The position numbers and the translations under genes are program-made. From an uncultured Bacteroidales bacterium (GTDB lineage: Bacteria; Bacteroidota; Bacteroidia; Bacteroidales; UBA4417), in the NCBI GenBank assembly GCA_903864265.1, contig CAIPFN010000243.1:1-60459 (forward strand): a stretch of DNA of 60,459 nucleotides, in the 5' to 3' direction. Numbering within the stretch: position 1 is the stretch's first letter; each line of letters opens with the position of its first letter. Positions 1-60,459 of the stretch are shown one piece after another. The notes under the pieces were generated by a model, which was not told the DNA's origin, ran no database searches, and worked only from the letters and a program-made list of their open reading frames with translations.

Positions 1-6
1 TGACGG

Positions 7-117
7 AGACAAGCATTACTACTCATTATTCATTTTCACTTTTCGTTCACGAGTAACCCCAAACCCCTAAAGGGGCTTATTGTAGACAAGCATTACTACT
101 CATTATTCATTTTCACT
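7..117. repeat. Two copies of a 34-bp direct repeat separated by 43 bp
   Basis: AGACAAGCATTACTACTCATTATTCATTTTCACT at 7-40 and 84-117; the spacer contains the hairpin CCCCTAAAGGGG. Confidence 0.85.
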
Positions 118-123
118 CTTCAC

Positions 124-170
124 TCCCGATAGCTATCGGGATCATTTTTCACTACCTTTAGCTATCGGGA
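124..170. repeat. REP-like palindrome plus a partial second copy
   Basis: Perfect 18-bp palindrome TCCCGATAGCTATCGGGA at 124-141; partial TAGCTATCGGGA at 159-170. Confidence 0.75.
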
Positions 171-187
171 TCACTTTTCCCCACCCT

Positions 188-234
188 CCTTTAACCTTTA
201 ACCTTTAACCTTTAACCTTTAACCTTTAACCTTT
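188..234. repeat. Heptamer tandem repeat (CCTTTAA)6.7
   Basis: Read directly; the same unit recurs at 34732-34784. Confidence 0.95.
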
Positions 235-273
235 CCACCTCCACCCGCTCTGCACACATTTCTGAACGCTTAT

Positions 274-1146
274 CTACTTAATCTCGTATGTTTCGCCCGG
301 AAGCAGCACATCCAGTGTGATTCCCCGGCCGCCAAGCAGCTTAGCCTGTACTTTTTTGCTTTTACCCGGGTTATGCAAAACGATCACCTGGTTTTCGCCG
401 GCTACCTTAAATTTATTTCCCGTTACAACAATGGCCGTGGATTCATCAATGCCTACACACACTTCTTCCGGGTTTTCGAGTTGCACGGCAATAAGCCTGT
501 TGAGGCGCTGCCGCTTGATAAAATGCTGGTCCACAATCATGTTTTCAACCAGCCCTAAACCTTCAGTTATCTCAATATTCCCGGGCTCAATGGTGGGATA
601 CCGGCCGGTATATTCTGGGTATTTCAGGGCATTGCCGGTAATCATTTTTTTACTCATTACGGCAGCCCCTGCGCTGGTCCCGGCAATAGTGGAGCCTTTG
701 GCATAGGCCTCATGAACAGCCTTGTAAATAGGTCCCTTGCCCACAATTTTCATAAAGCGGGTCTGGTCGCCGCCGGTAATAAATATGAGTTTGGCCTTCA
801 CTATGGAGTCGAGTTTCGACTGGGCAACCGGTCCGCTCAAGGTGAAGTTAAACCCTATAACTTTTGTAATGCCCGCCGAAGCAAAATCTTCTCTGGCAAA
901 AATCACCGAGCTGTCGGGATCTTCGCCCGACATGGGAAGTATGATTACATAATCGCCTTGGCCGGTACCCGATACCTTTAAAAGCTCCTGCATAAGCGCG
1001 GCGGTCTTTTCACCGCCTCCAATTATAAACAGGTGCCCACGGGCAGGTGTTTTCGGCTGACCTGCCATTTTCTGACTGAACGCCGCAGGCAAATGAATGA
1101 TAATAGTGAACACCAAAGTGATCGTTACAAGCAGTTTGCAATTCAT
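274..1146 (-). CDS. cphB: Cyanophycinase (peptidase S51) with N-terminal signal peptide
   Basis: Motifs IIGGGE, FITGGDQ, GTSAGA (catalytic Ser), VDQHFxxRxRxxRL and GIDEST; hydrophobic N-terminus ending AFS-Q. Confidence 0.88.
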   Translation of the reverse strand: MNCKLLVTITLVFTIIIHLPAAFSQKMAGQPKTPARGHLFIIGGGEKTAALMQELLKVSGTGQGDYVIILPMSGEDPDSSVIFAREDFASAGITKVIGFNFTLSGPVAQSKLDSIVKAKLIFITGGDQTRFMKIVGKGPIYKAVHEAYAKGSTIAGTSAGAAVMSKKMITGNALKYPEYTGRYPTIEPGNIEITEGLGLVENMIVDQHFIKRQRLNRLIAVQLENPEEVCVGIDESTAIVVTGNKFKVAGENQVIVLHNPGKSKKVQAKLLGGRGITLDVLLPGETYEIK

Positions 1147-1184
1147 ATCCTATTCTTTTAGTGAATGAAAATTCAGCTTACTCC

Positions 1185-2786
1185 TTAAAATCCGTTTAAT
1201 TTCATAGTTACCGTGGGGATGAGCAGCAGCCAGCCTATAAAAGCCAGGAACAGCATGAACGGTATCACAAATTTAACCCATTTGCCATACGGTACTTTGG
1301 CTATGCCTAAAACCCCGATCAGAACACCCGATGTTGGGGCGATCATATCGGTAATGCCGGCTCCGAACTGGAATGACATGATGGTGGCCTGCCGTGAGAG
1401 CCCTATAATATCCGAGAATTGAGCCATGATAGGGATGGTGAGGGCGGCCTTGGCCGAGCCGGAGGTAATGATGAGGTTAAGCAGCGACATGAATCCATAC
1501 ATGATGGTTACGGCCGTCAACTGCCCGGTGCCTTTCAGTGAATTAGAAAGCGAATGCAGCACGGTATCAATAATTTGTCCGTCGTTGAGTATAGCAATGA
1601 TGCCTCCTGCAAACCCCACTACCAGGGCTGCCGAAACGATATCCTTCACCCCCTCCTGGAAGAGTTTGGTGATTTCCGAGTTCTTTTTCCCTGCAGCAAA
1701 GCCTGTAAACACCCCCATGGCCAGGAACAGGGCGGCAATTTCCATAATGTACCAGTCGTACCCTAAAACTCCCAGCACAAGGTAGAAAATGGTAAACGCC
1801 AGAATATTCAGTATATAAAAATGAAGCGATTTGCGAAGCGCGAAAAAGCTGGTCACGGCATAAATGCCTGTTAAAACGGGAATGAACGGGCCTTTCACAG
1901 TATTTAATCCCACCCTTAAATTGGTTGAAGGGTAATAGAACGAATAAACCAGCATGATAACGAAAAGCACTCCGCCTACTATCCATGCTGACCGCGGGGT
2001 GTAATACTCAATTTTTTCCACATCCGATTCGCTTCTTTTGCGCCAGTATTCATCTTCGGAATACATGATGGATTTGGAAGGGGTTTTTTTCACCCGGCGG
2101 GCGTACCACAGCACAAAGGCGATAGCCAGGAAAGTGAAGATAAACCAGCAGATCACCCTGTATTCGATGCCGGTGAACAGGGGGACGCTCGCCAACCCCT
2201 GGGCGATCCCTATGGTGAATGGGTTCAGTATGGCGCCTGCAAAGCCGATATGAGCGGCAAAATAACAAAGTCCTATCCCAACCAGCGAATCGTAGCCCAT
2301 GCGAATGGAGAGTTGAACAAATATGATGGTAAAGGCAAGCGTTTCTTCGCTCATGCCGAAAATAGCCCCAAACGCGCTGAAAATGATCATGATAAAGACC
2401 ATAATAATGTTGTCGACACCCAGCATACGGATGAACTTATACTTTTCGAAGCGCTTGGTCAGGTTCAGGAAGGAGAGAATACCAATATCGATTGACCTGG
2501 TTTCGTTCATGATCCAGAAAGCCCCGCCTATCATCAGTATGAACACGATAATATGGGCCATTTTAACAAAACCGTTATAAAAAGCCGAGAATATCTGCCA
2601 GGTCTGGGGCTGGTTATCTACATTTTTAAAGGTATCATTCACGATCACCGATCGTTCCACACCATTTACCTTGATCGTCTGCCGGTCGTATTTTCCCCCG
2701 GGGACAAACCAGGTAAGCACGGCAGCCAGGATGATGATGGAAAATACAATGACAATATTATTCGGGACTTTAAAATTTTTCAGCAT
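1185..2786 (-). CDS. YfcC/DcuC-like amino acid or dipeptide transporter
   Basis: Multi-TM 533 aa; LTWFVPGGKYDR, FGMSEET, NPFTIGIAQGLA, SGSAKAALTIPIM and PTSGVL are typical of the YfcC family. Confidence 0.8.
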   Translation of the reverse strand: MLKNFKVPNNIVIVFSIIILAAVLTWFVPGGKYDRQTIKVNGVERSVIVNDTFKNVDNQPQTWQIFSAFYNGFVKMAHIIVFILMIGGAFWIMNETRSIDIGILSFLNLTKRFEKYKFIRMLGVDNIIMVFIMIIFSAFGAIFGMSEETLAFTIIFVQLSIRMGYDSLVGIGLCYFAAHIGFAGAILNPFTIGIAQGLASVPLFTGIEYRVICWFIFTFLAIAFVLWYARRVKKTPSKSIMYSEDEYWRKRSESDVEKIEYYTPRSAWIVGGVLFVIMLVYSFYYPSTNLRVGLNTVKGPFIPVLTGIYAVTSFFALRKSLHFYILNILAFTIFYLVLGVLGYDWYIMEIAALFLAMGVFTGFAAGKKNSEITKLFQEGVKDIVSAALVVGFAGGIIAILNDGQIIDTVLHSLSNSLKGTGQLTAVTIMYGFMSLLNLIITSGSAKAALTIPIMAQFSDIIGLSRQATIMSFQFGAGITDMIAPTSGVLIGVLGIAKVPYGKWVKFVIPFMLFLAFIGWLLLIPTVTMKLNGF

Positions 2787-3145
2787 ATCCTGATGGTTTC
2801 TGTTTAAGCAATGCTATGGATTAACAGGCTAAAATAAGAAGATTAACCAGAATAAAATGTTATTTGCTGTTTTTTTTTGACGCCATTGAAATCAGCGTCC
2901 AAATCCCGGTGGATCGCCTATTGGACTGGCGGCAAGTTGGAATGTCACCTGTAAGGGGAAAACCTGTCCGGTGGAATACTACGAATGATTTATCAGGCTT
3001 TAATTTGGGCCTTCGCTGTCTAAAAAGTGGGTTTTCACCCTGTTGTTGAGATAATCGCTCAGATATTTATTTGAATGCAAACTGCTTTTTTTGTATAAAA
3101 CGAAATTAAATTGTTAATCAATGTTAATATTCGTCATTTATTCCC

Positions 3146-3153
3146 TACATTTG
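3146..3153 (+). promoter_or_regulatory. Bacteroidota sigma70 -7 box for susC
   Basis: TACATTTG matches TAnnTTTG ~130 bp upstream of susC; TGTTAAT direct repeat at 3112 and 3122 just upstream. Confidence 0.55.
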
Positions 3154-3285
3154 AATTAACATTTCAATAACTTATCCGAAAGCCTGAAAAATATCAATAT
3201 TGCAATGAATATGAATTGAGCGAGAGGAACATTGAATAGCCAGATCCACCAAAACCAAATATTAACTAACCAAAAACAACATTGT

Positions 3286-6200
3286 ATGAAAAAAATCTAC
3301 GTTTTAGTAACGCTGATGTGCTTTATTTTCCTGCATGCGGCGAATGCTCAGAACCGGCTATTGTCGGGGCTGGTGACTTCAGCCGATGATGGATCCACCA
3401 TCCCGGGTGTTTCTGTCACGGTTAAAGGAAATCTGACCCTGGGAGCTATTACTGATATTGAAGGTAAATACCAGATTTCGGTGCCATCAACGGCACAGAC
3501 TCTTGTATTCAGCTCGGTTGGCATGCAGAAACTGGAAGTAGCCATTCTGAGTTCGAATGTGATCAATGTTTCCCTGATGCCCATCGCTACTAACCTCGAC
3601 GAAATCGTGGTCATAGGCTATGGTACCCAGATTAAATCGAAAGTAACGGGTAACATTTCGAAAGTGAACGGCGATCTGATCAGGAACACCCCGGTACCCT
3701 CGGTACAACAAGCTTTGCAAGGTAAAACGGCCGGGGTTTTTGTGGAAGCCAATAACGGGAAAGTGAGCGGTGCAACCCGTATGCGTATCCGCGGTTCTTC
3801 GTCCATTACGGCAAACAATGAACCTCTCTTTATCGTGGATGGAGTGCCTTTGACCACCGAGTCGCTGAACCAGACCGGGGCATCCATTAATCCCTTGACA
3901 AGCATTAACTTCAACGATATTGAATCCATTGATGTGCTGAAAGATGCTTCTTCCACCGCTATTTACGGTTCGAGAGGTGCCAATGGCGTTATACTGATCA
4001 CAACCAAGAAAGGCAAGGCAGGCGACACCAAGCTGAATGTGAATTTTCAGTATGGATACAGCAAAGCATCGCATATGCGCGAATTTTTAAATACCGACCA
4101 GTATATTTCCTATTTCCGCGAAGCAGCCTATAACAGTGACTTGCTGGAAGGATATGACCCTATTAATAATCCGGATGATTATGCAGGCTCCTGGCTTCAA
4201 TCGGCCGAAAAAAGATTTAAACGTTACAGTGGCTGGGCTGCAAAACTGGATGCCAGCCAAACGGTTCCTGGCAAAGATTATATAGGATCGCAGGTGAATA
4301 CCGACTGGCAGAAGCAGGCATTCCAGATCGGGGGATTACAGATGTTTGATTTCTCCGCTTCAGGGGGTACCGAAAAACTGAAGTACTTTGCCAGCGCCGC
4401 CTACAATAAACAGGAAAGTATCATTGTTTCCAATGGCCTCGATCGTTTCAGCGGCCGCCTGAACATTGACAACAAAGTGAATAACTTTATCGATCTGGGC
4501 TTCACACTGAGCCTGGCACGTACCAATATCAGGCAGGTTTCGGCCGATAACGCGTTTTCGACCCCGATGCAGCTGGTCGCCATGGCCCCCATTACCCCTA
4601 TACGGGATCTGCAGGGCCAGTTATACGGCACGCCCACTACCACCTATTATAATCCTCTGATTGATGTAGAGGATACCAGGCGAAACATACTGGAAACCCG
4701 AACCGTTACCAACGCGTATGTTAAATTCACTTTGATGAAAGGACTTGCCTGGAGAAACGAACTGGGTTATGACCTTTACAACCTGAAGGAAAACAGCCGT
4801 TACGGGAAACGTACCGATGCCGGGCAGGGCATCAACGGCTATGCTATTTCCAACTACGGGCAAACCCAGAACCTGGTAACCAAATCTTACCTCGATTACC
4901 TGAAGAACTTTGGCGATTTCGGGGTAAGTGCTGTTTTAGGAACCGAATTCCAGAAAACATCGGTGGATAACACCTGGGTGGATGGTCAGAATTTCTCGAC
5001 TGACGACCTGAAGACCCTCGCCAGTGCAGGACTGATTACCTCAGGTACTTCCACATTAAACGAGTATGCCTTCCTGTCGTATTTCTCGAGGGCCACTTTC
5101 GATTACAAGAGTAAATACCTGGTAACCCTGGCCGGACGTATTGATGAATCCTCGAGGTTCGGGTCCAAAAAACGGGAAGGATTTTTCCCTGCTGTTTCAG
5201 CCGGATGGGTGATTACGAAGGAAGAATTCCTGGCCAACAACAGTATACTCAGTTTCCTGAAAATCAGGACGAGTTACGGTAAGACCGGGAATGCCGGTAT
5301 AGGAAACTTCCGTTATCTGGGATTATACGGGGTAACTCCCTATAACGGTCAGCCGGGCTTAGCGCCAACCCAGATTGCCAATGACAATTTAGGATGGGAA
5401 AGCACCCGGCAACTCGATTTTGGACTTGACTTCGGGATTTTCCAAAACCGTATCTCAGGCGAAATTGATTATTACGTGAAAAAAACCAAGGACCTGTTGC
5501 TGGATGTACCGGTACCGGGCACCAGTGGTTTCAGCGTTCAAACCCAGAATATAGGTTCCGTTGAGAATAAGGGATTTGAATTTGTACTGAATACTTCCAA
5601 CCTGGTGGGTGACTTTAAGTGGAGTACGTCATTCAATTTTTCAGTGAACAAGAATAAGGTTACCGACCTGGGCGGACAGCAAATCATTGACCAGGGCAGT
5701 TCGCGTTTTATGAATGTGGTAAAAGTGGGAGAACCTTTAGGGGTTTTCTACGGAGCTCAATATGCCGGCGTTGACCCTGCAAACGGCGATGCCATATGGT
5801 ATGTGAACGAAAAGGATGCGAATGGCAATATTATAAACCCTGCCGCCACCACCAACGATTTCGCGTCAGCCAATTTCGTAGTGCTGGGGCATCCTACTCC
5901 TGATAACATGGCAGCCCTTACCAACACTTTCGAATATAAGGGAATAGAACTGTCCTTCACTTTCCAGGGAGTGAGCGGCAACAAAATCCACCTTACCGGT
6001 GATCCTTATATGGCTGCAAATGCGGCATGGTACGACAACCAGACTACCGACCAGCTCGCCAGCTGGAAAAAGCCGGGCGACATTACCAATATTCCCCAGG
6101 CCCGCCTTGGGTACGACAACGGCGACCAGGGACGCAACAGCCGCTACCTTTCGGATGGCTCCTACATCAAACTGCGTTCGCTGACCCTTGGGTACGAACT

Positions 6201-6405
6201 CCCTTCCGACCTGATCAAAAAAGCAAAATTCGAAAGGGTGCGCATCTACATCCAGGCTCAGAACCTGCTCACTTTTACAAAGTACATAGGCTGGGATCCG
6301 GAAGTTTCGTCGGATTTTGCGGTTGATAATGTTACATCGGGGGTTGATTTCTATTCGGCACCTCAGCCGCGTTCCATCACGCTGGGAATTAACATAGGGT
6401 TATAA
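3286..6405 (+). CDS. SusC/RagA-family TonB-dependent outer membrane transporter
   Basis: Signal peptide from MKKIY (start revised to 3286); IRGSSSI, PLFIVDGVP, DIESIDVLKDASSTAIYGSRGANGVILITTKKG, LGWEST; C-terminal beta-strand. Confidence 0.95.
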   Translation: MKKIYVLVTLMCFIFLHAANAQNRLLSGLVTSADDGSTIPGVSVTVKGNLTLGAITDIEGKYQISVPSTAQTLVFSSVGMQKLEVAILSSNVINVSLMPIATNLDEIVVIGYGTQIKSKVTGNISKVNGDLIRNTPVPSVQQALQGKTAGVFVEANNGKVSGATRMRIRGSSSITANNEPLFIVDGVPLTTESLNQTGASINPLTSINFNDIESIDVLKDASSTAIYGSRGANGVILITTKKGKAGDTKLNVNFQYGYSKASHMREFLNTDQYISYFREAAYNSDLLEGYDPINNPDDYAGSWLQSAEKRFKRYSGWAAKLDASQTVPGKDYIGSQVNTDWQKQAFQIGGLQMFDFSASGGTEKLKYFASAAYNKQESIIVSNGLDRFSGRLNIDNKVNNFIDLGFTLSLARTNIRQVSADNAFSTPMQLVAMAPITPIRDLQGQLYGTPTTTYYNPLIDVEDTRRNILETRTVTNAYVKFTLMKGLAWRNELGYDLYNLKENSRYGKRTDAGQGINGYAISNYGQTQNLVTKSYLDYLKNFGDFGVSAVLGTEFQKTSVDNTWVDGQNFSTDDLKTLASAGLITSGTSTLNEYAFLSYFSRATFDYKSKYLVTLAGRIDESSRFGSKKREGFFPAVSAGWVITKEEFLANNSILSFLKIRTSYGKTGNAGIGNFRYLGLYGVTPYNGQPGLAPTQIANDNLGWESTRQLDFGLDFGIFQNRISGEIDYYVKKTKDLLLDVPVPGTSGFSVQTQNIGSVENKGFEFVLNTSNLVGDFKWSTSFNFSVNKNKVTDLGGQQIIDQGSSRFMNVVKVGEPLGVFYGAQYAGVDPANGDAIWYVNEKDANGNIINPAATTNDFASANFVVLGHPTPDNMAALTNTFEYKGIELSFTFQGVSGNKIHLTGDPYMAANAAWYDNQTTDQLASWKKPGDITNIPQARLGYDNGDQGRNSRYLSDGSYIKLRSLTLGYELPSDLIKKAKFERVRIYIQAQNLLTFTKYIGWDPEVSSDFAVDNVTSGVDFYSAPQPRSITLGINIGL

Positions 6406-6426
6406 TCACTAAAAGACATGTATAAT

Positions 6427-7773
6427 ATGAAAAAGATAAAATCAATAATGGCTATCATCACGCTACTGATTCTGGGCAGTTCGTGCACGAAATATCTTGA
6501 CCTGAAGCCTCAGCAGAACCTGGATGAAAGTGTAGCTTTAAATTCGGATGCCAATGTCAAAACGGTGCTTATCGGTGCCTATCGGGCTATGCGTTACAGC
6601 GCCATATACGGAGGCTGCATATTGCGCAATTCGGAGCTTTTAGGAGGAACAGGAGAAATTTCGTGGCAGGGAACCTATAACGGTCCGCGCGAAATCTATA
6701 ACCACGCCATCATTGCCGCCAACGGTGATATCACGAGTCAGTGGCTGGATAGCTATATCTGCATAAATATTTGCAATAACGTACTCTCGGCCCTCGCGGT
6801 GGTTGACGAAGCTGACAGGGGAACGGTTGAAGGCGAAGCCTTATTCCTGCGCAGCATGATGTATTTCGACCTGGTGCGTTTTTATGCCCAAGGCTATGAA
6901 CCCGGTGCAGCAAATTCGCAACTTGGTGTTCCCCTGGTGCTTACGCCCACCCATGGCATTAGTGTTACCAATAACGTGGGACGTAATACCGTGGAAGAAG
7001 TTTATACCCAGGTGCTGGCTGATTTAACCCGTGCGGCTACCTTATTGCCTGATGCAAACGGATATTATGCTACTTCGGGTGCCGCTAATGCTTTGCTTTC
7101 CCGCGTGAATCTTCAGAAAGGCAACTATGCCGGTGCCAGGGATGCTGCCGACAAGGTAATCAGTTCAGAGTTGTATTCCCTGACAGCTACCTATGCCCAG
7201 GCATTCAATAACACCGAATCCTCTTCAGAGGATATTTTCTCCACCAAATTTATTCCGGCCGACGGCATTAACCAAATGACCGAATTCTGGTCAACTACCG
7301 AATATGGCGGAAGGGATGGCGATATTGAAATTCTGGACGGGCATCTCAGCCTCTATGATCCTTCGGATGAGCGACTGGCTATGTTCTGGATTGGAAATGA
7401 CGCTTACCGGTCAGGGAAATGGAATACTCAATATGGTTTGGTTAATTTGTTCCGACTGGCCGAAATGTACCTCATCAGAGCCGAATGCAACCAGCGATTA
7501 GGTACCGAGGTAGGTGATACGCCAACCAACGATTACAATATGACACATACCCGTGCGGGCTTAGCTGCAGCCGAATCGGTCACGCTTGAGGATATTCTCC
7601 TCGAACGCAGACTCGAACTGGCTCATGAAGGGTTTAAACTCCATGATATGAAAAGACTCAAACTCAACGTTGGCGATTTGCCTTACAACGATCCAAAAAT
7701 GATATTCCCGATTCCCGACAGGGAAATGTCGGCCAACCCGGCATTAAAAGGACAGCAGAACGAAGGATACTAA
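6427..7773 (+). CDS. SusD/RagB-family surface lipoprotein
   Basis: Lipobox LGSSC; GEALFLRSMMYFDLVRFY, FRLAEMYLIRAE, ERRLELAHEG; directly downstream of susC (alternative start 6418). Confidence 0.93.
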   Translation: MKKIKSIMAIITLLILGSSCTKYLDLKPQQNLDESVALNSDANVKTVLIGAYRAMRYSAIYGGCILRNSELLGGTGEISWQGTYNGPREIYNHAIIAANGDITSQWLDSYICINICNNVLSALAVVDEADRGTVEGEALFLRSMMYFDLVRFYAQGYEPGAANSQLGVPLVLTPTHGISVTNNVGRNTVEEVYTQVLADLTRAATLLPDANGYYATSGAANALLSRVNLQKGNYAGARDAADKVISSELYSLTATYAQAFNNTESSSEDIFSTKFIPADGINQMTEFWSTTEYGGRDGDIEILDGHLSLYDPSDERLAMFWIGNDAYRSGKWNTQYGLVNLFRLAEMYLIRAECNQRLGTEVGDTPTNDYNMTHTRAGLAAAESVTLEDILLERRLELAHEGFKLHDMKRLKLNVGDLPYNDPKMIFPIPDREMSANPALKGQQNEGY

Positions 7774-7793
7774 AGTTGACAGATGACGAAAGT

Positions 7794-7824
7794 AAAGAAG
7801 CCGGTTTTAACAGCCGGCTTCTTT
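7794..7824. terminator. Bidirectional intrinsic terminator between susD and the GNAT gene
   Basis: AAAGAAGCCGG...CCGGCTTCTTT inverted repeat between convergent genes. Confidence 0.8.
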
Positions 7825-7848
7825 GCGTTTATACATGAAGGATGTGTT

Positions 7849-8328
7849 TTATTCCTCATGTCTGAACAAAGGCAGGGCGGTTAGGCGGGCTACAACTTCC
7901 GAACCCAGGTCCCCTTCAGGGCTGAAAGCCCAGACGAACATCGCTTTTACAGGATGGTCCTTTCGAATGTTTTCGATTGCCGAAAGTGCAAGTTGTTTTG
8001 CTATTCCTTTTCGCCGGAACTCAGCCAGCACCATGGCCGAACAGAGGTACAGGGCCTCATAGGGTGTATCCAGGGGGGTAAGCTCGAATAACTCTTTTTC
8101 CGAGATTTCTTTGTTTAGAAACCGGTTCATCAAATCTGTTGTTGTAGGTATGAGCAGCACCCATGCTACAGGGCCATTCCCGTCGTCGTATTCCGAAACT
8201 GTTGCAGGATGTATCCTTTGCAGGCGTTGCAACACCTCCTGGTTAACATCAAGCTGGCTGGGGTCATTTTTGCTGGCAAAAACTTCGTCGGCCAGTTGTA
8301 TCATGCGTTCGAAATGACTTAGAGACAT
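7849..8328 (-). CDS. GNAT-family N-acetyltransferase
   Basis: Acetyl-CoA-binding motif VLAEFRRKGIAKQL. Confidence 0.7.
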   Translation of the reverse strand: MSLSHFERMIQLADEVFASKNDPSQLDVNQEVLQRLQRIHPATVSEYDDGNGPVAWVLLIPTTTDLMNRFLNKEISEKELFELTPLDTPYEALYLCSAMVLAEFRRKGIAKQLALSAIENIRKDHPVKAMFVWAFSPEGDLGSEVVARLTALPLFRHEE

Positions 8329-8441
8329 AGTTTAGAAATTGAGTTAAATTGTGAAAGGTGATTCTCGATGCCCGCTTTCAAGTGCAGAGGGATTTTGCTT
8401 ATGCTTGCCGGCGAGGTCAGCCGGTGAGCCTGGTCATACTT

Positions 8442-8795
8442 TTAATGAAAATCACCGGCAGTCGCTATTTTTCTTACTTCAACGCTGTTTCCTTCTCCCT
8501 GAAGTACAGGGCAGCCTTTTGCAAACTCAACGGCTTCGTCAGGCGAACCGGCTTTTACAAGGATGTATCCTCCTATCGTTTCTTTTTTTTCGCCAAAAGG
8601 ACCGTTTGTAACCGACGTGTCGTGATGCACTACCCGGCTTTCGCTAAATAATAAGCCGTTTCCGCCGGTTAGTTGGTTCCGGGCCGCAATACCTGCCATC
8701 CAGTCGGAGGTTTGTTTCATCCACATCTGAATTTGTTCAGGTGATGCTACCTTATGTCCATCTTCGTGCCTGAAAATCAAAATATAATCATCCAT
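8442..8795 (-). CDS. YciI/DGPF-domain protein
   Basis: VTNGPFGEKKETIGGY...EAVEFAKGCP...VEVR; -7 box (TACTTTTG on minus strand) at 8838-8845. Confidence 0.85.
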   Translation of the reverse strand: MDDYILIFRHEDGHKVASPEQIQMWMKQTSDWMAGIAARNQLTGGNGLLFSESRVVHHDTSVTNGPFGEKKETIGGYILVKAGSPDEAVEFAKGCPVLQGEGNSVEVRKIATAGDFH

Positions 8796-9235
8796 TGGTT
8801 CCGGATTTTAAGGGTACATAAGTTTAAATTCACAATCCAAAAGTAAGTTTTGGGTTTCGAAATTACAAATTATTGTAACTAATCATCCGCCCAAAAAAAT
8901 ATTTCAGTCGCAGATTTCATAGGTTAACACCGATTTCCATTCCTCTTTGATGGCTTTTATGTTTAATTTTTCTGATTGATATAATCCAAATCTGCGAAAT
9001 CAGTAGCATGTATTAGATTCTCAATACTTTGTAAGGAGTGAACAGCTGCAATTTTTAACTTCCGGGAATATCAACCCAAAACAGATATCACAGCCCTTGA
9101 TTCCGGCTGTGTCAACTGTAAACTAAAATTCAGCCTGTGAGAAAGCAGGTTCTAGTCGCCCGAATCTTTTTTAGCTGAAGATGGAAGTTTTTTCTTCTTC
9201 TTTTCACGGCTATGGCATCCATATTTTTATCCTCT

Positions 9236-9243
9236 TACCTTTG
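9236..9243 (+). promoter_or_regulatory. -7 promoter box for the SNF2 gene
   Basis: TACCTTTG 55 bp upstream of the ATG. Confidence 0.6.
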
Positions 9244-9298
9244 CAACGGATTACAAACCGAATTTTAAGAGCTAAAGCTGGCCGGGAATATTTTAGGA

Positions 9299-12268
9299 AT
9301 GGAAAAGCAAACATTTGTAGCAGCATTGTTATCGTATGTTAAACCAATAGGATACGTCATTTTACCCTATTCCTGTTTCAGGGGAAACGATAACTTTATC
9401 ACTGTTCATGAACGATTGACACTGATGAATACCAGGCAATACCCGGGTTTGGGGGATGGCGTACTGGAAATCATCAGGCAAACCGAAAGTTTTTCGAACC
9501 TGGCGCTGATCAGGCAGTTTTCGAAGAAAGCGCTCACGCCCAAGGACTTTTTTGCAACCCTCGACAAGAAGCTCCTGGATGAAATGATCAGGCCTTTTGT
9601 GGAACGTAAGCTCGCCAAAATAATCGGAATTCTCCATGATCAAGACATCCCGCTATACATTGGCAATGGCAACACCAATTTATACCCCGAAGACAAAATT
9701 ACATTCAGCAACGAAACCCCCAGGGCTACCTTAAAGTTTACACGGACCGGCGAAGGTACCCAGTACAAACTCCGGGCTTTTCATGCTAATGAGGAAATAA
9801 TACTGAATGATCCTGCCAATAAAGTGCTGGTAAATGATCCGTGCTGGTTTGCCGAAGGGAATAAATTAATCCGTTTCCCGGAAAATATCAGCGGTAAACT
9901 TCTCAACCCTTTTAAAAACAAGGACTTTATCGCCATCCCAAAAAGCCTGGAATACAAATACTTCAGTACATTTATCCGCAAAATAGCCAACCGTTGCGAA
10001 ATTGAAGCCGAGGGGTTCCAGGTGAAGGACCTTCAGCAGCAGCCAAGGGCCATCCTCTCGCTGGAAGCTGACTGGCAGGGAACCATAGTATTGGTGCTTT
10101 TCTTCCAGTATGGCGATAAAGTGATATTGGCCAACAACCCGCAAAAATCATTTACCAGCTTACTCGCCGACGAAAGCGGTTTCATTTTTAACCGGTTCAG
10201 GCGTCACCAGACCTGGGAAGCAGCCCAGGTGGCTTTCCTGAAAGCCAGGAAGCTGAAACAACTGGAAGCCACTTTCCGGATTGAGGAAACGGAGACTTCC
10301 CTGCATAAAGGATACCGCCTGCTGGAATGGCTGGCAGTTAACCAGGAGGAGCTTACTGCCCATTTGTTTACCATCAGGCAGACCGAAAGCAACAAGTACC
10401 TGCTGGAAATCCCGGTATTAAACCTGAGCATGACCACCGGACAGGATTGGTTTGATATACAGGGCACTGTAGTGCTGAAAAATTTCGAAATCCCTTTTAT
10501 CAGCTTTAAAAATCATATCATCAACAATATTAAGGAATTCGAACTTCCAAGCGGGGAAATAGTGATCCTGCCCGACGAATGGTACGCACGCTTCCAGGAA
10601 ATGATGATGTATTCCCGGGAAAACAAAACGGCGATCCGTATACGGAAACATCATTTCAAATTATTACCCGACGTACTCACAGCTGAGAATGAGCAACTCG
10701 AAGGCTCGTTGTCATCACCCGAAGCTGTCGTACTTCCTGAACTGGCCAATGTAACCATGCGGTCTTACCAGGTCTCAGGGTTTTATTGGATGCATGCCCT
10801 TCAACAACACGGTTTTGGAGGAATACTGGCCGATGATATGGGCCTTGGCAAAACTCTGCAAACTCTGGCTCTGCTGGCATCATATTATCCATATACCAAC
10901 TGGGATACAGCTTCATCACTACCCATTTCAAGCGGATTTTCGTTGCCGGAAGCTGTTCAGCTTGATTTATTTGCAGCACCTGCATCCATTCCTGAAAGTA
11001 AACCTTTCGCCCCAAAGCCTTCAGGGGCTGACCGGCCTCCCTGCAGCCTTATAGTGCTCCCGGCCTCCCTTATTCATAACTGGCTGAACGAAATCATCCG
11101 CTTTGCGCCCTGGCTGAAGGTGCATATACATTCGGGAACCAACCGCAGGACGGATACAAAATCATTCAGCCGGCATGATATCATTCTTACCACCTATGGT
11201 ACAATGCGAAACGACATTGAAATGCTCGGCGCTTATATTTTTGGATACGTGATACTCGACGAAAGTCAGACTATTAAAAACCCGTCTTCGCGGGCCACAC
11301 AGGCTGTGTTTAAGCTGCAGAGCCGGCATAGGCTGGTGCTTACAGGAACACCTATTCAGAATTCCTTATCCGATGTATGGTCCCAGTTTAATTTTTTGAA
11401 TCAGGGTATGCTCGGGACTCATCATCATTTCATGAAATATTATGTCGTCCCTTTGTCGAAAAACCCTGACGACAGGGTAGGGGAGAAGCTTAGGAACCTG
11501 ATCAGCCCGTTTATACTGCGCAGGACCAAGGAAGAGGTGGCTCCGGAACTTCCCCCCGTTACAGAAACAGCAGTGTATTGCGAGATGACCGAAGAACAGC
11601 AGCACCTTTACGAAACGGAAAAGTCGAAGGTCCGGAACCTGATCATCGAAAATTTCAATACTGAGGGCGGCAAAAATTCAGCGGTCTTGGTGCTGCGGTC
11701 GCTGACCATACTGAGGCAGCTGGCCAACCATCCGCGAATGATCGAATCCGGTTCTGATGCCGGCAGCGGGAAATTTAAAGAAGTTACCGAAAGCCTCGAG
11801 ACGGTACTTGCCGAAAACCACAAAATACTGATATTTTCTTCCTTTGTTAAACACCTTAAACTACTGGAAGAATTCTGTACCGAGAAAGGCTTCAAATATG
11901 CCTTGCTTACCGGCTCAACCACCAACCGGGAGAAGGTGATCAGTTCGTTTAAAAGCAAAAGCGACATTCAGCTGTTTCTCATTTCGCTCAAAGCCGGTGG
12001 GGTTGGGCTCAACCTTACCGAAGCGGATTACGTATTTATCCTCGATCCGTGGTGGAATCCGGCGGCCGAGATGCAGGCCTTAAACCGGGCGCATCGCATA
12101 GGGCAGGATAAGAAAGTATTTGTTTACCGCTTTATCACCAAAGAAACCGTGGAGGAAAAAATAGTCCTCTTGCAGCAAAAGAAAAAGAACCTGGCTGATT
12201 TGTTTGTCACATCCGATACCCTGATAGCCGGTATGACCCGGGACGAAATTCTGGGCATATTTTCATAA
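9299..12268 (+). CDS. SNF2-family (DEAD/H-like) helicase/ATPase
   Basis: GILADDMGLGKTLQ, ILDESQTIKN, LTGTPIQN, FILRRTK, SLKAGGVGLNL, DPWWNPA, QALNRAHRIGQ. Confidence 0.93.
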   Translation: MEKQTFVAALLSYVKPIGYVILPYSCFRGNDNFITVHERLTLMNTRQYPGLGDGVLEIIRQTESFSNLALIRQFSKKALTPKDFFATLDKKLLDEMIRPFVERKLAKIIGILHDQDIPLYIGNGNTNLYPEDKITFSNETPRATLKFTRTGEGTQYKLRAFHANEEIILNDPANKVLVNDPCWFAEGNKLIRFPENISGKLLNPFKNKDFIAIPKSLEYKYFSTFIRKIANRCEIEAEGFQVKDLQQQPRAILSLEADWQGTIVLVLFFQYGDKVILANNPQKSFTSLLADESGFIFNRFRRHQTWEAAQVAFLKARKLKQLEATFRIEETETSLHKGYRLLEWLAVNQEELTAHLFTIRQTESNKYLLEIPVLNLSMTTGQDWFDIQGTVVLKNFEIPFISFKNHIINNIKEFELPSGEIVILPDEWYARFQEMMMYSRENKTAIRIRKHHFKLLPDVLTAENEQLEGSLSSPEAVVLPELANVTMRSYQVSGFYWMHALQQHGFGGILADDMGLGKTLQTLALLASYYPYTNWDTASSLPISSGFSLPEAVQLDLFAAPASIPESKPFAPKPSGADRPPCSLIVLPASLIHNWLNEIIRFAPWLKVHIHSGTNRRTDTKSFSRHDIILTTYGTMRNDIEMLGAYIFGYVILDESQTIKNPSSRATQAVFKLQSRHRLVLTGTPIQNSLSDVWSQFNFLNQGMLGTHHHFMKYYVVPLSKNPDDRVGEKLRNLISPFILRRTKEEVAPELPPVTETAVYCEMTEEQQHLYETEKSKVRNLIIENFNTEGGKNSAVLVLRSLTILRQLANHPRMIESGSDAGSGKFKEVTESLETVLAENHKILIFSSFVKHLKLLEEFCTEKGFKYALLTGSTTNREKVISSFKSKSDIQLFLISLKAGGVGLNLTEADYVFILDPWWNPAAEMQALNRAHRIGQDKKVFVYRFITKETVEEKIVLLQQKKKNLADLFVTSDTLIAGMTRDEILGIFS

Positions 12269-12304
12269 CAGCTTCGGCAGATCATTGTAAGTACAGGCAT
12301 AAAT

Positions 12305-12339
12305 AAAAAAGCCTCCCGCGCTTTACCGTGGGAGGCTTT
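12305..12339. terminator. Intrinsic terminator between convergent SNF2 and ptrB genes
   Basis: AAAAAAGCCTCCCGCG-loop-CGTGGGAGGCTTT. Confidence 0.75.
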
Positions 12340-12356
12340 GGTCATTCAAGGGAAAG

Positions 12357-14507
12357 CTATTCGGATATTCCTTCCCTGTTTAGGATAAATGCGACCTGGA
12401 AGGCAGTTTCCTTCAAGGCGTCGAAACGTCCGGTGGCGCCTCCGTGGCCCGATTCCATATTGGTATGCAGGATCAGCAGGTTGTTGTCAGTTTTCAAGGC
12501 CCTGAGTTTTGCCACGAACTTGGCCGGCTCGTGGTAACAAACCTGTGAATCGTTCAAGCCGGCAGTAACAAGCATATTCGGGTATTTTTGCGCCTTTACA
12601 TTGTCGTAAGGGGAATACGATAACATATAACGGTAGTATTCTTCAACGGTGGGATTTCCCCATTCTTCGTATTCCTGGGTGGTGAGGGGCAGGCTGGCAT
12701 CGAGCATGGTATTCATTACATCCACGAACGGCACCTGAGCGATCACGGTATGGAAAAGTTCAGGGCTCATGTTCGCAACCGCACCCATCAGCAATCCGCC
12801 GGCACTGCCGCCCATGATGGCCAGTTTTGAAGCGGAGGTATATTGATCCTGCTGAAGTTTCTGAGCGCAGGCGATAAAATCGGTGAAGGTATTTTTCTTT
12901 TTCAGCAGTTTACCGTCTTCGTACCATTGTTCGCCCATATCGCTACCGCCCCGGATCTGGGCTATGGCAAACACAAATCCCCTATCCACCAGGCTGTAAA
13001 AATTGGAAACAAAGCGGGCATCGGAGCTGATGCCGTATGAGCCATAGGAATAAAGCAAAGCCGGGTTAGAGCCATCTTTTTTTAACGATTTTTTGTACAC
13101 TACCGACATTGGAACTTTAACTCCATCCGTTGCCGTAGCCCAGATCCGCTCAACGGTATAATCGTCCGCTTTAAAGCCACCCGGGATTTCCTGTTCTTTC
13201 AGCTTAATGCTTTCGTCCTTTGCCACATCGTAATCGTAAACGGTATTCGGACGGTTTAGGGAAGTATACCTGTAGCGCAGCATGGGGGAGGTAAATTCGG
13301 GAGTGCCTGTTAATGCCGCCGTGTACACCGGTTCAGGGAAGCTGATGGTTTTAGTTTTCCCATCCACAAGGTTCATAACCAGGATTTCATTCAGGCCGTT
13401 TTTGCGGGTTTGCAGGGCGAGGTATTTATCGAATACTTCGAGATAGTCAATTTTCACATCTTTATTGTGAGCTATCACTTCTTTCCAGGTTCCGCGGTCA
13501 GCATAACCTGTCAGGGGAGCCTCGTAAACCTTGCAGTTCAGGTTGTCGCGGTCCTTGTACTGTATGTAGAATTTATCCTTGTGCGGGTATACGTGATAGG
13601 TTACATCCTTAACACGGGGAATAAAAACCCTGAACTTCCCCATAGGTTCCGATGCCGGCAGGTACAGGTATTCGGAGGTGGTGAAGCTGGCCGACACAAT
13701 AAAAATGAAGTCTTTGGTTTTGCTTTTTTCAAGGTTAATAATGAACAGTTCGTTAGGCTCCTCGAAAACGAGTTCATCGGGGGTGGTGCTTCCCACTACA
13801 TGACGGAACACTTTGCAGGCGCGCAGGGCTTCGTTGCCGAGGGCGTAAAAAAGCGTCTTGCTGTCGTTAGCCCAGGCAAAGGACTGAACCTTATCGATTT
13901 TAAGGGGCAGTGCCTTTCCTGTGACCAGGTCCTGGAGTTGCAGGGTATAATCGGCATACGAACCGGTTTCATTACTCATAAAGGCGGCCAGCTTATTGTC
14001 GGGGCTGACTTCAAAATCCGAAAAGATATAGGCATGCTTGCCTTCCGCCATTTTATTGATGTCGAAAACTACTTCTTCGGGAGCCGAAAGGCTGCCCTTT
14101 TTCCGGCAATTGATGCGGTACTGCTTTCCTTTTTCGGTGCGGGTATAGTAATAATAGCCGTTATCGAGCTGGGGAACGGTTTCGTCGTCTTCTTTGATGC
14201 GGCCTTTCATTTCAGCAAACAGCTTGTCCTGCAAGGCTTTGGTCGATTTCATAACGGTATCGGCATAAGCATTTTCAGCTTTCAGGTAATCGATTACCCC
14301 GGGTTTGCTTTTATCTTTCAGCCAGTAGTAGTTGTCGGTGCGTTTGTTGCCAAACTCGGTAAACACGCTGGGTTTTACCGCCGCTACCGGAGGAGCAGGG
14401 AAATCGCTTTGTTGGGTTATTTTCACGAGGGTTCGGGTTGATGGATTACAGGCTGCCAGTCCAAGGGCAATGGCCATGACCGGCCAGGATTTACAATAGG
14501 GTGTCAT
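12357..14507 (-). CDS. ptrB: Oligopeptidase B (S9A protease II), probable lipoprotein
   Basis: DNYYWL, IRGGSDMGEQWYEDGK, KKNTFTDFI, GGSAGG, QEYEEWGNP, GHGG; lipobox LGLAAC. Confidence 0.9.
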   Translation of the reverse strand: MTPYCKSWPVMAIALGLAACNPSTRTLVKITQQSDFPAPPVAAVKPSVFTEFGNKRTDNYYWLKDKSKPGVIDYLKAENAYADTVMKSTKALQDKLFAEMKGRIKEDDETVPQLDNGYYYYTRTEKGKQYRINCRKKGSLSAPEEVVFDINKMAEGKHAYIFSDFEVSPDNKLAAFMSNETGSYADYTLQLQDLVTGKALPLKIDKVQSFAWANDSKTLFYALGNEALRACKVFRHVVGSTTPDELVFEEPNELFIINLEKSKTKDFIFIVSASFTTSEYLYLPASEPMGKFRVFIPRVKDVTYHVYPHKDKFYIQYKDRDNLNCKVYEAPLTGYADRGTWKEVIAHNKDVKIDYLEVFDKYLALQTRKNGLNEILVMNLVDGKTKTISFPEPVYTAALTGTPEFTSPMLRYRYTSLNRPNTVYDYDVAKDESIKLKEQEIPGGFKADDYTVERIWATATDGVKVPMSVVYKKSLKKDGSNPALLYSYGSYGISSDARFVSNFYSLVDRGFVFAIAQIRGGSDMGEQWYEDGKLLKKKNTFTDFIACAQKLQQDQYTSASKLAIMGGSAGGLLMGAVANMSPELFHTVIAQVPFVDVMNTMLDASLPLTTQEYEEWGNPTVEEYYRYMLSYSPYDNVKAQKYPNMLVTAGLNDSQVCYHEPAKFVAKLRALKTDNNLLILHTNMESGHGGATGRFDALKETAFQVAFILNREGISE

Positions 14508-14606
14508 AGACGCAGATTTTTGGAAAATGTTCAGTAAAAGTAGTGAAATCTATAGCAGCGGGGATTCCATTTGCAGGCAATTCGCCAAACTTTCGGCATA
14601 AATCAC

Positions 14607-14614
14607 TAATTTTG
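14607..14614 (+). promoter_or_regulatory. -7 promoter box for trpS
   Basis: TAATTTTG matches TAnnTTTG. Confidence 0.55.
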
Positions 14615-14697
14615 CATCTTCAGGCGCACCTTTTACAGGTGAATCAGGCAAATCAGACCGATATTATAGAAAACCTACGGGCTTTAAACATAACATT

Positions 14698-15693
14698 ATG
14701 CAAACAGTAGTAAGCGGAATCAGGCCTACGGGCAACCTACACCTCGGGAATTATTTCGGAGCCATGCAGAATTTTGTAAAAATGCAGGAAACGGATAATT
14801 GCTATTTCTTTATTGCCGACTATCATTCGCTTACTACCCATCCTACCCCTGCCGATCTGCATGGTAATGTAAAACAGGTGCTGGTCGAATACCTGGCTTG
14901 TGGTCTGGATCCTGAAAAAGCGACCTTATACCTTCAAAGCGACCTTCCGGAAACGGCGGAGTTGTACCTCTTTCTGAACATGAATGCCTATATGGGCGAA
15001 CTGGAGCGATGCACTTCGTTTAAAGATAAAGCCCGTACTCAACCCGATAATGTAAATGCCGGCCTGCTCACCTATCCCACGCTGATGGCTGCCGATATAT
15101 TACTGCATAAAGCTAACAGGGTTCCGGTAGGGAAAGACCAGGAGCAGCACCTGGAAATGACCCGCACCTTTGCCAGCCGATTCAACCGTATGTACAACGT
15201 GGAATATTTCCCCGAACCGGTAGCCTATAATTTCGGCGAATCGCTGATTAAAATCCCCGGACTGGATGGCAGCACCAAGATGGGCAAGAGCGAGGGCGAA
15301 GGCAACGCGATATTCCTGTTCGACGCCCCGGAAGTGATACGTAAAAAAGTAATGAAAGCCGTTACCGATAGTGGTCCTACCGAAGCCAACCAGCCTAAGC
15401 CCCAGGCCATTGAGAATTTATTCGGTTTGATGAAAGCCTTGTCGGAACCCGAAACGCTTCAGTTTTTCGAAGATTCCTATAATGCCTGTAGTATACGCTA
15501 TGGCGATATGAAAAAACAGTTGGCCGAAGACGTGATCCGTTTTACCACTCCTTTCCGCGATCGTATCCTGGATCTGCTCCACAACGACGAATACCTTCAG
15601 AAAGTGGTGAACAGGGGACGCGATAAAGCGCACGAAAGTGCTGCAAACACGGTAAAGGAAGTTAGATCCATTATAGGATTTAAAAGTTTTTAA
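14698..15693 (+). CDS. trpS: Tryptophan--tRNA ligase
   Basis: SGIRPTGNLHLGNY (HIGH), YPTLMAADIL, VPVGKDQEQHLE, KMGKS (KMSKS). Confidence 0.97.
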   Translation: MQTVVSGIRPTGNLHLGNYFGAMQNFVKMQETDNCYFFIADYHSLTTHPTPADLHGNVKQVLVEYLACGLDPEKATLYLQSDLPETAELYLFLNMNAYMGELERCTSFKDKARTQPDNVNAGLLTYPTLMAADILLHKANRVPVGKDQEQHLEMTRTFASRFNRMYNVEYFPEPVAYNFGESLIKIPGLDGSTKMGKSEGEGNAIFLFDAPEVIRKKVMKAVTDSGPTEANQPKPQAIENLFGLMKALSEPETLQFFEDSYNACSIRYGDMKKQLAEDVIRFTTPFRDRILDLLHNDEYLQKVVNRGRDKAHESAANTVKEVRSIIGFKSF

Positions 15694-15765
15694 GTACAGG
15701 ATTTCAATACCTGTTGCTCGAAACGTACCGGAAACCATTCTGTTTCCTCCTGCAAAACCCTTTGC

Positions 15766-16998
15766 CTACCTGCTTCGTTTTTTGAATGTAACCCTGCCTA
15801 TACAAATTGTCTTATCATCCAGTGCCGGATCGAGGGATAAAAAGCCCGTAAATGCAGCTTGTTTTAAATGTCCGTCGGAATACCTGAGGATGACTGAATA
15901 ATTCCGTATTTCGTAAGTGCCGCTTCCGGCAGTTGTAACCGAAGTGCCATCCCTGTGATATTGCAATGCAGTATTAAAAATACCTTCATCGGTAAATTGC
16001 CCGTTGGCGGAAAATCGGATCAAAGCCTTTTGACCCAATGCACCCTTGTCAAGATCAGGGTTATCGGGCTCTTCCCAGGAGGTCCACGACCCGTTCAGCC
16101 GTAAACCATCCACCGGTTTACAATGTTGATAATACTGTGAGCTGATAATCATGTTACCCCTTTCGTTCAGTTTCACATCTATATCAATTACACCCGGTCG
16201 TTTAATAATCCAGTTTCCTGCTCCATTATTTATATACCTGCTCCAGAATTGAGCTTCCGCGGATTCGCTTTCCGGTTTATTGAAACCTGCAAACCCCATG
16301 TCGGGTATAGCTTCGTATACCTGCCCGTTACTGTAAAATGTTTTCCAGATGGTATGGCCCAGCGTCAGCGGGTCGCCATAAAATGCTTTCATATAAATGC
16401 CCATCCATACACCTTCAATTCCATTTTTTGTATTAAAGCATGGAGGCGAATTAACTTTGGATGTAGATTGAATAACAGTGGTTGCAGCAACAGCATGCGC
16501 AACTGCGGGAGGAACTTTTTTTAATGTCAATCCATTAAAAAAAGTTTCAATTGTGCTCTGATAACCTGCATCATTTGACAAAGTCAAGATATTGGTTGTC
16601 AGCCCGAAACCTACGATGGTCGAGAGCATGGCTGTCCCTGACAGGTTGCCGTTTACAAAACCTGCAGCGCCCAGTATCACTTCGCGACCTTCGTCGTCGG
16701 AAACCTTGTCGGTTTGAGGTAAGTCTTTAATATGAAGGGGAGTGGCGGCCAGCACAGACCAGTTCCTGTCGAATTCTTCGCGTGCAGTTCCTTTGCTGGC
16801 CTGGCTTGCATAGATACTGATAGTGCAATATATTCCTTTCGCATTGTCCGTAGCGATATAGCTGACAACTCCTTCCCTTGTCGATTTTTCCCAGCCTTGG
16901 GGAATGGTATAGGTGGCAATGTCAAAGGTTTCGGTTTGCGCAAAGGCGCTAATAGTCAGGCCTAAGCCTATGAGTATCAAAAGATATTTTTTTATCAT
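15766..16998 (-). CDS. Secreted hypothetical protein
   Basis: 410-aa ORF with signal peptide (..SAFA-Q); no family recognised. Confidence 0.75.
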   Translation of the reverse strand: MIKKYLLILIGLGLTISAFAQTETFDIATYTIPQGWEKSTREGVVSYIATDNAKGIYCTISIYASQASKGTAREEFDRNWSVLAATPLHIKDLPQTDKVSDDEGREVILGAAGFVNGNLSGTAMLSTIVGFGLTTNILTLSNDAGYQSTIETFFNGLTLKKVPPAVAHAVAATTVIQSTSKVNSPPCFNTKNGIEGVWMGIYMKAFYGDPLTLGHTIWKTFYSNGQVYEAIPDMGFAGFNKPESESAEAQFWSRYINNGAGNWIIKRPGVIDIDVKLNERGNMIISSQYYQHCKPVDGLRLNGSWTSWEEPDNPDLDKGALGQKALIRFSANGQFTDEGIFNTALQYHRDGTSVTTAGSGTYEIRNYSVILRYSDGHLKQAAFTGFLSLDPALDDKTICIGRVTFKKRSR

Positions 16999-17047
16999 CA
17001 GTTAATGATGGTTTTGTTGAACGATGTAGTTGCCTGATAGACTGATT

Positions 17048-18202
17048 TTACTTTACCAGCATTTCCTGTAATTTATTGAAATCGAAATTATCTTCAAACA
17101 CTTTTTTTGCTTTCAAAGTTGTAGCTGAGGAAGTTTGATTGCGGATTTCAACTGTAACAAATTGTGGTGCGGATATGGGTAGTTTACTGTTAATATAGTC
17201 CGGATTTAAAGTAACAGCCGGTGAACCTCCATCGTCAGGATTCTTAAACATATCATTTGTAATCGGGTCGTAGCCTATATTCATATTCCCGATAAATGGT
17301 TTATCTAATTGTGCTTCTGAAGAAGCACGAATGTATTTGTCAATATTGTCAATATACTTCTGAATCAAATTTTTTTCTTTTGCCGTTTTAACATTTTCTT
17401 TTCCCTCAATATATGACTTTTTATATTTTTCTTTGATTTCGTCTGCTTCAGTTTTACTATACTGCGCTGCTAATTTTGCATATTCTAACTGAACCAGGTA
17501 TTGTTCGAAGGTTTGGGCAAGAATATCGTTGTAGATTTTATTTTCATGATCACGCATCACGGTAAAATAAGCCTTTTTGATACTGAGAATTTCTTTAATG
17601 CTAACGGGCACAAAAAGCGGGATACCGGGCTTGCTTACCACAATACGTCTTGCATCACCATCATTAATATACCAGGCAAAAGAACCGTATTTTTCGCTTT
17701 CAGTCCGCGGATGCAGGATGTAAATCTGCCTTCCGTCAACGGTTTCCGTAACTTCTTTTTCTTCGTTTTTGTCACCATATTCTTGATGGGAACAGGCAGC
17801 AGCTATGGAATTCAGAGAGTTAAAACTTAAGCTTAAAACCAATCCGGATTCCTCTTTTTCGTACAATTTCTTCTCTTTGGTGCAACCCAATTCAAGCATA
17901 TGAGTTTTAATATTGTAAGGCAATATTTTTTCTGTATGTACTGAGTTGATGCTAGCACTCCAGGTGCCTCTTAAGCCTTTGGTTTTATTGATGGCTTCGT
18001 TAATTACCGAGGTAAAAATGGCAGTCATCCATTTTTCCGCTTCTTTTGCGGCAGCCTTATCCTGCGAGATGTCCATAAATATCTTATTCTCGCCCCGTTT
18101 GCAGGAGGAGGGAGTATTACGGGCATCTTCGGAAGTTTCGCATTGCCCGAAAAGGGAAGCAGTAAAAATAAGGACGGCGGGTACCAGGAGTAGCTTTTTC
18201 AT
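17048..18202 (-). CDS. Secreted hypothetical protein, paralog of 18232..19248
   Basis: Signal peptide; shares KPxxPLFxP, VTxNPxYIN, QFxTxE and NFDFxKLQxML with the neighbouring gene. Confidence 0.78.
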   Translation of the reverse strand: MKKLLLVPAVLIFTASLFGQCETSEDARNTPSSCKRGENKIFMDISQDKAAAKEAEKWMTAIFTSVINEAINKTKGLRGTWSASINSVHTEKILPYNIKTHMLELGCTKEKKLYEKEESGLVLSLSFNSLNSIAAACSHQEYGDKNEEKEVTETVDGRQIYILHPRTESEKYGSFAWYINDGDARRIVVSKPGIPLFVPVSIKEILSIKKAYFTVMRDHENKIYNDILAQTFEQYLVQLEYAKLAAQYSKTEADEIKEKYKKSYIEGKENVKTAKEKNLIQKYIDNIDKYIRASSEAQLDKPFIGNMNIGYDPITNDMFKNPDDGGSPAVTLNPDYINSKLPISAPQFVTVEIRNQTSSATTLKAKKVFEDNFDFNKLQEMLVK

Positions 18203-18231
18203 GGGTCTGGTTTTTCAAAATATAATTTCCC

Positions 18232-19248
18232 TTATAATTTCCCAAGCATAGCCTGTAGTTTTTTAAAGTCAAAGTTGTTTTTAAATTCTTTAAACGCTGA
18301 AAATATTGTAGTATCATCTTGTATAAACCATTCGATAGTAATAAATTGTACGGATGCTGCAGCGGCGTTTTTATTGATATAGGAGGGATTGAAAGTTACC
18401 CAGGGGTTTCCCATTGTTGCATCATCCACATACGTTTCTCTTCTAACGTATGGAATTTGCTCAGATCTATCCCAAATAGTGATGCAAGGTTCATTGTAAA
18501 ATTCTTTATTGCCCGATTTATAAGTGTTGATGAATTTTTCAATTCGCTCAGCAGATACATTATACTTATCGTTAGGTTTTTGTAAATTATATGCTGCAAT
18601 CCAGTTTTTATATAATTCTAAAAATTCACCAACAGTAATAGGTTTAAATAATGGAACATCAGGTTTTGTGATAATTACACATGATTTTTCAGGTGTTTTG
18701 TTCCATCCTGTATAATAAAGTGGGAAACCTTTAAAGCTTTCTTCCTGTTGTTTTTCGGAGATCACATAAATTAAATGACCATCTATAAAATCCTGACCAT
18801 TTTTTTCGGTAAAGCCGCTGGCTTTCTTTTTATCCCGGATTACATAAGGTTCAAAACCATTGATTAAAACAGAAAACCTCAGTTGTGGACCTCCTTTTTT
18901 GTTTAATTCACCATTGCTTTCGCGGTAAACAGCAGTTAGTGTAATCTCCAGTTTGCCTTTAACCAATCCCTCGTTACTTATATCATCCACCAGTGCCCTC
19001 CAAGAGCCACTGATACCTTTAGAGTTTTTAAATGCTTCATCAAACAAAGCACAAATTTCTTTCATTTTTTTGTACATGATTTCGGTATTGGCTTTGTTTT
19101 GTTTACCCCCGCTACCAATGTAAACATAGTAGTTGCTGTTGTCTTCAGCAGACGAAAAGGGTACTTGTGCGGCTTGCCCTGCTGTGTTTTGGGAAAACGA
19201 CTGCATTGCGCAGGAAATGAAGATTAACAGGATGGTCAGATTTTTCAT
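18232..19248 (-). CDS. Secreted hypothetical protein, paralog of 17048..18202
   Basis: Signal peptide (..SFS-Q); same shared motifs as above. Confidence 0.78.
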   Translation of the reverse strand: MKNLTILLIFISCAMQSFSQNTAGQAAQVPFSSAEDNSNYYVYIGSGGKQNKANTEIMYKKMKEICALFDEAFKNSKGISGSWRALVDDISNEGLVKGKLEITLTAVYRESNGELNKKGGPQLRFSVLINGFEPYVIRDKKKASGFTEKNGQDFIDGHLIYVISEKQQEESFKGFPLYYTGWNKTPEKSCVIITKPDVPLFKPITVGEFLELYKNWIAAYNLQKPNDKYNVSAERIEKFINTYKSGNKEFYNEPCITIWDRSEQIPYVRRETYVDDATMGNPWVTFNPSYINKNAAAASVQFITIEWFIQDDTTIFSAFKEFKNNFDFKKLQAMLGKL

Positions 19249-19414
19249 AGCCTTTATTTATGACGATTATTTTATTCTACCTCACTTCAGAAGCTTTAAT
19301 TTCCGGTGTTTTGGTTTTTATTGCAGGCTGTATTGCATGTTTTTGAGAAGTTTTAAGTGTATTCGCTGCTTCCGGTTGACCTGATGACATTAAAGTCTCC
19401 TTTAACAGATATTT

Positions 19415-20803
19415 TTATTTGGGTTCACAAACAACAGATAAAGCAAAATTGCCGGATACTTTATGTTCAATTGAACTTATGCAAGGCTTTTCTGTCTTAT
19501 CATGGCTGTCTTCATATAAAGTACCATCGAAGTTACCGGCGACCAACCCTCCTGTTCTGAGCGTTAGGGATGTTATGTTTACCTTCAGGTTATTGCATAT
19601 CTCATTCGAAACCTGGCAGGAAGTGCCATTGGGTCTTCTTATGTATGAATTTAAGCCGGCTGACCATCCTTGTGATAGTAGACTAATTGCATCAGTGGAA
19701 CAATCAATACTATTCGGTCCTAGTTTAGGGTTTTTTATCCTGATAGTAAGTGAATTGGGAAAACCTGCTGATATTAAAAGAACAAGTCCTTTTTCTGCAA
19801 CCGAGCCATCATCGTAGTGTGCTTCTGCTAACGCTATATGAGCCGGATCTTTCCCTTTTGCTGCATCTATATATTTTTTGTCTAACAACTGATGACCGTA
19901 CCACTGCTTACCATCAATTGTGGCCTCAAACTTTCCCTCATTGAGAAGCATCACCTGCGACTTAAGCGTAAATTTCTCTTTTGTTTTTTTATATATTAAT
20001 TCGCAGGTTATTTCTACCAACCGGATATCGTTTAACGGAACCACTATCGGGGCTTTGTAAATACCAAAATGATTAGATCCCTCCAATTGCCCTAATTGAT
20101 TAGATATCGGTGCAGGGAGTCCGTTCATTTTCCATCCTGTTATTATAAAATCAGGAGTTACAGGACTATTATTCCCCATTTCTTTATCATCTTTCCTTAC
20201 CAGGATATTCAATTCTGCATCATGGTTTTTTCGCACTTCTTCTGATTCTCTCTCCCGTCGATGACGTTCAATGGTTGCGGGTGCAATTTCGTCGGGATTA
20301 ATTTTACTGTAATCCGGTTTAGCCGGGTTTAGCTTGTCAGCAGCTTTCATTTGTTGATCCAGGTAGTCCCCATGTTCTTGACTTGTAAGTAATTGATCAT
20401 CGATCTGAGTCTCCCTATAGCTTTCTTCTCTTTGTCTATATCCAATGAATGTTAGCGTACTAACTTCAAAAAATTCTGTTTCGCCCCGCTTTAATTCAAT
20501 AGAGGATGGAATCATTACCAATTTTTCGAAAGCATCTCTGGCTTGTTTCGATTTGCCTGTTACATTATCAATTTTAGAAATTGGTTTGTTTTTATCCCCC
20601 AAACTGGAACCCTTCATTGCATCATTTACCCTGGCTTTCGCTTCGGGAGGCAACTGATCGATCATTTTTTGGGCATCCTTCAATGCCTTGTCCATATCCT
20701 GTTGTGTGGGCGCCGGCTTGCTCTTTGTATTTACCTGAGCAACAGCAAAGAATGCTGAAAAAACCAGAGAAATGGTGCAATATATACAGGCTGCCTTTTT
20801 CAT
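19415..20803 (-). CDS. Secreted hypothetical protein
   Basis: 462-aa ORF with signal peptide (..AVA-Q), helical N-terminal segment and beta-rich C-terminus. Confidence 0.75.
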   Translation of the reverse strand: MKKAACIYCTISLVFSAFFAVAQVNTKSKPAPTQQDMDKALKDAQKMIDQLPPEAKARVNDAMKGSSLGDKNKPISKIDNVTGKSKQARDAFEKLVMIPSSIELKRGETEFFEVSTLTFIGYRQREESYRETQIDDQLLTSQEHGDYLDQQMKAADKLNPAKPDYSKINPDEIAPATIERHRRERESEEVRKNHDAELNILVRKDDKEMGNNSPVTPDFIITGWKMNGLPAPISNQLGQLEGSNHFGIYKAPIVVPLNDIRLVEITCELIYKKTKEKFTLKSQVMLLNEGKFEATIDGKQWYGHQLLDKKYIDAAKGKDPAHIALAEAHYDDGSVAEKGLVLLISAGFPNSLTIRIKNPKLGPNSIDCSTDAISLLSQGWSAGLNSYIRRPNGTSCQVSNEICNNLKVNITSLTLRTGGLVAGNFDGTLYEDSHDKTEKPCISSIEHKVSGNFALSVVCEPK

Positions 20804-20826
20804 AATGTCGATTTATTTTGATAAAA

Positions 20827-20921
20827 CTAGTCCAAATCCTTCTCGCAGATATAATCCTGATGGCCCGACTGCCGCTCCAATCATAATCCTAACATGATTT
20901 ATTGTAAACAATGGTTTTAGC
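20827..20921 (-). pseudogene. Decayed 3' remnant of a homolog of 23046..24335
   Basis: Minus strand reads GHQDYICEKDLD* (versus GHQLYVCQKELK*) and, in another frame, AKTIVY (versus AKSIVY). Confidence 0.6.
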
Positions 20922-20962
20922 CCAGGCCGGCACACTACAAAAGCTGCCACAACTTGCTGATG

Positions 20963-22816
20963 TTAGTTTGCCAGAGGGTCATGTACCACTTTTATTTTAA
21001 TGATGCCTTTAGTTAATTCCATGTCTCCGTCTTTATGTTTGGTATCAATGGTTTGATCGATTAAGACGGAGGAATTATTAACCGCATTATAGAGAATAAC
21101 AGCCCTGAAGTTAAAACTTGCCGCTGCAGTTTTCTGCTCTGCATCCTGCTTTAGATGCACCATTAAATTTTTATTTTTTAAGTTTTCCAAGGGGGTACTG
21201 CTGACAGACATACTGGTTAACTGGGGAATCCTACCCATCATTTCGTTGGCAACAGCCATGATATCTTTATTTTTGCCGGGCTCTTCTGACTGTACAGTAA
21301 AAACAAGGTTCATAAAACCCAATAAGTCTGCTTTATAGGCTTCTGCTATATTCCCCGATAAATCTGCATCTGGAGGATAATGTGCCGGAGCCAGAGTAGC
21401 CGAATCCTGCTGGCTGCCCTCTGAAAAATCGATACGGAAAACAGGCAGGGGCAACAGCATATCTTTTGGCCCGCTGTATGGGTAGTCATTCCATTTATCT
21501 TTATCATCCTTAACCGATTTTATACCCGTTGTAACCTTCATGGGAATATAAAAATCGGCTGGTTTGGCATTTCCGTAATCGGGTTCAGACAGCATTAGTG
21601 TCCATTTGCAACCAATCCTCGACAGGGATACAAATACTTTATCAGAAGTTTCTGTTTTGCCCGAGGCTTTTGTTACCAATTTGTCATCATCAGTGACCTC
21701 AATGTTGAATTCAATACCGGCGGTCAGCGCAAAGCGATTCAATTTCATAATTCTTTCAAAAAGCTGGGCTAATCTTTCTGCTGTTTTATCATTACCCAAT
21801 AGCTGCATTTGCCTGCAACGACCCAAGGTAATAGACAGATTGAATATCACATCCCAATTCTTCTTCTCTATTTCTCCATTCATATAATTTTCAAATTCCT
21901 GACCATTTAGCAGGTCGGTAATCACAGTCATATCACCGGATTCTATACCCAACAGTTGTTTTTGTCTTTCGAATTTCAGACTGATAGTAAAAACACATTC
22001 CTGCATGAAAATATCTTTGCCGTATTGGGCGAGAAGTAATTTTATTTTTTCATCTGACCTTGAAATAGAAAGGTTGAAGCCCTCTTTTAAATCATTTTCG
22101 AGGGATGTAGCAGGGTCCGGCTCCGTTCCTGTTAAAGCAAAGTAGCGGTAAATTTCAAATACTTTTCTTATCAACTCACGCTCATAAGCCAAAAATCCGT
22201 CTTCCCATTTTTTCCTTTCCGCGTCGTAAAGCTTTTGTGCATTTTCATCACAGAGGGTTGCAAGACTAAAGTTTTTTTTGGGAGGTGGTTCAAAACTCAT
22301 GGGTGGTTTGTTCAGTAAAAGCTGTTTGAGCTGCCTGTGCATTTCACCAAGATTTCCTTTTGGGGGCAGTTTTGAGGCTTCACTGCCCTTGGGCTTTTCA
22401 GGTGCAGTTTGTGCTAATGGAAGTGCTGTTTGCGCAGAAGATGCCGGAAGTGCAGCCAGGTCAATGGTATTCTTAACAGCATCATTCAATCGGTCATCTA
22501 TAATATTAAACTCGTCAACGGTCATTTGAATCAAAGGGTAATTCATAAAACTGTTTTTCTTTGCCGCTTCCTCATTCACATAATCGTCAGTCATCTGTGC
22601 CGATTTGGATAAATTACCTACCAAAATGCGAAACGGATCCCGGCTCTTCAATGGCTGAGCAATAACCTCATCCCTTTTCCTGCTGTATAGCACTACCATG
22701 CTTTTAGTGGTAACCAGCATGCTGTCATTTATTTTTGTTCCATTGTACCAAAGCAAATGGTCTTTTGCCTGTGCCTCTGTTGGCACCTTTAAGGGTTGAG
22801 TTAAATGAATGGGCAC
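20963..22816 (-). CDS. Hypothetical protein, C-terminal part of a frameshifted secreted protein
   Basis: 617-aa ORF with no signal peptide; joins 22827..23021 in frame if the A9 tract at 22845-22853 is A8. Confidence 0.7.
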   Translation of the reverse strand: MPIHLTQPLKVPTEAQAKDHLLWYNGTKINDSMLVTTKSMVVLYSRKRDEVIAQPLKSRDPFRILVGNLSKSAQMTDDYVNEEAAKKNSFMNYPLIQMTVDEFNIIDDRLNDAVKNTIDLAALPASSAQTALPLAQTAPEKPKGSEASKLPPKGNLGEMHRQLKQLLLNKPPMSFEPPPKKNFSLATLCDENAQKLYDAERKKWEDGFLAYERELIRKVFEIYRYFALTGTEPDPATSLENDLKEGFNLSISRSDEKIKLLLAQYGKDIFMQECVFTISLKFERQKQLLGIESGDMTVITDLLNGQEFENYMNGEIEKKNWDVIFNLSITLGRCRQMQLLGNDKTAERLAQLFERIMKLNRFALTAGIEFNIEVTDDDKLVTKASGKTETSDKVFVSLSRIGCKWTLMLSEPDYGNAKPADFYIPMKVTTGIKSVKDDKDKWNDYPYSGPKDMLLPLPVFRIDFSEGSQQDSATLAPAHYPPDADLSGNIAEAYKADLLGFMNLVFTVQSEEPGKNKDIMAVANEMMGRIPQLTSMSVSSTPLENLKNKNLMVHLKQDAEQKTAAASFNFRAVILYNAVNNSSVLIDQTIDTKHKDGDMELTKGIIKIKVVHDPLAN

Positions 22817-22826
22817 TATGGAGGAT

Positions 22827-23021
22827 CTAGGTTTTATGACTCCGTTTTTTTTTAGGCAATGTTTTTAAAGAGGAAGAATCTTTTCCCTGTTGCTGAAATT
22901 TTGAGAGCATTGACTGGGCATCTTTAACCATTTTATCTATCTCCGCCTGGGAAGGTTCCTGGCAAAACCCATTCAGAAAAAACAGAACAAAAGAGAGGGT
23001 GGTGAGGATGATTTTTTTCAT
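22827..23021 (-). pseudogene. N-terminal (signal peptide) fragment of the frameshifted gene 20963..23021
   Basis: MKKIILTTLSFVLFFLNGFC-Q signal peptide; frame ends just after an A9 run. Confidence 0.7.
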
Positions 23022-23045
23022 GACATTTTGGTGCTAATTGAAAAA

Positions 23046-24335
23046 TTATTTCAATTCCTTCTGGCAGACATACAATTGATGTCCATCCGCATTTTTCATC
23101 ATTTCAAACCATACGATATAGTCTTTGCCATTAAAATTCAGTATTTGTGCATCTCCCATATTGTCAATCGTTTCTTTGCTGCCGTCAGGGTAATACAAAG
23201 TGTGTTGCTGGTAAACAATGGATTTTGCCGGGTTGCTTGCCACCAATAAATTGGTTTTGGTTATGTTTATCGGGAAATCAAGTTTAGTGGTATAATCAAT
23301 GTATGCTTCCATAGTGTTATAATTTTCGGTATCGGTTTCGTTGTGCACTTTGTTCTTTTGTTTGACGATACTCACCACACGACCATTGTCGGTGCCATAC
23401 ACTTCAGAATAGAATTTTCCGCCTGAATACATATTGTCATTTTTTATATCAGGGATATTAATTACAGGCAACGTTTTGCCATTCGAAAAGGTATGGGCGT
23501 TTTTACCTTGTGCGAAAGCCAAAGTGCCGCATGGATAAGTAGTTGAAAGACTTCCCATTAAGTAGTCCTTTACGCGCAGCACATTCTTTTCGGTCAGTAT
23601 CAGGCCGTTAAAGCCGGCTTTTTTCTCTCCAATAAAACTTTCGCTGCCAAATCCGAAAAAATTTTCTGTAGGTTTGCCATCTTCCATGGATTTTAAAACC
23701 AGCATCTTTTCCCCGGAACCCTTATACGGCCCATAGCTTTTCCCTTTGTATCTGAATGCAAATGATACGTCCGGTATGTTTACCGAAGTTCCTGGACCCG
23801 TTGAATGAGCTACCATAACTTCTGATTCGGTGAAAAATTCAGATTTATTTTTTTCATAACTAATAAACTGCGGTCGCAATGGAATTCGTAAAGAATCATT
23901 TTCCAATCTTTTACCATCAAAATAAATGACATAATTGGTTATTTCGCCTACGTCATAATAACTGATAATCCGCACCCGGACATAATTGAGAATTTTGGGA
24001 TCAGCATCATCTTTTTTGGGCTGCCCCGGCGCTTGTATATAACCACCCCAAAACCTGTCGCCTTTCTTTTGCTGCAATATCATTATACCATTAACCGGAG
24101 CCTGATCAATAAAAACAGGCTTCTCGTTATTTTCCGTGGCGTCGCTATATTCGCTGCCTGCGGCTTCTTCATTTTTTTCTGTTTGGGTTGTGGGCTTTTC
24201 AATGGCCATAGCTTTGTCAACCGTTTTGTTTACTTTGTCTTTTAACTTATTCAGGATTTGTGCCTGAGAGGGTATTATTGAGATCAATAATACAGACACA
24301 AGAATTAGATTTTTATAAACAAATACTTTTTTCAT
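23046..24335 (-). CDS. Secreted hypothetical protein
   Basis: 429 aa; signal peptide (SQA-Q) followed by QILNKLKDKVNK. Confidence 0.75.
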   Translation of the reverse strand: MKKVFVYKNLILVSVLLISIIPSQAQILNKLKDKVNKTVDKAMAIEKPTTQTEKNEEAAGSEYSDATENNEKPVFIDQAPVNGIMILQQKKGDRFWGGYIQAPGQPKKDDADPKILNYVRVRIISYYDVGEITNYVIYFDGKRLENDSLRIPLRPQFISYEKNKSEFFTESEVMVAHSTGPGTSVNIPDVSFAFRYKGKSYGPYKGSGEKMLVLKSMEDGKPTENFFGFGSESFIGEKKAGFNGLILTEKNVLRVKDYLMGSLSTTYPCGTLAFAQGKNAHTFSNGKTLPVINIPDIKNDNMYSGGKFYSEVYGTDNGRVVSIVKQKNKVHNETDTENYNTMEAYIDYTTKLDFPINITKTNLLVASNPAKSIVYQQHTLYYPDGSKETIDNMGDAQILNFNGKDYIVWFEMMKNADGHQLYVCQKELK

Positions 24336-24421
24336 GGTCTATTTTTTTGAGATTTTAGATTTTCAGCATGCTTGACATCAACAGCGTTCTTTCCGGAAAG
24401 TGAATCATGGTCAATGGGAAC

Positions 24422-24865
24422 TCACTTTTTGATCCGTACATATTTTTCAACAGTAGCCTCTTTTTTATCCATGACACCCTTATCGTCAACCGGATACGTT
24501 TGGGTGAGGGTATCATTCTTTATTTCCAGGGTCATTTTGATTGTTTTGCCTTCCCAGGGCTTGTAAAAAAGAATACTTACATTTTCCTCGTATAGGTTTC
24601 CTTCCAGTTTGAATGTTCCGGTACCATAGGCATCCGTAACAGTTGTATCTGCTTTTATACGGGCAACAAACATCCAATGATTGCCCGACCAGATTTTTGT
24701 CAGATCCATATCCATTTTACCCGGGAAATCTACCACCGACGAATCGCCTTTAAATGTTTGGGAATGAGCGAGTTTCCAGGCGCCTTCGATATTGAGGCTA
24801 TTCTTCTGGCTACAAGCGCTGATGATGAATGTTGCTATTAAAATGCAAAAGAGATTTGTTCTCAT
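24422..24865 (-). CDS. Hypothetical lipoprotein, possibly lipocalin-like
   Basis: Lipobox IISAC; IEGAWKL (GxW) start of a small beta-rich domain. Confidence 0.65.
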   Translation of the reverse strand: MRTNLFCILIATFIISACSQKNSLNIEGAWKLAHSQTFKGDSSVVDFPGKMDMDLTKIWSGNHWMFVARIKADTTVTDAYGTGTFKLEGNLYEENVSILFYKPWEGKTIKMTLEIKNDTLTQTYPVDDKGVMDKKEATVEKYVRIKK

Positions 24866-24935
24866 AATTTCAGGTTTTTCAGGTTAATTTTAGTTGATCT
24901 GGTACCAGTAAAAAAAATCCTTGCTCTTTTCTTTA

Positions 24936-25319
24936 TTATGCCGGTGCCTGCGTCATGCCCAGTTGGTCTATAAGTGCCATCGAATCGGCCATTAACCAGT
25001 GATGTACGATTTTACCGTTATCAATCTGGTAGCTGATTACCAATGGAAATTCAACCATACGATGGGTGGGCGGGATGCCGTTAAATTCACCTTCATGGCG
25101 ACCTTTCAATCGCCCACGAACCATTACCCGGTTGCCTTCCGCCATCATCTCATCGGTAAAAATTTCGTAGTTTGGAAACACCGATTCGAAAAAAAGTATA
25201 TGCCCGATAAGTTCCCTGTCTGTAATATATTCCTCCAGAAGTTCTCTTGTTACTGCAGACCCGGCCATGGCATTAAAATACCGGATGATAAATTCCTTGT
25301 TTTCCTTTTCCTTTTCCAT
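24936..25319 (-). CDS. SnoaL-like ester cyclase/NTF2-fold protein
   Basis: AEGNRV, GRHEGEFNGIPPT, NGKIVHHW. Confidence 0.85.
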   Translation of the reverse strand: MEKEKENKEFIIRYFNAMAGSAVTRELLEEYITDRELIGHILFFESVFPNYEIFTDEMMAEGNRVMVRGRLKGRHEGEFNGIPPTHRMVEFPLVISYQIDNGKIVHHWLMADSMALIDQLGMTQAPA

Positions 25320-25550
25320 ACTGATTATAAATTTATTACTGTTGCCTCAAAAGGTAGTTACCCGTTTGCAGCAAACAAATATTCAATTGTTGCAGATGCA
25401 TTGAAACGACCGGAAAATGAGAAGGTAATACTATTTCGTTTTTAAAAGTGTTTTGCGAAATAGCTGATTGACTAAAAAAAAGTAATAAAAGCTATAGGAC
25501 GCCCTGGTTTATTTATATGGCCGACGGTCCTGGCCTTATCGGGCAGGTCT

Positions 25551-25934
25551 CTATGCCGGCATTTTCAGTACGCCCAGTTGTTCCATGAGCGCCATGGAAT
25601 CCGCAATAAGCCAGTGATGGACTATTTTCCCGTTTTCAATGTCGTAACTGATCACAAAAGGAAATTCAACTTTGCAGTGGGTAGGCGGGATGCCGTTAAA
25701 TTCTCCCTCGTGGCAGCCTTTCATTCTAGCCCTGACTACAACCCGATTACCTTCGGCAGTGATTTCGTCGGCAAACATTTCGTATTTCGGGAAGGCCGCA
25801 TCAAAAAAAGATATGTGACCCAGGAGTTCTTCATCGGTCATGTATTGCTCCATCAATTCCCTGGTTTTGAAAACCCCGCTTAATGCATTGATATAGCGGA
25901 TGATAAACTCTTTGTTTTGCCTTTGCTGTTCCAT
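25551..25934 (-). CDS. SnoaL-like ester cyclase/NTF2-fold protein (tandem paralog)
   Basis: Same motifs; start revised to ATG 25934 (MEQQ), giving 127 aa colinear with the neighbour; -7 box TAACTTTG (minus) at 25950-25957. Confidence 0.85.
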   Translation of the reverse strand: MEQQRQNKEFIIRYINALSGVFKTRELMEQYMTDEELLGHISFFDAAFPKYEMFADEITAEGNRVVVRARMKGCHEGEFNGIPPTHCKVEFPFVISYDIENGKIVHHWLIADSMALMEQLGVLKMPA

Positions 25935-25983
25935 GGTTATATTTTTTAACAAAGTTACATGCAGAAAACTGGATGTGTTATTC

Positions 25984-26014
25984 CATTTGTTGCGATCTTT
26001 TATTCATTTGTTGC
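25984..26014 (-). promoter_or_regulatory. Candidate AraC-type operator: 10-bp direct repeat with 21-bp period
   Basis: CATTTGTTGC at 25984-25993 and 26005-26014, just upstream of the SnoaL promoter and overlapping the AraC gene 3' end. Confidence 0.5.
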
Positions 26015-26866
26015 AGTTGTGTTGCTGCGGCGAAAAACAGAAGGCAGTATGCCATATTGCTTCTGAAAAATATTAGTAAAATGACTCAGGGTCTGAAACC
26101 CTGTTTTATAGGCTACTTCACTAACCGTGAGGTCCGTTGTTTCCAACAGTTGTTTTGCTTTTTGCAACCGCATGATTTTGATATAGTTGGCAGGTGCCTG
26201 ATGGATGAGTGATTTCAAACGGCGGAACAACTGTGTGCGGCTCAGCGACATGGCTTTGCATAAAGCTTCGGTGTCGAAATTTTCATCTTCCAGGTTAACT
26301 TTAATAAGGGTATTTATTTTTTGAATAAAAGCCGCTTCCTGGGGACGGCTCTGTTCAAGAGTGGCTATGAGCTTTTCGGTTTGCGTAAAATGCGAGCGCA
26401 AACGTTTTTGAATTTCTTTATAAAACTGGGGAAGATTATTTGCCGATATGTGGGTTGGGAGCACCTGATCAGGAGTTAAGCCCTGTTGGTGTAAAGGTAA
26501 AATCAGGATATACAGCGTTCCGTTGAGCAAAGCGTGGCCTGTAAAGGAGTAGGCCGTTTGTGTGGTAATTTCATTGACCCGGATCAGGTTGATACTGCTG
26601 TTTTCTATTTCAAGCTGAAGGTTTTGATTATCAGGGCTGTAAAATAAGCGCACCTCTATTTTGCTGTTCGGGGGCAGCAGACTGATAATGTTGCAAATGA
26701 GTTGAACCAGGGATTGGGAAAGTAAAAAAGGCTGGTAGTGTACGAGTTGTTTCTTTAAGGCTGATGAAAATGAAAGCTGCACTTTGTTGGCTTGTGCATA
26801 AGGCAGTAAGCCTTGCGTGAGACCCTTAAAAAATGATATAATATCGGCTTCGGCTGAATAAATCAT
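26000..26866 (-). CDS. AraC-family transcriptional regulator with degenerate kinase-like N-terminus
   Basis: C-terminal HTH SLSRTQLFRRLK...RLQKAKQLL...VSEVAYKTGFQTLSHFTNIFQKQYGILPS; start revised to ATG 26866. Confidence 0.85.
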   Translation of the reverse strand: MIYSAEADIISFFKGLTQGLLPYAQANKVQLSFSSALKKQLVHYQPFLLSQSLVQLICNIISLLPPNSKIEVRLFYSPDNQNLQLEIENSSINLIRVNEITTQTAYSFTGHALLNGTLYILILPLHQQGLTPDQVLPTHISANNLPQFYKEIQKRLRSHFTQTEKLIATLEQSRPQEAAFIQKINTLIKVNLEDENFDTEALCKAMSLSRTQLFRRLKSLIHQAPANYIKIMRLQKAKQLLETTDLTVSEVAYKTGFQTLSHFTNIFQKQYGILPSVFRRSNTTATNE

Positions 26867-27373
26867 ACAGTTTCCCCTTTTAATTGATAACAATACGTAT
26901 GGGTAGTTAATGAGCAGCAATTCAGTATAGCGAATGAAAACCCTTGCGACGACCACAAATCCGCTGTTTTAGCAGAGGGAAATGATCATTTAAAACTCAA
27001 TCAGCAAAATGCAGAAAACGTTAGGATGCTAAGTCATATAAGTTCAATAAAGATACATATAATATTCGACATATTTAAAAGCGAAAAAATCAATTTTATC
27101 CTGGGGGTACATGAAGATGCCGTTATTATAATAAGGAAGTACGGGCCGTTACCGGGTTCAAGCGTTTCTTGTCCGGAACACCTGGTTACTATACATAATG
27201 AATAGATAGATTGGGCGGATGGGCCAACTACACCAATTTACATGCTGCACTCCCGCTAATTTCTGTAGGAATGAGTTGATCTGTCTGCCTTAGGCGGATT
27301 ACAGCCCTTAGGAACATTATCCCCTGTTTCTGAGAGCGAATGCTCCTGGCACTCCCACAAATTCACCCGGAAT

Positions 27374-27426
27374 ATTATTACGCAAAATGCGTTACGCAAA
27401 ATGCGTAACGCATTTTGCGTAATAAT
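27374..27426. promoter_or_regulatory. Long inverted repeat (25-bp arms, 3-nt loop) made of three 14-bp-period boxes, overlapping the ATPase promoter
   Basis: ACGCA-N3-TGCGT boxes at 27380, 27394 and 27408; -7 box TACCTTTG at 27439-27446. Confidence 0.75.
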
Positions 27427-27466
27427 TGAAAAATGTCGTACCTTTGTGGGGAAAACACAGCTTAGC

Positions 27467-28588
27467 ATGAAACCACAAAACCCTTTTCCGACCTTAGAAT
27501 ACATTTCACCTGTTTATTTTTGCGACCGGGAAGCTGAGCTGGTTCAGCTTATTGATTCCATTGATAATCAAAGAAATATAACAATTATATCCCCTCGAAG
27601 GTTGGGGAAAACCGCCCTGATCAGGCACTGTTTCCATCAGCTGAAAAACAGGAAAGACCTTTCGCTGCATTATTTTGATATTTATGCCACCCGGAATTTG
27701 CACGAGTTTATCAACCTGCTCTCCTCGTCCCTGATCGGTTATTTTGAATCGAAACCGGAAAAAATGCTCGCGCAACTTGTAAAAATGCTCGGTCAGTTCA
27801 GGCCCAAGCTCTCCTTCGACGAGCTCTCGGGGGCGCCGGCCGTGGAATTATCCCTGCAATCCGATTCGGAAAAAGAACAAAGCCTGGCAGCCATTTTCAA
27901 CTACCTTTCGAAACAAAAGCAAAGAGTGGTGATTGCCATCGACGAGTTTCAGCAAATCACCAATTACCCCGAACAAAATGTGGAGGCCCTGTTGCGGTCG
28001 CATATTCAGTCCAACCCGAATGTGACCATGATCTTTTCGGGCAGCAACCGCCGGATGCTGGTTTCGTTATTTAGCGAGTATGCCCGCCCGTTTTATCAAA
28101 GCAGCGGTTTCCTTTTTCTGGATAAAATCGATCCGGAACTTTATAAAGTATTTATTGCCAGTCATTTCAAAAAGGCGGGAAGGAAGATCGCGGAGGAAGC
28201 CCTGGGTTTTATACTGGACTGGGCGCAGGGGCATACGTACTTCGTTCAGGAAATATGCAACCGTTTGTACGCGTCTGGCCTGGCTGCAATCGGCATACCG
28301 GAGGTAAAGCAGGTCACCTTTCAGATCCTGGAGGAAAGGGCGCCTTTATACCATGTGTTCCAAAACATGCTCACCGCTTCACAATATGCCCTGTTAAAGG
28401 CCATTGCCCATGAAACAAGCATTGAAAAGCATACGGCCTCTTCCTTTCTGACCAGGCACAAGCTTGGTGCGGCCAGTACCGTGGCCCGCTCCCTGGAAGC
28501 CCTGGAAACCAAAGATTTGATCCTGTTCGAAAATAACAGCTACTCCCTTTCCGATATTTTTCTGATGCGATGGCTGCAAAGACAATAA
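27467..28588 (+). CDS. P-loop ATPase (archaeal-ATPase/STAND-like) with probable C-terminal winged helix
   Basis: NPF..FCDRE, Walker A SPRRLGKT, Walker B IAIDEFQ, FSGS, GHTYFVQ; C-terminal STVARSLEALETKDLI..YSLSD; start revised to ATG 27467. Confidence 0.85.
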   Translation: MKPQNPFPTLEYISPVYFCDREAELVQLIDSIDNQRNITIISPRRLGKTALIRHCFHQLKNRKDLSLHYFDIYATRNLHEFINLLSSSLIGYFESKPEKMLAQLVKMLGQFRPKLSFDELSGAPAVELSLQSDSEKEQSLAAIFNYLSKQKQRVVIAIDEFQQITNYPEQNVEALLRSHIQSNPNVTMIFSGSNRRMLVSLFSEYARPFYQSSGFLFLDKIDPELYKVFIASHFKKAGRKIAEEALGFILDWAQGHTYFVQEICNRLYASGLAAIGIPEVKQVTFQILEERAPLYHVFQNMLTASQYALLKAIAHETSIEKHTASSFLTRHKLGAASTVARSLEALETKDLILFENNSYSLSDIFLMRWLQRQ

Positions 28589-28609
28589 GAAACCGACATG
28601 CTGTTTTTT

Positions 28610-28636
28610 GCGCAAAATGCGTAACGCATTTTGCGC
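28610..28636. promoter_or_regulatory. Second copy of the palindromic box pair, upstream of the hflX promoter
   Basis: GCGCAAAATGCGT-A-ACGCATTTTGCGC; 25-mer identical to 27395-27419; -7 box TACCTTTG at 28671-28678. Confidence 0.75.
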
Positions 28637-28696
28637 GATGGATTCCTATGAGGCTCAATCCAAAGATTTGTACCTTTGCTTTCTCAATACCCATCA

Positions 28697-29881
28697 ATGC
28701 TCCCTTTCGACATCAAACCTGAAAAGGCCGTACTTATTGGCCTGATAACCTCTAAACAGTCAGAAGAAAAAGTTCACGATTACCTCGACGAACTCGAATT
28801 CCTGCTCGAAACCGCGGGAGCCATACCCGACAGGCGTTTCGTGCAAAAGCTTCCCAAGCCCGAACCCCGCACCTTCGTCGGCGCCGGGAAACTGCAGGAA
28901 ATAGCTGAATACGTGAAAGCGGCCAATATTGATATAGTGGTTTTCGACGATGAACTCAGCACTTCACAAACCCGGAATATTGAAGCCGAACTGGGCTGCC
29001 GGGTCCTGGACCGGCCCTTGCTTATACTCGACATTTTTGCCAAGCGTGCACGCACCACCACGGCACGTACGCAGGTTGAACTGGCCCAATACCAGTACCT
29101 GTTGCCTCGCCTTACGCATATGTGGACTCACCTCGAGAAACAACGCGGAGGGATTGGGATGCGCGGACCCGGTGAAAAGGAAATTGAAACTGACCGCCGT
29201 ATTATACGCGACAAAATCATCGACCTGAAAGAAAAACTCAAAACTATTGACAAACAGAAAGTCACCCAGCGGAAAAACCGCGACGAAATGATACGGGTTG
29301 CCCTGGTGGGATATACCAATGCCGGCAAGAGTACCATCATGAACCTGATAAGCAAAAGCGATGTGTTTGCCGAAAACAAACTGTTCGCCACGCTCGACAC
29401 CACGGTGCGTAAGGTAGTTATCGAAAACCTTCCTTTCCTGCTTACCGATACGGTTGGGTTTATACGCAAACTGCCCCACAACCTGGTGGAATCCTTCAAA
29501 TCGACCCTCGACGAGGTGAGGGAGGCGGACCTGTTGCTGCATATTGTCGACATTTCGCATGCCTCTTTCGAAGAACAGGTGGATATAGCCACCCAAACCC
29601 TGGCCGAAATAGGTTGCGCCGATAAGCCTTCGATCATGATATTCAACAAGATAGATGCTTATTCGCATGTGGAGAAAGATCCTTTCGACCTGGCACCGGC
29701 TACAAAGGAAAACCTTACGCTCGAGGATCTGAAAAATACCTGGATGGCCAAGGTGAATGCCCCTGCTCTTTTTATTTCGGCCAGGCAGAAAACCAATATG
29801 GATGAATTCCGTAAACTGCTGTACGATGAAGTAAAAAAACTCCACCTGGTACGCTACCCGCGCAGTAATTTCCTGTATTGA
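28697..29881 (+). CDS. hflX: Ribosome-splitting GTPase HflX
   Basis: LILDIFAKRA, RGPGEKEIETDRR, GYTNAGKS, LFATLD, DTVG, NKID; start revised to ATG 28697. Confidence 0.96.
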   Translation: MLPFDIKPEKAVLIGLITSKQSEEKVHDYLDELEFLLETAGAIPDRRFVQKLPKPEPRTFVGAGKLQEIAEYVKAANIDIVVFDDELSTSQTRNIEAELGCRVLDRPLLILDIFAKRARTTTARTQVELAQYQYLLPRLTHMWTHLEKQRGGIGMRGPGEKEIETDRRIIRDKIIDLKEKLKTIDKQKVTQRKNRDEMIRVALVGYTNAGKSTIMNLISKSDVFAENKLFATLDTTVRKVVIENLPFLLTDTVGFIRKLPHNLVESFKSTLDEVREADLLLHIVDISHASFEEQVDIATQTLAEIGCADKPSIMIFNKIDAYSHVEKDPFDLAPATKENLTLEDLKNTWMAKVNAPALFISARQKTNMDEFRKLLYDEVKKLHLVRYPRSNFLY

Positions 29882-29939
29882 TTCACGCCTTGGCAGGCAT
29901 TTTAGCATCTCCCATCCCATAAGTCAAAAATAAGTTTCG

Positions 29940-31577
29940 ATGAAACCATTTTCCATGAACCGGTTCATTCTATTTCTGGCGGCCTTGATGATAAGTACCG
30001 TTTTGAAAGCCCAGGTATTCACCTCGAGTAACCTGCCCATTATTATTATCAGTACCAATAATGTTCCTATCCCGGATGAACCCAAGATTCCGGGTACTAT
30101 GAAAATTATCGACAATGGCCCGGGTGAGATGAACCACATAACCGATCCGGGTAATGTGTACGACGGCCGCATCGGCATCGAAATCCGTGGTAGCTATTCG
30201 GCCTCCCTGCCTCAGAAGCCTTATGCCATCGAAACTCGGGATATCAATCAGATGGACTCGGCGGTTTCATTGTTTGGCTTCCCGGAAGAGAGTGATTGGG
30301 TACTGCTGGCCAATTACAACGACAAGGTATTTATGCGTAATATGCTGGCATTCAAGTTATTTAACGAAACAGGACATTATGCTTCCCGGACCCGTTTTGC
30401 CGAGGTTACCGTAAACGGAGCCTACCAGGGCATTTATGTTTTCGGTGAAAAGATTAAGCGTGATAATGGCCGTGTGGATATTGCCAAGCTGGATCCCGAC
30501 GAGAACTCAGGCGAGCCGCTTACCGGTGGATATATTTTCAAGATCGATTACTGGGACGACTTAAGCAGCTGGAAATCGCCTTACCATCCAATCGGGCATC
30601 AGGATTTTGACGTGCATTACGTGTATTATTATCCTAAACCCGAAGAAATCAGTGATGCACAGCATGAATATATAAAAGACTATGTAACCGCTTATGAATC
30701 AGCCTTATACAATCCATTCATACACGATTCTTCGGCCGGGTATTACTCCTACATGAATGTGGCTTCATTTATTGATTACTTTATAGTGAACGAGGTAGCC
30801 CGGAATAACGACGGGTTTAAGAAGAGCTTTTACTTCTATAAAAACCGCAATGGCATCGACAGGCGGATCAACTGCGGGCCTGTATGGGATTTCGACTGGG
30901 CCTGGAAAAACATTGATGAGTGTTCCATTTTCGCCAATACCGACGGCAGCGGCTGGGCCTACAAGGTAAATGATTGTTACCCCGATGTAAACTCCCCGGG
31001 CTGGCATATACGCTTGCTCCAGGATACGGAATTTAAAAATGAACTGCGATGCAGGTGGGAGTTGTTTCGCAAAGATGTGCTGAATACTGACAGCCTCAAA
31101 AACTGGGTGGATGCCAACGCCTCTTACCTCTGGCAGGCGCAGCAAAGGCATTATACACGCTGGCCTATACTGGGTCTGAATGTGGGAACTCCTGTTATTC
31201 CGCCCATCCCGACTACTTTCCAAGGTGAAATTAATGCGTTTAAAAACTGGATTCAGCTCAGGATTAACTGGCTCGATGCCAATATCCCGGGGAATTGCTT
31301 CAATGTGATGCAAAATGAGCAATTGCAGCCGAAAGCCGGCATTCTGGCGTTTCCTAACCCGGCTTCGGAACACCTGTTTATCGAATTGCCTTCACAAAAT
31401 AACAAAGCCGTTTTACAATTATTTACCATGAGCGGGAAGCTGTTAAATATACCGTTTACTTTCGATGGAAACCTGTTTACGGTGGATGTTCATCAACTGC
31501 CGGCAGGCGTGTATTATGCCCGCATCACCGGCAGCAGCAATGAAATCAGTAATATCAAACTCATGATCGCGAGGTAA
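29940..31577 (+). CDS. CotH kinase-family protein with T9SS C-terminal sorting domain
   Basis: IEIRGSYS, DWVLLANYNDK..MRN, YQGIY, GPVWDFD; C-terminal FPNPAS...LPAGVYY. Confidence 0.88.
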   Translation: MKPFSMNRFILFLAALMISTVLKAQVFTSSNLPIIIISTNNVPIPDEPKIPGTMKIIDNGPGEMNHITDPGNVYDGRIGIEIRGSYSASLPQKPYAIETRDINQMDSAVSLFGFPEESDWVLLANYNDKVFMRNMLAFKLFNETGHYASRTRFAEVTVNGAYQGIYVFGEKIKRDNGRVDIAKLDPDENSGEPLTGGYIFKIDYWDDLSSWKSPYHPIGHQDFDVHYVYYYPKPEEISDAQHEYIKDYVTAYESALYNPFIHDSSAGYYSYMNVASFIDYFIVNEVARNNDGFKKSFYFYKNRNGIDRRINCGPVWDFDWAWKNIDECSIFANTDGSGWAYKVNDCYPDVNSPGWHIRLLQDTEFKNELRCRWELFRKDVLNTDSLKNWVDANASYLWQAQQRHYTRWPILGLNVGTPVIPPIPTTFQGEINAFKNWIQLRINWLDANIPGNCFNVMQNEQLQPKAGILAFPNPASEHLFIELPSQNNKAVLQLFTMSGKLLNIPFTFDGNLFTVDVHQLPAGVYYARITGSSNEISNIKLMIAR

Positions 31578-31636
31578 TATTTTTAATGTTTAGCCGTTAT
31601 TGAACCGGTATTTATTTACTTACTAAAGTTAAGCCT

Positions 31637-32683
31637 TTGGATCCGAACTTCAGATTTCTTATCATCCGTTTCAGTTCCATAGGCGATGTCATACTTACAA
31701 CGCCCCTGGTGAGGTGTTTGCGTGCAAAATTTCCTGCCTGCCGTATTGACTTCCTGGTGAAAAAGGAATTCGCTGTCGTACTTTCTCAAAACCCTTATCT
31801 CAGCAATATTATCACATTCGATAAAAAGGCAGGAAAAAAAGAATTGGGACGGATCCGGAACCTTGTTAAAGCAAACAAGTACACCCATATTCTCGACATA
31901 CAGCGGAATATACGGAGTGTACTGGTTTCGACGGGTTCGGGTGCCATAGTAACAGGGTTTTCGAAAAAACTGCTTGCCCGTGACCTTCTGATCCGCTTTG
32001 GCATAAACAAGTACAAAGAGATCAAACCTGTATACCTGAGATATTTTGAAGCTGCGGCAGGCCTTCAGGTGGAGTATGACGGAAAGGGCACGGACGTATT
32101 CCCGGCTGAACCGGAAGAAGTAAAAACCGCCGAAATCTTTGAACAGAACCATTTTGCTGCCGTAACGCCGCTTTTAGTTGTTGCTCCGGGAGCTCAGTGG
32201 GAAAACAAACGCTGGACCACCCAGGGATTCGCCACCGCTGCCGATACTTTTTGTACCGAAAAGGGAGCTACAACTATTTTAATCGGGGGGCCAGGAGATA
32301 TGGAAATCTGCAGCCAGGTTCAAAGTCTCATGAAAACGCCGGCTCTCAACCTGGCCGGGAAACTGAGTCTCCTGGGATCGGCCTCCGTGCTTGGCAGGGC
32401 AGCCATGGTTTTTACCAACGATACCGGCATGCTGCATATGGCCCAGGCTATGAAAGCCCCTTTGGTAGCCATATATGGCCCTACAACCCGTGAACTGGGC
32501 TTTTTCCCTTTGCCCTTGAACAGCCGGGTAGCCGAAACCGGCATTTCGTGCAGGCCATGCACGCAAAAGGGGCTGCATTCCTGCCCCAAACGCCACTTCC
32601 GTTGCATGAACGATATCAAGCCCGAAATGGTATCAGACCTTGCGGCAGAATTATATCAAACTCAAAACAATAAACAAATTTAA
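31637..32683 (+). CDS. Glycosyltransferase family 9 (WaaF/RfaF-like LPS heptosyltransferase)
   Basis: IIRFSSIGDVILTTP, APGAQWENKRW, NDTGMLHMA, IYGPT. Confidence 0.88.
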   Translation: MDPNFRFLIIRFSSIGDVILTTPLVRCLRAKFPACRIDFLVKKEFAVVLSQNPYLSNIITFDKKAGKKELGRIRNLVKANKYTHILDIQRNIRSVLVSTGSGAIVTGFSKKLLARDLLIRFGINKYKEIKPVYLRYFEAAAGLQVEYDGKGTDVFPAEPEEVKTAEIFEQNHFAAVTPLLVVAPGAQWENKRWTTQGFATAADTFCTEKGATTILIGGPGDMEICSQVQSLMKTPALNLAGKLSLLGSASVLGRAAMVFTNDTGMLHMAQAMKAPLVAIYGPTTRELGFFPLPLNSRVAETGISCRPCTQKGLHSCPKRHFRCMNDIKPEMVSDLAAELYQTQNNKQI

Positions 32684-32702
32684 TTTCAAACCCGGATATC
32701 GT

Positions 32703-33368
32703 ATGAAAAAGCTCATGAACCTCTCAGCAGTCCTTCTTTTATTCGCAGTGGCCCTTTTTCAGGGCGGATGCATTAAGGATGGTAATAACGCGGAGTATCC
32801 GGCTGTAACAGCCGCTAACGATACCATTTACGGTATATTGAAATTCAAACAATCCACAGGCGGAGCTTCCGAAGTTGTGGCATGGCCGTTTGGGGTGGCT
32901 ACTTTTAATGCCATTGTCAATACCAGTGAAATTCTGGCCACTGCTACGGTGAATGCCGACGGATCCTTCATGCTGGTTTTGCCGGGCACGGTTGCGGGTG
33001 GCTATTTCAGCAGCCTGGCCAATGTGGCAACCGAACTGGGCGGTTCCCTGAAAGCTACCCCCTCGACCATACGGTTCATCCGTGTCCTTCATTTTGAGGT
33101 TCAATACCACGACAACAGCGTGCCTAAAAGTTTTACACCTGCCCTGAACACACTCAATACCGATTTGTCAGTGAATAAAACCTATTATTTCAATTTTTAC
33201 GATCTCGATGGTTCTTTTGCCGGCACCAGCTCAGCGGGGAATATATTCAACTGGACCTTTACCAAAGGGTGGGGAATGGTCGAATCTTCCGCCATCGGCG
33301 GCTCTTCCTCCGCATTTAATTCTAAATCGGTGTCCTCAGCCCAGGAAGGTGCAATCTGGCTGAATTGA
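32703..33368 (+). CDS. Hypothetical lipoprotein
   Basis: Start revised to MKKLM (32703); lipobox-like QGGC. Confidence 0.65.
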   Translation: MKKLMNLSAVLLLFAVALFQGGCIKDGNNAEYPAVTAANDTIYGILKFKQSTGGASEVVAWPFGVATFNAIVNTSEILATATVNADGSFMLVLPGTVAGGYFSSLANVATELGGSLKATPSTIRFIRVLHFEVQYHDNSVPKSFTPALNTLNTDLSVNKTYYFNFYDLDGSFAGTSSAGNIFNWTFTKGWGMVESSAIGGSSSAFNSKSVSSAQEGAIWLN

Positions 33369-33424
33369 TTTGTTTAAATGGTATAGATATATTGATATAT
33401 TTGCCGGACTAAATCCGGTAAGTC

Positions 33425-34534
33425 ATGAATGAAGCTCAGATCAGAAAAATTGAACAGATCAGAAGTCTGATCGGGAATACTCCCTTGCTGGAAATCAGGT
33501 TCAGATACAAAGGCGAAGAACGTAAAATTTACGCCAAGTCCGAAAACCTGAATATGACAGGGAGTATCAAGGATCGCATGGCTTATACGATATTACGCAA
33601 ATCATACGAAAGCGGCGATTTGAACAGCGGGGCAACCATTATCGAAGCTACCAGCGGGAATACGGGTATTGCCTTTTGTGCCCTTGGAAAAGCCATGGGT
33701 CACCAGGTGGTGATCTTTATGCCCAACTGGCTGAGTGGCGAGCGCATTAACCTGATACAGAGCCTGGGCGCCAAAATTAACCTGGTCACCAAGGAAGAAG
33801 GAGGTTTTCTGGGAAGTATACAGATGGCTGAAAAACTGGCCCGTGAAACCCCGAATTCATTCCTGCCCAGGCAGTTCTCCAACGAGAACAATATCCTGGC
33901 CCATTTCGAAACCACCGGTCCCGAAATCTGGAACCAGCTGCAGTTCCGCGGTATCATGCCCGATGCTTTTGTGGCCGGCGTTGGAACCGGGGGAACCATC
34001 ATGGGCACCGGCAAATTCCTGAAAACAAAGAATCCCGGCATACGGCTTCATCCTCTCGAACCGGCAAACTCGCCCACACTCACTACCGGCTATAAAGTTG
34101 GAAAGCACCGCATACAAGGCATTTCCGATGAATTTATACCCGAAATTGTAAAACTGAAAGAACTGGATGAAATTGTGCAGGTGGATGACGGGGATGCGAT
34201 TATTATGTCGCAGATGCTGTCGACCCAACTGGGGCTTGCAGTAGGCATTTCATCGGGTGCCAATTTTATAGGAGCGCTGATTGCGCAGAATATGATCGGA
34301 AGCACTGCCAACGTGGTGACCATTTTTTCCGACTCCAACAAAAAATACCTGAGTACCGACCTGATGCGCGAAGAGCAGGCGAAAGACCATTTTTATTCGA
34401 AACATATAGAGCTGGATAGCTTCCGGGCGTTCAAAAGGGTGTGCAGCACCTGTTGCGACCCGGTAGAATGTGCCGATAGCTATATGCCGGGGATTTGCGA
34501 TATGAAAAGTTTGCCGGGCTGTATACGAAGATAA
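33425..34534 (+). CDS. PLP-dependent cysteine synthase-family protein with Cys-rich C-terminal tail
   Basis: [41 protein letters not shown]; -7 box TATATTTG at 33396-33403. Confidence 0.88.
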
Positions 34535-34731
34535 AAGTGTTGAGTTCTCCGTGAAAGCCATGGAGCATGTACAAAACAACGCGAGCCCGGCTTTACGTAC
34601 CGGGGCTTTAACCCTGCCGGGGCATTTAGGTCCTGCCTGGGTTAGAGGGTACAAGGTTCATAAAACGGATTCAGCCTTCCCGAAAACGATTAGTACGGTC
34701 TTTCCCATCCCTCACCCTTTCATCCTTACCC

Positions 34732-34784
34732 CCTTTAACTTTAACCTTTAACCTTTAACCTTTAACCTTTAACCTTTAACCTTT
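34732..34784. repeat. Heptamer tandem repeat (CCTTTAA)n, about 7 units with one 6-mer variant
   Basis: Read directly; same unit as 188-234. Confidence 0.95.
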
Positions 34785-34879
34785 TTCCAGGTCAGGTCTG
34801 ATAAAAACATTTTCTCTCCCTCTTACTAATAACAACCGTATTTTTGCGTTACTGAATGTAAAAACCACATTACCGTATC

Positions 34880-37447
34880 ATGCGATTAAAAACCTTAAAG
34901 GCTATAGCAATATGGACAGTAAGCATTGCAGCGGGTATTATTTTACTGCTTTTGCTGGCCCAGCGTTTTCTCGGGCCGGAAGTGAAGAGGCTCTTTCTCG
35001 CCGAAATTAACAAATCCCTCACCGCCCAGGTGCAGATTGACGATGTACAACTCAGCCTGATCCGTGATTTCCCTTTAGCTTCTGTTACTTTCAGCGGGGT
35101 GCGCATGAAGGAAGCCACCCGCTTGCCTTCGAAATATTACCTGTTTATAGCCGGAAATATTTCCCTGAGATTCAATATCTGGGATTTGCTGAAAAAAAAC
35201 TACCGCATAAAAAGCATCAGACTGGCCGATGTGGAGATAGGTCCTCACGTGTTAGCCGATGGCAGTGATAATTTCCATTTCTGGAAACAAAAAACCGGTG
35301 CAGAGAGCAAGAATTTTAATTTTGAATTGCAGCGCATCGTCATTCATAACCTGCATCTGCGTTATGTGAATGATACATCTCGCACTTTTGTGGATGCCCG
35401 TTTACCGGGATTTGTTGCCCGGGGGAATTTTGGCAGCAGCCAATATGCACTCGATCTGGCCGGGAATATCCTTATCCTCGACTTTAAATCAAAAGGTATA
35501 TCCTACATATCGGAACGCGATCTCAATTTATGGTTGTCGCTGAATGTCGACAATGCTACCGGTGTTTATACCATCGCTAAAGGAACCATTGAAACCGGGA
35601 AACTGAAGCTCACCGCTGCGGGAAGTTTCAGATACACGGAAAAACTAAAGCAGGCAGACCTGGATGTGGCTGCCTCCGGGTCAACACTCGAGGAGATGCT
35701 ATCGCTGGTGCCGGCAGCTTATATCAAAAATCTGGATGGGTATACCTTCCAGGGCAAAGGGGATATTACTGCTAAAATTTCGGGTACGCTGGGCGGGAGC
35801 CATATCCCTGCAGTTTCGGTCCGCCTCGGATTACAAAACGGTACTATAACTGAACGGACGTCGGGTTTAAGCCTGCGAAATGTTTCGGCCCTGGCCGTTT
35901 ACGAAGTGAAACAGGATGGGAAGAACGAAACGCTATCCATCAGCAACCTCAGGGCAAAGCTGGGCGACGGCTTTATCAGCGGTTCGCTCGTGATGCGGGG
36001 ATTTGCTTCACCGGGGATACAATGTAACCTCAATGCCAGCCTGAACCTGCACCAGTTGCAGCAATTCCTGAAATACGATTACTTTACTTCCATGAGCGGA
36101 TGGCTGAAGCTAAATGCCGCATTTGATGGCCATATAGCTAATCTGCAACATCCGGTCTCGACTGATTTCCTGAACAGTACTTTTACAGGGAACGGCAGTA
36201 TTGATAAAGCTGACCTGAGCCTGAAAAATTATAAACTGCCTTTGAAAAACATACGGTCGGCATTTGCATTTAACGGGAATGACCTGGATCTGCAGCAGCT
36301 TTCATTCCAGGCCGGGCACAGTGATTTTAGCCTGGATGGTTCCCTGGGTAACCTGCTGTCGTGGATTTTTGTTAAAATCGAAACCTTATCAATTACCGGC
36401 AATCTGCTGTCGAAACGTTTCGACTGGGACGAGCTTTCAGGCGCACAGCAGGGTTCAGGTGGCGAATACCAGTTCCGTTTGCCGGGCGACATCAGCATTA
36501 ACAACCTGCAAATCCGAAGCAACAATTTCACATTCGGGAAATTCAGCGCTGCCGGCCTGACGGGCCTGGGACAATTGCAGGATAAAGTATTATCCGTTGC
36601 CGGCATCTCCATGCTCACCTGCCAGGGAAAAGTAACCGGACAGGTGAATATTAATGCCAGGGCCGAAAAATACGCCCTCATACAGGCTAAAGCACGGCTG
36701 GAGAAAGTGAATGTAAAGATGATGTTTGCCCAGTTCGGGAACTTCGGCCAGGACGATCTGAAAGACCAAAATCTCGAGGGACAGGTTAGCTCGGATGTGA
36801 TTTTTGCCGGCAGCATGAAAAATAACCTGGATATCGACCTGAATTCCATCAAGGTACATGCAGATCTGTTGATCGAAAATGGAAGGCTCGTGAATTTCAG
36901 CCCTATGCAAAGCCTGTCATCCTTCCTGAAAGTGGAAGACCTGGCCGATATACGGTTTGCCACCCTGCATAACCAGGTGGATATTGCAAACCAGATTATT
37001 TACATCCCGGCCATGGAAATAAAATCGAACGCCCTCGATCTGCAACTCATGGGAACCCATACCTTTAACAACGAACTCGACTATCATTTTTCAATTGCGT
37101 TGGCTGATCTGGTGGCTGCAAAATTTAAAAAACACATCCAGCCTTCCGATAAGCAGGCCGAGTTCGGACCGGTGGAAGATGACGGCCGTGGCCGGACCAA
37201 AATTTATATTTCACTCACTGGAACCATGGCTAAACCCATTGTGAAATACGATAAAAAAGCCATGCGCGACAAAATCACAGGTGATCTGAAAGCGCAGAAA
37301 ACAGAGCTTAAACAGGTATTCAAACAGGAATTCAAATGGATGCAGGGCGACACCATCAAAAAAACACAGCTGCTGAAAGAAAAGGACATACAGAAAAAGC
37401 AGGAGCAGGGGAAGTTCGTGATTGAGTGGGATGATGATAAGAAGTGA
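34880..37447 (+). CDS. AsmA-like family protein
   Basis: N-terminal TM anchor, beta-rich body, C-terminal DLQLMGTHTFNNELDYHF; -7 box TATTTTTG at 34839-34846. Confidence 0.8.
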   Translation: MRLKTLKAIAIWTVSIAAGIILLLLLAQRFLGPEVKRLFLAEINKSLTAQVQIDDVQLSLIRDFPLASVTFSGVRMKEATRLPSKYYLFIAGNISLRFNIWDLLKKNYRIKSIRLADVEIGPHVLADGSDNFHFWKQKTGAESKNFNFELQRIVIHNLHLRYVNDTSRTFVDARLPGFVARGNFGSSQYALDLAGNILILDFKSKGISYISERDLNLWLSLNVDNATGVYTIAKGTIETGKLKLTAAGSFRYTEKLKQADLDVAASGSTLEEMLSLVPAAYIKNLDGYTFQGKGDITAKISGTLGGSHIPAVSVRLGLQNGTITERTSGLSLRNVSALAVYEVKQDGKNETLSISNLRAKLGDGFISGSLVMRGFASPGIQCNLNASLNLHQLQQFLKYDYFTSMSGWLKLNAAFDGHIANLQHPVSTDFLNSTFTGNGSIDKADLSLKNYKLPLKNIRSAFAFNGNDLDLQQLSFQAGHSDFSLDGSLGNLLSWIFVKIETLSITGNLLSKRFDWDELSGAQQGSGGEYQFRLPGDISINNLQIRSNNFTFGKFSAAGLTGLGQLQDKVLSVAGISMLTCQGKVTGQVNINARAEKYALIQAKARLEKVNVKMMFAQFGNFGQDDLKDQNLEGQVSSDVIFAGSMKNNLDIDLNSIKVHADLLIENGRLVNFSPMQSLSSFLKVEDLADIRFATLHNQVDIANQIIYIPAMEIKSNALDLQLMGTHTFNNELDYHFSIALADLVAAKFKKHIQPSDKQAEFGPVEDDGRGRTKIYISLTGTMAKPIVKYDKKAMRDKITGDLKAQKTELKQVFKQEFKWMQGDTIKKTQLLKEKDIQKKQEQGKFVIEWDDDKK

Positions 37448-37455
37448 GGGGTGCA

Positions 37456-37690
37456 GGGATTGAGGGGATTGATGAGATTGATGAGATTGATGAGATTGAT
37501 GGATGGACAAGGAGACATGGGGACAAGGAGACAAGGAGAGGATTTATGGGATTGATGGGATTGATGAGATTGATGGATGGACGAGAAGACAAGGAGACGA
37601 GAAGACAAGAAGACAGCGAGACATGGAGACATGGAGACAAGGAGAGGGGAGACAAGGCGAGGGGAGACAAGACGAGGATTGATGAGGCAG
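37456..37690. repeat. Purine-rich composite tandem repeat of alternating (GATTGATGA)n and (GGAGACAA/GGAGACAT)n blocks
   Basis: Read directly; two complete 9-mer/8-mer block cycles plus a partial third. Confidence 0.9.
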
Positions 37691-37917
37691 GGACAAAGTC
37701 AAACAGAAGAGTGGAAATGAGAAGGAGAGCTACAGGTAATCAGGGAAGGTAGAGACAGGGATAAGGGCATTGTTCTGAAAACATGCTGTTGGCGGCTCAT
37801 GCAAGTATTGTTGTATATTTATTGCCCTGAAATCAGGAAGGACAGTACCATTAGTAGAAAAGTGAACCGGAGTTTGAAGGAGGGAATAGTCATCACAATA
37901 TATAGAAATGATTTTAA

Positions 37918-39453
37918 ATGAAACAACCCGTATTCAGCCGTTACAGCATTTATAACCGGAAAAGGCACTGGAAGCTGCTGCTGCTGCTTTTCGCTATCGT
38001 TATTATTTCGTTTTCGCTCTGGTATTCCAGTGTGCTGGTTAAAAAAATAGCCAGGGACGAACGCATGAAGATACATACCTGGGCCAACGCCCTGCAGACC
38101 AGGGCCCGCCTGGTGAATTCGACTCAGAAATTCTTTACCCAGATACAGGAAGAAGAGCGTAAAAAGGTTGAGTTATATGCCGAAGCCCTGAAACGCTTTG
38201 CCAAGGCAGGGCAAAACGAAGACCAGGGATTTTACTTGAAAATTATCGAAAACAATACATCCATCCCTGTTATTCTTACTGACAGCAAGGGGAATATTAC
38301 CGGTACCCGGAATACTGTTTTTAGTTCCGATACCGTTCCCGGCATGAAGGAATATATTAAAAAAGAATTTTCGAAGTATCCCCGTATCGAGATTCCATAC
38401 TACAAAAACGAAGTCAACTACATTTATTACAACGATTCGAAGTTGTTTACCGAAATGCAGGGAGTGATGAACAACCTGGTCAATTCGTTCTTCAGCGAAG
38501 TGGTCAACAATTCGGCTTCAGTACCGGTACTGGTCACCGACAGCCTGCAAACCCAGGCCCTGACTTACGGCCAGATCGACACCCTGCATATTCACGATTC
38601 CGCCTATCTGCAGAAGATTATACATGATATGTCAGCCGAAAACGAGCCTATAGAGATTAAAATTGCAGGCCAGGGTAAACGTCTGATTTTCTACAAAGAC
38701 TCATACGTACTAACCCAGTTGCGCTATTTTCCTTATATACAGCTGGCTATAATCAGCATCTTCCTGTTGGTAGCCTATATGTTGTTCAGTACCGCCAGGC
38801 GAAGCGAGCAAAACCAGGTTTGGGCAGGGCTTGCCAAAGAAACTGCCCACCAGCTCGGCACACCGCTTTCGTCGATGATTGCCTGGGTCGATTACCTGGA
38901 AATGAAGGATATTGACAGTGAAACCATTGAGGAGCTGCGTAAGGATGTAAATCGTTTGAGCACTATTACCGACCGCTTTTCCAAGATCGGATCCAATCCA
39001 TCGCTCATACCCGAAAACCTGGTTTCGGTCATCTACAACTCGGTATCGTATCTGAAAACCCGAACTTCGCAGAAAATAAACTATATCATCAATGTTTCCC
39101 CCGAGCAATCCATAGTTCTGCCTTTAAACCTGCAGTTGTTCGAATGGGTAATCGAAAACCTGGTGAAGAATGCAGTAGATGCCATGACCCGGCAGGGAAC
39201 CATAAAAATTGATATTTTTGAGGAAGACCATGTTGTTAATATTGACATTGCCGATACCGGCAAAGGCCTTCCCAGGAATATGTACCGAACCATCTTCAAT
39301 CCCGGCTACACGAGCAAGCAACGTGGCTGGGGCCTGGGCTTATCCCTTTCGAAACGGATTATCAGCGAATATCACAAAGGTAAAATCTTCGTTAAAAGCT
39401 CTGCCATTGGCAAAGGAACTACCTTCAGGATAGTGCTGAAGAAATCAGTTTAG
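37918..39453 (+). CDS. Membrane-bound sensor histidine kinase
   Basis: Two TM segments; H-box ETAHQLGTPLS, N-box ENLVKNAVDA, DTGKG, GWGLGLS. Confidence 0.92.
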   Translation: MKQPVFSRYSIYNRKRHWKLLLLLFAIVIISFSLWYSSVLVKKIARDERMKIHTWANALQTRARLVNSTQKFFTQIQEEERKKVELYAEALKRFAKAGQNEDQGFYLKIIENNTSIPVILTDSKGNITGTRNTVFSSDTVPGMKEYIKKEFSKYPRIEIPYYKNEVNYIYYNDSKLFTEMQGVMNNLVNSFFSEVVNNSASVPVLVTDSLQTQALTYGQIDTLHIHDSAYLQKIIHDMSAENEPIEIKIAGQGKRLIFYKDSYVLTQLRYFPYIQLAIISIFLLVAYMLFSTARRSEQNQVWAGLAKETAHQLGTPLSSMIAWVDYLEMKDIDSETIEELRKDVNRLSTITDRFSKIGSNPSLIPENLVSVIYNSVSYLKTRTSQKINYIINVSPEQSIVLPLNLQLFEWVIENLVKNAVDAMTRQGTIKIDIFEEDHVVNIDIADTGKGLPRNMYRTIFNPGYTSKQRGWGLGLSLSKRIISEYHKGKIFVKSSAIGKGTTFRIVLKKSV

Positions 39454-39592
39454 TGCTGTACATTTAACAATGGTTTTGAAAACGGGAAAGACCTGATTCG
39501 TTTTCGTAACGGACCACAATTTAGAAGGCTATTACGGGCGTTTCGCCCGAAGCATTTCCAGTATCCAATCAGAATTAACTCTTACCCAAGCC

Positions 39593-40726
39593 GTGGCCGG
39601 AATCTACATACATATCCCCTTTTGCAAGCATAAATGCAATTACTGTAATTTTTATTCCCTGGCCAGTACCCGTTATATGGACCGGGTTTCGGGTGCCATC
39701 AGCCGCGAGTTGCAACAAAGGAAAAGCTACCTGGAAGCACAAAAGGTGGAAACGATCTATTTCGGCGGCGGTACGCCTTCGGTTATTGAAACAGCTGATA
39801 TTGAAGACATTATTAATATCATTCAACGAAATTTCGATGTGGATGCAGCGGCCGAAATCACGCTAGAAGCCAATCCCGACGACTTGTCAAGCGTAAAGCT
39901 CATGGCCTTAAAGAAGGCGGGCATCAACCGCCTAAGCATAGGCATACAATCGTTCCGGCAGGAAGATCTGCAGTTTTTAAGCCGTTCGCATTCCGTTTCA
40001 GAGGTTACAAGCTGCATAACCGATGCTCAGCAGGCGGGTTTTCAAAACCTCAGCATCGACCTTATTTACGGTATACCCACGCTGACTGACGAAGGCTGGG
40101 AAGAGAACCTTCAAAAGGCATTTTCACTGGGAATTCCGCATATATCAGCCTATTCCCTTACGGTTGAAGATAAAACCCCGCTGTCAGTTATGATACGGAA
40201 AGGCAGGATGACTGCGGTGGATGAAAACCTGGCCCTCTCGCATTATCACATCCTCACCCGCATGATGCAGCAGCATGGATACGAGCACTACGAGATATCC
40301 AATTTCTGCCTTCCCGGGGCTTATTCGCGGCACAATACGGCATACTGGCAGGGGAAACCCTACCTTGGCGCCGGACCGTCCGCCCATTCGTACAATGGCA
40401 TTTCCCGTTGCTGGAATATCGCTAACCTGAAATCCTATATCGAATCGGCTGCATCGGGGCAGGTAGAACCGGAGCAGGAAATATTGAGTCCTGTCACTCA
40501 GCTAAATGAATACATCATGACTTCGCTTCGGACCATGTGGGGCTGCGACCTGTTGGCCGTGCGGCATAAGTTCGGAGCCGAAACGGCCGAAAAGCTATTT
40601 GGCGACGCCCTGCCATTTATTGAAACCGAACAGATGATTTACCAGTCGGGTAAACTCATTCTCACCGGGCAAGGCCGGCTTTTTGCCGATGGTATTTCCT
40701 CGGCTTTATTCGGGGAGGAGCAATAG
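39593..40726 (+). CDS. hemW: Radical SAM heme chaperone HemW (HemN-like)
   Basis: YIHIPFCKHKCNYC, TIYFGGGTPS, EITLEANPDD, HYEISNF. Confidence 0.88.
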   Translation: MAGIYIHIPFCKHKCNYCNFYSLASTRYMDRVSGAISRELQQRKSYLEAQKVETIYFGGGTPSVIETADIEDIINIIQRNFDVDAAAEITLEANPDDLSSVKLMALKKAGINRLSIGIQSFRQEDLQFLSRSHSVSEVTSCITDAQQAGFQNLSIDLIYGIPTLTDEGWEENLQKAFSLGIPHISAYSLTVEDKTPLSVMIRKGRMTAVDENLALSHYHILTRMMQQHGYEHYEISNFCLPGAYSRHNTAYWQGKPYLGAGPSAHSYNGISRCWNIANLKSYIESAASGQVEPEQEILSPVTQLNEYIMTSLRTMWGCDLLAVRHKFGAETAEKLFGDALPFIETEQMIYQSGKLILTGQGRLFADGISSALFGEEQ

Positions 40727-40911
40727 GATGTTTTCACACAATCTTTTCAGCACTAAAAGTTCTGTTTATGCAGTTTGAATTCTGTGACAAATTCAGGAGA
40801 TACCAGGTTGTACCAACCTAAAAGGTACAGGAACTTTAACCTAACCGGCCATTTCTGCCTCATTTTATCCGGGTAAATACTGAAATAGAGAACAATCCGC
40901 TTTTATTGGTA

Positions 40912-41997
40912 TTAGTTCAGGACTACGATCATTTGCACCGGCTGATGGTCCGAAAATTCAAATCCATATTGCAAAGTATGGGTGCTAAGCAGACTGATAT
41001 TCGGCGAGAGCACAAAGAAGTCGATAGTGGTAGTTTTTGTTTTGCCCTTAAAATAAGGTTTATCCACATCGCGGTTTGTAGGATGAGTGGGGTCATAGGC
41101 CCAGGTGTAAGCGGCCGGCAGAAATCCGGCAGGAATACCGGGAGAAATGGTTTTCACAATGTTCCCATCCCGTATGCTGTCCATAGCAAAGGGAAGGGGG
41201 TTTTGATTCCAGTCGCCACCAGCAATCACATAATTCCCTTTCGAATACTCGTTTACAATCATATCTTTCAACAGTTTTAGCTCCTTAGCACGCATTTCGG
41301 CTGCATCGTCAAAGGCGGAATTATGGGTATTGATAACAACCAGCTGACGGCCATTGCTTACCTTGTAACGCGTGAGCTCAAAACAGCGATCGAGCAGAAA
41401 CAGCCTTTTAGGCCAGCTGTATGACGAAGGGTATTGGTATCGTGTAGCCTCAATGGGTTGAAAACGGCTCATCGTTAAAATGCCGCTGTTCACTTTGCCC
41501 ATGGGCGAAGTAAGGGGCACGGGTACGAAAGGAACCTTGTAGTTAAGGGCAAAAAAGGTGGCGTAATCGCTGAATGCCGACTTAAACCGATCCACCTGGT
41601 TGTCGAGGTAGGTGCGTTCCGAATGCTGATCCACTTCCTGCATCAGTATAAAATCAGGCTTTGAAGCCGATTTCAGGCGGTTTATAACCCCATCGCGGCA
41701 AATGGCATAGTATTCTTTGTCGGGCTGCACCATAGTTCCCCCTTCGTAAAAGAAATCCATTTTGGCGCCCAGGCCGCAATAGCCGATATTCCAGGTAAGG
41801 AGTTCCAGCTTTCCCGGGGGAATGCTTTGAGGCAGGGTGCTATGAGCGATAGCCAGGGTTTCTTTCTTTTCGGGTTTATAATCGGTGAGGGTCGAATAGC
41901 CTAAAAACAGGGCCAGGCACAGCACTATCAACCCAACTATTGTTAAAACTACAAAAGCGGAAATCCGTATATATTTTTTTATTGGGCTTGTTTTCAA
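40912..41997 (-). CDS. Endonuclease/exonuclease/phosphatase family protein, membrane anchored
   Basis: TWNIGY, QEVD, NTH, GGDWN, IDFF, SDHQPV. Confidence 0.85.
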   Translation of the reverse strand: MKTSPIKKYIRISAFVVLTIVGLIVLCLALFLGYSTLTDYKPEKKETLAIAHSTLPQSIPPGKLELLTWNIGYCGLGAKMDFFYEGGTMVQPDKEYYAICRDGVINRLKSASKPDFILMQEVDQHSERTYLDNQVDRFKSAFSDYATFFALNYKVPFVPVPLTSPMGKVNSGILTMSRFQPIEATRYQYPSSYSWPKRLFLLDRCFELTRYKVSNGRQLVVINTHNSAFDDAAEMRAKELKLLKDMIVNEYSKGNYVIAGGDWNQNPLPFAMDSIRDGNIVKTISPGIPAGFLPAAYTWAYDPTHPTNRDVDKPYFKGKTKTTTIDFFVLSPNISLLSTHTLQYGFEFSDHQPVQMIVVLN

Positions 41998-42097
41998 GGG
42001 AATCGGTTTAAAAGGAGTAAAGTGTGCACGTTTTGTTGTGCACGAATTTAGAAATTATTTCTAATTTAGCCATCTTTAAAATTAAAGTTCGAAAACA

Positions 42098-43657
42098 ATG
42101 CCCATCCTTGGATCCATTATTAAGAGTGCCATAGAGTTCAGGAGCAGAATTCCTATGGAGAACCTGAAATCCCAGGATGCTTACAGAGTGCAGCTTCGAA
42201 CGCTTAAAAAATTACTCAGGCAGGCACAGCTCACCTCTTTCGGCGAGGAATACGGTTTCCAGGAAATGCTGCGGCAGCGCAACCCGCTTCACATCTTTAG
42301 CCAGCGTGTCCCTCTTTTTGATTACGACAGCATGCACCGCCGCTGGTGGTACCGCACCCTGAATGGCGAAGCCTATGTGAGCTGGCCCGGGCAGGTGAAA
42401 TATTTTGCCCTGAGTTCGGGTACCTCGGGCGCCTCAAGCAAATACCTGCCTATCACCAGGGATATGCTGAGGGCAATAAAAAAAACCAGCACGCGCCAGA
42501 TATGGTCGCTGGCCAAGTATGAATTCCCTACCGAATTTTATTCAAAAGGAATATTGATGCTGGGTGGCAGCACCCAGCTACAGTTTAACGGCACCTATTA
42601 CGAAGGCGATCTTTCAGGAATTACCGCCGGCAACATCCCTTTCTGGTTTCAGCATTTTTATAAACCGGGTAACCGTATTTCGAAAGAAACCAACTGGACA
42701 ACCAAGCTGGATGAAATTGTAAAAAAAGCACCCGAATGGGATATAGGCGTAATATGCGGGGTTCCGGCCTGGCTGCAGATTTTGCTCGAAAAAATCATAG
42801 AAACCTACAACCTCGACACCATTCATGATATGTGGCCCAACCTCAATATCTATGTACATGGTGGGGTGTCCTTTGCACCTTACCAGATGGGGTTTGAGAA
42901 ACTACTGGCACATCCGCTTACCTATATGGAAACATACCTGGCTTCGGAAGGCTTTATAGCTTACCAGAGCCGCCCCCATACCAGCGCTATGCAGCTGGTA
43001 CTCGATAACGGTATTTTCTATGAGTTTGTCCCGTTTAACGAATCCAATTTTGATGACGACGGCAACCTGAAACCCGATGCCCAGGTACTCAACATACGCG
43101 AAATTGAAGAAGATAAAGACTATGGGTTGCTCATTACTACCTGCGCCGGCGCATGGCGGTACCTGATAGGCGATACAATACGGTTTACCTCCAAAGCCCT
43201 GAACGAGGTGGTCATTACAGGCCGAACCAAACAATTCCTGAGCCTTTGTGGAGAGCATATCTCGCAGGAAAACCTGAACCACGCCGTGGAAATGCTGTCA
43301 GCAAAACTGAACATTACCATCCGGGAGTTCACCGTTGCCGGGGTTAAGCACGAAAAGGGACTGTTTGCGCATAAGTGGTTCCTGGGCTGCGATTCCCCGC
43401 TCGACGCGGCTGCCGCTGCCCGTTTGCTGGATGAAAACCTGAAAATTCTCAACGACGACTACCGCACCGAACGCCTGCATGCCATACGCGAAGTTACTGC
43501 CGAGGTGATGGAACCATCGGTTTTTTACCAATGGATGAAACAGAACGGGAAGGAAGGAGGCCAGCATAAGTTCCCCCGCGTTCTCAAAAATGCCAAACTG
43601 GATAGCTGGCTGGAATTCCTTAAGCCCCGGAAAACAGAAACCCGTCCCGGATCATAG
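42098..43657 (+). CDS. GH3 auxin-responsive-promoter family protein (adenylating acyl-amido synthetase-like)
   Basis: FALSSGTS, YLASEGF, FYEF, AWRYLIGDT, ITGRTK, GGQHKFPR. Confidence 0.87.
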   Translation: MPILGSIIKSAIEFRSRIPMENLKSQDAYRVQLRTLKKLLRQAQLTSFGEEYGFQEMLRQRNPLHIFSQRVPLFDYDSMHRRWWYRTLNGEAYVSWPGQVKYFALSSGTSGASSKYLPITRDMLRAIKKTSTRQIWSLAKYEFPTEFYSKGILMLGGSTQLQFNGTYYEGDLSGITAGNIPFWFQHFYKPGNRISKETNWTTKLDEIVKKAPEWDIGVICGVPAWLQILLEKIIETYNLDTIHDMWPNLNIYVHGGVSFAPYQMGFEKLLAHPLTYMETYLASEGFIAYQSRPHTSAMQLVLDNGIFYEFVPFNESNFDDDGNLKPDAQVLNIREIEEDKDYGLLITTCAGAWRYLIGDTIRFTSKALNEVVITGRTKQFLSLCGEHISQENLNHAVEMLSAKLNITIREFTVAGVKHEKGLFAHKWFLGCDSPLDAAAAARLLDENLKILNDDYRTERLHAIREVTAEVMEPSVFYQWMKQNGKEGGQHKFPRVLKNAKLDSWLEFLKPRKTETRPGS

Positions 43658-43708
43658 GTTTACTTATCATGACATCTTATCCTTAACCCAAAACAAAATA
43701 TCATACTC

Positions 43709-43743
43709 CACCCTCACGCCTTCACACCCTCACGCCTTCACAC
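43709..43743. repeat. C-rich 16-bp tandem duplication (CACCCTCACGCCTTCA)2
   Basis: Read directly in the GH3-LysE spacer. Confidence 0.75.
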
Positions 43744-43784
43744 GCACTTCTAACCCTCGACGCACAACTCCCAACCCCTAAACC

Positions 43785-44408
43785 ATGCATCCCTTCATAC
43801 AAGGTATCATTCTCGGACTTACATTGTCGGCTCTACTGGGCCCGGCCTTGTTTACGCTGCTGCAAACCAGCATTCACCGCGGCGTGAAATCAGGGATGTT
43901 TCTGGCTTTCGGGATATTCCTGAGTGATGTGAGCGTGGTTTACCTGGCGCTTTTGGGAGCCCTGCAGTTGATCAGCCAGAAGAACAATTATATGATTGCG
44001 GGCATAGTTGGTGGATTCATCCTGATCGGATTCGGCATTTATACCTTCCTGCATAAAATCCACCTCGACGAAAACAATAAGGGTATAGAAGTCCGCGGAC
44101 CGGGTCCGCTGACCTATGTGCTGAAGGGATATTTCCTCAATATAATGAACCCTTTCGTCTGGTTCTTCTGGATTTCAGCCATGGTAGGAGTAAGTTCATC
44201 CTTTGTGGATGACAAACATTCCATCATAATCTTCTTTATCGGAACACTGGTTACTGTTTTCGGATCCGATATATTAAAGGTGTTTATCGCCAGCCGCATT
44301 AAGCGGCATTTAAACACGAACATCCTGGTGAGGGTGAATCACTTTGTGGGAATACTGCTGATTATTTTCGGGGTATTTCTGATTATCAGGGTAATATTCC
44401 ATTTATAA
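43785..44408 (+). CDS. LysE-family translocator
   Basis: GPALF..LQTSI.RG...G....GIFLSD; NPF..FFW; about 6 TM segments. Confidence 0.82.
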   Translation: MHPFIQGIILGLTLSALLGPALFTLLQTSIHRGVKSGMFLAFGIFLSDVSVVYLALLGALQLISQKNNYMIAGIVGGFILIGFGIYTFLHKIHLDENNKGIEVRGPGPLTYVLKGYFLNIMNPFVWFFWISAMVGVSSSFVDDKHSIIIFFIGTLVTVFGSDILKVFIASRIKRHLNTNILVRVNHFVGILLIIFGVFLIIRVIFHL

Positions 44409-44465
44409 AGAATACAGTCAGCAACAGTTTTAAAACAGGTTACAGATAACCCATTAATTTATAAC

Positions 44466-46244
44466 TTATTGAATATCATCACAAAAACGTATATCCTTAA
44501 TGTTTAGTTGTATATTTTTTATCCCGTTCCACTCGTTTTCCTCTATATGATAGCAGATGTTCATACTTTGTCCTTTCTGAATGCTGTCGAATTTTTCGCC
44601 CTGCTGAAACGCAATTCCTGAATAGGGGGCACTGCGAACGGATTCCTGGTAAACAGTCATTTTAACATGGTTTTTGCCTACGATGCGGGCATGCCCTGAA
44701 TCAACGGTGCCGCGCGTCATAAATACCGGCGACATATTTCCCGGTCCGAAAGGGGCAAACTGTTTAAGGATGCGGAGGAATTTAGGGGTGATCTGGTTCA
44801 GGTTGACTTCCAGGTCTACTTCCACTTCGGGAATCAGCATTTCGTCGGTGATACTGGCCGAGACTATGGCATTGAATTTTTCGCTGAAAGGCTTCAGGTT
44901 TTCGGGTTTCAGCGATAATCCCGCCGCATACATATGCCCTCCAAAGTGTTCGAGCAGTTCGCTGCAGGCATCGATGGCATCGTACACATCGAAATCTTTA
45001 ACCGATCGGGCCGAACCGGTGATCAGCCCGTTCGACTGGGTGAGCACCACCGTGGGACGATAATAGGATTCGGTAAGCCGGGAAGCAACAATGCCGATTA
45101 CCCCTTTATGCCAGTCGGGATTAAATACCACCGTTGATTTGGCATGACGGAGAATCTCATCATTATCAATGATTTCGAGAGCTTCCAGGGTGATCTGGGT
45201 ATCGAGTGTGCGCCTTTCGTTATTAAAGTCGTTGATTTGATGGGCGATGCCGGCAGCGGTATCCATATCGGGCGACACCAGCAACTTCACCGAATTGCGC
45301 CCGCTTTCGATACGCCCTGCGGCATTGATACGCGGACCAACCACGAAAACCATATCGCTGATGGTAAGCTCACGGTTAAAGAGCAATCCGTTATCTCCTC
45401 CCTGGTGGTTTATTTCATCCTCAGTTTTACGAACAATATTGGCTACGTTCAATATAGATTCAATGCCGGCCCTTGGATTGGTATTGATGAGCTTCAATCC
45501 GAAATGGGCCAGTATGCGGTTCTCACCAATGATGGGAACAATATCAGAAGCAATACTGATAGTCACCAGGTCGAGGTATTTGTAAAGGCTTTCGAAAGCA
45601 ATGCCATGTTTTTGGGCATAGGCCTGTATCAGTTTAAATCCGACACCGCAGCCCGAGAGTTCATCGAAAGGGTAGGTGGAATCAAGTCTTTTGGCATCGA
45701 GTACCGCAACGGCCGGGGGCAATTCGTCGCCGGGCCTGTGGTGATCGCATATAATAAAATCAATGCCGCGCTCATTGGCAAACTGAACCTTGTCAACGGC
45801 TTTTATGCCACAATCGAGGGCAATTATCAGGGAGAAATTCTCCTCATGGGCATATTCAATACCCTTGAAGGAAATGCCGTAGCCTTCGCTGTACCTGTCG
45901 GGGATATAATAATCAAGATGCTCGAAACCGTTTTCTTTCAGGAAGGAATATACCAGCGAAACCGCCGTGGTTCCGTCCACATCATAATCACCGTAAACCA
46001 TGATCTTCTGCCCTTTGAGTTTTGCTTCCGCAATTCTCTCAACGGCTTTATCCATATCATTCAGCAGAAACGGATCGTGCAGCTGCGAAAGATCAGGCCT
46101 GAAAAAAGCTTTTGCCTCTTCAAAACTGGAGATGCCGCGTTGTACCAGCAATTCTGCCAATGCATTTTCAATCCCCAATGCTACGGCAATGCCCGAAACC
46201 AGGGGTGCGTCACCTTTTTGTTTTAGTACCCAGCGTTTTTCCAT
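44466..46244 (-). CDS. recJ: Single-stranded-DNA-specific exonuclease RecJ
   Basis: YGDYDVDG, PDRYSEGYG, CDHH, PRINAAGR, GSARS, FGGH..AAG, PFGPGN; -7 box (minus) at 46261-46268. Confidence 0.96.
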   Translation of the reverse strand: MEKRWVLKQKGDAPLVSGIAVALGIENALAELLVQRGISSFEEAKAFFRPDLSQLHDPFLLNDMDKAVERIAEAKLKGQKIMVYGDYDVDGTTAVSLVYSFLKENGFEHLDYYIPDRYSEGYGISFKGIEYAHEENFSLIIALDCGIKAVDKVQFANERGIDFIICDHHRPGDELPPAVAVLDAKRLDSTYPFDELSGCGVGFKLIQAYAQKHGIAFESLYKYLDLVTISIASDIVPIIGENRILAHFGLKLINTNPRAGIESILNVANIVRKTEDEINHQGGDNGLLFNRELTISDMVFVVGPRINAAGRIESGRNSVKLLVSPDMDTAAGIAHQINDFNNERRTLDTQITLEALEIIDNDEILRHAKSTVVFNPDWHKGVIGIVASRLTESYYRPTVVLTQSNGLITGSARSVKDFDVYDAIDACSELLEHFGGHMYAAGLSLKPENLKPFSEKFNAIVSASITDEMLIPEVEVDLEVNLNQITPKFLRILKQFAPFGPGNMSPVFMTRGTVDSGHARIVGKNHVKMTVYQESVRSAPYSGIAFQQGEKFDSIQKGQSMNICYHIEENEWNGIKNIQLNIKDIRFCDDIQ

Positions 46245-46542
46245 ATAATTAGCCCTTTGGCAAAAATAGGGTAATTTTCGAACAATTGTATCGCTTTATT
46301 GCGATTAAGTAAGCGGGTCATTTAGCTTTATGATTTGATCCGAAACATTCCTGCATTTCAGGATCCAGGGTAAGCATAGCCACAAAGCATCCGGGAGGAT
46401 TTGACCCTCATATTTAAGCTGAGTTTCACATCAGCCCAGGTGGTAAATGCTTAGCCTTATCACAAATATAAGCGGATGAAAACAATAAGCCTTTCGGCTA
46501 AGCCATCCTATGCAGCCATATGGAATCACCAGTACACCATGG

Positions 46543-47793
46543 TTAAAAAGTGGAACGCATAGCTTCTACCGGATCGAGACGGGAAGCGGACCAGGCCGGG
46601 AAAAGACCGGAGACCAAACCGATAAAGGCAGAAACCGAAAGGCCCAGAACAATATTCTTGATGCTGAGTATCAGCTCCATTCCGGCAAATTTTGTAACCA
46701 GCACAGTCCCTGTATAGATGAGCAGCAACCCTACCAGGCCGCCGAGCATGGATAAAAATACGGCTTCGAACAGGAATTGCTGAAGGATAAAAGCATTCCT
46801 GGCGCCAAGAGATTTCTGAATGCCAATCTGGGCTGTGCGTTCTTTCACCGATACAAACATGATATTGGCAATACCAAAGCCGCCCACCAGCAGCGAAAAG
46901 CCACCGATTATCCAGCCTACTATAGCCACTACGCCAAAAATCTGGTCAAAACCCTTGGTGATAATGCTGGTTTCGTTAATAGCGAAATTATCCTTGGCTG
47001 TGGGCTTGAGTTTTCGAACCGATCGCATAATCCCGGTCATTTCATCGCGCAAGGCCTCGTTCGAAATATTCTTTTTGCCCCGCACCATGATGGATGAGCC
47101 GATATTGTCGCTATTCAGATCAATAAAGTTGCGGGCAAAATTTACCGGTACCATCACCCAGTCATCATTCGATCCTCCGAAGGCGTTATCCCCTTCTTTT
47201 TTGAAAGTGCCGATAATCTGGACCTTTCGCCCGAAAACCAGCAGGTCCTGCCCGATTGGGTCGCCTTCGCCAATCAGTTCCCTGATAATCTTGTCGCCTA
47301 CCACTGCAACCGGTCCACCGCTCTGTGATTCCGACAGGGAGAAATACCGGCCCTGACCCAGGTTGATGGTTTCCACTTTTTCATAATCGTGCGAAGCGCC
47401 TATCACAGTGGCACCTTCAAAGGTAACCCCGTTTTTCTTGACGTTCCTGTTGGTGCCCACATAATAGGCAACTGCATCACAGAGGTTACTGCGTTTCTGG
47501 ATTTCCTCCATTTCCTGCAGTCGTGTTTCGGGGCGTTTCATATATTCCCACCAGGCGTAGTTGGCATCGCCCATGGCCCAGGGCCATTTTTGAACGAAAA
47601 GCACATTGCTGCCCAATTCTTCGATGTTTTTACGCAACTTAAGTTCGATGCTGTCGAAAACGGTAAGTACCGAAATGACAGAAAATATACCTATGGTGAT
47701 GCCTAACAACGATAAAAAAGTCCGCACCTTGTTGGCGACAATGGCCTGCATTGCAAATGCCAGGGACTCACGAATCAACCTCAGATAAAGCAT
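46543..47793 (-). CDS. MacB/FtsX-like ABC transporter permease
   Basis: RTFLSLLGITIGI, VGGFGIANIMFVSVKERT..IGI.K.LGA, PA..ASRLDPVEA; start revised to ATG 47793. Confidence 0.88.
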   Translation of the reverse strand: MLYLRLIRESLAFAMQAIVANKVRTFLSLLGITIGIFSVISVLTVFDSIELKLRKNIEELGSNVLFVQKWPWAMGDANYAWWEYMKRPETRLQEMEEIQKRSNLCDAVAYYVGTNRNVKKNGVTFEGATVIGASHDYEKVETINLGQGRYFSLSESQSGGPVAVVGDKIIRELIGEGDPIGQDLLVFGRKVQIIGTFKKEGDNAFGGSNDDWVMVPVNFARNFIDLNSDNIGSSIMVRGKKNISNEALRDEMTGIMRSVRKLKPTAKDNFAINETSIITKGFDQIFGVVAIVGWIIGGFSLLVGGFGIANIMFVSVKERTAQIGIQKSLGARNAFILQQFLFEAVFLSMLGGLVGLLLIYTGTVLVTKFAGMELILSIKNIVLGLSVSAFIGLVSGLFPAWSASRLDPVEAMRSTF

Positions 47794-48127
47794 AGTTTTA
47801 ATCAATTTATTAATTTAAGTATTTATTGCCTGATGCGTACTTCCCGGATTTTTAGTGCCGGGGCCAGGAGTCAGGTGATTTCAGGACCTACAGCCGGGGG
47901 GACTTCATGCTGAAACTACTTCGGCACCAGACCCCGGCTTTCATGTTCCTGTAACGAGTCTGTCATGAGCATTCAACCAACTCTGAGGTAAAATTACACA
48001 CATTTTCGATGTTATTTACTATATTGCTGCACATTCAATAATTAAAGCATGTTTTTAACGTTTTAATGAAAAACATGACTCAAAATTGAATAAAATTGCA
48101 AACACAATCTGAAAAGTTGAAAAGCCC

Positions 48128-49654
48128 ATGAATACAACAAAGCCCATACACTCGGCACTGATTTCGGTATATAATAAAGACCGTGTTGATGAAATTGCCC
48201 GAAAACTCGATGCCTTAGGCATTATAATTTATTCAACCGGGGGTACCTACGACTATATCCGGGGACTGGGTATTAACGCCATTACAGTTGAAAGTCTTAC
48301 ATCCTATCCTTCCATTTTCGGTGGACGTGTAAAAACCCTGCATCCCAAAGTATTTGGAGGTATATTGTTCAGGCGCTCCGGGGAAGAAGATTTAAAGCAG
48401 GCCGCCGAATTTGAAATCCCTCCCATCGACCTGGTAATTGTTGACCTTTACCCCTTTGAAGCCACTGTAGCTTCCGGTGCCGGGGATGAAGAAATTATTG
48501 AAAAAATTGATATAGGGGGGATTTCCCTGATCAGGGCTGCAGCCAAAAACCATGAGGATGTTATCATTGTGCCTTCGTCCGATCAATACAGCGACCTGAT
48601 TGCTTTGCTGGATGCCAAAAACGGCTGCAGCGACCTGGAAGACCGTTATTATTTTGCAGCACAGGCGTTTAGTGTCTCATCCCATTACGATACAGCCATT
48701 TTCAATTATTTCAACCGTAAAGCCGGTATTAAAGCCTTCAGGCAGAGCCTGAACAAGAGCGAAGTGTTACGCTATGGCGAGAATCCGCACCAGGAAGGTG
48801 TTTTTTACGGTGATCTGAATGAGGTTTTCGAACAACTGCATGGTAAAGCCGTTTCATATAACAACTTAGTTGATCTGGAAGCAGCCCTGGCGCTCATCCG
48901 TGAATTTACCGAACCTACTTTTGCCATTATAAAACACACCAACGCATGTGGGGTGGCCAGCCGTGACACCCTGAAACAAGCCTGGTGCGATGCCCTTGCC
49001 GGTGACCCTGTTTCAGCCTTCGGCGGAGTGGTATCCACCAACCGTATCATTGATATAGAAACAGCCACGGAAGTGAATAAACTGTTCTTTGAAATAATAA
49101 TTGCACCCGGGTATGAAAAAAATGCACTGGAACTCTTAAAGTCAAAGAAAAATAGAATAATTTTGCAGATTAAACCAGTTGATTTTCAGGCAAAACAATT
49201 TAAGTCGGTACTTAACGGGGTAATCGAACAGTTAAAAGATACGCATACCGAAATCATTGACGATCTGAAGGCTGTTACTGATACGCATCCGGATGAACAA
49301 ACGGTTAATGATTTGCTTTTTGCCAATATCATTGTTAAACATCTGAAAAGTAATGCGATTGTCCTGGCGAAAAACGGACAACTTCTGGGTGCCGGTTGTG
49401 GAATGACCTCCAGGGTGGATGCGCTCAAACATGCTATTTCAAAAGCTGAGGAGTACAATCTTGACCTGAAAGGGGCTGTAATGGCTTCCGATGCCTTTTT
49501 CCCGTTTGCCGATTCGGTTGAACTGGCTTTTCAGGAAGGAATAGTTGCCGTAATACAGCCGGGAGGTTCCGTACGCGATGTGGACTCCATTAACTATTGC
49601 AACCAGCATGGAATGACCATGGTTTTCACGGGGATCAGGCATTTCAAACATTAA
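48128..49654 (+). CDS. purH: Bifunctional AICAR transformylase/IMP cyclohydrolase
   Basis: ALISVYNK, GGRVKTLHP, IDIGG, LRYGENPHQ, ASDAFFPF, IQPGGSVRD, RHFKH. Confidence 0.97.
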   Translation: MNTTKPIHSALISVYNKDRVDEIARKLDALGIIIYSTGGTYDYIRGLGINAITVESLTSYPSIFGGRVKTLHPKVFGGILFRRSGEEDLKQAAEFEIPPIDLVIVDLYPFEATVASGAGDEEIIEKIDIGGISLIRAAAKNHEDVIIVPSSDQYSDLIALLDAKNGCSDLEDRYYFAAQAFSVSSHYDTAIFNYFNRKAGIKAFRQSLNKSEVLRYGENPHQEGVFYGDLNEVFEQLHGKAVSYNNLVDLEAALALIREFTEPTFAIIKHTNACGVASRDTLKQAWCDALAGDPVSAFGGVVSTNRIIDIETATEVNKLFFEIIIAPGYEKNALELLKSKKNRIILQIKPVDFQAKQFKSVLNGVIEQLKDTHTEIIDDLKAVTDTHPDEQTVNDLLFANIIVKHLKSNAIVLAKNGQLLGAGCGMTSRVDALKHAISKAEEYNLDLKGAVMASDAFFPFADSVELAFQEGIVAVIQPGGSVRDVDSINYCNQHGMTMVFTGIRHFKH

Positions 49655-49731
49655 TACCGATTCCGGGGATGTTTCCGGAACGAAATTAAACCTTACATAA
49701 CGAAGTTAAAAAAAAGGAAGAATACACACTC

Positions 49732-50754
49732 ATGGGACTTTTTTCATTTCTTACCAAAGAAATTGCAATGGATCTTGGCACGGCCAATACCATTATCATA
49801 TATAACGACAAGGTAGTAGTTGATGAACCTTCGATTATTGCTATTGAACGGAATACAGGCAAAGTGCTTGCAGTGGGTAAACGCGCGCAGATGATGCACG
49901 GCAAGACCCACGAAAACATTAAAACTATTCGTCCCCTTCGCGACGGCGTTATCGCCGATTTCCAGTCGGCTGAATATATGATACGTGAGTTTATCAAAAT
50001 GACCGGTCCCAACCGCAGTCTTTTCCCGCCAGCCTTGCGCATGGTTATCTGTATCCCCTCGGGCATTACCGAAGTGGAAGAGCGTGCCGTAAAAGACTCA
50101 GCCGAACAAGCCGGAGCCAAGGAGGTACGGCTGATTCACGAACCTATGGCAGCAGCTATCGGCATCGGAATTGATGTGCTCGAACCCGTTGGAAACATGG
50201 TAATCGACATCGGCGGCGGAACAAGCGAAATTGCAGTTATTGCCCTTGGCGGTATTGTAAACAATAAATCCATCCGCATTGCCGGCGACGATTTTAACGC
50301 CGACATCGAAGAATATATGCGCAAACAGCATAACATCAACATCGGTGAGCGTACTTCGGAACTGATCAAGATTGAAGTGGGATCGGCCCTGACCGAAATT
50401 GACAATCCTCCACCTGATTATGCCGTGCATGGCCGCGATATGCTTACCGGTATTCCGAAAGAAGTATATGTAAATTATGCTGAAATTGCGCATGCGCTGG
50501 ATAAATCCATTTCGAAAATTGAAGCCGCCGTGCTGAATGCCCTCGAAATGACACCTCCTGAACTGGCTGCCGATATTTTTAAAACCGGTATCTACCTGGC
50601 CGGCGGAGGCTCACTGCTTCGCGGGCTCGATAAGCGTATCCATATGAAAACCAAGCTTCCCGTTCACGTAGCCGACGATCCTTTACACGCAGTAGCCCGG
50701 GGAACGGGTATCGCTTTGAAGAATTTCGACAAGTTTACCTTCCTTATTAAATAG
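49732..50754 (+). CDS. mreB: Rod shape-determining actin-like protein MreB
   Basis: DLGTANT, RPLRDGVIADF, EPMAAAIG, DIGGGTSE. Confidence 0.97.
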   Translation: MGLFSFLTKEIAMDLGTANTIIIYNDKVVVDEPSIIAIERNTGKVLAVGKRAQMMHGKTHENIKTIRPLRDGVIADFQSAEYMIREFIKMTGPNRSLFPPALRMVICIPSGITEVEERAVKDSAEQAGAKEVRLIHEPMAAAIGIGIDVLEPVGNMVIDIGGGTSEIAVIALGGIVNNKSIRIAGDDFNADIEEYMRKQHNINIGERTSELIKIEVGSALTEIDNPPPDYAVHGRDMLTGIPKEVYVNYAEIAHALDKSISKIEAAVLNALEMTPPELAADIFKTGIYLAGGGSLLRGLDKRIHMKTKLPVHVADDPLHAVARGTGIALKNFDKFTFLIK

Positions 50755-50916
50755 CTTGCTAAATAACAGGGCTGATCTTCTTTCTGCCGGATAAAGAAGT
50801 GCCGCGTTCAGAGTGCCGGGTTCCGTATTTCCGAACAGGAATATGGAATCCGGCACAGGAACATACGCCTGATAAAAATTCAACTAACACCGTATATAAA
50901 CGACACCGTAGACGAA

Positions 50917-51756
50917 ATGCGAAATATCCTGGTTTTTCTTATCCGGTATCACTTTCTGCTGTTGTTCCTGCTGCTTGAAATTTTTTCGGTTACCCTGCTG
51001 GTAAACTCAACATATTACCAGAGTTCAGCCATACTCAAAGCCGGGAGCCGGGTTACAGGCAGCTTTTATAACAGCATCAGCAATGCCACCGATTACCTGA
51101 AACTCCGGACTACCAATGAGCACCTGGCTAATGAAAATGCCCTGCTCAGGCAGATGAAAGGAGTGTCGTTCCTGAAAAACGACACCAGCAGTTTCTGGAT
51201 AAACGACACCCTGTACAAACAGCAGTACAAATACATAGTTGCGAAAGTGGTACTCAACACCGTGGGAAAACGCAACAATTATATCATGCTCGATAAGGGC
51301 AGCCGCAGCGGCATACAGAAAGACATGGCCGTTATCACCTCCAATGGTATTGTGGGTACCGTGGTAACCGTTTCCGAAAATTTCAGCTGGGTCATGAGCA
51401 TGCTGAACAAGCACACCCGCATCAGCGGCCGGATCATGAAAAATAACCAGATGGGCACCATCGTATGGAATGGCATCGATCATTTGTACGGCACCTTAAC
51501 GGACATTCCGGCTCATGTTAAAATATCCAAGGGCGACACCATAGTCAGCAGCGGCTATTCCTATATATTCCCGGCCGGTTTAATGATTGGCACTATTACC
51601 GATTTCAGGGTCGAGCAGGGAGAACATTTTTATACCATCCCTTTCAGGTTCAGCGTCGACTTTAATGCCCTGCAATATGTATATGTGGTAAAAAACCTGA
51701 TGAAGGACGAACAGGAATCGCTCGAAAAAAGTATGGAAGGGGTCAAGGATGAATAG
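50917..51756 (+). CDS. mreC: Rod shape-determining protein MreC
   Basis: TM plus coiled coil (NEHLANENALLR), DKGSRSGI, GDTIVSSG..FP.G; synteny. Confidence 0.92.
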   Translation: MRNILVFLIRYHFLLLFLLLEIFSVTLLVNSTYYQSSAILKAGSRVTGSFYNSISNATDYLKLRTTNEHLANENALLRQMKGVSFLKNDTSSFWINDTLYKQQYKYIVAKVVLNTVGKRNNYIMLDKGSRSGIQKDMAVITSNGIVGTVVTVSENFSWVMSMLNKHTRISGRIMKNNQMGTIVWNGIDHLYGTLTDIPAHVKISKGDTIVSSGYSYIFPAGLMIGTITDFRVEQGEHFYTIPFRFSVDFNALQYVYVVKNLMKDEQESLEKSMEGVKDE

Positions 51757-52267
51757 GCTGGTCATTAATAATATTTTCAGGTTTATTCTACTGGTCCTTA
51801 TCCAGGTGCTGGTCATGAATAAGGTAAATTTCTACGGGTTCCTGAATCCCTACATCTATATTCTTTTTATCCTGCTGCTACCCTTCGAAACTCCGGGCTG
51901 GCTATTACTGCTTTTGTCATTTCTGATGGGTTTCACAGTGGACTTGTTTACCGGAACCCTGGGCTTACACGCGGCAAGCAGCGTATTTGCCGCCTTCGTA
52001 AGGCCCATGATCATCAAACTTGTTGGCGAAAAGCCGGACTACGACATCACCACCCAGCCTAAACTCCAGCAAATGGGGCTAAAATGGTTTATCGCCTATG
52101 CTTTGCTGATGACCTTCGCTCACCATTTGTTTTTAAATATGCTGGATGTATTCAGTTTCGACGAAATCTGGCAGACTCTTCTGCGCATCCTTGTAAGTTC
52201 ACTCTTTACCTTCCTGTTCATCATGTTGTTCGAATATATTTTCGCACCTAAAAAAGCGAAGGCATAA
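51749..52267 (+). CDS. mreD: Rod shape-determining protein MreD
   Basis: Hydrophobic 172 aa overlapping the mreC stop; PYIYILFILLLP..G..VDLF..T.G.HA. Confidence 0.88.
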   Translation: MNRLVINNIFRFILLVLIQVLVMNKVNFYGFLNPYIYILFILLLPFETPGWLLLLLSFLMGFTVDLFTGTLGLHAASSVFAAFVRPMIIKLVGEKPDYDITTQPKLQQMGLKWFIAYALLMTFAHHLFLNMLDVFSFDEIWQTLLRILVSSLFTFLFIMLFEYIFAPKKAKA

Positions 52268-52401
52268 AAGACATTTGTGAGGGCTTTATTATTCACCGGG
52301 TACCTAAGAGTCTCCCGTGATCAGATATTTTAGTTTCATTATGATATCACATAATCAAAAAGCTATATATTTGAGCAGAATTATACCTCAGTCAACATAC
52401 T

Positions 52402-52878
52402 ATGAAACAGAAAATCATTCTCCTTATACTGATTGTGATTTCATTTTGGGTAACATCAACATCTCTTTCTGCAAAGAACCCACCCGAAAAGGTTAAAATC
52501 GAAATCACCGAAGCTTTGAAAACATGGAATGCAGCAGCCAAAAGTGCAGATGCAGATCAATGCATGGCCCTGTTCGATGATTCCGAAAACATTATGTTGA
52601 TAGGCTCTGACAAGGGAGAAATCAATAAAGGTAAAACCCAGGTTAAAGCATGGCTTTCACAACTTTCCGGCTTTGCCGGTTTCTCCTGGGAAATGGACAG
52701 CATCACCATTGATTCCAACGGCAAAACCGCCTGGGTATTTGTCGAAGGCACTATGATTGTTGAATTTAAGCAGGGAGGAATTCGAAGAACGTCTTACCGC
52801 TTTACCGGCATCCTGGTTAAGAAAAAAGGCGAATGGAAATGGAGATTGTTTAATGGCTCCATACCCAGGGGCGAATAA
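52402..52878 (+). CDS. Secreted SnoaL-like/NTF2-fold protein
   Basis: Signal peptide; LIGSD..E...G, TAWV, RFTGILVKKKGEWKW; -7 box TATATTTG at 52366-52373. Confidence 0.75.
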   Translation: MKQKIILLILIVISFWVTSTSLSAKNPPEKVKIEITEALKTWNAAAKSADADQCMALFDDSENIMLIGSDKGEINKGKTQVKAWLSQLSGFAGFSWEMDSITIDSNGKTAWVFVEGTMIVEFKQGGIRRTSYRFTGILVKKKGEWKWRLFNGSIPRGE

Positions 52879-52927
52879 CGGAATTATTTGCCAATAAACT
52901 CTTAATATTAATCTAATCCGAAGAGCG

Positions 52928-53461
52928 ATGAAAATAAAATTAGTATCTACAATCCTTATCTTTTTTATTACTTCAAATTATATCTTCTCACAGGATATCA
53001 ACCAGGTGGTTAAATTGCCAAAGCTTACTGTGGAACAAAAATGGGAAACGGCCGAGGGAAACCTGGTGTATTTTGTTATTTCCGGTATAAGCTATGCGAA
53101 ATCCAAGGGTGAGACTCCTGAAGATTACGGAGCCTGGACAGGCACAATTGGTTGCCCTTACTGGCAGTCGATGGATTCGATGAGCCCGGCAAAATTCGTT
53201 CAGGAAATATCGGCCAATAAACAACAGTTTAGAGGTTTTCAAATGGAAATCCTGGAAGCAAAAAAAACGTTTGTAAAAGGAAGGATGAAAGGATACGGGA
53301 ATGACCTGGTTACCATGTACAATATGGGTGGCGTGACAGAGGATGACTATACACGCTTTTTTAATAAAAAATGGGAGACCATTGCACGCTGTGTCGGCTT
53401 TGAATATATGCAGGAAAAAGACGGGGATTGGGTTTATTTTACTGTTTCTGAGAAGAAATGA
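52928..53461 (+). CDS. Secreted hypothetical protein
   Basis: 177-aa ORF with signal peptide. Confidence 0.7.
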   Translation: MKIKLVSTILIFFITSNYIFSQDINQVVKLPKLTVEQKWETAEGNLVYFVISGISYAKSKGETPEDYGAWTGTIGCPYWQSMDSMSPAKFVQEISANKQQFRGFQMEILEAKKTFVKGRMKGYGNDLVTMYNMGGVTEDDYTRFFNKKWETIARCVGFEYMQEKDGDWVYFTVSEKK

Positions 53462-53492
53462 TGCCTGTACTAGGCGTACAGGTGAGATGACA

Positions 53493-53551
53493 AAGAATAA
53501 AAATGAATGGAAATGGAGATTGTTTAACGGATCAATACCCAGGGGGGATAA
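53493..53551 (+). pseudogene. Orphan 3' remnant of a homolog of 52402..52878
   Basis: KNKNEWKWRLFNGSIPRG versus KKKGEWKWRLFNGSIPRGE*; 23-bp identity (53505-53527 = 52831-52853), then synonymous differences. Confidence 0.8.
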
Positions 53552-53635
53552 TTGGCTATTTCAACCGCTAAAACACCCTGGAGTTCTTAAAAATAAGTTT
53601 TCTAATCAAGTTTTAACGCCAAAAACCGTTTCACT

Positions 53636-54133
53636 ATGAAAAAGGCTTTTTACTCCATAGTTGTGGCACTGATACTGCTTACTTCGTGCCAGCCAAAAAC
53701 TGATACTGTTCCTTTTGATAAGGTTGCTGCAAAAGAAGATTTGACTAAGACGTTAGACACGATGTATGCGGCATTCCGCGACAGGAATATTAAAACATTT
53801 TTATCGTTAATGGCCGATGATGGCCTTTTTTGCGGAACAAGCCCCAAAGATATCTGGGACAAGGCTACCTATGCAAAACTGATGTCAGCCATGCTTGCTG
53901 ATACCTCCTTATCCACCGGAATTAAGGTCGACAGGCGTGAAATCCGCTTTGATACGGATGGGAAGTCCGCATTTGTAATTGACCAGTTCTTTTTTGAATG
54001 GAACAAACGAATTCCCATTCGCCATACAGTTCATTTCATTAAGAGCGGAGAGGCATGGAAATGCGATTTTCTGAGTACCGCTCTTATCCCTAAGGATGAG
54101 GATTTTGAAAAGATTTATAATGCAGTGAAGTAA
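53636..54133 (+). CDS. SnoaL-like/NTF2-fold lipoprotein
   Basis: Lipobox LLTSC; FCGTSPKDIWDK, KSGEAWK. Confidence 0.72.
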   Translation: MKKAFYSIVVALILLTSCQPKTDTVPFDKVAAKEDLTKTLDTMYAAFRDRNIKTFLSLMADDGLFCGTSPKDIWDKATYAKLMSAMLADTSLSTGIKVDRREIRFDTDGKSAFVIDQFFFEWNKRIPIRHTVHFIKSGEAWKCDFLSTALIPKDEDFEKIYNAVK

Positions 54134-54140
54134 ATTTGAT

Positions 54141-54515
54141 TTAAATCAAATCGGCTATTTTCTGAAACGCATCATCATCCTTAATAACATAATACTCGGC
54201 ACCTTTCTGTATGGTCTGAGCGGCAATGCCATAGCTTTCCTGGCTCGAAAGCATAATGAAGTGGGTGTTTGGCAGGTATTTACGGATTGCTTCCAATATT
54301 TCCAGTCCATTGGCGGCATCTTTCTTCACAGTATTCATATAATAATCGAGAATCACCACATCCGGATTCTCCGAAATATGCTGCAGACAATCTTCGCCGG
54401 TACTGAAGACACTGATGTTGTGTGCTACTTTTCGGGTTAAAAAATCCGACAGGGCTTCAGTCATCATTTCGTCGTCGTCAACTATAAATATCTTTTTGGG
54501 TTTAGAGAATTCCAT
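54141..54515 (-). CDS. Single-domain response regulator
   Basis: KIFIVDDD, PDVVILDY, NGLEIL, IMLS, GAEYYVIK. Confidence 0.88.
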   Translation of the reverse strand: MEFSKPKKIFIVDDDEMMTEALSDFLTRKVAHNISVFSTGEDCLQHISENPDVVILDYYMNTVKKDAANGLEILEAIRKYLPNTHFIMLSSQESYGIAAQTIQKGAEYYVIKDDDAFQKIADLI

Positions 54516-54556
54516 ATCTTTTTAGGTTTAGACAAATGTACTGTTTTTTACTAGAA

Positions 54557-56734
54557 TTATTCGCCGAGTTCGCCTAATGCCCTCTCAATTTTCCTCTTCA
54601 GGTTGACTACTGTTTCTCTGATTAATTCTACTTCAGATCCGTCCCTGCACAATCGCTCCAGTTTTAGGGCAATGTCTTTGGTTTCAGTCATGCCCATCAT
54701 GATCCACTTGGTTTTAAATCCGTGAACCTGGTTGGCGATCTCTTCAAAATCATTGGTCAGGAGAGCGGTATTAATTATTTCAATCAGACCGGGTGCGCTG
54801 GAAGTAAACATGCTTATGTACTTCATGATACGCGTTTTATCCCCTTCGCAGAATTTAACCAGATAGGCCATGTCGGTAACTCCGGGCGGTTTCATTTTTT
54901 GAACATTAGGGTTCGCTTCCTTATTTGCTTTCAGCGTGATATTCAGAACCTGGGCAATACCAGTTATCAGTTGTTGAGGGTTGAAGGGTTTTGGGATATA
55001 GGAATCCATTCCGGCCGCCTTACATTTATCAAGATCGGTACGCAGCACGCTGGCCGTTAAAGCGATGATGGGTGTGTCCCTGACCGGACTGTCAAAATTG
55101 GCCCGGATAAATCGCGTGGCATCAAATCCGTTCATCATTGGCATTTGAACATCCATGAGTATAACATCAAAAGGCATCTTGCCAACTAAATCAATGGCTT
55201 CCTGCCCGTTTGCTGCTTCAAATATTTTAACTTTTGCTTTTGATTTCAGCGTATCGCGGGCAACAATACGGTTGTATTCGTTGTCGTCGGTAATCAGAAT
55301 TTTCAATCCGTCCAGAATACTTCCATCCACACTTTGTTCCAGGGCCAGGCGCTGTTCCAATCGTTCAGCAGAACCATTTTCAAACTCTACGATAAATGAA
55401 AATGTTGTCCCGGAGCCTTCCTGGCTTTCAATATCAATGTGGCTTCCCATCATTTCAACCAACTGGCGTGAGATGCTTAATCCTAATCCGGTACCGCCAT
55501 ATTTCCGGGTGTCGGAAGTGTTCGCCTGTGAGAAATTCTCAAACACCGATTGTAGTTTATCTGCCGGAATCCCTATCCCGGTATCAACAATAGCAAAGCG
55601 TATCCCTTTGTATTCCTTGGATACCTCTATGGAAACGCTGCCTTTTTCCGTAAATTTTATGGCATTTCCTGCCAGGTTAATAAGTACCTGGTTCAAACGG
55701 GCAGGATCACCCATCACAATATCAATTCCACCCGAGTTTATCATGGTGATGAGTTCTATGCCTTTTTCATCAGATCTCTGTCGAAGTGTTTGCTTCACCT
55801 GTTCCAACAATTCGTTTAGGGAAAAGTCGATATGTTCCAGCTCCATTTTACCGGCTTCAATCTTTGAAAGGTCCAGGATATCATTAATAATATGAAGCAG
55901 GTTATCGCTCGATTTTTTGATTCCTTCCATATAAAATCTCTGCTTTATTTCAAGCGGTGTATCCAGTACAAGACCAGTCATTCCCATCACGGCATTCATG
56001 GGGGTGCGGATCTCATGACTCATATTGGCAAGGAATTGTTGTTTGAACTGCTCTGACTTTTCGGCTTTGGCCCGATGGCTTTCGGCTTCGTCTTTTTGTT
56101 TCCTTATTTCGGAGGTGGCAACTTCTATTTCTGTCTCCAGTTCTTCCTGGCGTTGTGTGAAACTTGCAACTCGCCAGCGGTTATAAACAAAAATAAAGAT
56201 TAATACGATCAAACCATAGGCTGTGCGAGCCCACCAGGTTTGCCACCAGGGCGGGGTAATTTTAAAGTTGTAGGAGCTGATTTTGCCAAAATCGCCATTT
56301 ATCAATCGGGCCTTCACCTGAAAGGTATATTCTCCTGGATCCAGCTTCCTGTAGTTTGCTATTCTTTCGTCAGAAGGAACTGACCAGGTTTTATCGTAAC
56401 CAAGCAGCTGGTAGCTGAATAGTACATTCCCCTGTATATTGAGGTCGGTGGTTCCGTAAACCATAGCGACCTGGTTCACATTATAAGGGAAAACTATGTT
56501 TTTGGGCAGGAGCATGAAATTCTGAATGCTGTCAAATTTAAGTTTCCCCAGGTTGACATTTGCTTCAGGAAGCAACCATTTTCTTCCTTTTCGGATGGAA
56601 TCCTGCAAACTCCGGTAATCGATTTCCTGTTGAAAAATATTCAGTTTGGTAATGGAAACATGGGGTGGGTTTTTCACTTCAAGCAGGCGCTCCACATTTA
56701 CCGAGCCCGTCATTTCCTCATTGCTGAACCACAT
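54557..56734 (-). CDS. Hybrid histidine kinase C-terminal part (Y_Y_Y, TM, HisKA, HATPase, REC, Hpt); frameshift-split
   Basis: PPWWQTWW, FLANMSHEIRTPMN, NLAGNAIKFT, GGTGLGL, ILMDVQMP, HGFK. Confidence 0.88.
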   Translation of the reverse strand: MWFSNEEMTGSVNVERLLEVKNPPHVSITKLNIFQQEIDYRSLQDSIRKGRKWLLPEANVNLGKLKFDSIQNFMLLPKNIVFPYNVNQVAMVYGTTDLNIQGNVLFSYQLLGYDKTWSVPSDERIANYRKLDPGEYTFQVKARLINGDFGKISSYNFKITPPWWQTWWARTAYGLIVLIFIFVYNRWRVASFTQRQEELETEIEVATSEIRKQKDEAESHRAKAEKSEQFKQQFLANMSHEIRTPMNAVMGMTGLVLDTPLEIKQRFYMEGIKKSSDNLLHIINDILDLSKIEAGKMELEHIDFSLNELLEQVKQTLRQRSDEKGIELITMINSGGIDIVMGDPARLNQVLINLAGNAIKFTEKGSVSIEVSKEYKGIRFAIVDTGIGIPADKLQSVFENFSQANTSDTRKYGGTGLGLSISRQLVEMMGSHIDIESQEGSGTTFSFIVEFENGSAERLEQRLALEQSVDGSILDGLKILITDDNEYNRIVARDTLKSKAKVKIFEAANGQEAIDLVGKMPFDVILMDVQMPMMNGFDATRFIRANFDSPVRDTPIIALTASVLRTDLDKCKAAGMDSYIPKPFNPQQLITGIAQVLNITLKANKEANPNVQKMKPPGVTDMAYLVKFCEGDKTRIMKYISMFTSSAPGLIEIINTALLTNDFEEIANQVHGFKTKWIMMGMTETKDIALKLERLCRDGSEVELIRETVVNLKRKIERALGELGE

Positions 56735-58842
56735 GGTTCCGTCGTCGTCGAACGAATACGAAACGGTGTAAACAAGAAGCCATCATCGGGGCCGAATTGT
56801 GTCCGCTTTCCTTTTTGAATGCAATTTAATTTCCCGTTTAATATCGCCCAGATCCGTCCTTTCTGATCTGTTTTCAGGAATTGCTGCAATCCTAATTCCG
56901 TTATATCGGCACCTGTTCCTATTTTCAGATCCCCATCATTGTGTAGTTTGAAACTCTTGCCATCGTAGGCTACAATTCCGGCTCCCATATATGAAATGAA
57001 TAAAGTGCCGGCTGCATCCTCCACAATCGCATTAATACCAATAGAACCATGTTTTGTGAGGATACTGTCTAACACTGGAAACCTGTAAAAGTACTTTCCG
57101 TCAAATTTTGCCAATCCACTGTTATTTCCCCCGATCCAGATGTTCCCTTTTGAATCGCAGAAAGTTGTATTTACACTGCCCATACTTTTCAATGATGAAT
57201 TTTCACCATAGCCTATCAGTTTATCTTTTTTCAGCTGCAGTAATTTGTAAGTCCAGGATGAAAACCAGATATCCCCGTTTACTCCTTTTCCTACATTTCC
57301 AAAACATCCCCAACCCGATTTGCCGTCAATCAGTACTGATTTTATTTTATCGCCTTCTATTACCCCTATTCCTTCGCACCAATTGGAGAACCAAAGCCGG
57401 CCCAGGTTATCTTTGGCAACGCCATTGGTTTTAAAGCCAATCCCGCAATAAGTCACGGCCTTGTCGTTTTTGAGCCAGGTATATTTTTCCAGGTTTAAGA
57501 TGAGCCGGTTATTCTGGCCTATACTATAAACCCCTTGTGTGCCGGGTATAGGAACATAGTGAAATTCTGATATCCTTAACCTGTTCATCTGCGATCCCAG
57601 TGCCCAGATATTGTGATCCGGATCGATTGCCAGTTTTACAATCGCAGTCTCGTTCAAGCCAGCATCCCTGTCAATTTTTTCAAACTTATTTCCATCAAAA
57701 AGCAATAACCCTGATCCTATGGTTCCTATCAGAAGTTGATTCTGATCTGTTCCTTTCAAACTCATTATAGGGGAAGACATTTCCGGCCCAAAATCGTACA
57801 CGGTTAAAGTGTCATTACTTATCGAACTAATCCCGGCGGGGTAATGCCCACACCATATTTTACCGTCAGCAGCTGCATAAATAGCGTAAACATAGGTTGA
57901 TGACAATCCTTCTTCCTTCGAATAGTTTACAAAGGTTTGCCCGTCAAACTTCAGGATCCCACCCGCTTCGGTGCCAAACCACATATTCCCTTTAGGGTCT
58001 TCTTCTATTGCACATATACCCATATATTTGATGCCCTGTTCCTTCCCGTAGTGCAAAAAGCCTTTCCCGTTATAGCAAAATATTCCATCTCCGCGCGTGC
58101 CAAACCACATTTGCCCTTTCGAATCTTTAAACATGATGTAAACATCCTGGTCAGTAAATCCTTCCTTCTTGAAAAAAGTATAGAAATACCTGCCATCAAA
58201 ATAGCCGGCTCCATTAAAGGCGGACCATACATTTCCCAGGTTGTCGGTTTTAATGTTAGTAGCGGCAGTTAAAGCTCCCTGGGCGGCACCATACGATTCC
58301 ATATAGTCGCCCTGTATATGCGAAATCGCAAGCCCGCTGGCTATCCATGCTGATCCATCCTTACTCCAGCAAATATCCTGGGCACGCTCATCGATATGCT
58401 GAATATCGTACATGGCAGTTTCGGAATGTTTTAAGGGATTCATCTTTTTAAATGTCGGATACCCGGCAAGCTTCACTCTCGGCCTGGCCAGGGTGAAAAC
58501 CGGCTCTTTGGTTTTTTTTAAGCTACGCCCCTTCACTCCTGTTTTCACAGTTACTTTAACATTATTCAGAAACCGTTTCCCAGGACACTGGGTTTCGCTG
58601 ACCTTTTTTAGCGGGATGTCTTTTGTCTTTAACGAATATTCAATATAGGAGGTATCTGTATATTCCACAACCGAATCAGGGATAAGAATCGGGTTAGGCG
58701 ATAATTGCGATGCATTGGCATTGTCAGAGCAAACAACAGTACCGTTTGAAACCTTACAAACAGTGGCTGACTTGTTTTTGTTTTCGTGTGAGCATGAAAT
58801 GACTCCGATGCAAAGGAACAAGAATAAATAAACGGAACGCAT
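56710..58842 (-). CDS. Two-component regulator beta-propeller sensor, N-terminal part of the split hybrid kinase
   Basis: Lipobox-like VISC; repeated D..GN.WFGT propeller motifs; frame breaks near 56755. Confidence 0.82.
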   Translation of the reverse strand: MRSVYLFLFLCIGVISCSHENKNKSATVCKVSNGTVVCSDNANASQLSPNPILIPDSVVEYTDTSYIEYSLKTKDIPLKKVSETQCPGKRFLNNVKVTVKTGVKGRSLKKTKEPVFTLARPRVKLAGYPTFKKMNPLKHSETAMYDIQHIDERAQDICWSKDGSAWIASGLAISHIQGDYMESYGAAQGALTAATNIKTDNLGNVWSAFNGAGYFDGRYFYTFFKKEGFTDQDVYIMFKDSKGQMWFGTRGDGIFCYNGKGFLHYGKEQGIKYMGICAIEEDPKGNMWFGTEAGGILKFDGQTFVNYSKEEGLSSTYVYAIYAAADGKIWCGHYPAGISSISNDTLTVYDFGPEMSSPIMSLKGTDQNQLLIGTIGSGLLLFDGNKFEKIDRDAGLNETAIVKLAIDPDHNIWALGSQMNRLRISEFHYVPIPGTQGVYSIGQNNRLILNLEKYTWLKNDKAVTYCGIGFKTNGVAKDNLGRLWFSNWCEGIGVIEGDKIKSVLIDGKSGWGCFGNVGKGVNGDIWFSSWTYKLLQLKKDKLIGYGENSSLKSMGSVNTTFCDSKGNIWIGGNNSGLAKFDGKYFYRFPVLDSILTKHGSIGINAIVEDAAGTLFISYMGAGIVAYDGKSFKLHNDGDLKIGTGADITELGLQQFLKTDQKGRIWAILNGKLNCIQKGKRTQFGPDDGFLFTPFRIRSTTTEPCGSAMRK

Positions 58843-59198
58843 AATTTTTACCTTTCGCTAATTCAATGTGTGCAAATTATCCGCTGGTGTTACGGAAACG
58901 ACTGATAGTACCTGCCCCCGGAAGGAGAATGTAACTGAATTAAAGACGGTGGAACTAACCGGCTTACCTTCATGTGAAAGTGCAGCGGTATGATTCGTAA
59001 CTGAGGTTGTGTCAATACAAATTTAGCATTAATTATCGAATATATATTAAATGCTGGTTTTAATATGTGTACAATCCGTGCTTCAGCTTTATAATTTGCA
59101 GTAGGAAGCCCCCGGCTTATCATATTCCTTTTCTTAAAAAAAACATCAGAACTAAAAAAAATATACTTTTGCACGAAATTAACCCATAAAAATTCAAT

Positions 59199-60308
59199 AT
59201 GAAAAGATTACTTACCGTCAGCCTCATTCTTGCTGTTTTATTCTCTGTTATATCATGTAATACGAAGAAAACAGACGGATACACCATCGAAGGCACTATT
59301 TCAGGCGCCGATACAGGATGGGTTATGCTGAAAAAACGCAGCGAAGGGAAAATGATCACTTCAGATTCAGTAAAGATTAAAGATGGCAAATTCACCTTTA
59401 CCGGCAAAGTGGAAATGCCCGAAATGGTTTACCTGAAACTGAAAAACACGGATGGCGCCCTGCCTTTCTTTCTTGAAAACGCTGCCATTACTTTAAAAAC
59501 CTTTGCCGACAGCATCGACAAATCGGTAGTTACAGGTTCGAAATCGCAGGATATGTATGTGGCATACCTGAAAGAAACAAAGGTGTATGACCTTAAACTG
59601 GAGGAACTCTACGGCCGCGACATGAAAGCCAAGGAAGTGAAGGATACCGCAGCTGTAAAAACCCTGGAGGCTGCTTACGATTCTGTTGAAAGTGCTCAGT
59701 CGCAGTTTACAAAAGAATATATTTTGAAAAACGGTAAAAGCGTTGTTGCTGCTTACCTCGCTATCAGCAACGCCTATGCTTACTCCCTCGATGAGTTGAA
59801 AGCTATCAACAAAGCTTTCGACCCTGCCATTGGTAATTCATCCTATGTCAAAACGCTGGCAGAACGCGAAACCATTCTTGGCACAGTTCAGCCGGGTCAA
59901 ATGGCTCCCGCTTTTACCATGTTTGATACAGTCGGGATGGATATCAAACTAAGCAGTTTCAAAGGCAAGGTAGTCCTGGTCGATTTCTGGGCCTCCTGGT
60001 GCAGTCCCTGCAGGGCTGAAAATCCAAATGTCGTTGCAGCATTCAGGAAATATAATAACAAGGGATTTACTGTTTTAGGTGTCTCACTCGATACGGATAA
60101 ATTGAAATGGAGGAATGCCATTGCAAAAGACGGGCTTACATGGACCCATGTGAGTGATATGAAAGGCTGGTCAAATTCCGCAGCAAAACTTTACGGAGTG
60201 ATGTCGATCCCGGCCAACTTCCTGATCGATAAAGAAGGTAAGATTATTGGCAGCAGCCTTCGTGGCAAGGACCTGGACAAAAAACTTGAAGAAGTAATGG
60301 GCAAATAA
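59199..60308 (+). CDS. TlpA-family thiol-disulfide oxidoreductase lipoprotein (DUF4369-like N-terminus)
   Basis: DFWASWCSPCRAENP; lipobox VISC; -7 box TACTTTTG at 59164-59171. Confidence 0.9.
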   Translation: MKRLLTVSLILAVLFSVISCNTKKTDGYTIEGTISGADTGWVMLKKRSEGKMITSDSVKIKDGKFTFTGKVEMPEMVYLKLKNTDGALPFFLENAAITLKTFADSIDKSVVTGSKSQDMYVAYLKETKVYDLKLEELYGRDMKAKEVKDTAAVKTLEAAYDSVESAQSQFTKEYILKNGKSVVAAYLAISNAYAYSLDELKAINKAFDPAIGNSSYVKTLAERETILGTVQPGQMAPAFTMFDTVGMDIKLSSFKGKVVLVDFWASWCSPCRAENPNVVAAFRKYNNKGFTVLGVSLDTDKLKWRNAIAKDGLTWTHVSDMKGWSNSAAKLYGVMSIPANFLIDKEGKIIGSSLRGKDLDKKLEEVMGK

Positions 60309-60325
60309 TTTCAGCTCATAAAAGG

Positions 60326-60363
60326 AAAAAGGCCCGGAATCTGATAGGATTCCGGGCCTTTTT
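60326..60363. terminator. Bidirectional intrinsic terminator
   Basis: AAAAAGGCCCGGAATC-loop-GATTCCGGGCCTTTTT. Confidence 0.88.
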
Positions 60364-60392
60364 AATGCCATGACTTTCATCCGGCCGCTGTA

Positions 60393-60459
60393 CTATTTTG
60401 TTTTCTCTTCTTTAATAATGATGACCTTTTTCTGGCGTTTCTCAGGAGCAGCCTTCTCA
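60393..60459 (-). CDS. 3' end of an unidentified convergent gene truncated by the window edge
   Basis: Minus-strand open frame ...EKAAPEKRQKKVIIIKEEKTK* ending just before the terminator. Confidence 0.45.
   Translation of the reverse strand, partial: EKAAPEKRQKKVIIIKEEKTK

Follow-up and report, generated by a model that had tools for sequence, protein, structure and literature searches.

A four-gene cluster in an uncultured lake Bacteroidales bacterium probably (we put the chance at roughly 0.6) imports and digests cyanophycin made by other bacteria. Cyanophycin is an Asp-Arg nitrogen store, and a large pool of fixed nitrogen is freed when cyanobacteria or other producers lyse. The cluster consists of a cyanophycinase gene (cph) and yfcC on the minus strand and, divergent from these, susC and susD on the plus strand. 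The initial annotation had proposed a PUL-like system for scavenging exogenous cyanophycin, and at the level of sequence this proposal is supported by the identity of the enzyme, the presence of iadA in relatives, synteny and the grouping of the SusC proteins. The idea of a cyanophycin locus in Bacteroidota is not new and dates from 2017; in the literature that we searched, we found no such locus that had been tested experimentally. New here is that, in our trees, the SusCs encoded next to cyanophycinases group in a single clade, which provides a defined set of transporters for testing, and the locus offers candidates for the outer- and inner-membrane transport steps in cyanophycin scavenging. 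If the reading is true, lake Bacteroidales capture cyanophycin with the pedal-bin machinery also used for glycans, and the substrates of SusCD would extend to a non-ribosomal polyamide.

Organization of the locus

We analyzed a stretch of 60,459 nucleotides, referred to as the window. An ORF check returned all four genes at the positions and on the strands first given for them. The features of the locus, with the evidence for each in brackets, are:

1..273, no strand: contig end with dispersed short repeats (tandem-repeat search and match to contigs of the same genome)
274..1146, minus: exported S51 cyanophycinase (cph), 290 aa, predicted (TIGR02069, PDB matches, conserved residues)
1185..2786, minus: YfcC/DcuC-family inner-membrane carrier, 533 aa (PF03606, NF008611)
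2787..3285, no strand: divergent control region yfcC/susC, 499 bp (alignment with L033/L034)
3286..6405, plus: SusC/RagA-type TonB-dependent outer-membrane transporter (TIGR04056, TIGR04057, plug, CarbopepD_reg_2)
6418..7773, plus: SusD/RagB-family surface lipoprotein (PF14322, PF07980, N-terminus)
7792..7826, no strand: bidirectional terminator-like hairpin, 15-bp stem (folding vs shuffles)
7849-8328, convergent with susD: weak GNAT-like ORF

On the minus strand, yfcC precedes cph by 38 bp, and susD begins 12 bp after susC. The gap between yfcC and susC, given earlier as about 500 bp, measures 499 bp; about 190 bp of it is absent from the relatives L033 and L034 in the alignment, and no regulator gene, leader-peptide ORF (small-ORF listing) or Rfam family was recognised in 2787..3285. 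The terminator previously placed at 7794 corresponds to the strong hairpin at 7792-7826 between the convergent susD and GNAT-like ORF, with a folding energy of -27.7 kcal/mol (z = -5.65) that none of 200 shuffles equalled. Past susD, the GNAT-like ORF is followed first by an SNF2 helicase gene and then by one for an S9 prolyl oligopeptidase, and the SusCD pair stands without a CAZyme beside it, as had been reported. A classical glycan PUL was considered as a class for the locus and set aside, as no CAZyme is co-located with SusCD.

The version of the locus found here is minimal, being without the T9SS-anchored second S51 enzyme, the PKD-type surface protein and the sigma factor that are present in many other loci of the type. 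A second S51 with a Por/T9SS tag is found in 22 of 80 cph-ortholog loci; in the 64%-complete genome that carries the window, tblastn with such a 660-aa enzyme (L023) matched only cph, and no surface depolymerase was found.

The window begins at the first base of the contig, inside a dispersed repeat. Positions 1..273 hold 2.3 copies of a 29-bp unit with the palindrome TCCCGATAGCTATCGGGA as well as 6.7 copies of CCTTTAA, and matches to this repeat family were obtained in over 20 further contigs of the same genome, often at contig ends. The assembly break falls 273 bp past cph, where relatives carry iadA, and since window base 1 is also the first base of the contig, this gene is out of view. The initial annotation had suggested that an iadA could lie left of the window, and this was borne out in the relatives: in four of four close ones, L004 (72-74% identity) and L033, L034 and L035 (71%), iadA follows cph directly. 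No signal peptide is present in IadA. Searches of the 64%-complete assembly with TIGR01975 and PF01112 gave no match above cut-off; from the arrangement in the four relatives we infer that iadA lies just beyond the contig end.

Identity and predicted location of the cyanophycinase

By sequence, the product of cph is a bona fide cyanophycinase, as first annotated, and is predicted to hydrolyse cyanophycin to beta-Asp-Arg. It scored 73 bits against Peptidase_S51 and 150.9 bits against the cyanophycinase equivalog TIGR02069 (cut-off 126.6), while the PepE model NF003642 gave only 41 bits (cut-off 156). The best PDB matches were cyanophycinases, 7uqv (6.7e-28) and 3en0 (7.2e-19), with which the catalytic triad S158/H208/E235 in the motifs AGTSAGA (holding the GxSxG serine), DQHF and GIDE is aligned. 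S158 corresponds to Ser132 of CphB in the alignment, and H208 and E235 to His174 and Glu201. All six residues of the beta-Asp-Arg pocket are kept in the alignment to 3en0, as Q128, D206, Q207, R212, R214 and R217 occupy, in order, the places of CphB Gln101, Asp172, Gln173, Arg178, Arg180 and Arg183, and both triad and pocket are invariant among four orthologs. The Ser-His-Glu triad, with its catalytic Ser132, is described in PMC3235067, where the pocket residues are reported as critical for cyanophycinase activity.

At the N-terminus about 30 extra residues (MNCKLLVTITLVFTIIIHLPAAFS/QK) precede the point where the alignment with the solved cytoplasmic cyanophycinases starts. On visual inspection and under a crude rule for hydrophobicity, this extension is a Sec-type signal peptide, in line with the earlier annotation; neither a lipobox nor a T9SS C-terminal domain was found in the protein. 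A hydrophobic N-terminal extension of at least 20 residues was present in all 76 cph orthologs that could be parsed (84 examined, 8 unparsed). An enzyme with such a signal peptide and no T9SS tag is predicted to be periplasmic in a Bacteroidota cell, and it would be CphE-like by location and CphB-like by size. Cyanophycinase is described as exo-acting, with the dipeptide as product (PMC10206079), and if a periplasmic exo-cyanophycinase is to have its substrate, polymer or oligomer must therefore cross the outer membrane.

The transporters

The likely start of susC is the ATG at 3286 (product MKKIYVLV...), within a longest ORF of 3232-6405 that opens with a TTG at 3232. SusC scored 838.5 bits against TIGR04056 (cut-off 368.25) and 70.1 bits against the TIGR04057 signature (46.2), and comprises a signal peptide, a CarboxypepD_reg-like N-terminal domain (CarbopepD_reg_2), a plug (74.9 bits) and a barrel. 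SusD matched SusD-like_3 (PF14322) with 97.3 bits (cut-off 27) and SusD_RagB (PF07980) with 67.4 bits (23.1), and its N-terminus (...LLILGSSC) has a lipoprotein signal with a lipobox, as judged by eye. The best paralogs of SusC and SusD in their own genome are just 31% and 28% identical, respectively. The window SusD shares 78% identity with its L034 counterpart and 40-44% with SusDs from cph loci in Flavobacterium.

A match of 320 bits to PF03606 places the inner-membrane carrier in the DcuC/YfcC superfamily, and the score against the YfcC equivalog NF008611, 347.8 bits, is below the cut-off of 500. This equivalog represents E. coli YfcC, a putative antiporter of basic amino acids. Among 80 ortholog loci, 23 have a YfcC homolog within 400 bp of cph, and adjacency to cph makes the carrier of the window a candidate importer of beta-Asp-Arg.

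Conservation of the linkage and a clade of cph-linked SusCs

The synteny between cph and SusCD, which the initial annotation had named as a check, is kept in L033 and L034. In both, susD and susC are read in one direction and yfcC, cph and iadA, in this order, in the other (the L033 contig is cut inside susC), with SusC 78-81% and SusD 78% identical to the window proteins. This synteny runs on to the SNF2 helicase and may therefore reflect plain kinship. More widely, SusC or SusD is found in 35 of 80 Bacteroidota cph-ortholog loci, and in 23 of the 43 that have 8 kb or more of sequence to either side. The linkage occurs in several different gene orders. In the Salinivirgaceae MAGs L041 and L043, cph is followed directly by SusC-SusD. 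None of SusC, SusD, YfcC, IadA or a long S51 is nearby in 32 of the 80.

The window SusC and 36 of the 38 SusC genes from cph-ortholog loci fell in one well-supported clade. With FastTree (88 rows) the clade had a support of 100 and held, besides the window SusC and the 36 cph-linked ones, 16 unlinked SusCs and none of the 32 background or own-genome paralogs. The same clade was recovered with IQ-TREE (42 rows; SH-aLRT 100), with 0 of 18 background rows inside. The initial annotation had named clustering with glycan-specific SusCs as a ground for abandoning its proposal; the trees do not speak against the proposal, as the window SusC groups with cph-linked proteins and not with arbitrary paralogs. 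Within the clade, it belongs to subclade III and the Salinivirgaceae SusC to subclade II.

Proposed mechanism and alternative explanations

The link between SusCD and cyanophycin is suggested by gene context and the SusC clade. We propose that the SusD lipoprotein binds cyanophycin chains or oligomers from lysed producers and that SusC draws them inward with TonB energy, both steps being deduced from that context and clade. Beta-Asp-Arg would be clipped off in the periplasm by the S51 exo-cyanophycinase, which is identified by homology and pocket and placed there, as a Sec-exported protein, by its signal peptide. The YfcC-family carrier, from its position beside cph, may then move the dipeptide across the inner membrane, where a cytoplasmic IadA, whose gene is expected from four of four close relatives, would split it into Asp and Arg. 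The polymer is 25-100 kDa, a size that counts against passage through SusC.

Possibly, though we consider it unlikely, the locus is two independent units, a yfcC-cph-(iadA) catabolic operon and a chance-adjacent, general RagAB-like oligopeptide SusCD, with fragments or dipeptides released by other community members entering through porins or other receptors. This is in line with L035, which also counts against a strict link of SusCD with cph, whose cph is as close to that of the window as is L034's (71%) and has the same flanking S9 peptidase, and which keeps cph-iadA without the SusD-SusC block. Similarly, cph and iadA are retained in L039 and L042 along with a YfcC that is 70-71% identical, and no SusCD occurs there within 10 kb. 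In a reverse test with the best 20 SusD homologs in 400 other Bacteroidia genomes, cph was within ~9 kb of only 3. Likewise against a strict link, those SusCD homologs that come nearest to the window pair from outside its own group (50-57% identity) do not adjoin a cyanophycinase; the closest of the unlinked ones are in G041 (SusD 57%, SusC 50%), where an S51 is present only below cut-off, G229 and G325. Their neighbours include assorted peptidases (M14, S41, S15/S9), a Zn-metallopeptidase and unknown proteins; in three related loci SusC has a divergent GH130 beside it, and a GH92 is nearby without being co-oriented. One genome, G195, even holds a member of the clade (SusD 43% identical) with no cyanophycinase match at all. 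Against two separate units, a periplasmic exo-cyanophycinase would be left without substrate if dipeptides alone enter, 36 of 38 SusCs beside cph orthologs belong to the clade of the window SusC, the linkage survives several gene orders, and SusCD and yfcC-cph have one divergent control region in common, in the window (499 bp) and in L034.

More speculatively, and in our view with a low probability, the 53-row SusC/SusD lineage of Bacteroidota may ancestrally have served the polyamide cyanophycin and not glycans, and the window may represent a minimal 'selfish' form without surface depolymerase or accessory surface protein, in which SusCD imports whole chains or long oligomers and depolymerisation is wholly periplasmic. 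On this view, unlinked members with M14, S41 and S9 peptidases as neighbours re-specialised later, to other peptides.

It is improbable that the S51 enzyme and IadA act instead on other beta-aspartyl (isoaspartyl) peptides, such as fragments of damaged proteins or microcin C-type peptidyl-nucleotide antibiotics. S51 peptidases can indeed serve elsewhere, for example in microcin C resistance (bioRxiv), and IadA from cyanophycin clusters is described as promiscuous for isoaspartyl dipeptides (PMC10206079). The cph product, however, passes the cyanophycinase cut-off and stays far below that of PepE (41 bits vs 156), keeps all six pocket residues critical for cyanophycinase activity, and is predicted to be exported, where a peptidase conferring self-immunity should be cytoplasmic.

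Since a search of the assembled genome gave no cphA, we favour scavenging over store turnover; no cyanophycin synthetase is present in the window, as noted earlier, nor was one found in the 64%-complete assembly by a TIGR02068 search. That the locus serves to turn over, inside the cell, cyanophycin which the cell itself has stored is very improbable, as, although cphA could have been missed at this completeness, the best TIGR02068 match reached 65 bits (cut-off 850), sub-cut-off matches fall in Mur-ligase-like ORFs, the cyanophycinase has a signal peptide and the locus is linked to outer- and inner-membrane transporters.

Comparison with known systems

As in a cyanophycin utilization locus, cyanophycinase and transporter genes are clustered in the window, with cph 38 bp from yfcC and SusCD divergent. 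The abstract of Ben Hania et al. 2017 is said to call the transport complex of such a locus homologous to PULs. A 'cyanophycin utilization locus' was proposed there for the Bacteroidetes strain L21-Spi-D4 (Salinivirga cyanobacteriivorans; Ben Hania et al. 2017, Environ Microbiol 19:1134, cited in PMC10206079), and in this member of the same phylum one or more cyanophycinase genes are, as cited, clustered with iadA and a transporter for scavenging. S. cyanobacteriivorans is described as having a pair of S51 enzymes, of which one bears a Por-secretion domain (PMC6243061), whereas the window has a single one whose signal peptide is plain and lacks both a PKD-type protein and a sigma factor, and its SusCD is divergent and of subclade III rather than II.

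Like CphE of Pseudomonas anguilliseptica BI and CphEal of P. alcaligenes DIP1, serine peptidases described as degrading exogenous cyanophycin to beta-Asp-Arg, the window enzyme appears to be a Sec-exported S51 with the same triad and Arg pocket (PMC3235067). CphE is described there as ~420 aa, released into the medium and with Thr replacing Gln173, in contrast to the 290 aa, the predicted periplasmic location and the retained Gln (Q207) of the window enzyme. In Pseudomonas aeruginosa, a host that makes no cyanophycin, the aot operon with CphZ (AotO) is reported to serve uptake of beta-Asp-Arg and its cleavage in the cytoplasm (PMC9974463). As presented in that source, the system has the ABC importer AotJQMP and an M14-type dipeptidase, with no cyanophycinase and no outer-membrane receptor, while in the locus type studied here the carrier is of the YfcC family, relatives encode IadA, and a predicted exported cyanophycinase and SusCD are present.

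The window pair also resembles RagAB in being of the SusC/SusD family without a CAZyme partner. RagAB of Porphyromonas gingivalis is a SusCD-type oligopeptide importer. RagA (6sli_B, 2.3e-116) is the second best solved match of the window SusC and no closer to it than glycan SusCs (8aa4, 1.3e-125; 5t3r, 1.7e-110), and RagB matches the window SusD weakly (1.8e-6).

Layout of the locus

ORF and domain searches found all four genes of the layout claimed in the initial annotation exactly where it had placed them, as follows:

274-1146, minus strand: cph, cyanophycinase (peptidase S51), 290 aa; TIGR02069 equivalog, 150.9 bits (cut-off 126.6)
1185-2786, minus strand: yfcC, DcuC/YfcC-family carrier, 533 aa; PF03606, 320 bits
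ATG at 3286, longest ORF from TTG at 3232, plus strand: susC; TIGR04056, 838.5 bits
6418-7773, plus strand: susD
7792-7826: hairpin with a 15-bp stem, between susD and a convergent GNAT-like ORF

The carrier scored 347.8 bits on the E. coli YfcC equivalog model, which is under the cut-off of 500. The yfcC gene lies 38 bp upstream of cph and the pair looks co-transcribed; a 499-bp spacer, with a control region common to both units, separates yfcC from the SusC/SusD pair (SusCD). The terminator claimed after susD was borne out by the hairpin at 7792-7826 (-27.7 kcal/mol, z = -5.65), as none of 200 shuffles was equally stable. Beyond the GNAT-like ORF follow an SNF2 helicase and then an S9 prolyl oligopeptidase, and domain annotation of these neighbour genes found no CAZyme adjoining SusCD, in agreement with the earlier description of the pair.

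The SNF2-family helicase (9299-12268, 989 aa) also adjoins susD in the close Bacteroidales relative L034, and its top NCBIfam matches, all far under cut-off, were a Snf2 helicase that regulates pili and defence helicases of the ZorD/DrmD type. The region 15766-25445, flanked by one gene of the Trp/Tyr-tRNA synthetase class and one of SnoaL-like type, holds eight ORFs of 147-617 aa, all but one on the minus strand, that match no Pfam family at E <= 1e-12. About 190 bp of the yfcC-susC spacer (2787-2985) are rather G+C-rich and absent from L033 and L034; this insert had no Rfam match and only one 32-bp match elsewhere in the genome. No Rfam family matched within 1-9300 at E <= 1, and among the ORFs of 10-60 codons in the whole spacer (2787-3285) no leader peptide was recognised. 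A sigma-70 promoter scan gave 8 sites vs. 16.0 +/- 4.6 in shuffles, which is uninformative, Bacteroidota promoters being outside the model. RNA runs containing 274-7773 were not listed, and the four DNA runs that were, all from one study, contain only 8-17% of the words sampled from this stretch.

The cyanophycinase and its export

The claimed identity of the enzyme held, both by its TIGR02069 score (150.9 vs. 126.6 bits) and by retention of the catalytic triad and pocket residues; on the dipeptidase PepE model it reached only 41 bits against a cut-off of 156. Its top solved relatives are the cyanophycinases 7uqv (6.7e-28) and 3en0 (7.2e-19). Counting along the alignment to 3en0, whose chain numbers are the native ones plus 20, we matched Q128, S158, D206, Q207, R212, R214 and R217 of the window's enzyme to Gln101, Ser132, Asp172, Gln173, Arg178, Arg180 and Arg183. 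By the same count, H208 and E235 correspond to His174 and Glu201 in native numbering. All nine of these catalytic and pocket residues are invariant in four orthologs (43-72% identity). According to PMC3235067, activity depends critically on Gln101, Asp172, Gln173, Arg178, Arg180 and Arg183, which form the pocket next to the catalytic Ser132.

The protein starts with ~30 additional residues, which include a hydrophobic core and an A-F-S/Q site, and it has neither a lipobox nor a T9SS tail. For the orthologs we applied a crude export rule, not SignalP, which asks for an extension of at least 20 residues and, on the Kyte-Doolittle scale, a 10-residue window scoring at least 2.0. The rule was satisfied by 76/76 parsable orthologs (84 examined, 8 unparsable), and since this covers every parsable N-terminus the whole ortholog group is predicted to be exported; 27 members have a lipobox-like Cys. 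Judged by its sequence, the window's enzyme is an exported protein that bears every sequence hallmark of a cyanophycinase.

The left end of the contig and iadA

The window's contig is one of 392 in a 64%-complete genome, and base 1 of the window is base 1 of the contig. Positions 1-273 consist of short repeats and belong to a dispersed family present on >20 other contigs of the genome, often at contig ends, which explains why the assembly stopped here; the same family probably lies behind much of the fragmentation. The repeats comprise a 29-bp unit that contains the palindrome TCCCGATAGCTATCGGGA, plus CCTTTAA x6.7.

In the assembled 64% of the genome, isoaspartyl dipeptidase (IadA, TIGR01975), IaaA-type (PF01112) and cyanophycin synthetase (CphA, TIGR02068) models gave no match above cut-off, and assembly of the four DNA runs on 1-3400 returned short, low-depth pieces and no contig reaching leftwards to iadA. 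The prediction that iadA lies beside cph, beyond the left end, was nevertheless confirmed in the close relatives, as iadA directly follows cph in 4/4. These are three Bacteroidales MAG contigs with a 71% identical cph (L033, L034 and L035) and G006, the sole same-genus genome with a cph ortholog (72-74% identity), where a 3.4-kb contig reads yfcC -> cph -> iadA and iadA is cut off at the contig end (306.8 bits over 242 aa). IadA lacks a signal peptide.

An M28 peptidase gene is convergent to iadA in L034. The window's own genome has an M28 peptidase, 58.6% identical to that of L034, at 64-1638 of contig C367 (2106 bp), with its 3' end at the contig edge; as a putative left neighbour it would fit the order M28-> <-iadA <-cph.

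Conservation of the locus in Bacteroidota

In species-representative genomes, a pattern scan identified 230 relatives of the cyanophycinase. The best 80 loci (44-71% identity; Bacteroidales, Salinivirgaceae, Cytophagales, Chitinophagales and Flavobacteriales) were taken, and their content was determined by tblastn with proteins of the window and of the related locus L023.

Table. Content of the best 80 of 230 cph loci
SusC or SusD: 35/80 (23/43 among loci having at least 8 kb on each side)
YfcC homolog: 27/80 (23 of them <=400 bp from cph)
Long S51 (with a T9SS sorting domain in L023): 22/80
IadA: 16/80
PKD / choice-of-anchor-J protein: 16/80
ECF sigma factor: 8/80
None of SusC, SusD, YfcC, IadA and long S51: 32/80

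For the proposed cph-yfcC-susCD synteny, SusC or SusD lay in 35/80 loci, and 32/80 had none of the five locus partners. Nine annotated loci with cph alone had unrelated housekeeping or regulatory neighbours and no hint of an alternative transporter, except at L061, which has a small TonB-dependent receptor gene two genes upstream from its cph. Gene orders vary widely, e.g. SusC-SusD-PKD-S51long-IadA-ECF-Cph-YfcC, IadA-SusC-SusD-PKD-Cph-YfcC-S51 and S51long-SusC-SusD-...-Cph.

The window's order, SusD<-SusC<- ->YfcC->Cph->IadA, is found exactly in L034 and L033, with SusC 78-81%, SusD 78% and YfcC 88-89% identical. The SNF2 helicase beside susD is common to the window and L034, and we therefore regard these loci as close kin and not as independent support. 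L035 has the same flanks as the window, an S9 peptidase on one side and cph-iadA on the other, but holds only an inverted, 57%-identical YfcC in place of the SNF2-(GNAT)-SusD-SusC-YfcC of the window and L034, so this site has seen a gain or a loss of the SusCD-YfcC block. S51 matches occur in 19/24 genus-mates, the cph ortholog only in G006. The five genus-mates examined all have another locus type, M28-IadA divergent from S51long-S51(~430 aa)-SusC-SusD-PKD, and a YfcC homolog was present within the 20 kb fetched in 2/5.

Phylogeny and neighbourhoods of SusC/SusD

Searching in the reverse direction, SusD had matches at E <= 1e-30 in 44 of 400 other Bacteroidia genomes. With ~9 kb fetched on each side of the best 20 places (33-57% identity), cph was near only 3, all in one family. 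The three nearest SusCDs, in G041 (57% SusD, 50% SusC), G229 and G325, are unlinked, i.e. without a cph ortholog in the neighbourhood; G229 and G325 have cyanophycinases elsewhere in the genome, G041 has only a 72-bit S51 match, and G195 (SusD 43%) has no cyanophycinase match. Neighbours of the three nearest SusCDs include M14 carboxypeptidases, a Zn-metallopeptidase, and S41 and S15/S9 peptidases; GH130 is divergent in three related loci, and GH92 is present, not co-oriented. Peptide and glycan importers could not be told apart by searching the PDB with the SusC and SusD sequences.

These peptidase-flanked pairs speak for the main rival explanation, in which SusCD would be a general importer of peptides that merely neighbours yfcC-cph-(iadA). 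The SusC tree speaks against this rival, which we consider less likely than the model favoured below. We built a FastTree phylogeny of 88 SusCs: 38 from cph loci (including the five genus-mates), 17 unlinked homologs, 7 paralogs from the window's genome, the window's SusC and, as the remaining 25 rows, further top-scoring SusCs of five complete genomes. The window's SusC sits in a clade (support 100) with 36 cph-linked and 16 unlinked SusCs and 0/32 background or own-genome paralogs. The clade excludes two second-copy SusCs from cph loci and one of the unlinked SusCs. IQ-TREE (LG+G4, short search; 42 rows) also gave such a clade, of 24 rows, with SH-aLRT 100 and 0/18 background rows inside. 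Within the clade, every row of two subclades (9 and 15 rows) is cph-linked, and the third combines 11 linked rows from Flavobacterium loci with the window plus L034 and the unlinked rows. Linked rows were sampled via cph, unlinked rows via likeness to the window's SusD, and the background from six genomes; on these topologies the clade is real, its exclusivity being provisional on the hand-chosen rows and six-genome background.

Proteins of 526-536 aa without a Pfam match directly follow SusD in unlinked clade members (L143:5742-9269; L149:7305-8885); they may be new peptidases or accessory proteins of the cell surface.

A proposed model for cyanophycin utilisation

In the model that we favour, cyanophycin oligomers or chains would be captured by SusD and SusC and carried into the periplasm, where the exo-enzyme would release beta-Asp-Arg; YfcC would import this dipeptide and the cytoplasmic IadA would split it. 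The enzyme is termed an exo-cyanophycinase in PMC10206079. Outer-membrane import of a larger substrate is proposed because a dipeptide-releasing exo-enzyme would otherwise be useless in the periplasm. Substrate size is the weak point of the import model, and no surface depolymerase was seen in the 64%-complete genome. Very probably yfcC-cph-(iadA) is a module for the catabolism of cyanophycin/beta-Asp-Arg; to the full model, from SusCD import and periplasmic release to YfcC uptake and cytoplasmic IadA, we give a probability of roughly 0.6. Taken together, the first reading of the locus is supported as far as sequence goes.

The abstract of Ben Hania et al. 2017 reportedly likened the transport complex to PULs. 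Sharon et al. 2023 (PMC10206079) cite Ben Hania et al. for a proposed 'cyanophycin utilization locus' of Bacteroidetes and describe clusters of this kind as common in genomes without cphA, and PMC6243061 counts two S51 enzymes in the strain of Ben Hania et al., one of them bearing a Por-secretion domain. No experimental test of such a locus was found in the literature searched, including the combination of cyanophycinase and SusD, for which the one match was a species description. The window's locus is a minimal, divergently arranged case of this already known kind of predicted locus. To this we add that the iadA prediction was confirmed in close relatives, that the entire enzyme group is predicted to be exported, and that cyanophycinase-adjoining SusCs, including the window's, form one clade.

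M28 peptidases and the Flavobacterium variant

A signal-peptide-bearing M28 peptidase recurs (L034:10711-12300, L163-L167, L087:8415-9911 and the window genome's C367) and was matched in 10/80 loci. It adjoins iadA in L034 and the five genus-mates, and lies directly upstream of cph in Flavobacterium loci. There a variant locus is seen in L087:1745-12987 and ten Flavobacteriaceae loci resembling it (L088, L091, L094, L098, L100, L108, L109, L146, L155 and L156). In full it comprises, in this order, SusC-SusD, an opposite-strand class-III aminotransferase (ornithine-aminotransferase-like) and AsnC/Lrp regulator-M28-cph-penicillin-amidase-family protein; parts are absent from some loci, and L100 and L146 are ordered differently. 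None of the 11 variant loci contains iadA. The idea that M28 or the penicillin-amidase-like protein is the missing dipeptidase is weakened by the variant genomes, where IadA was above cut-off in 0/4 and an Asparaginase_2 (IaaA-type) gene was present elsewhere in 4/4.
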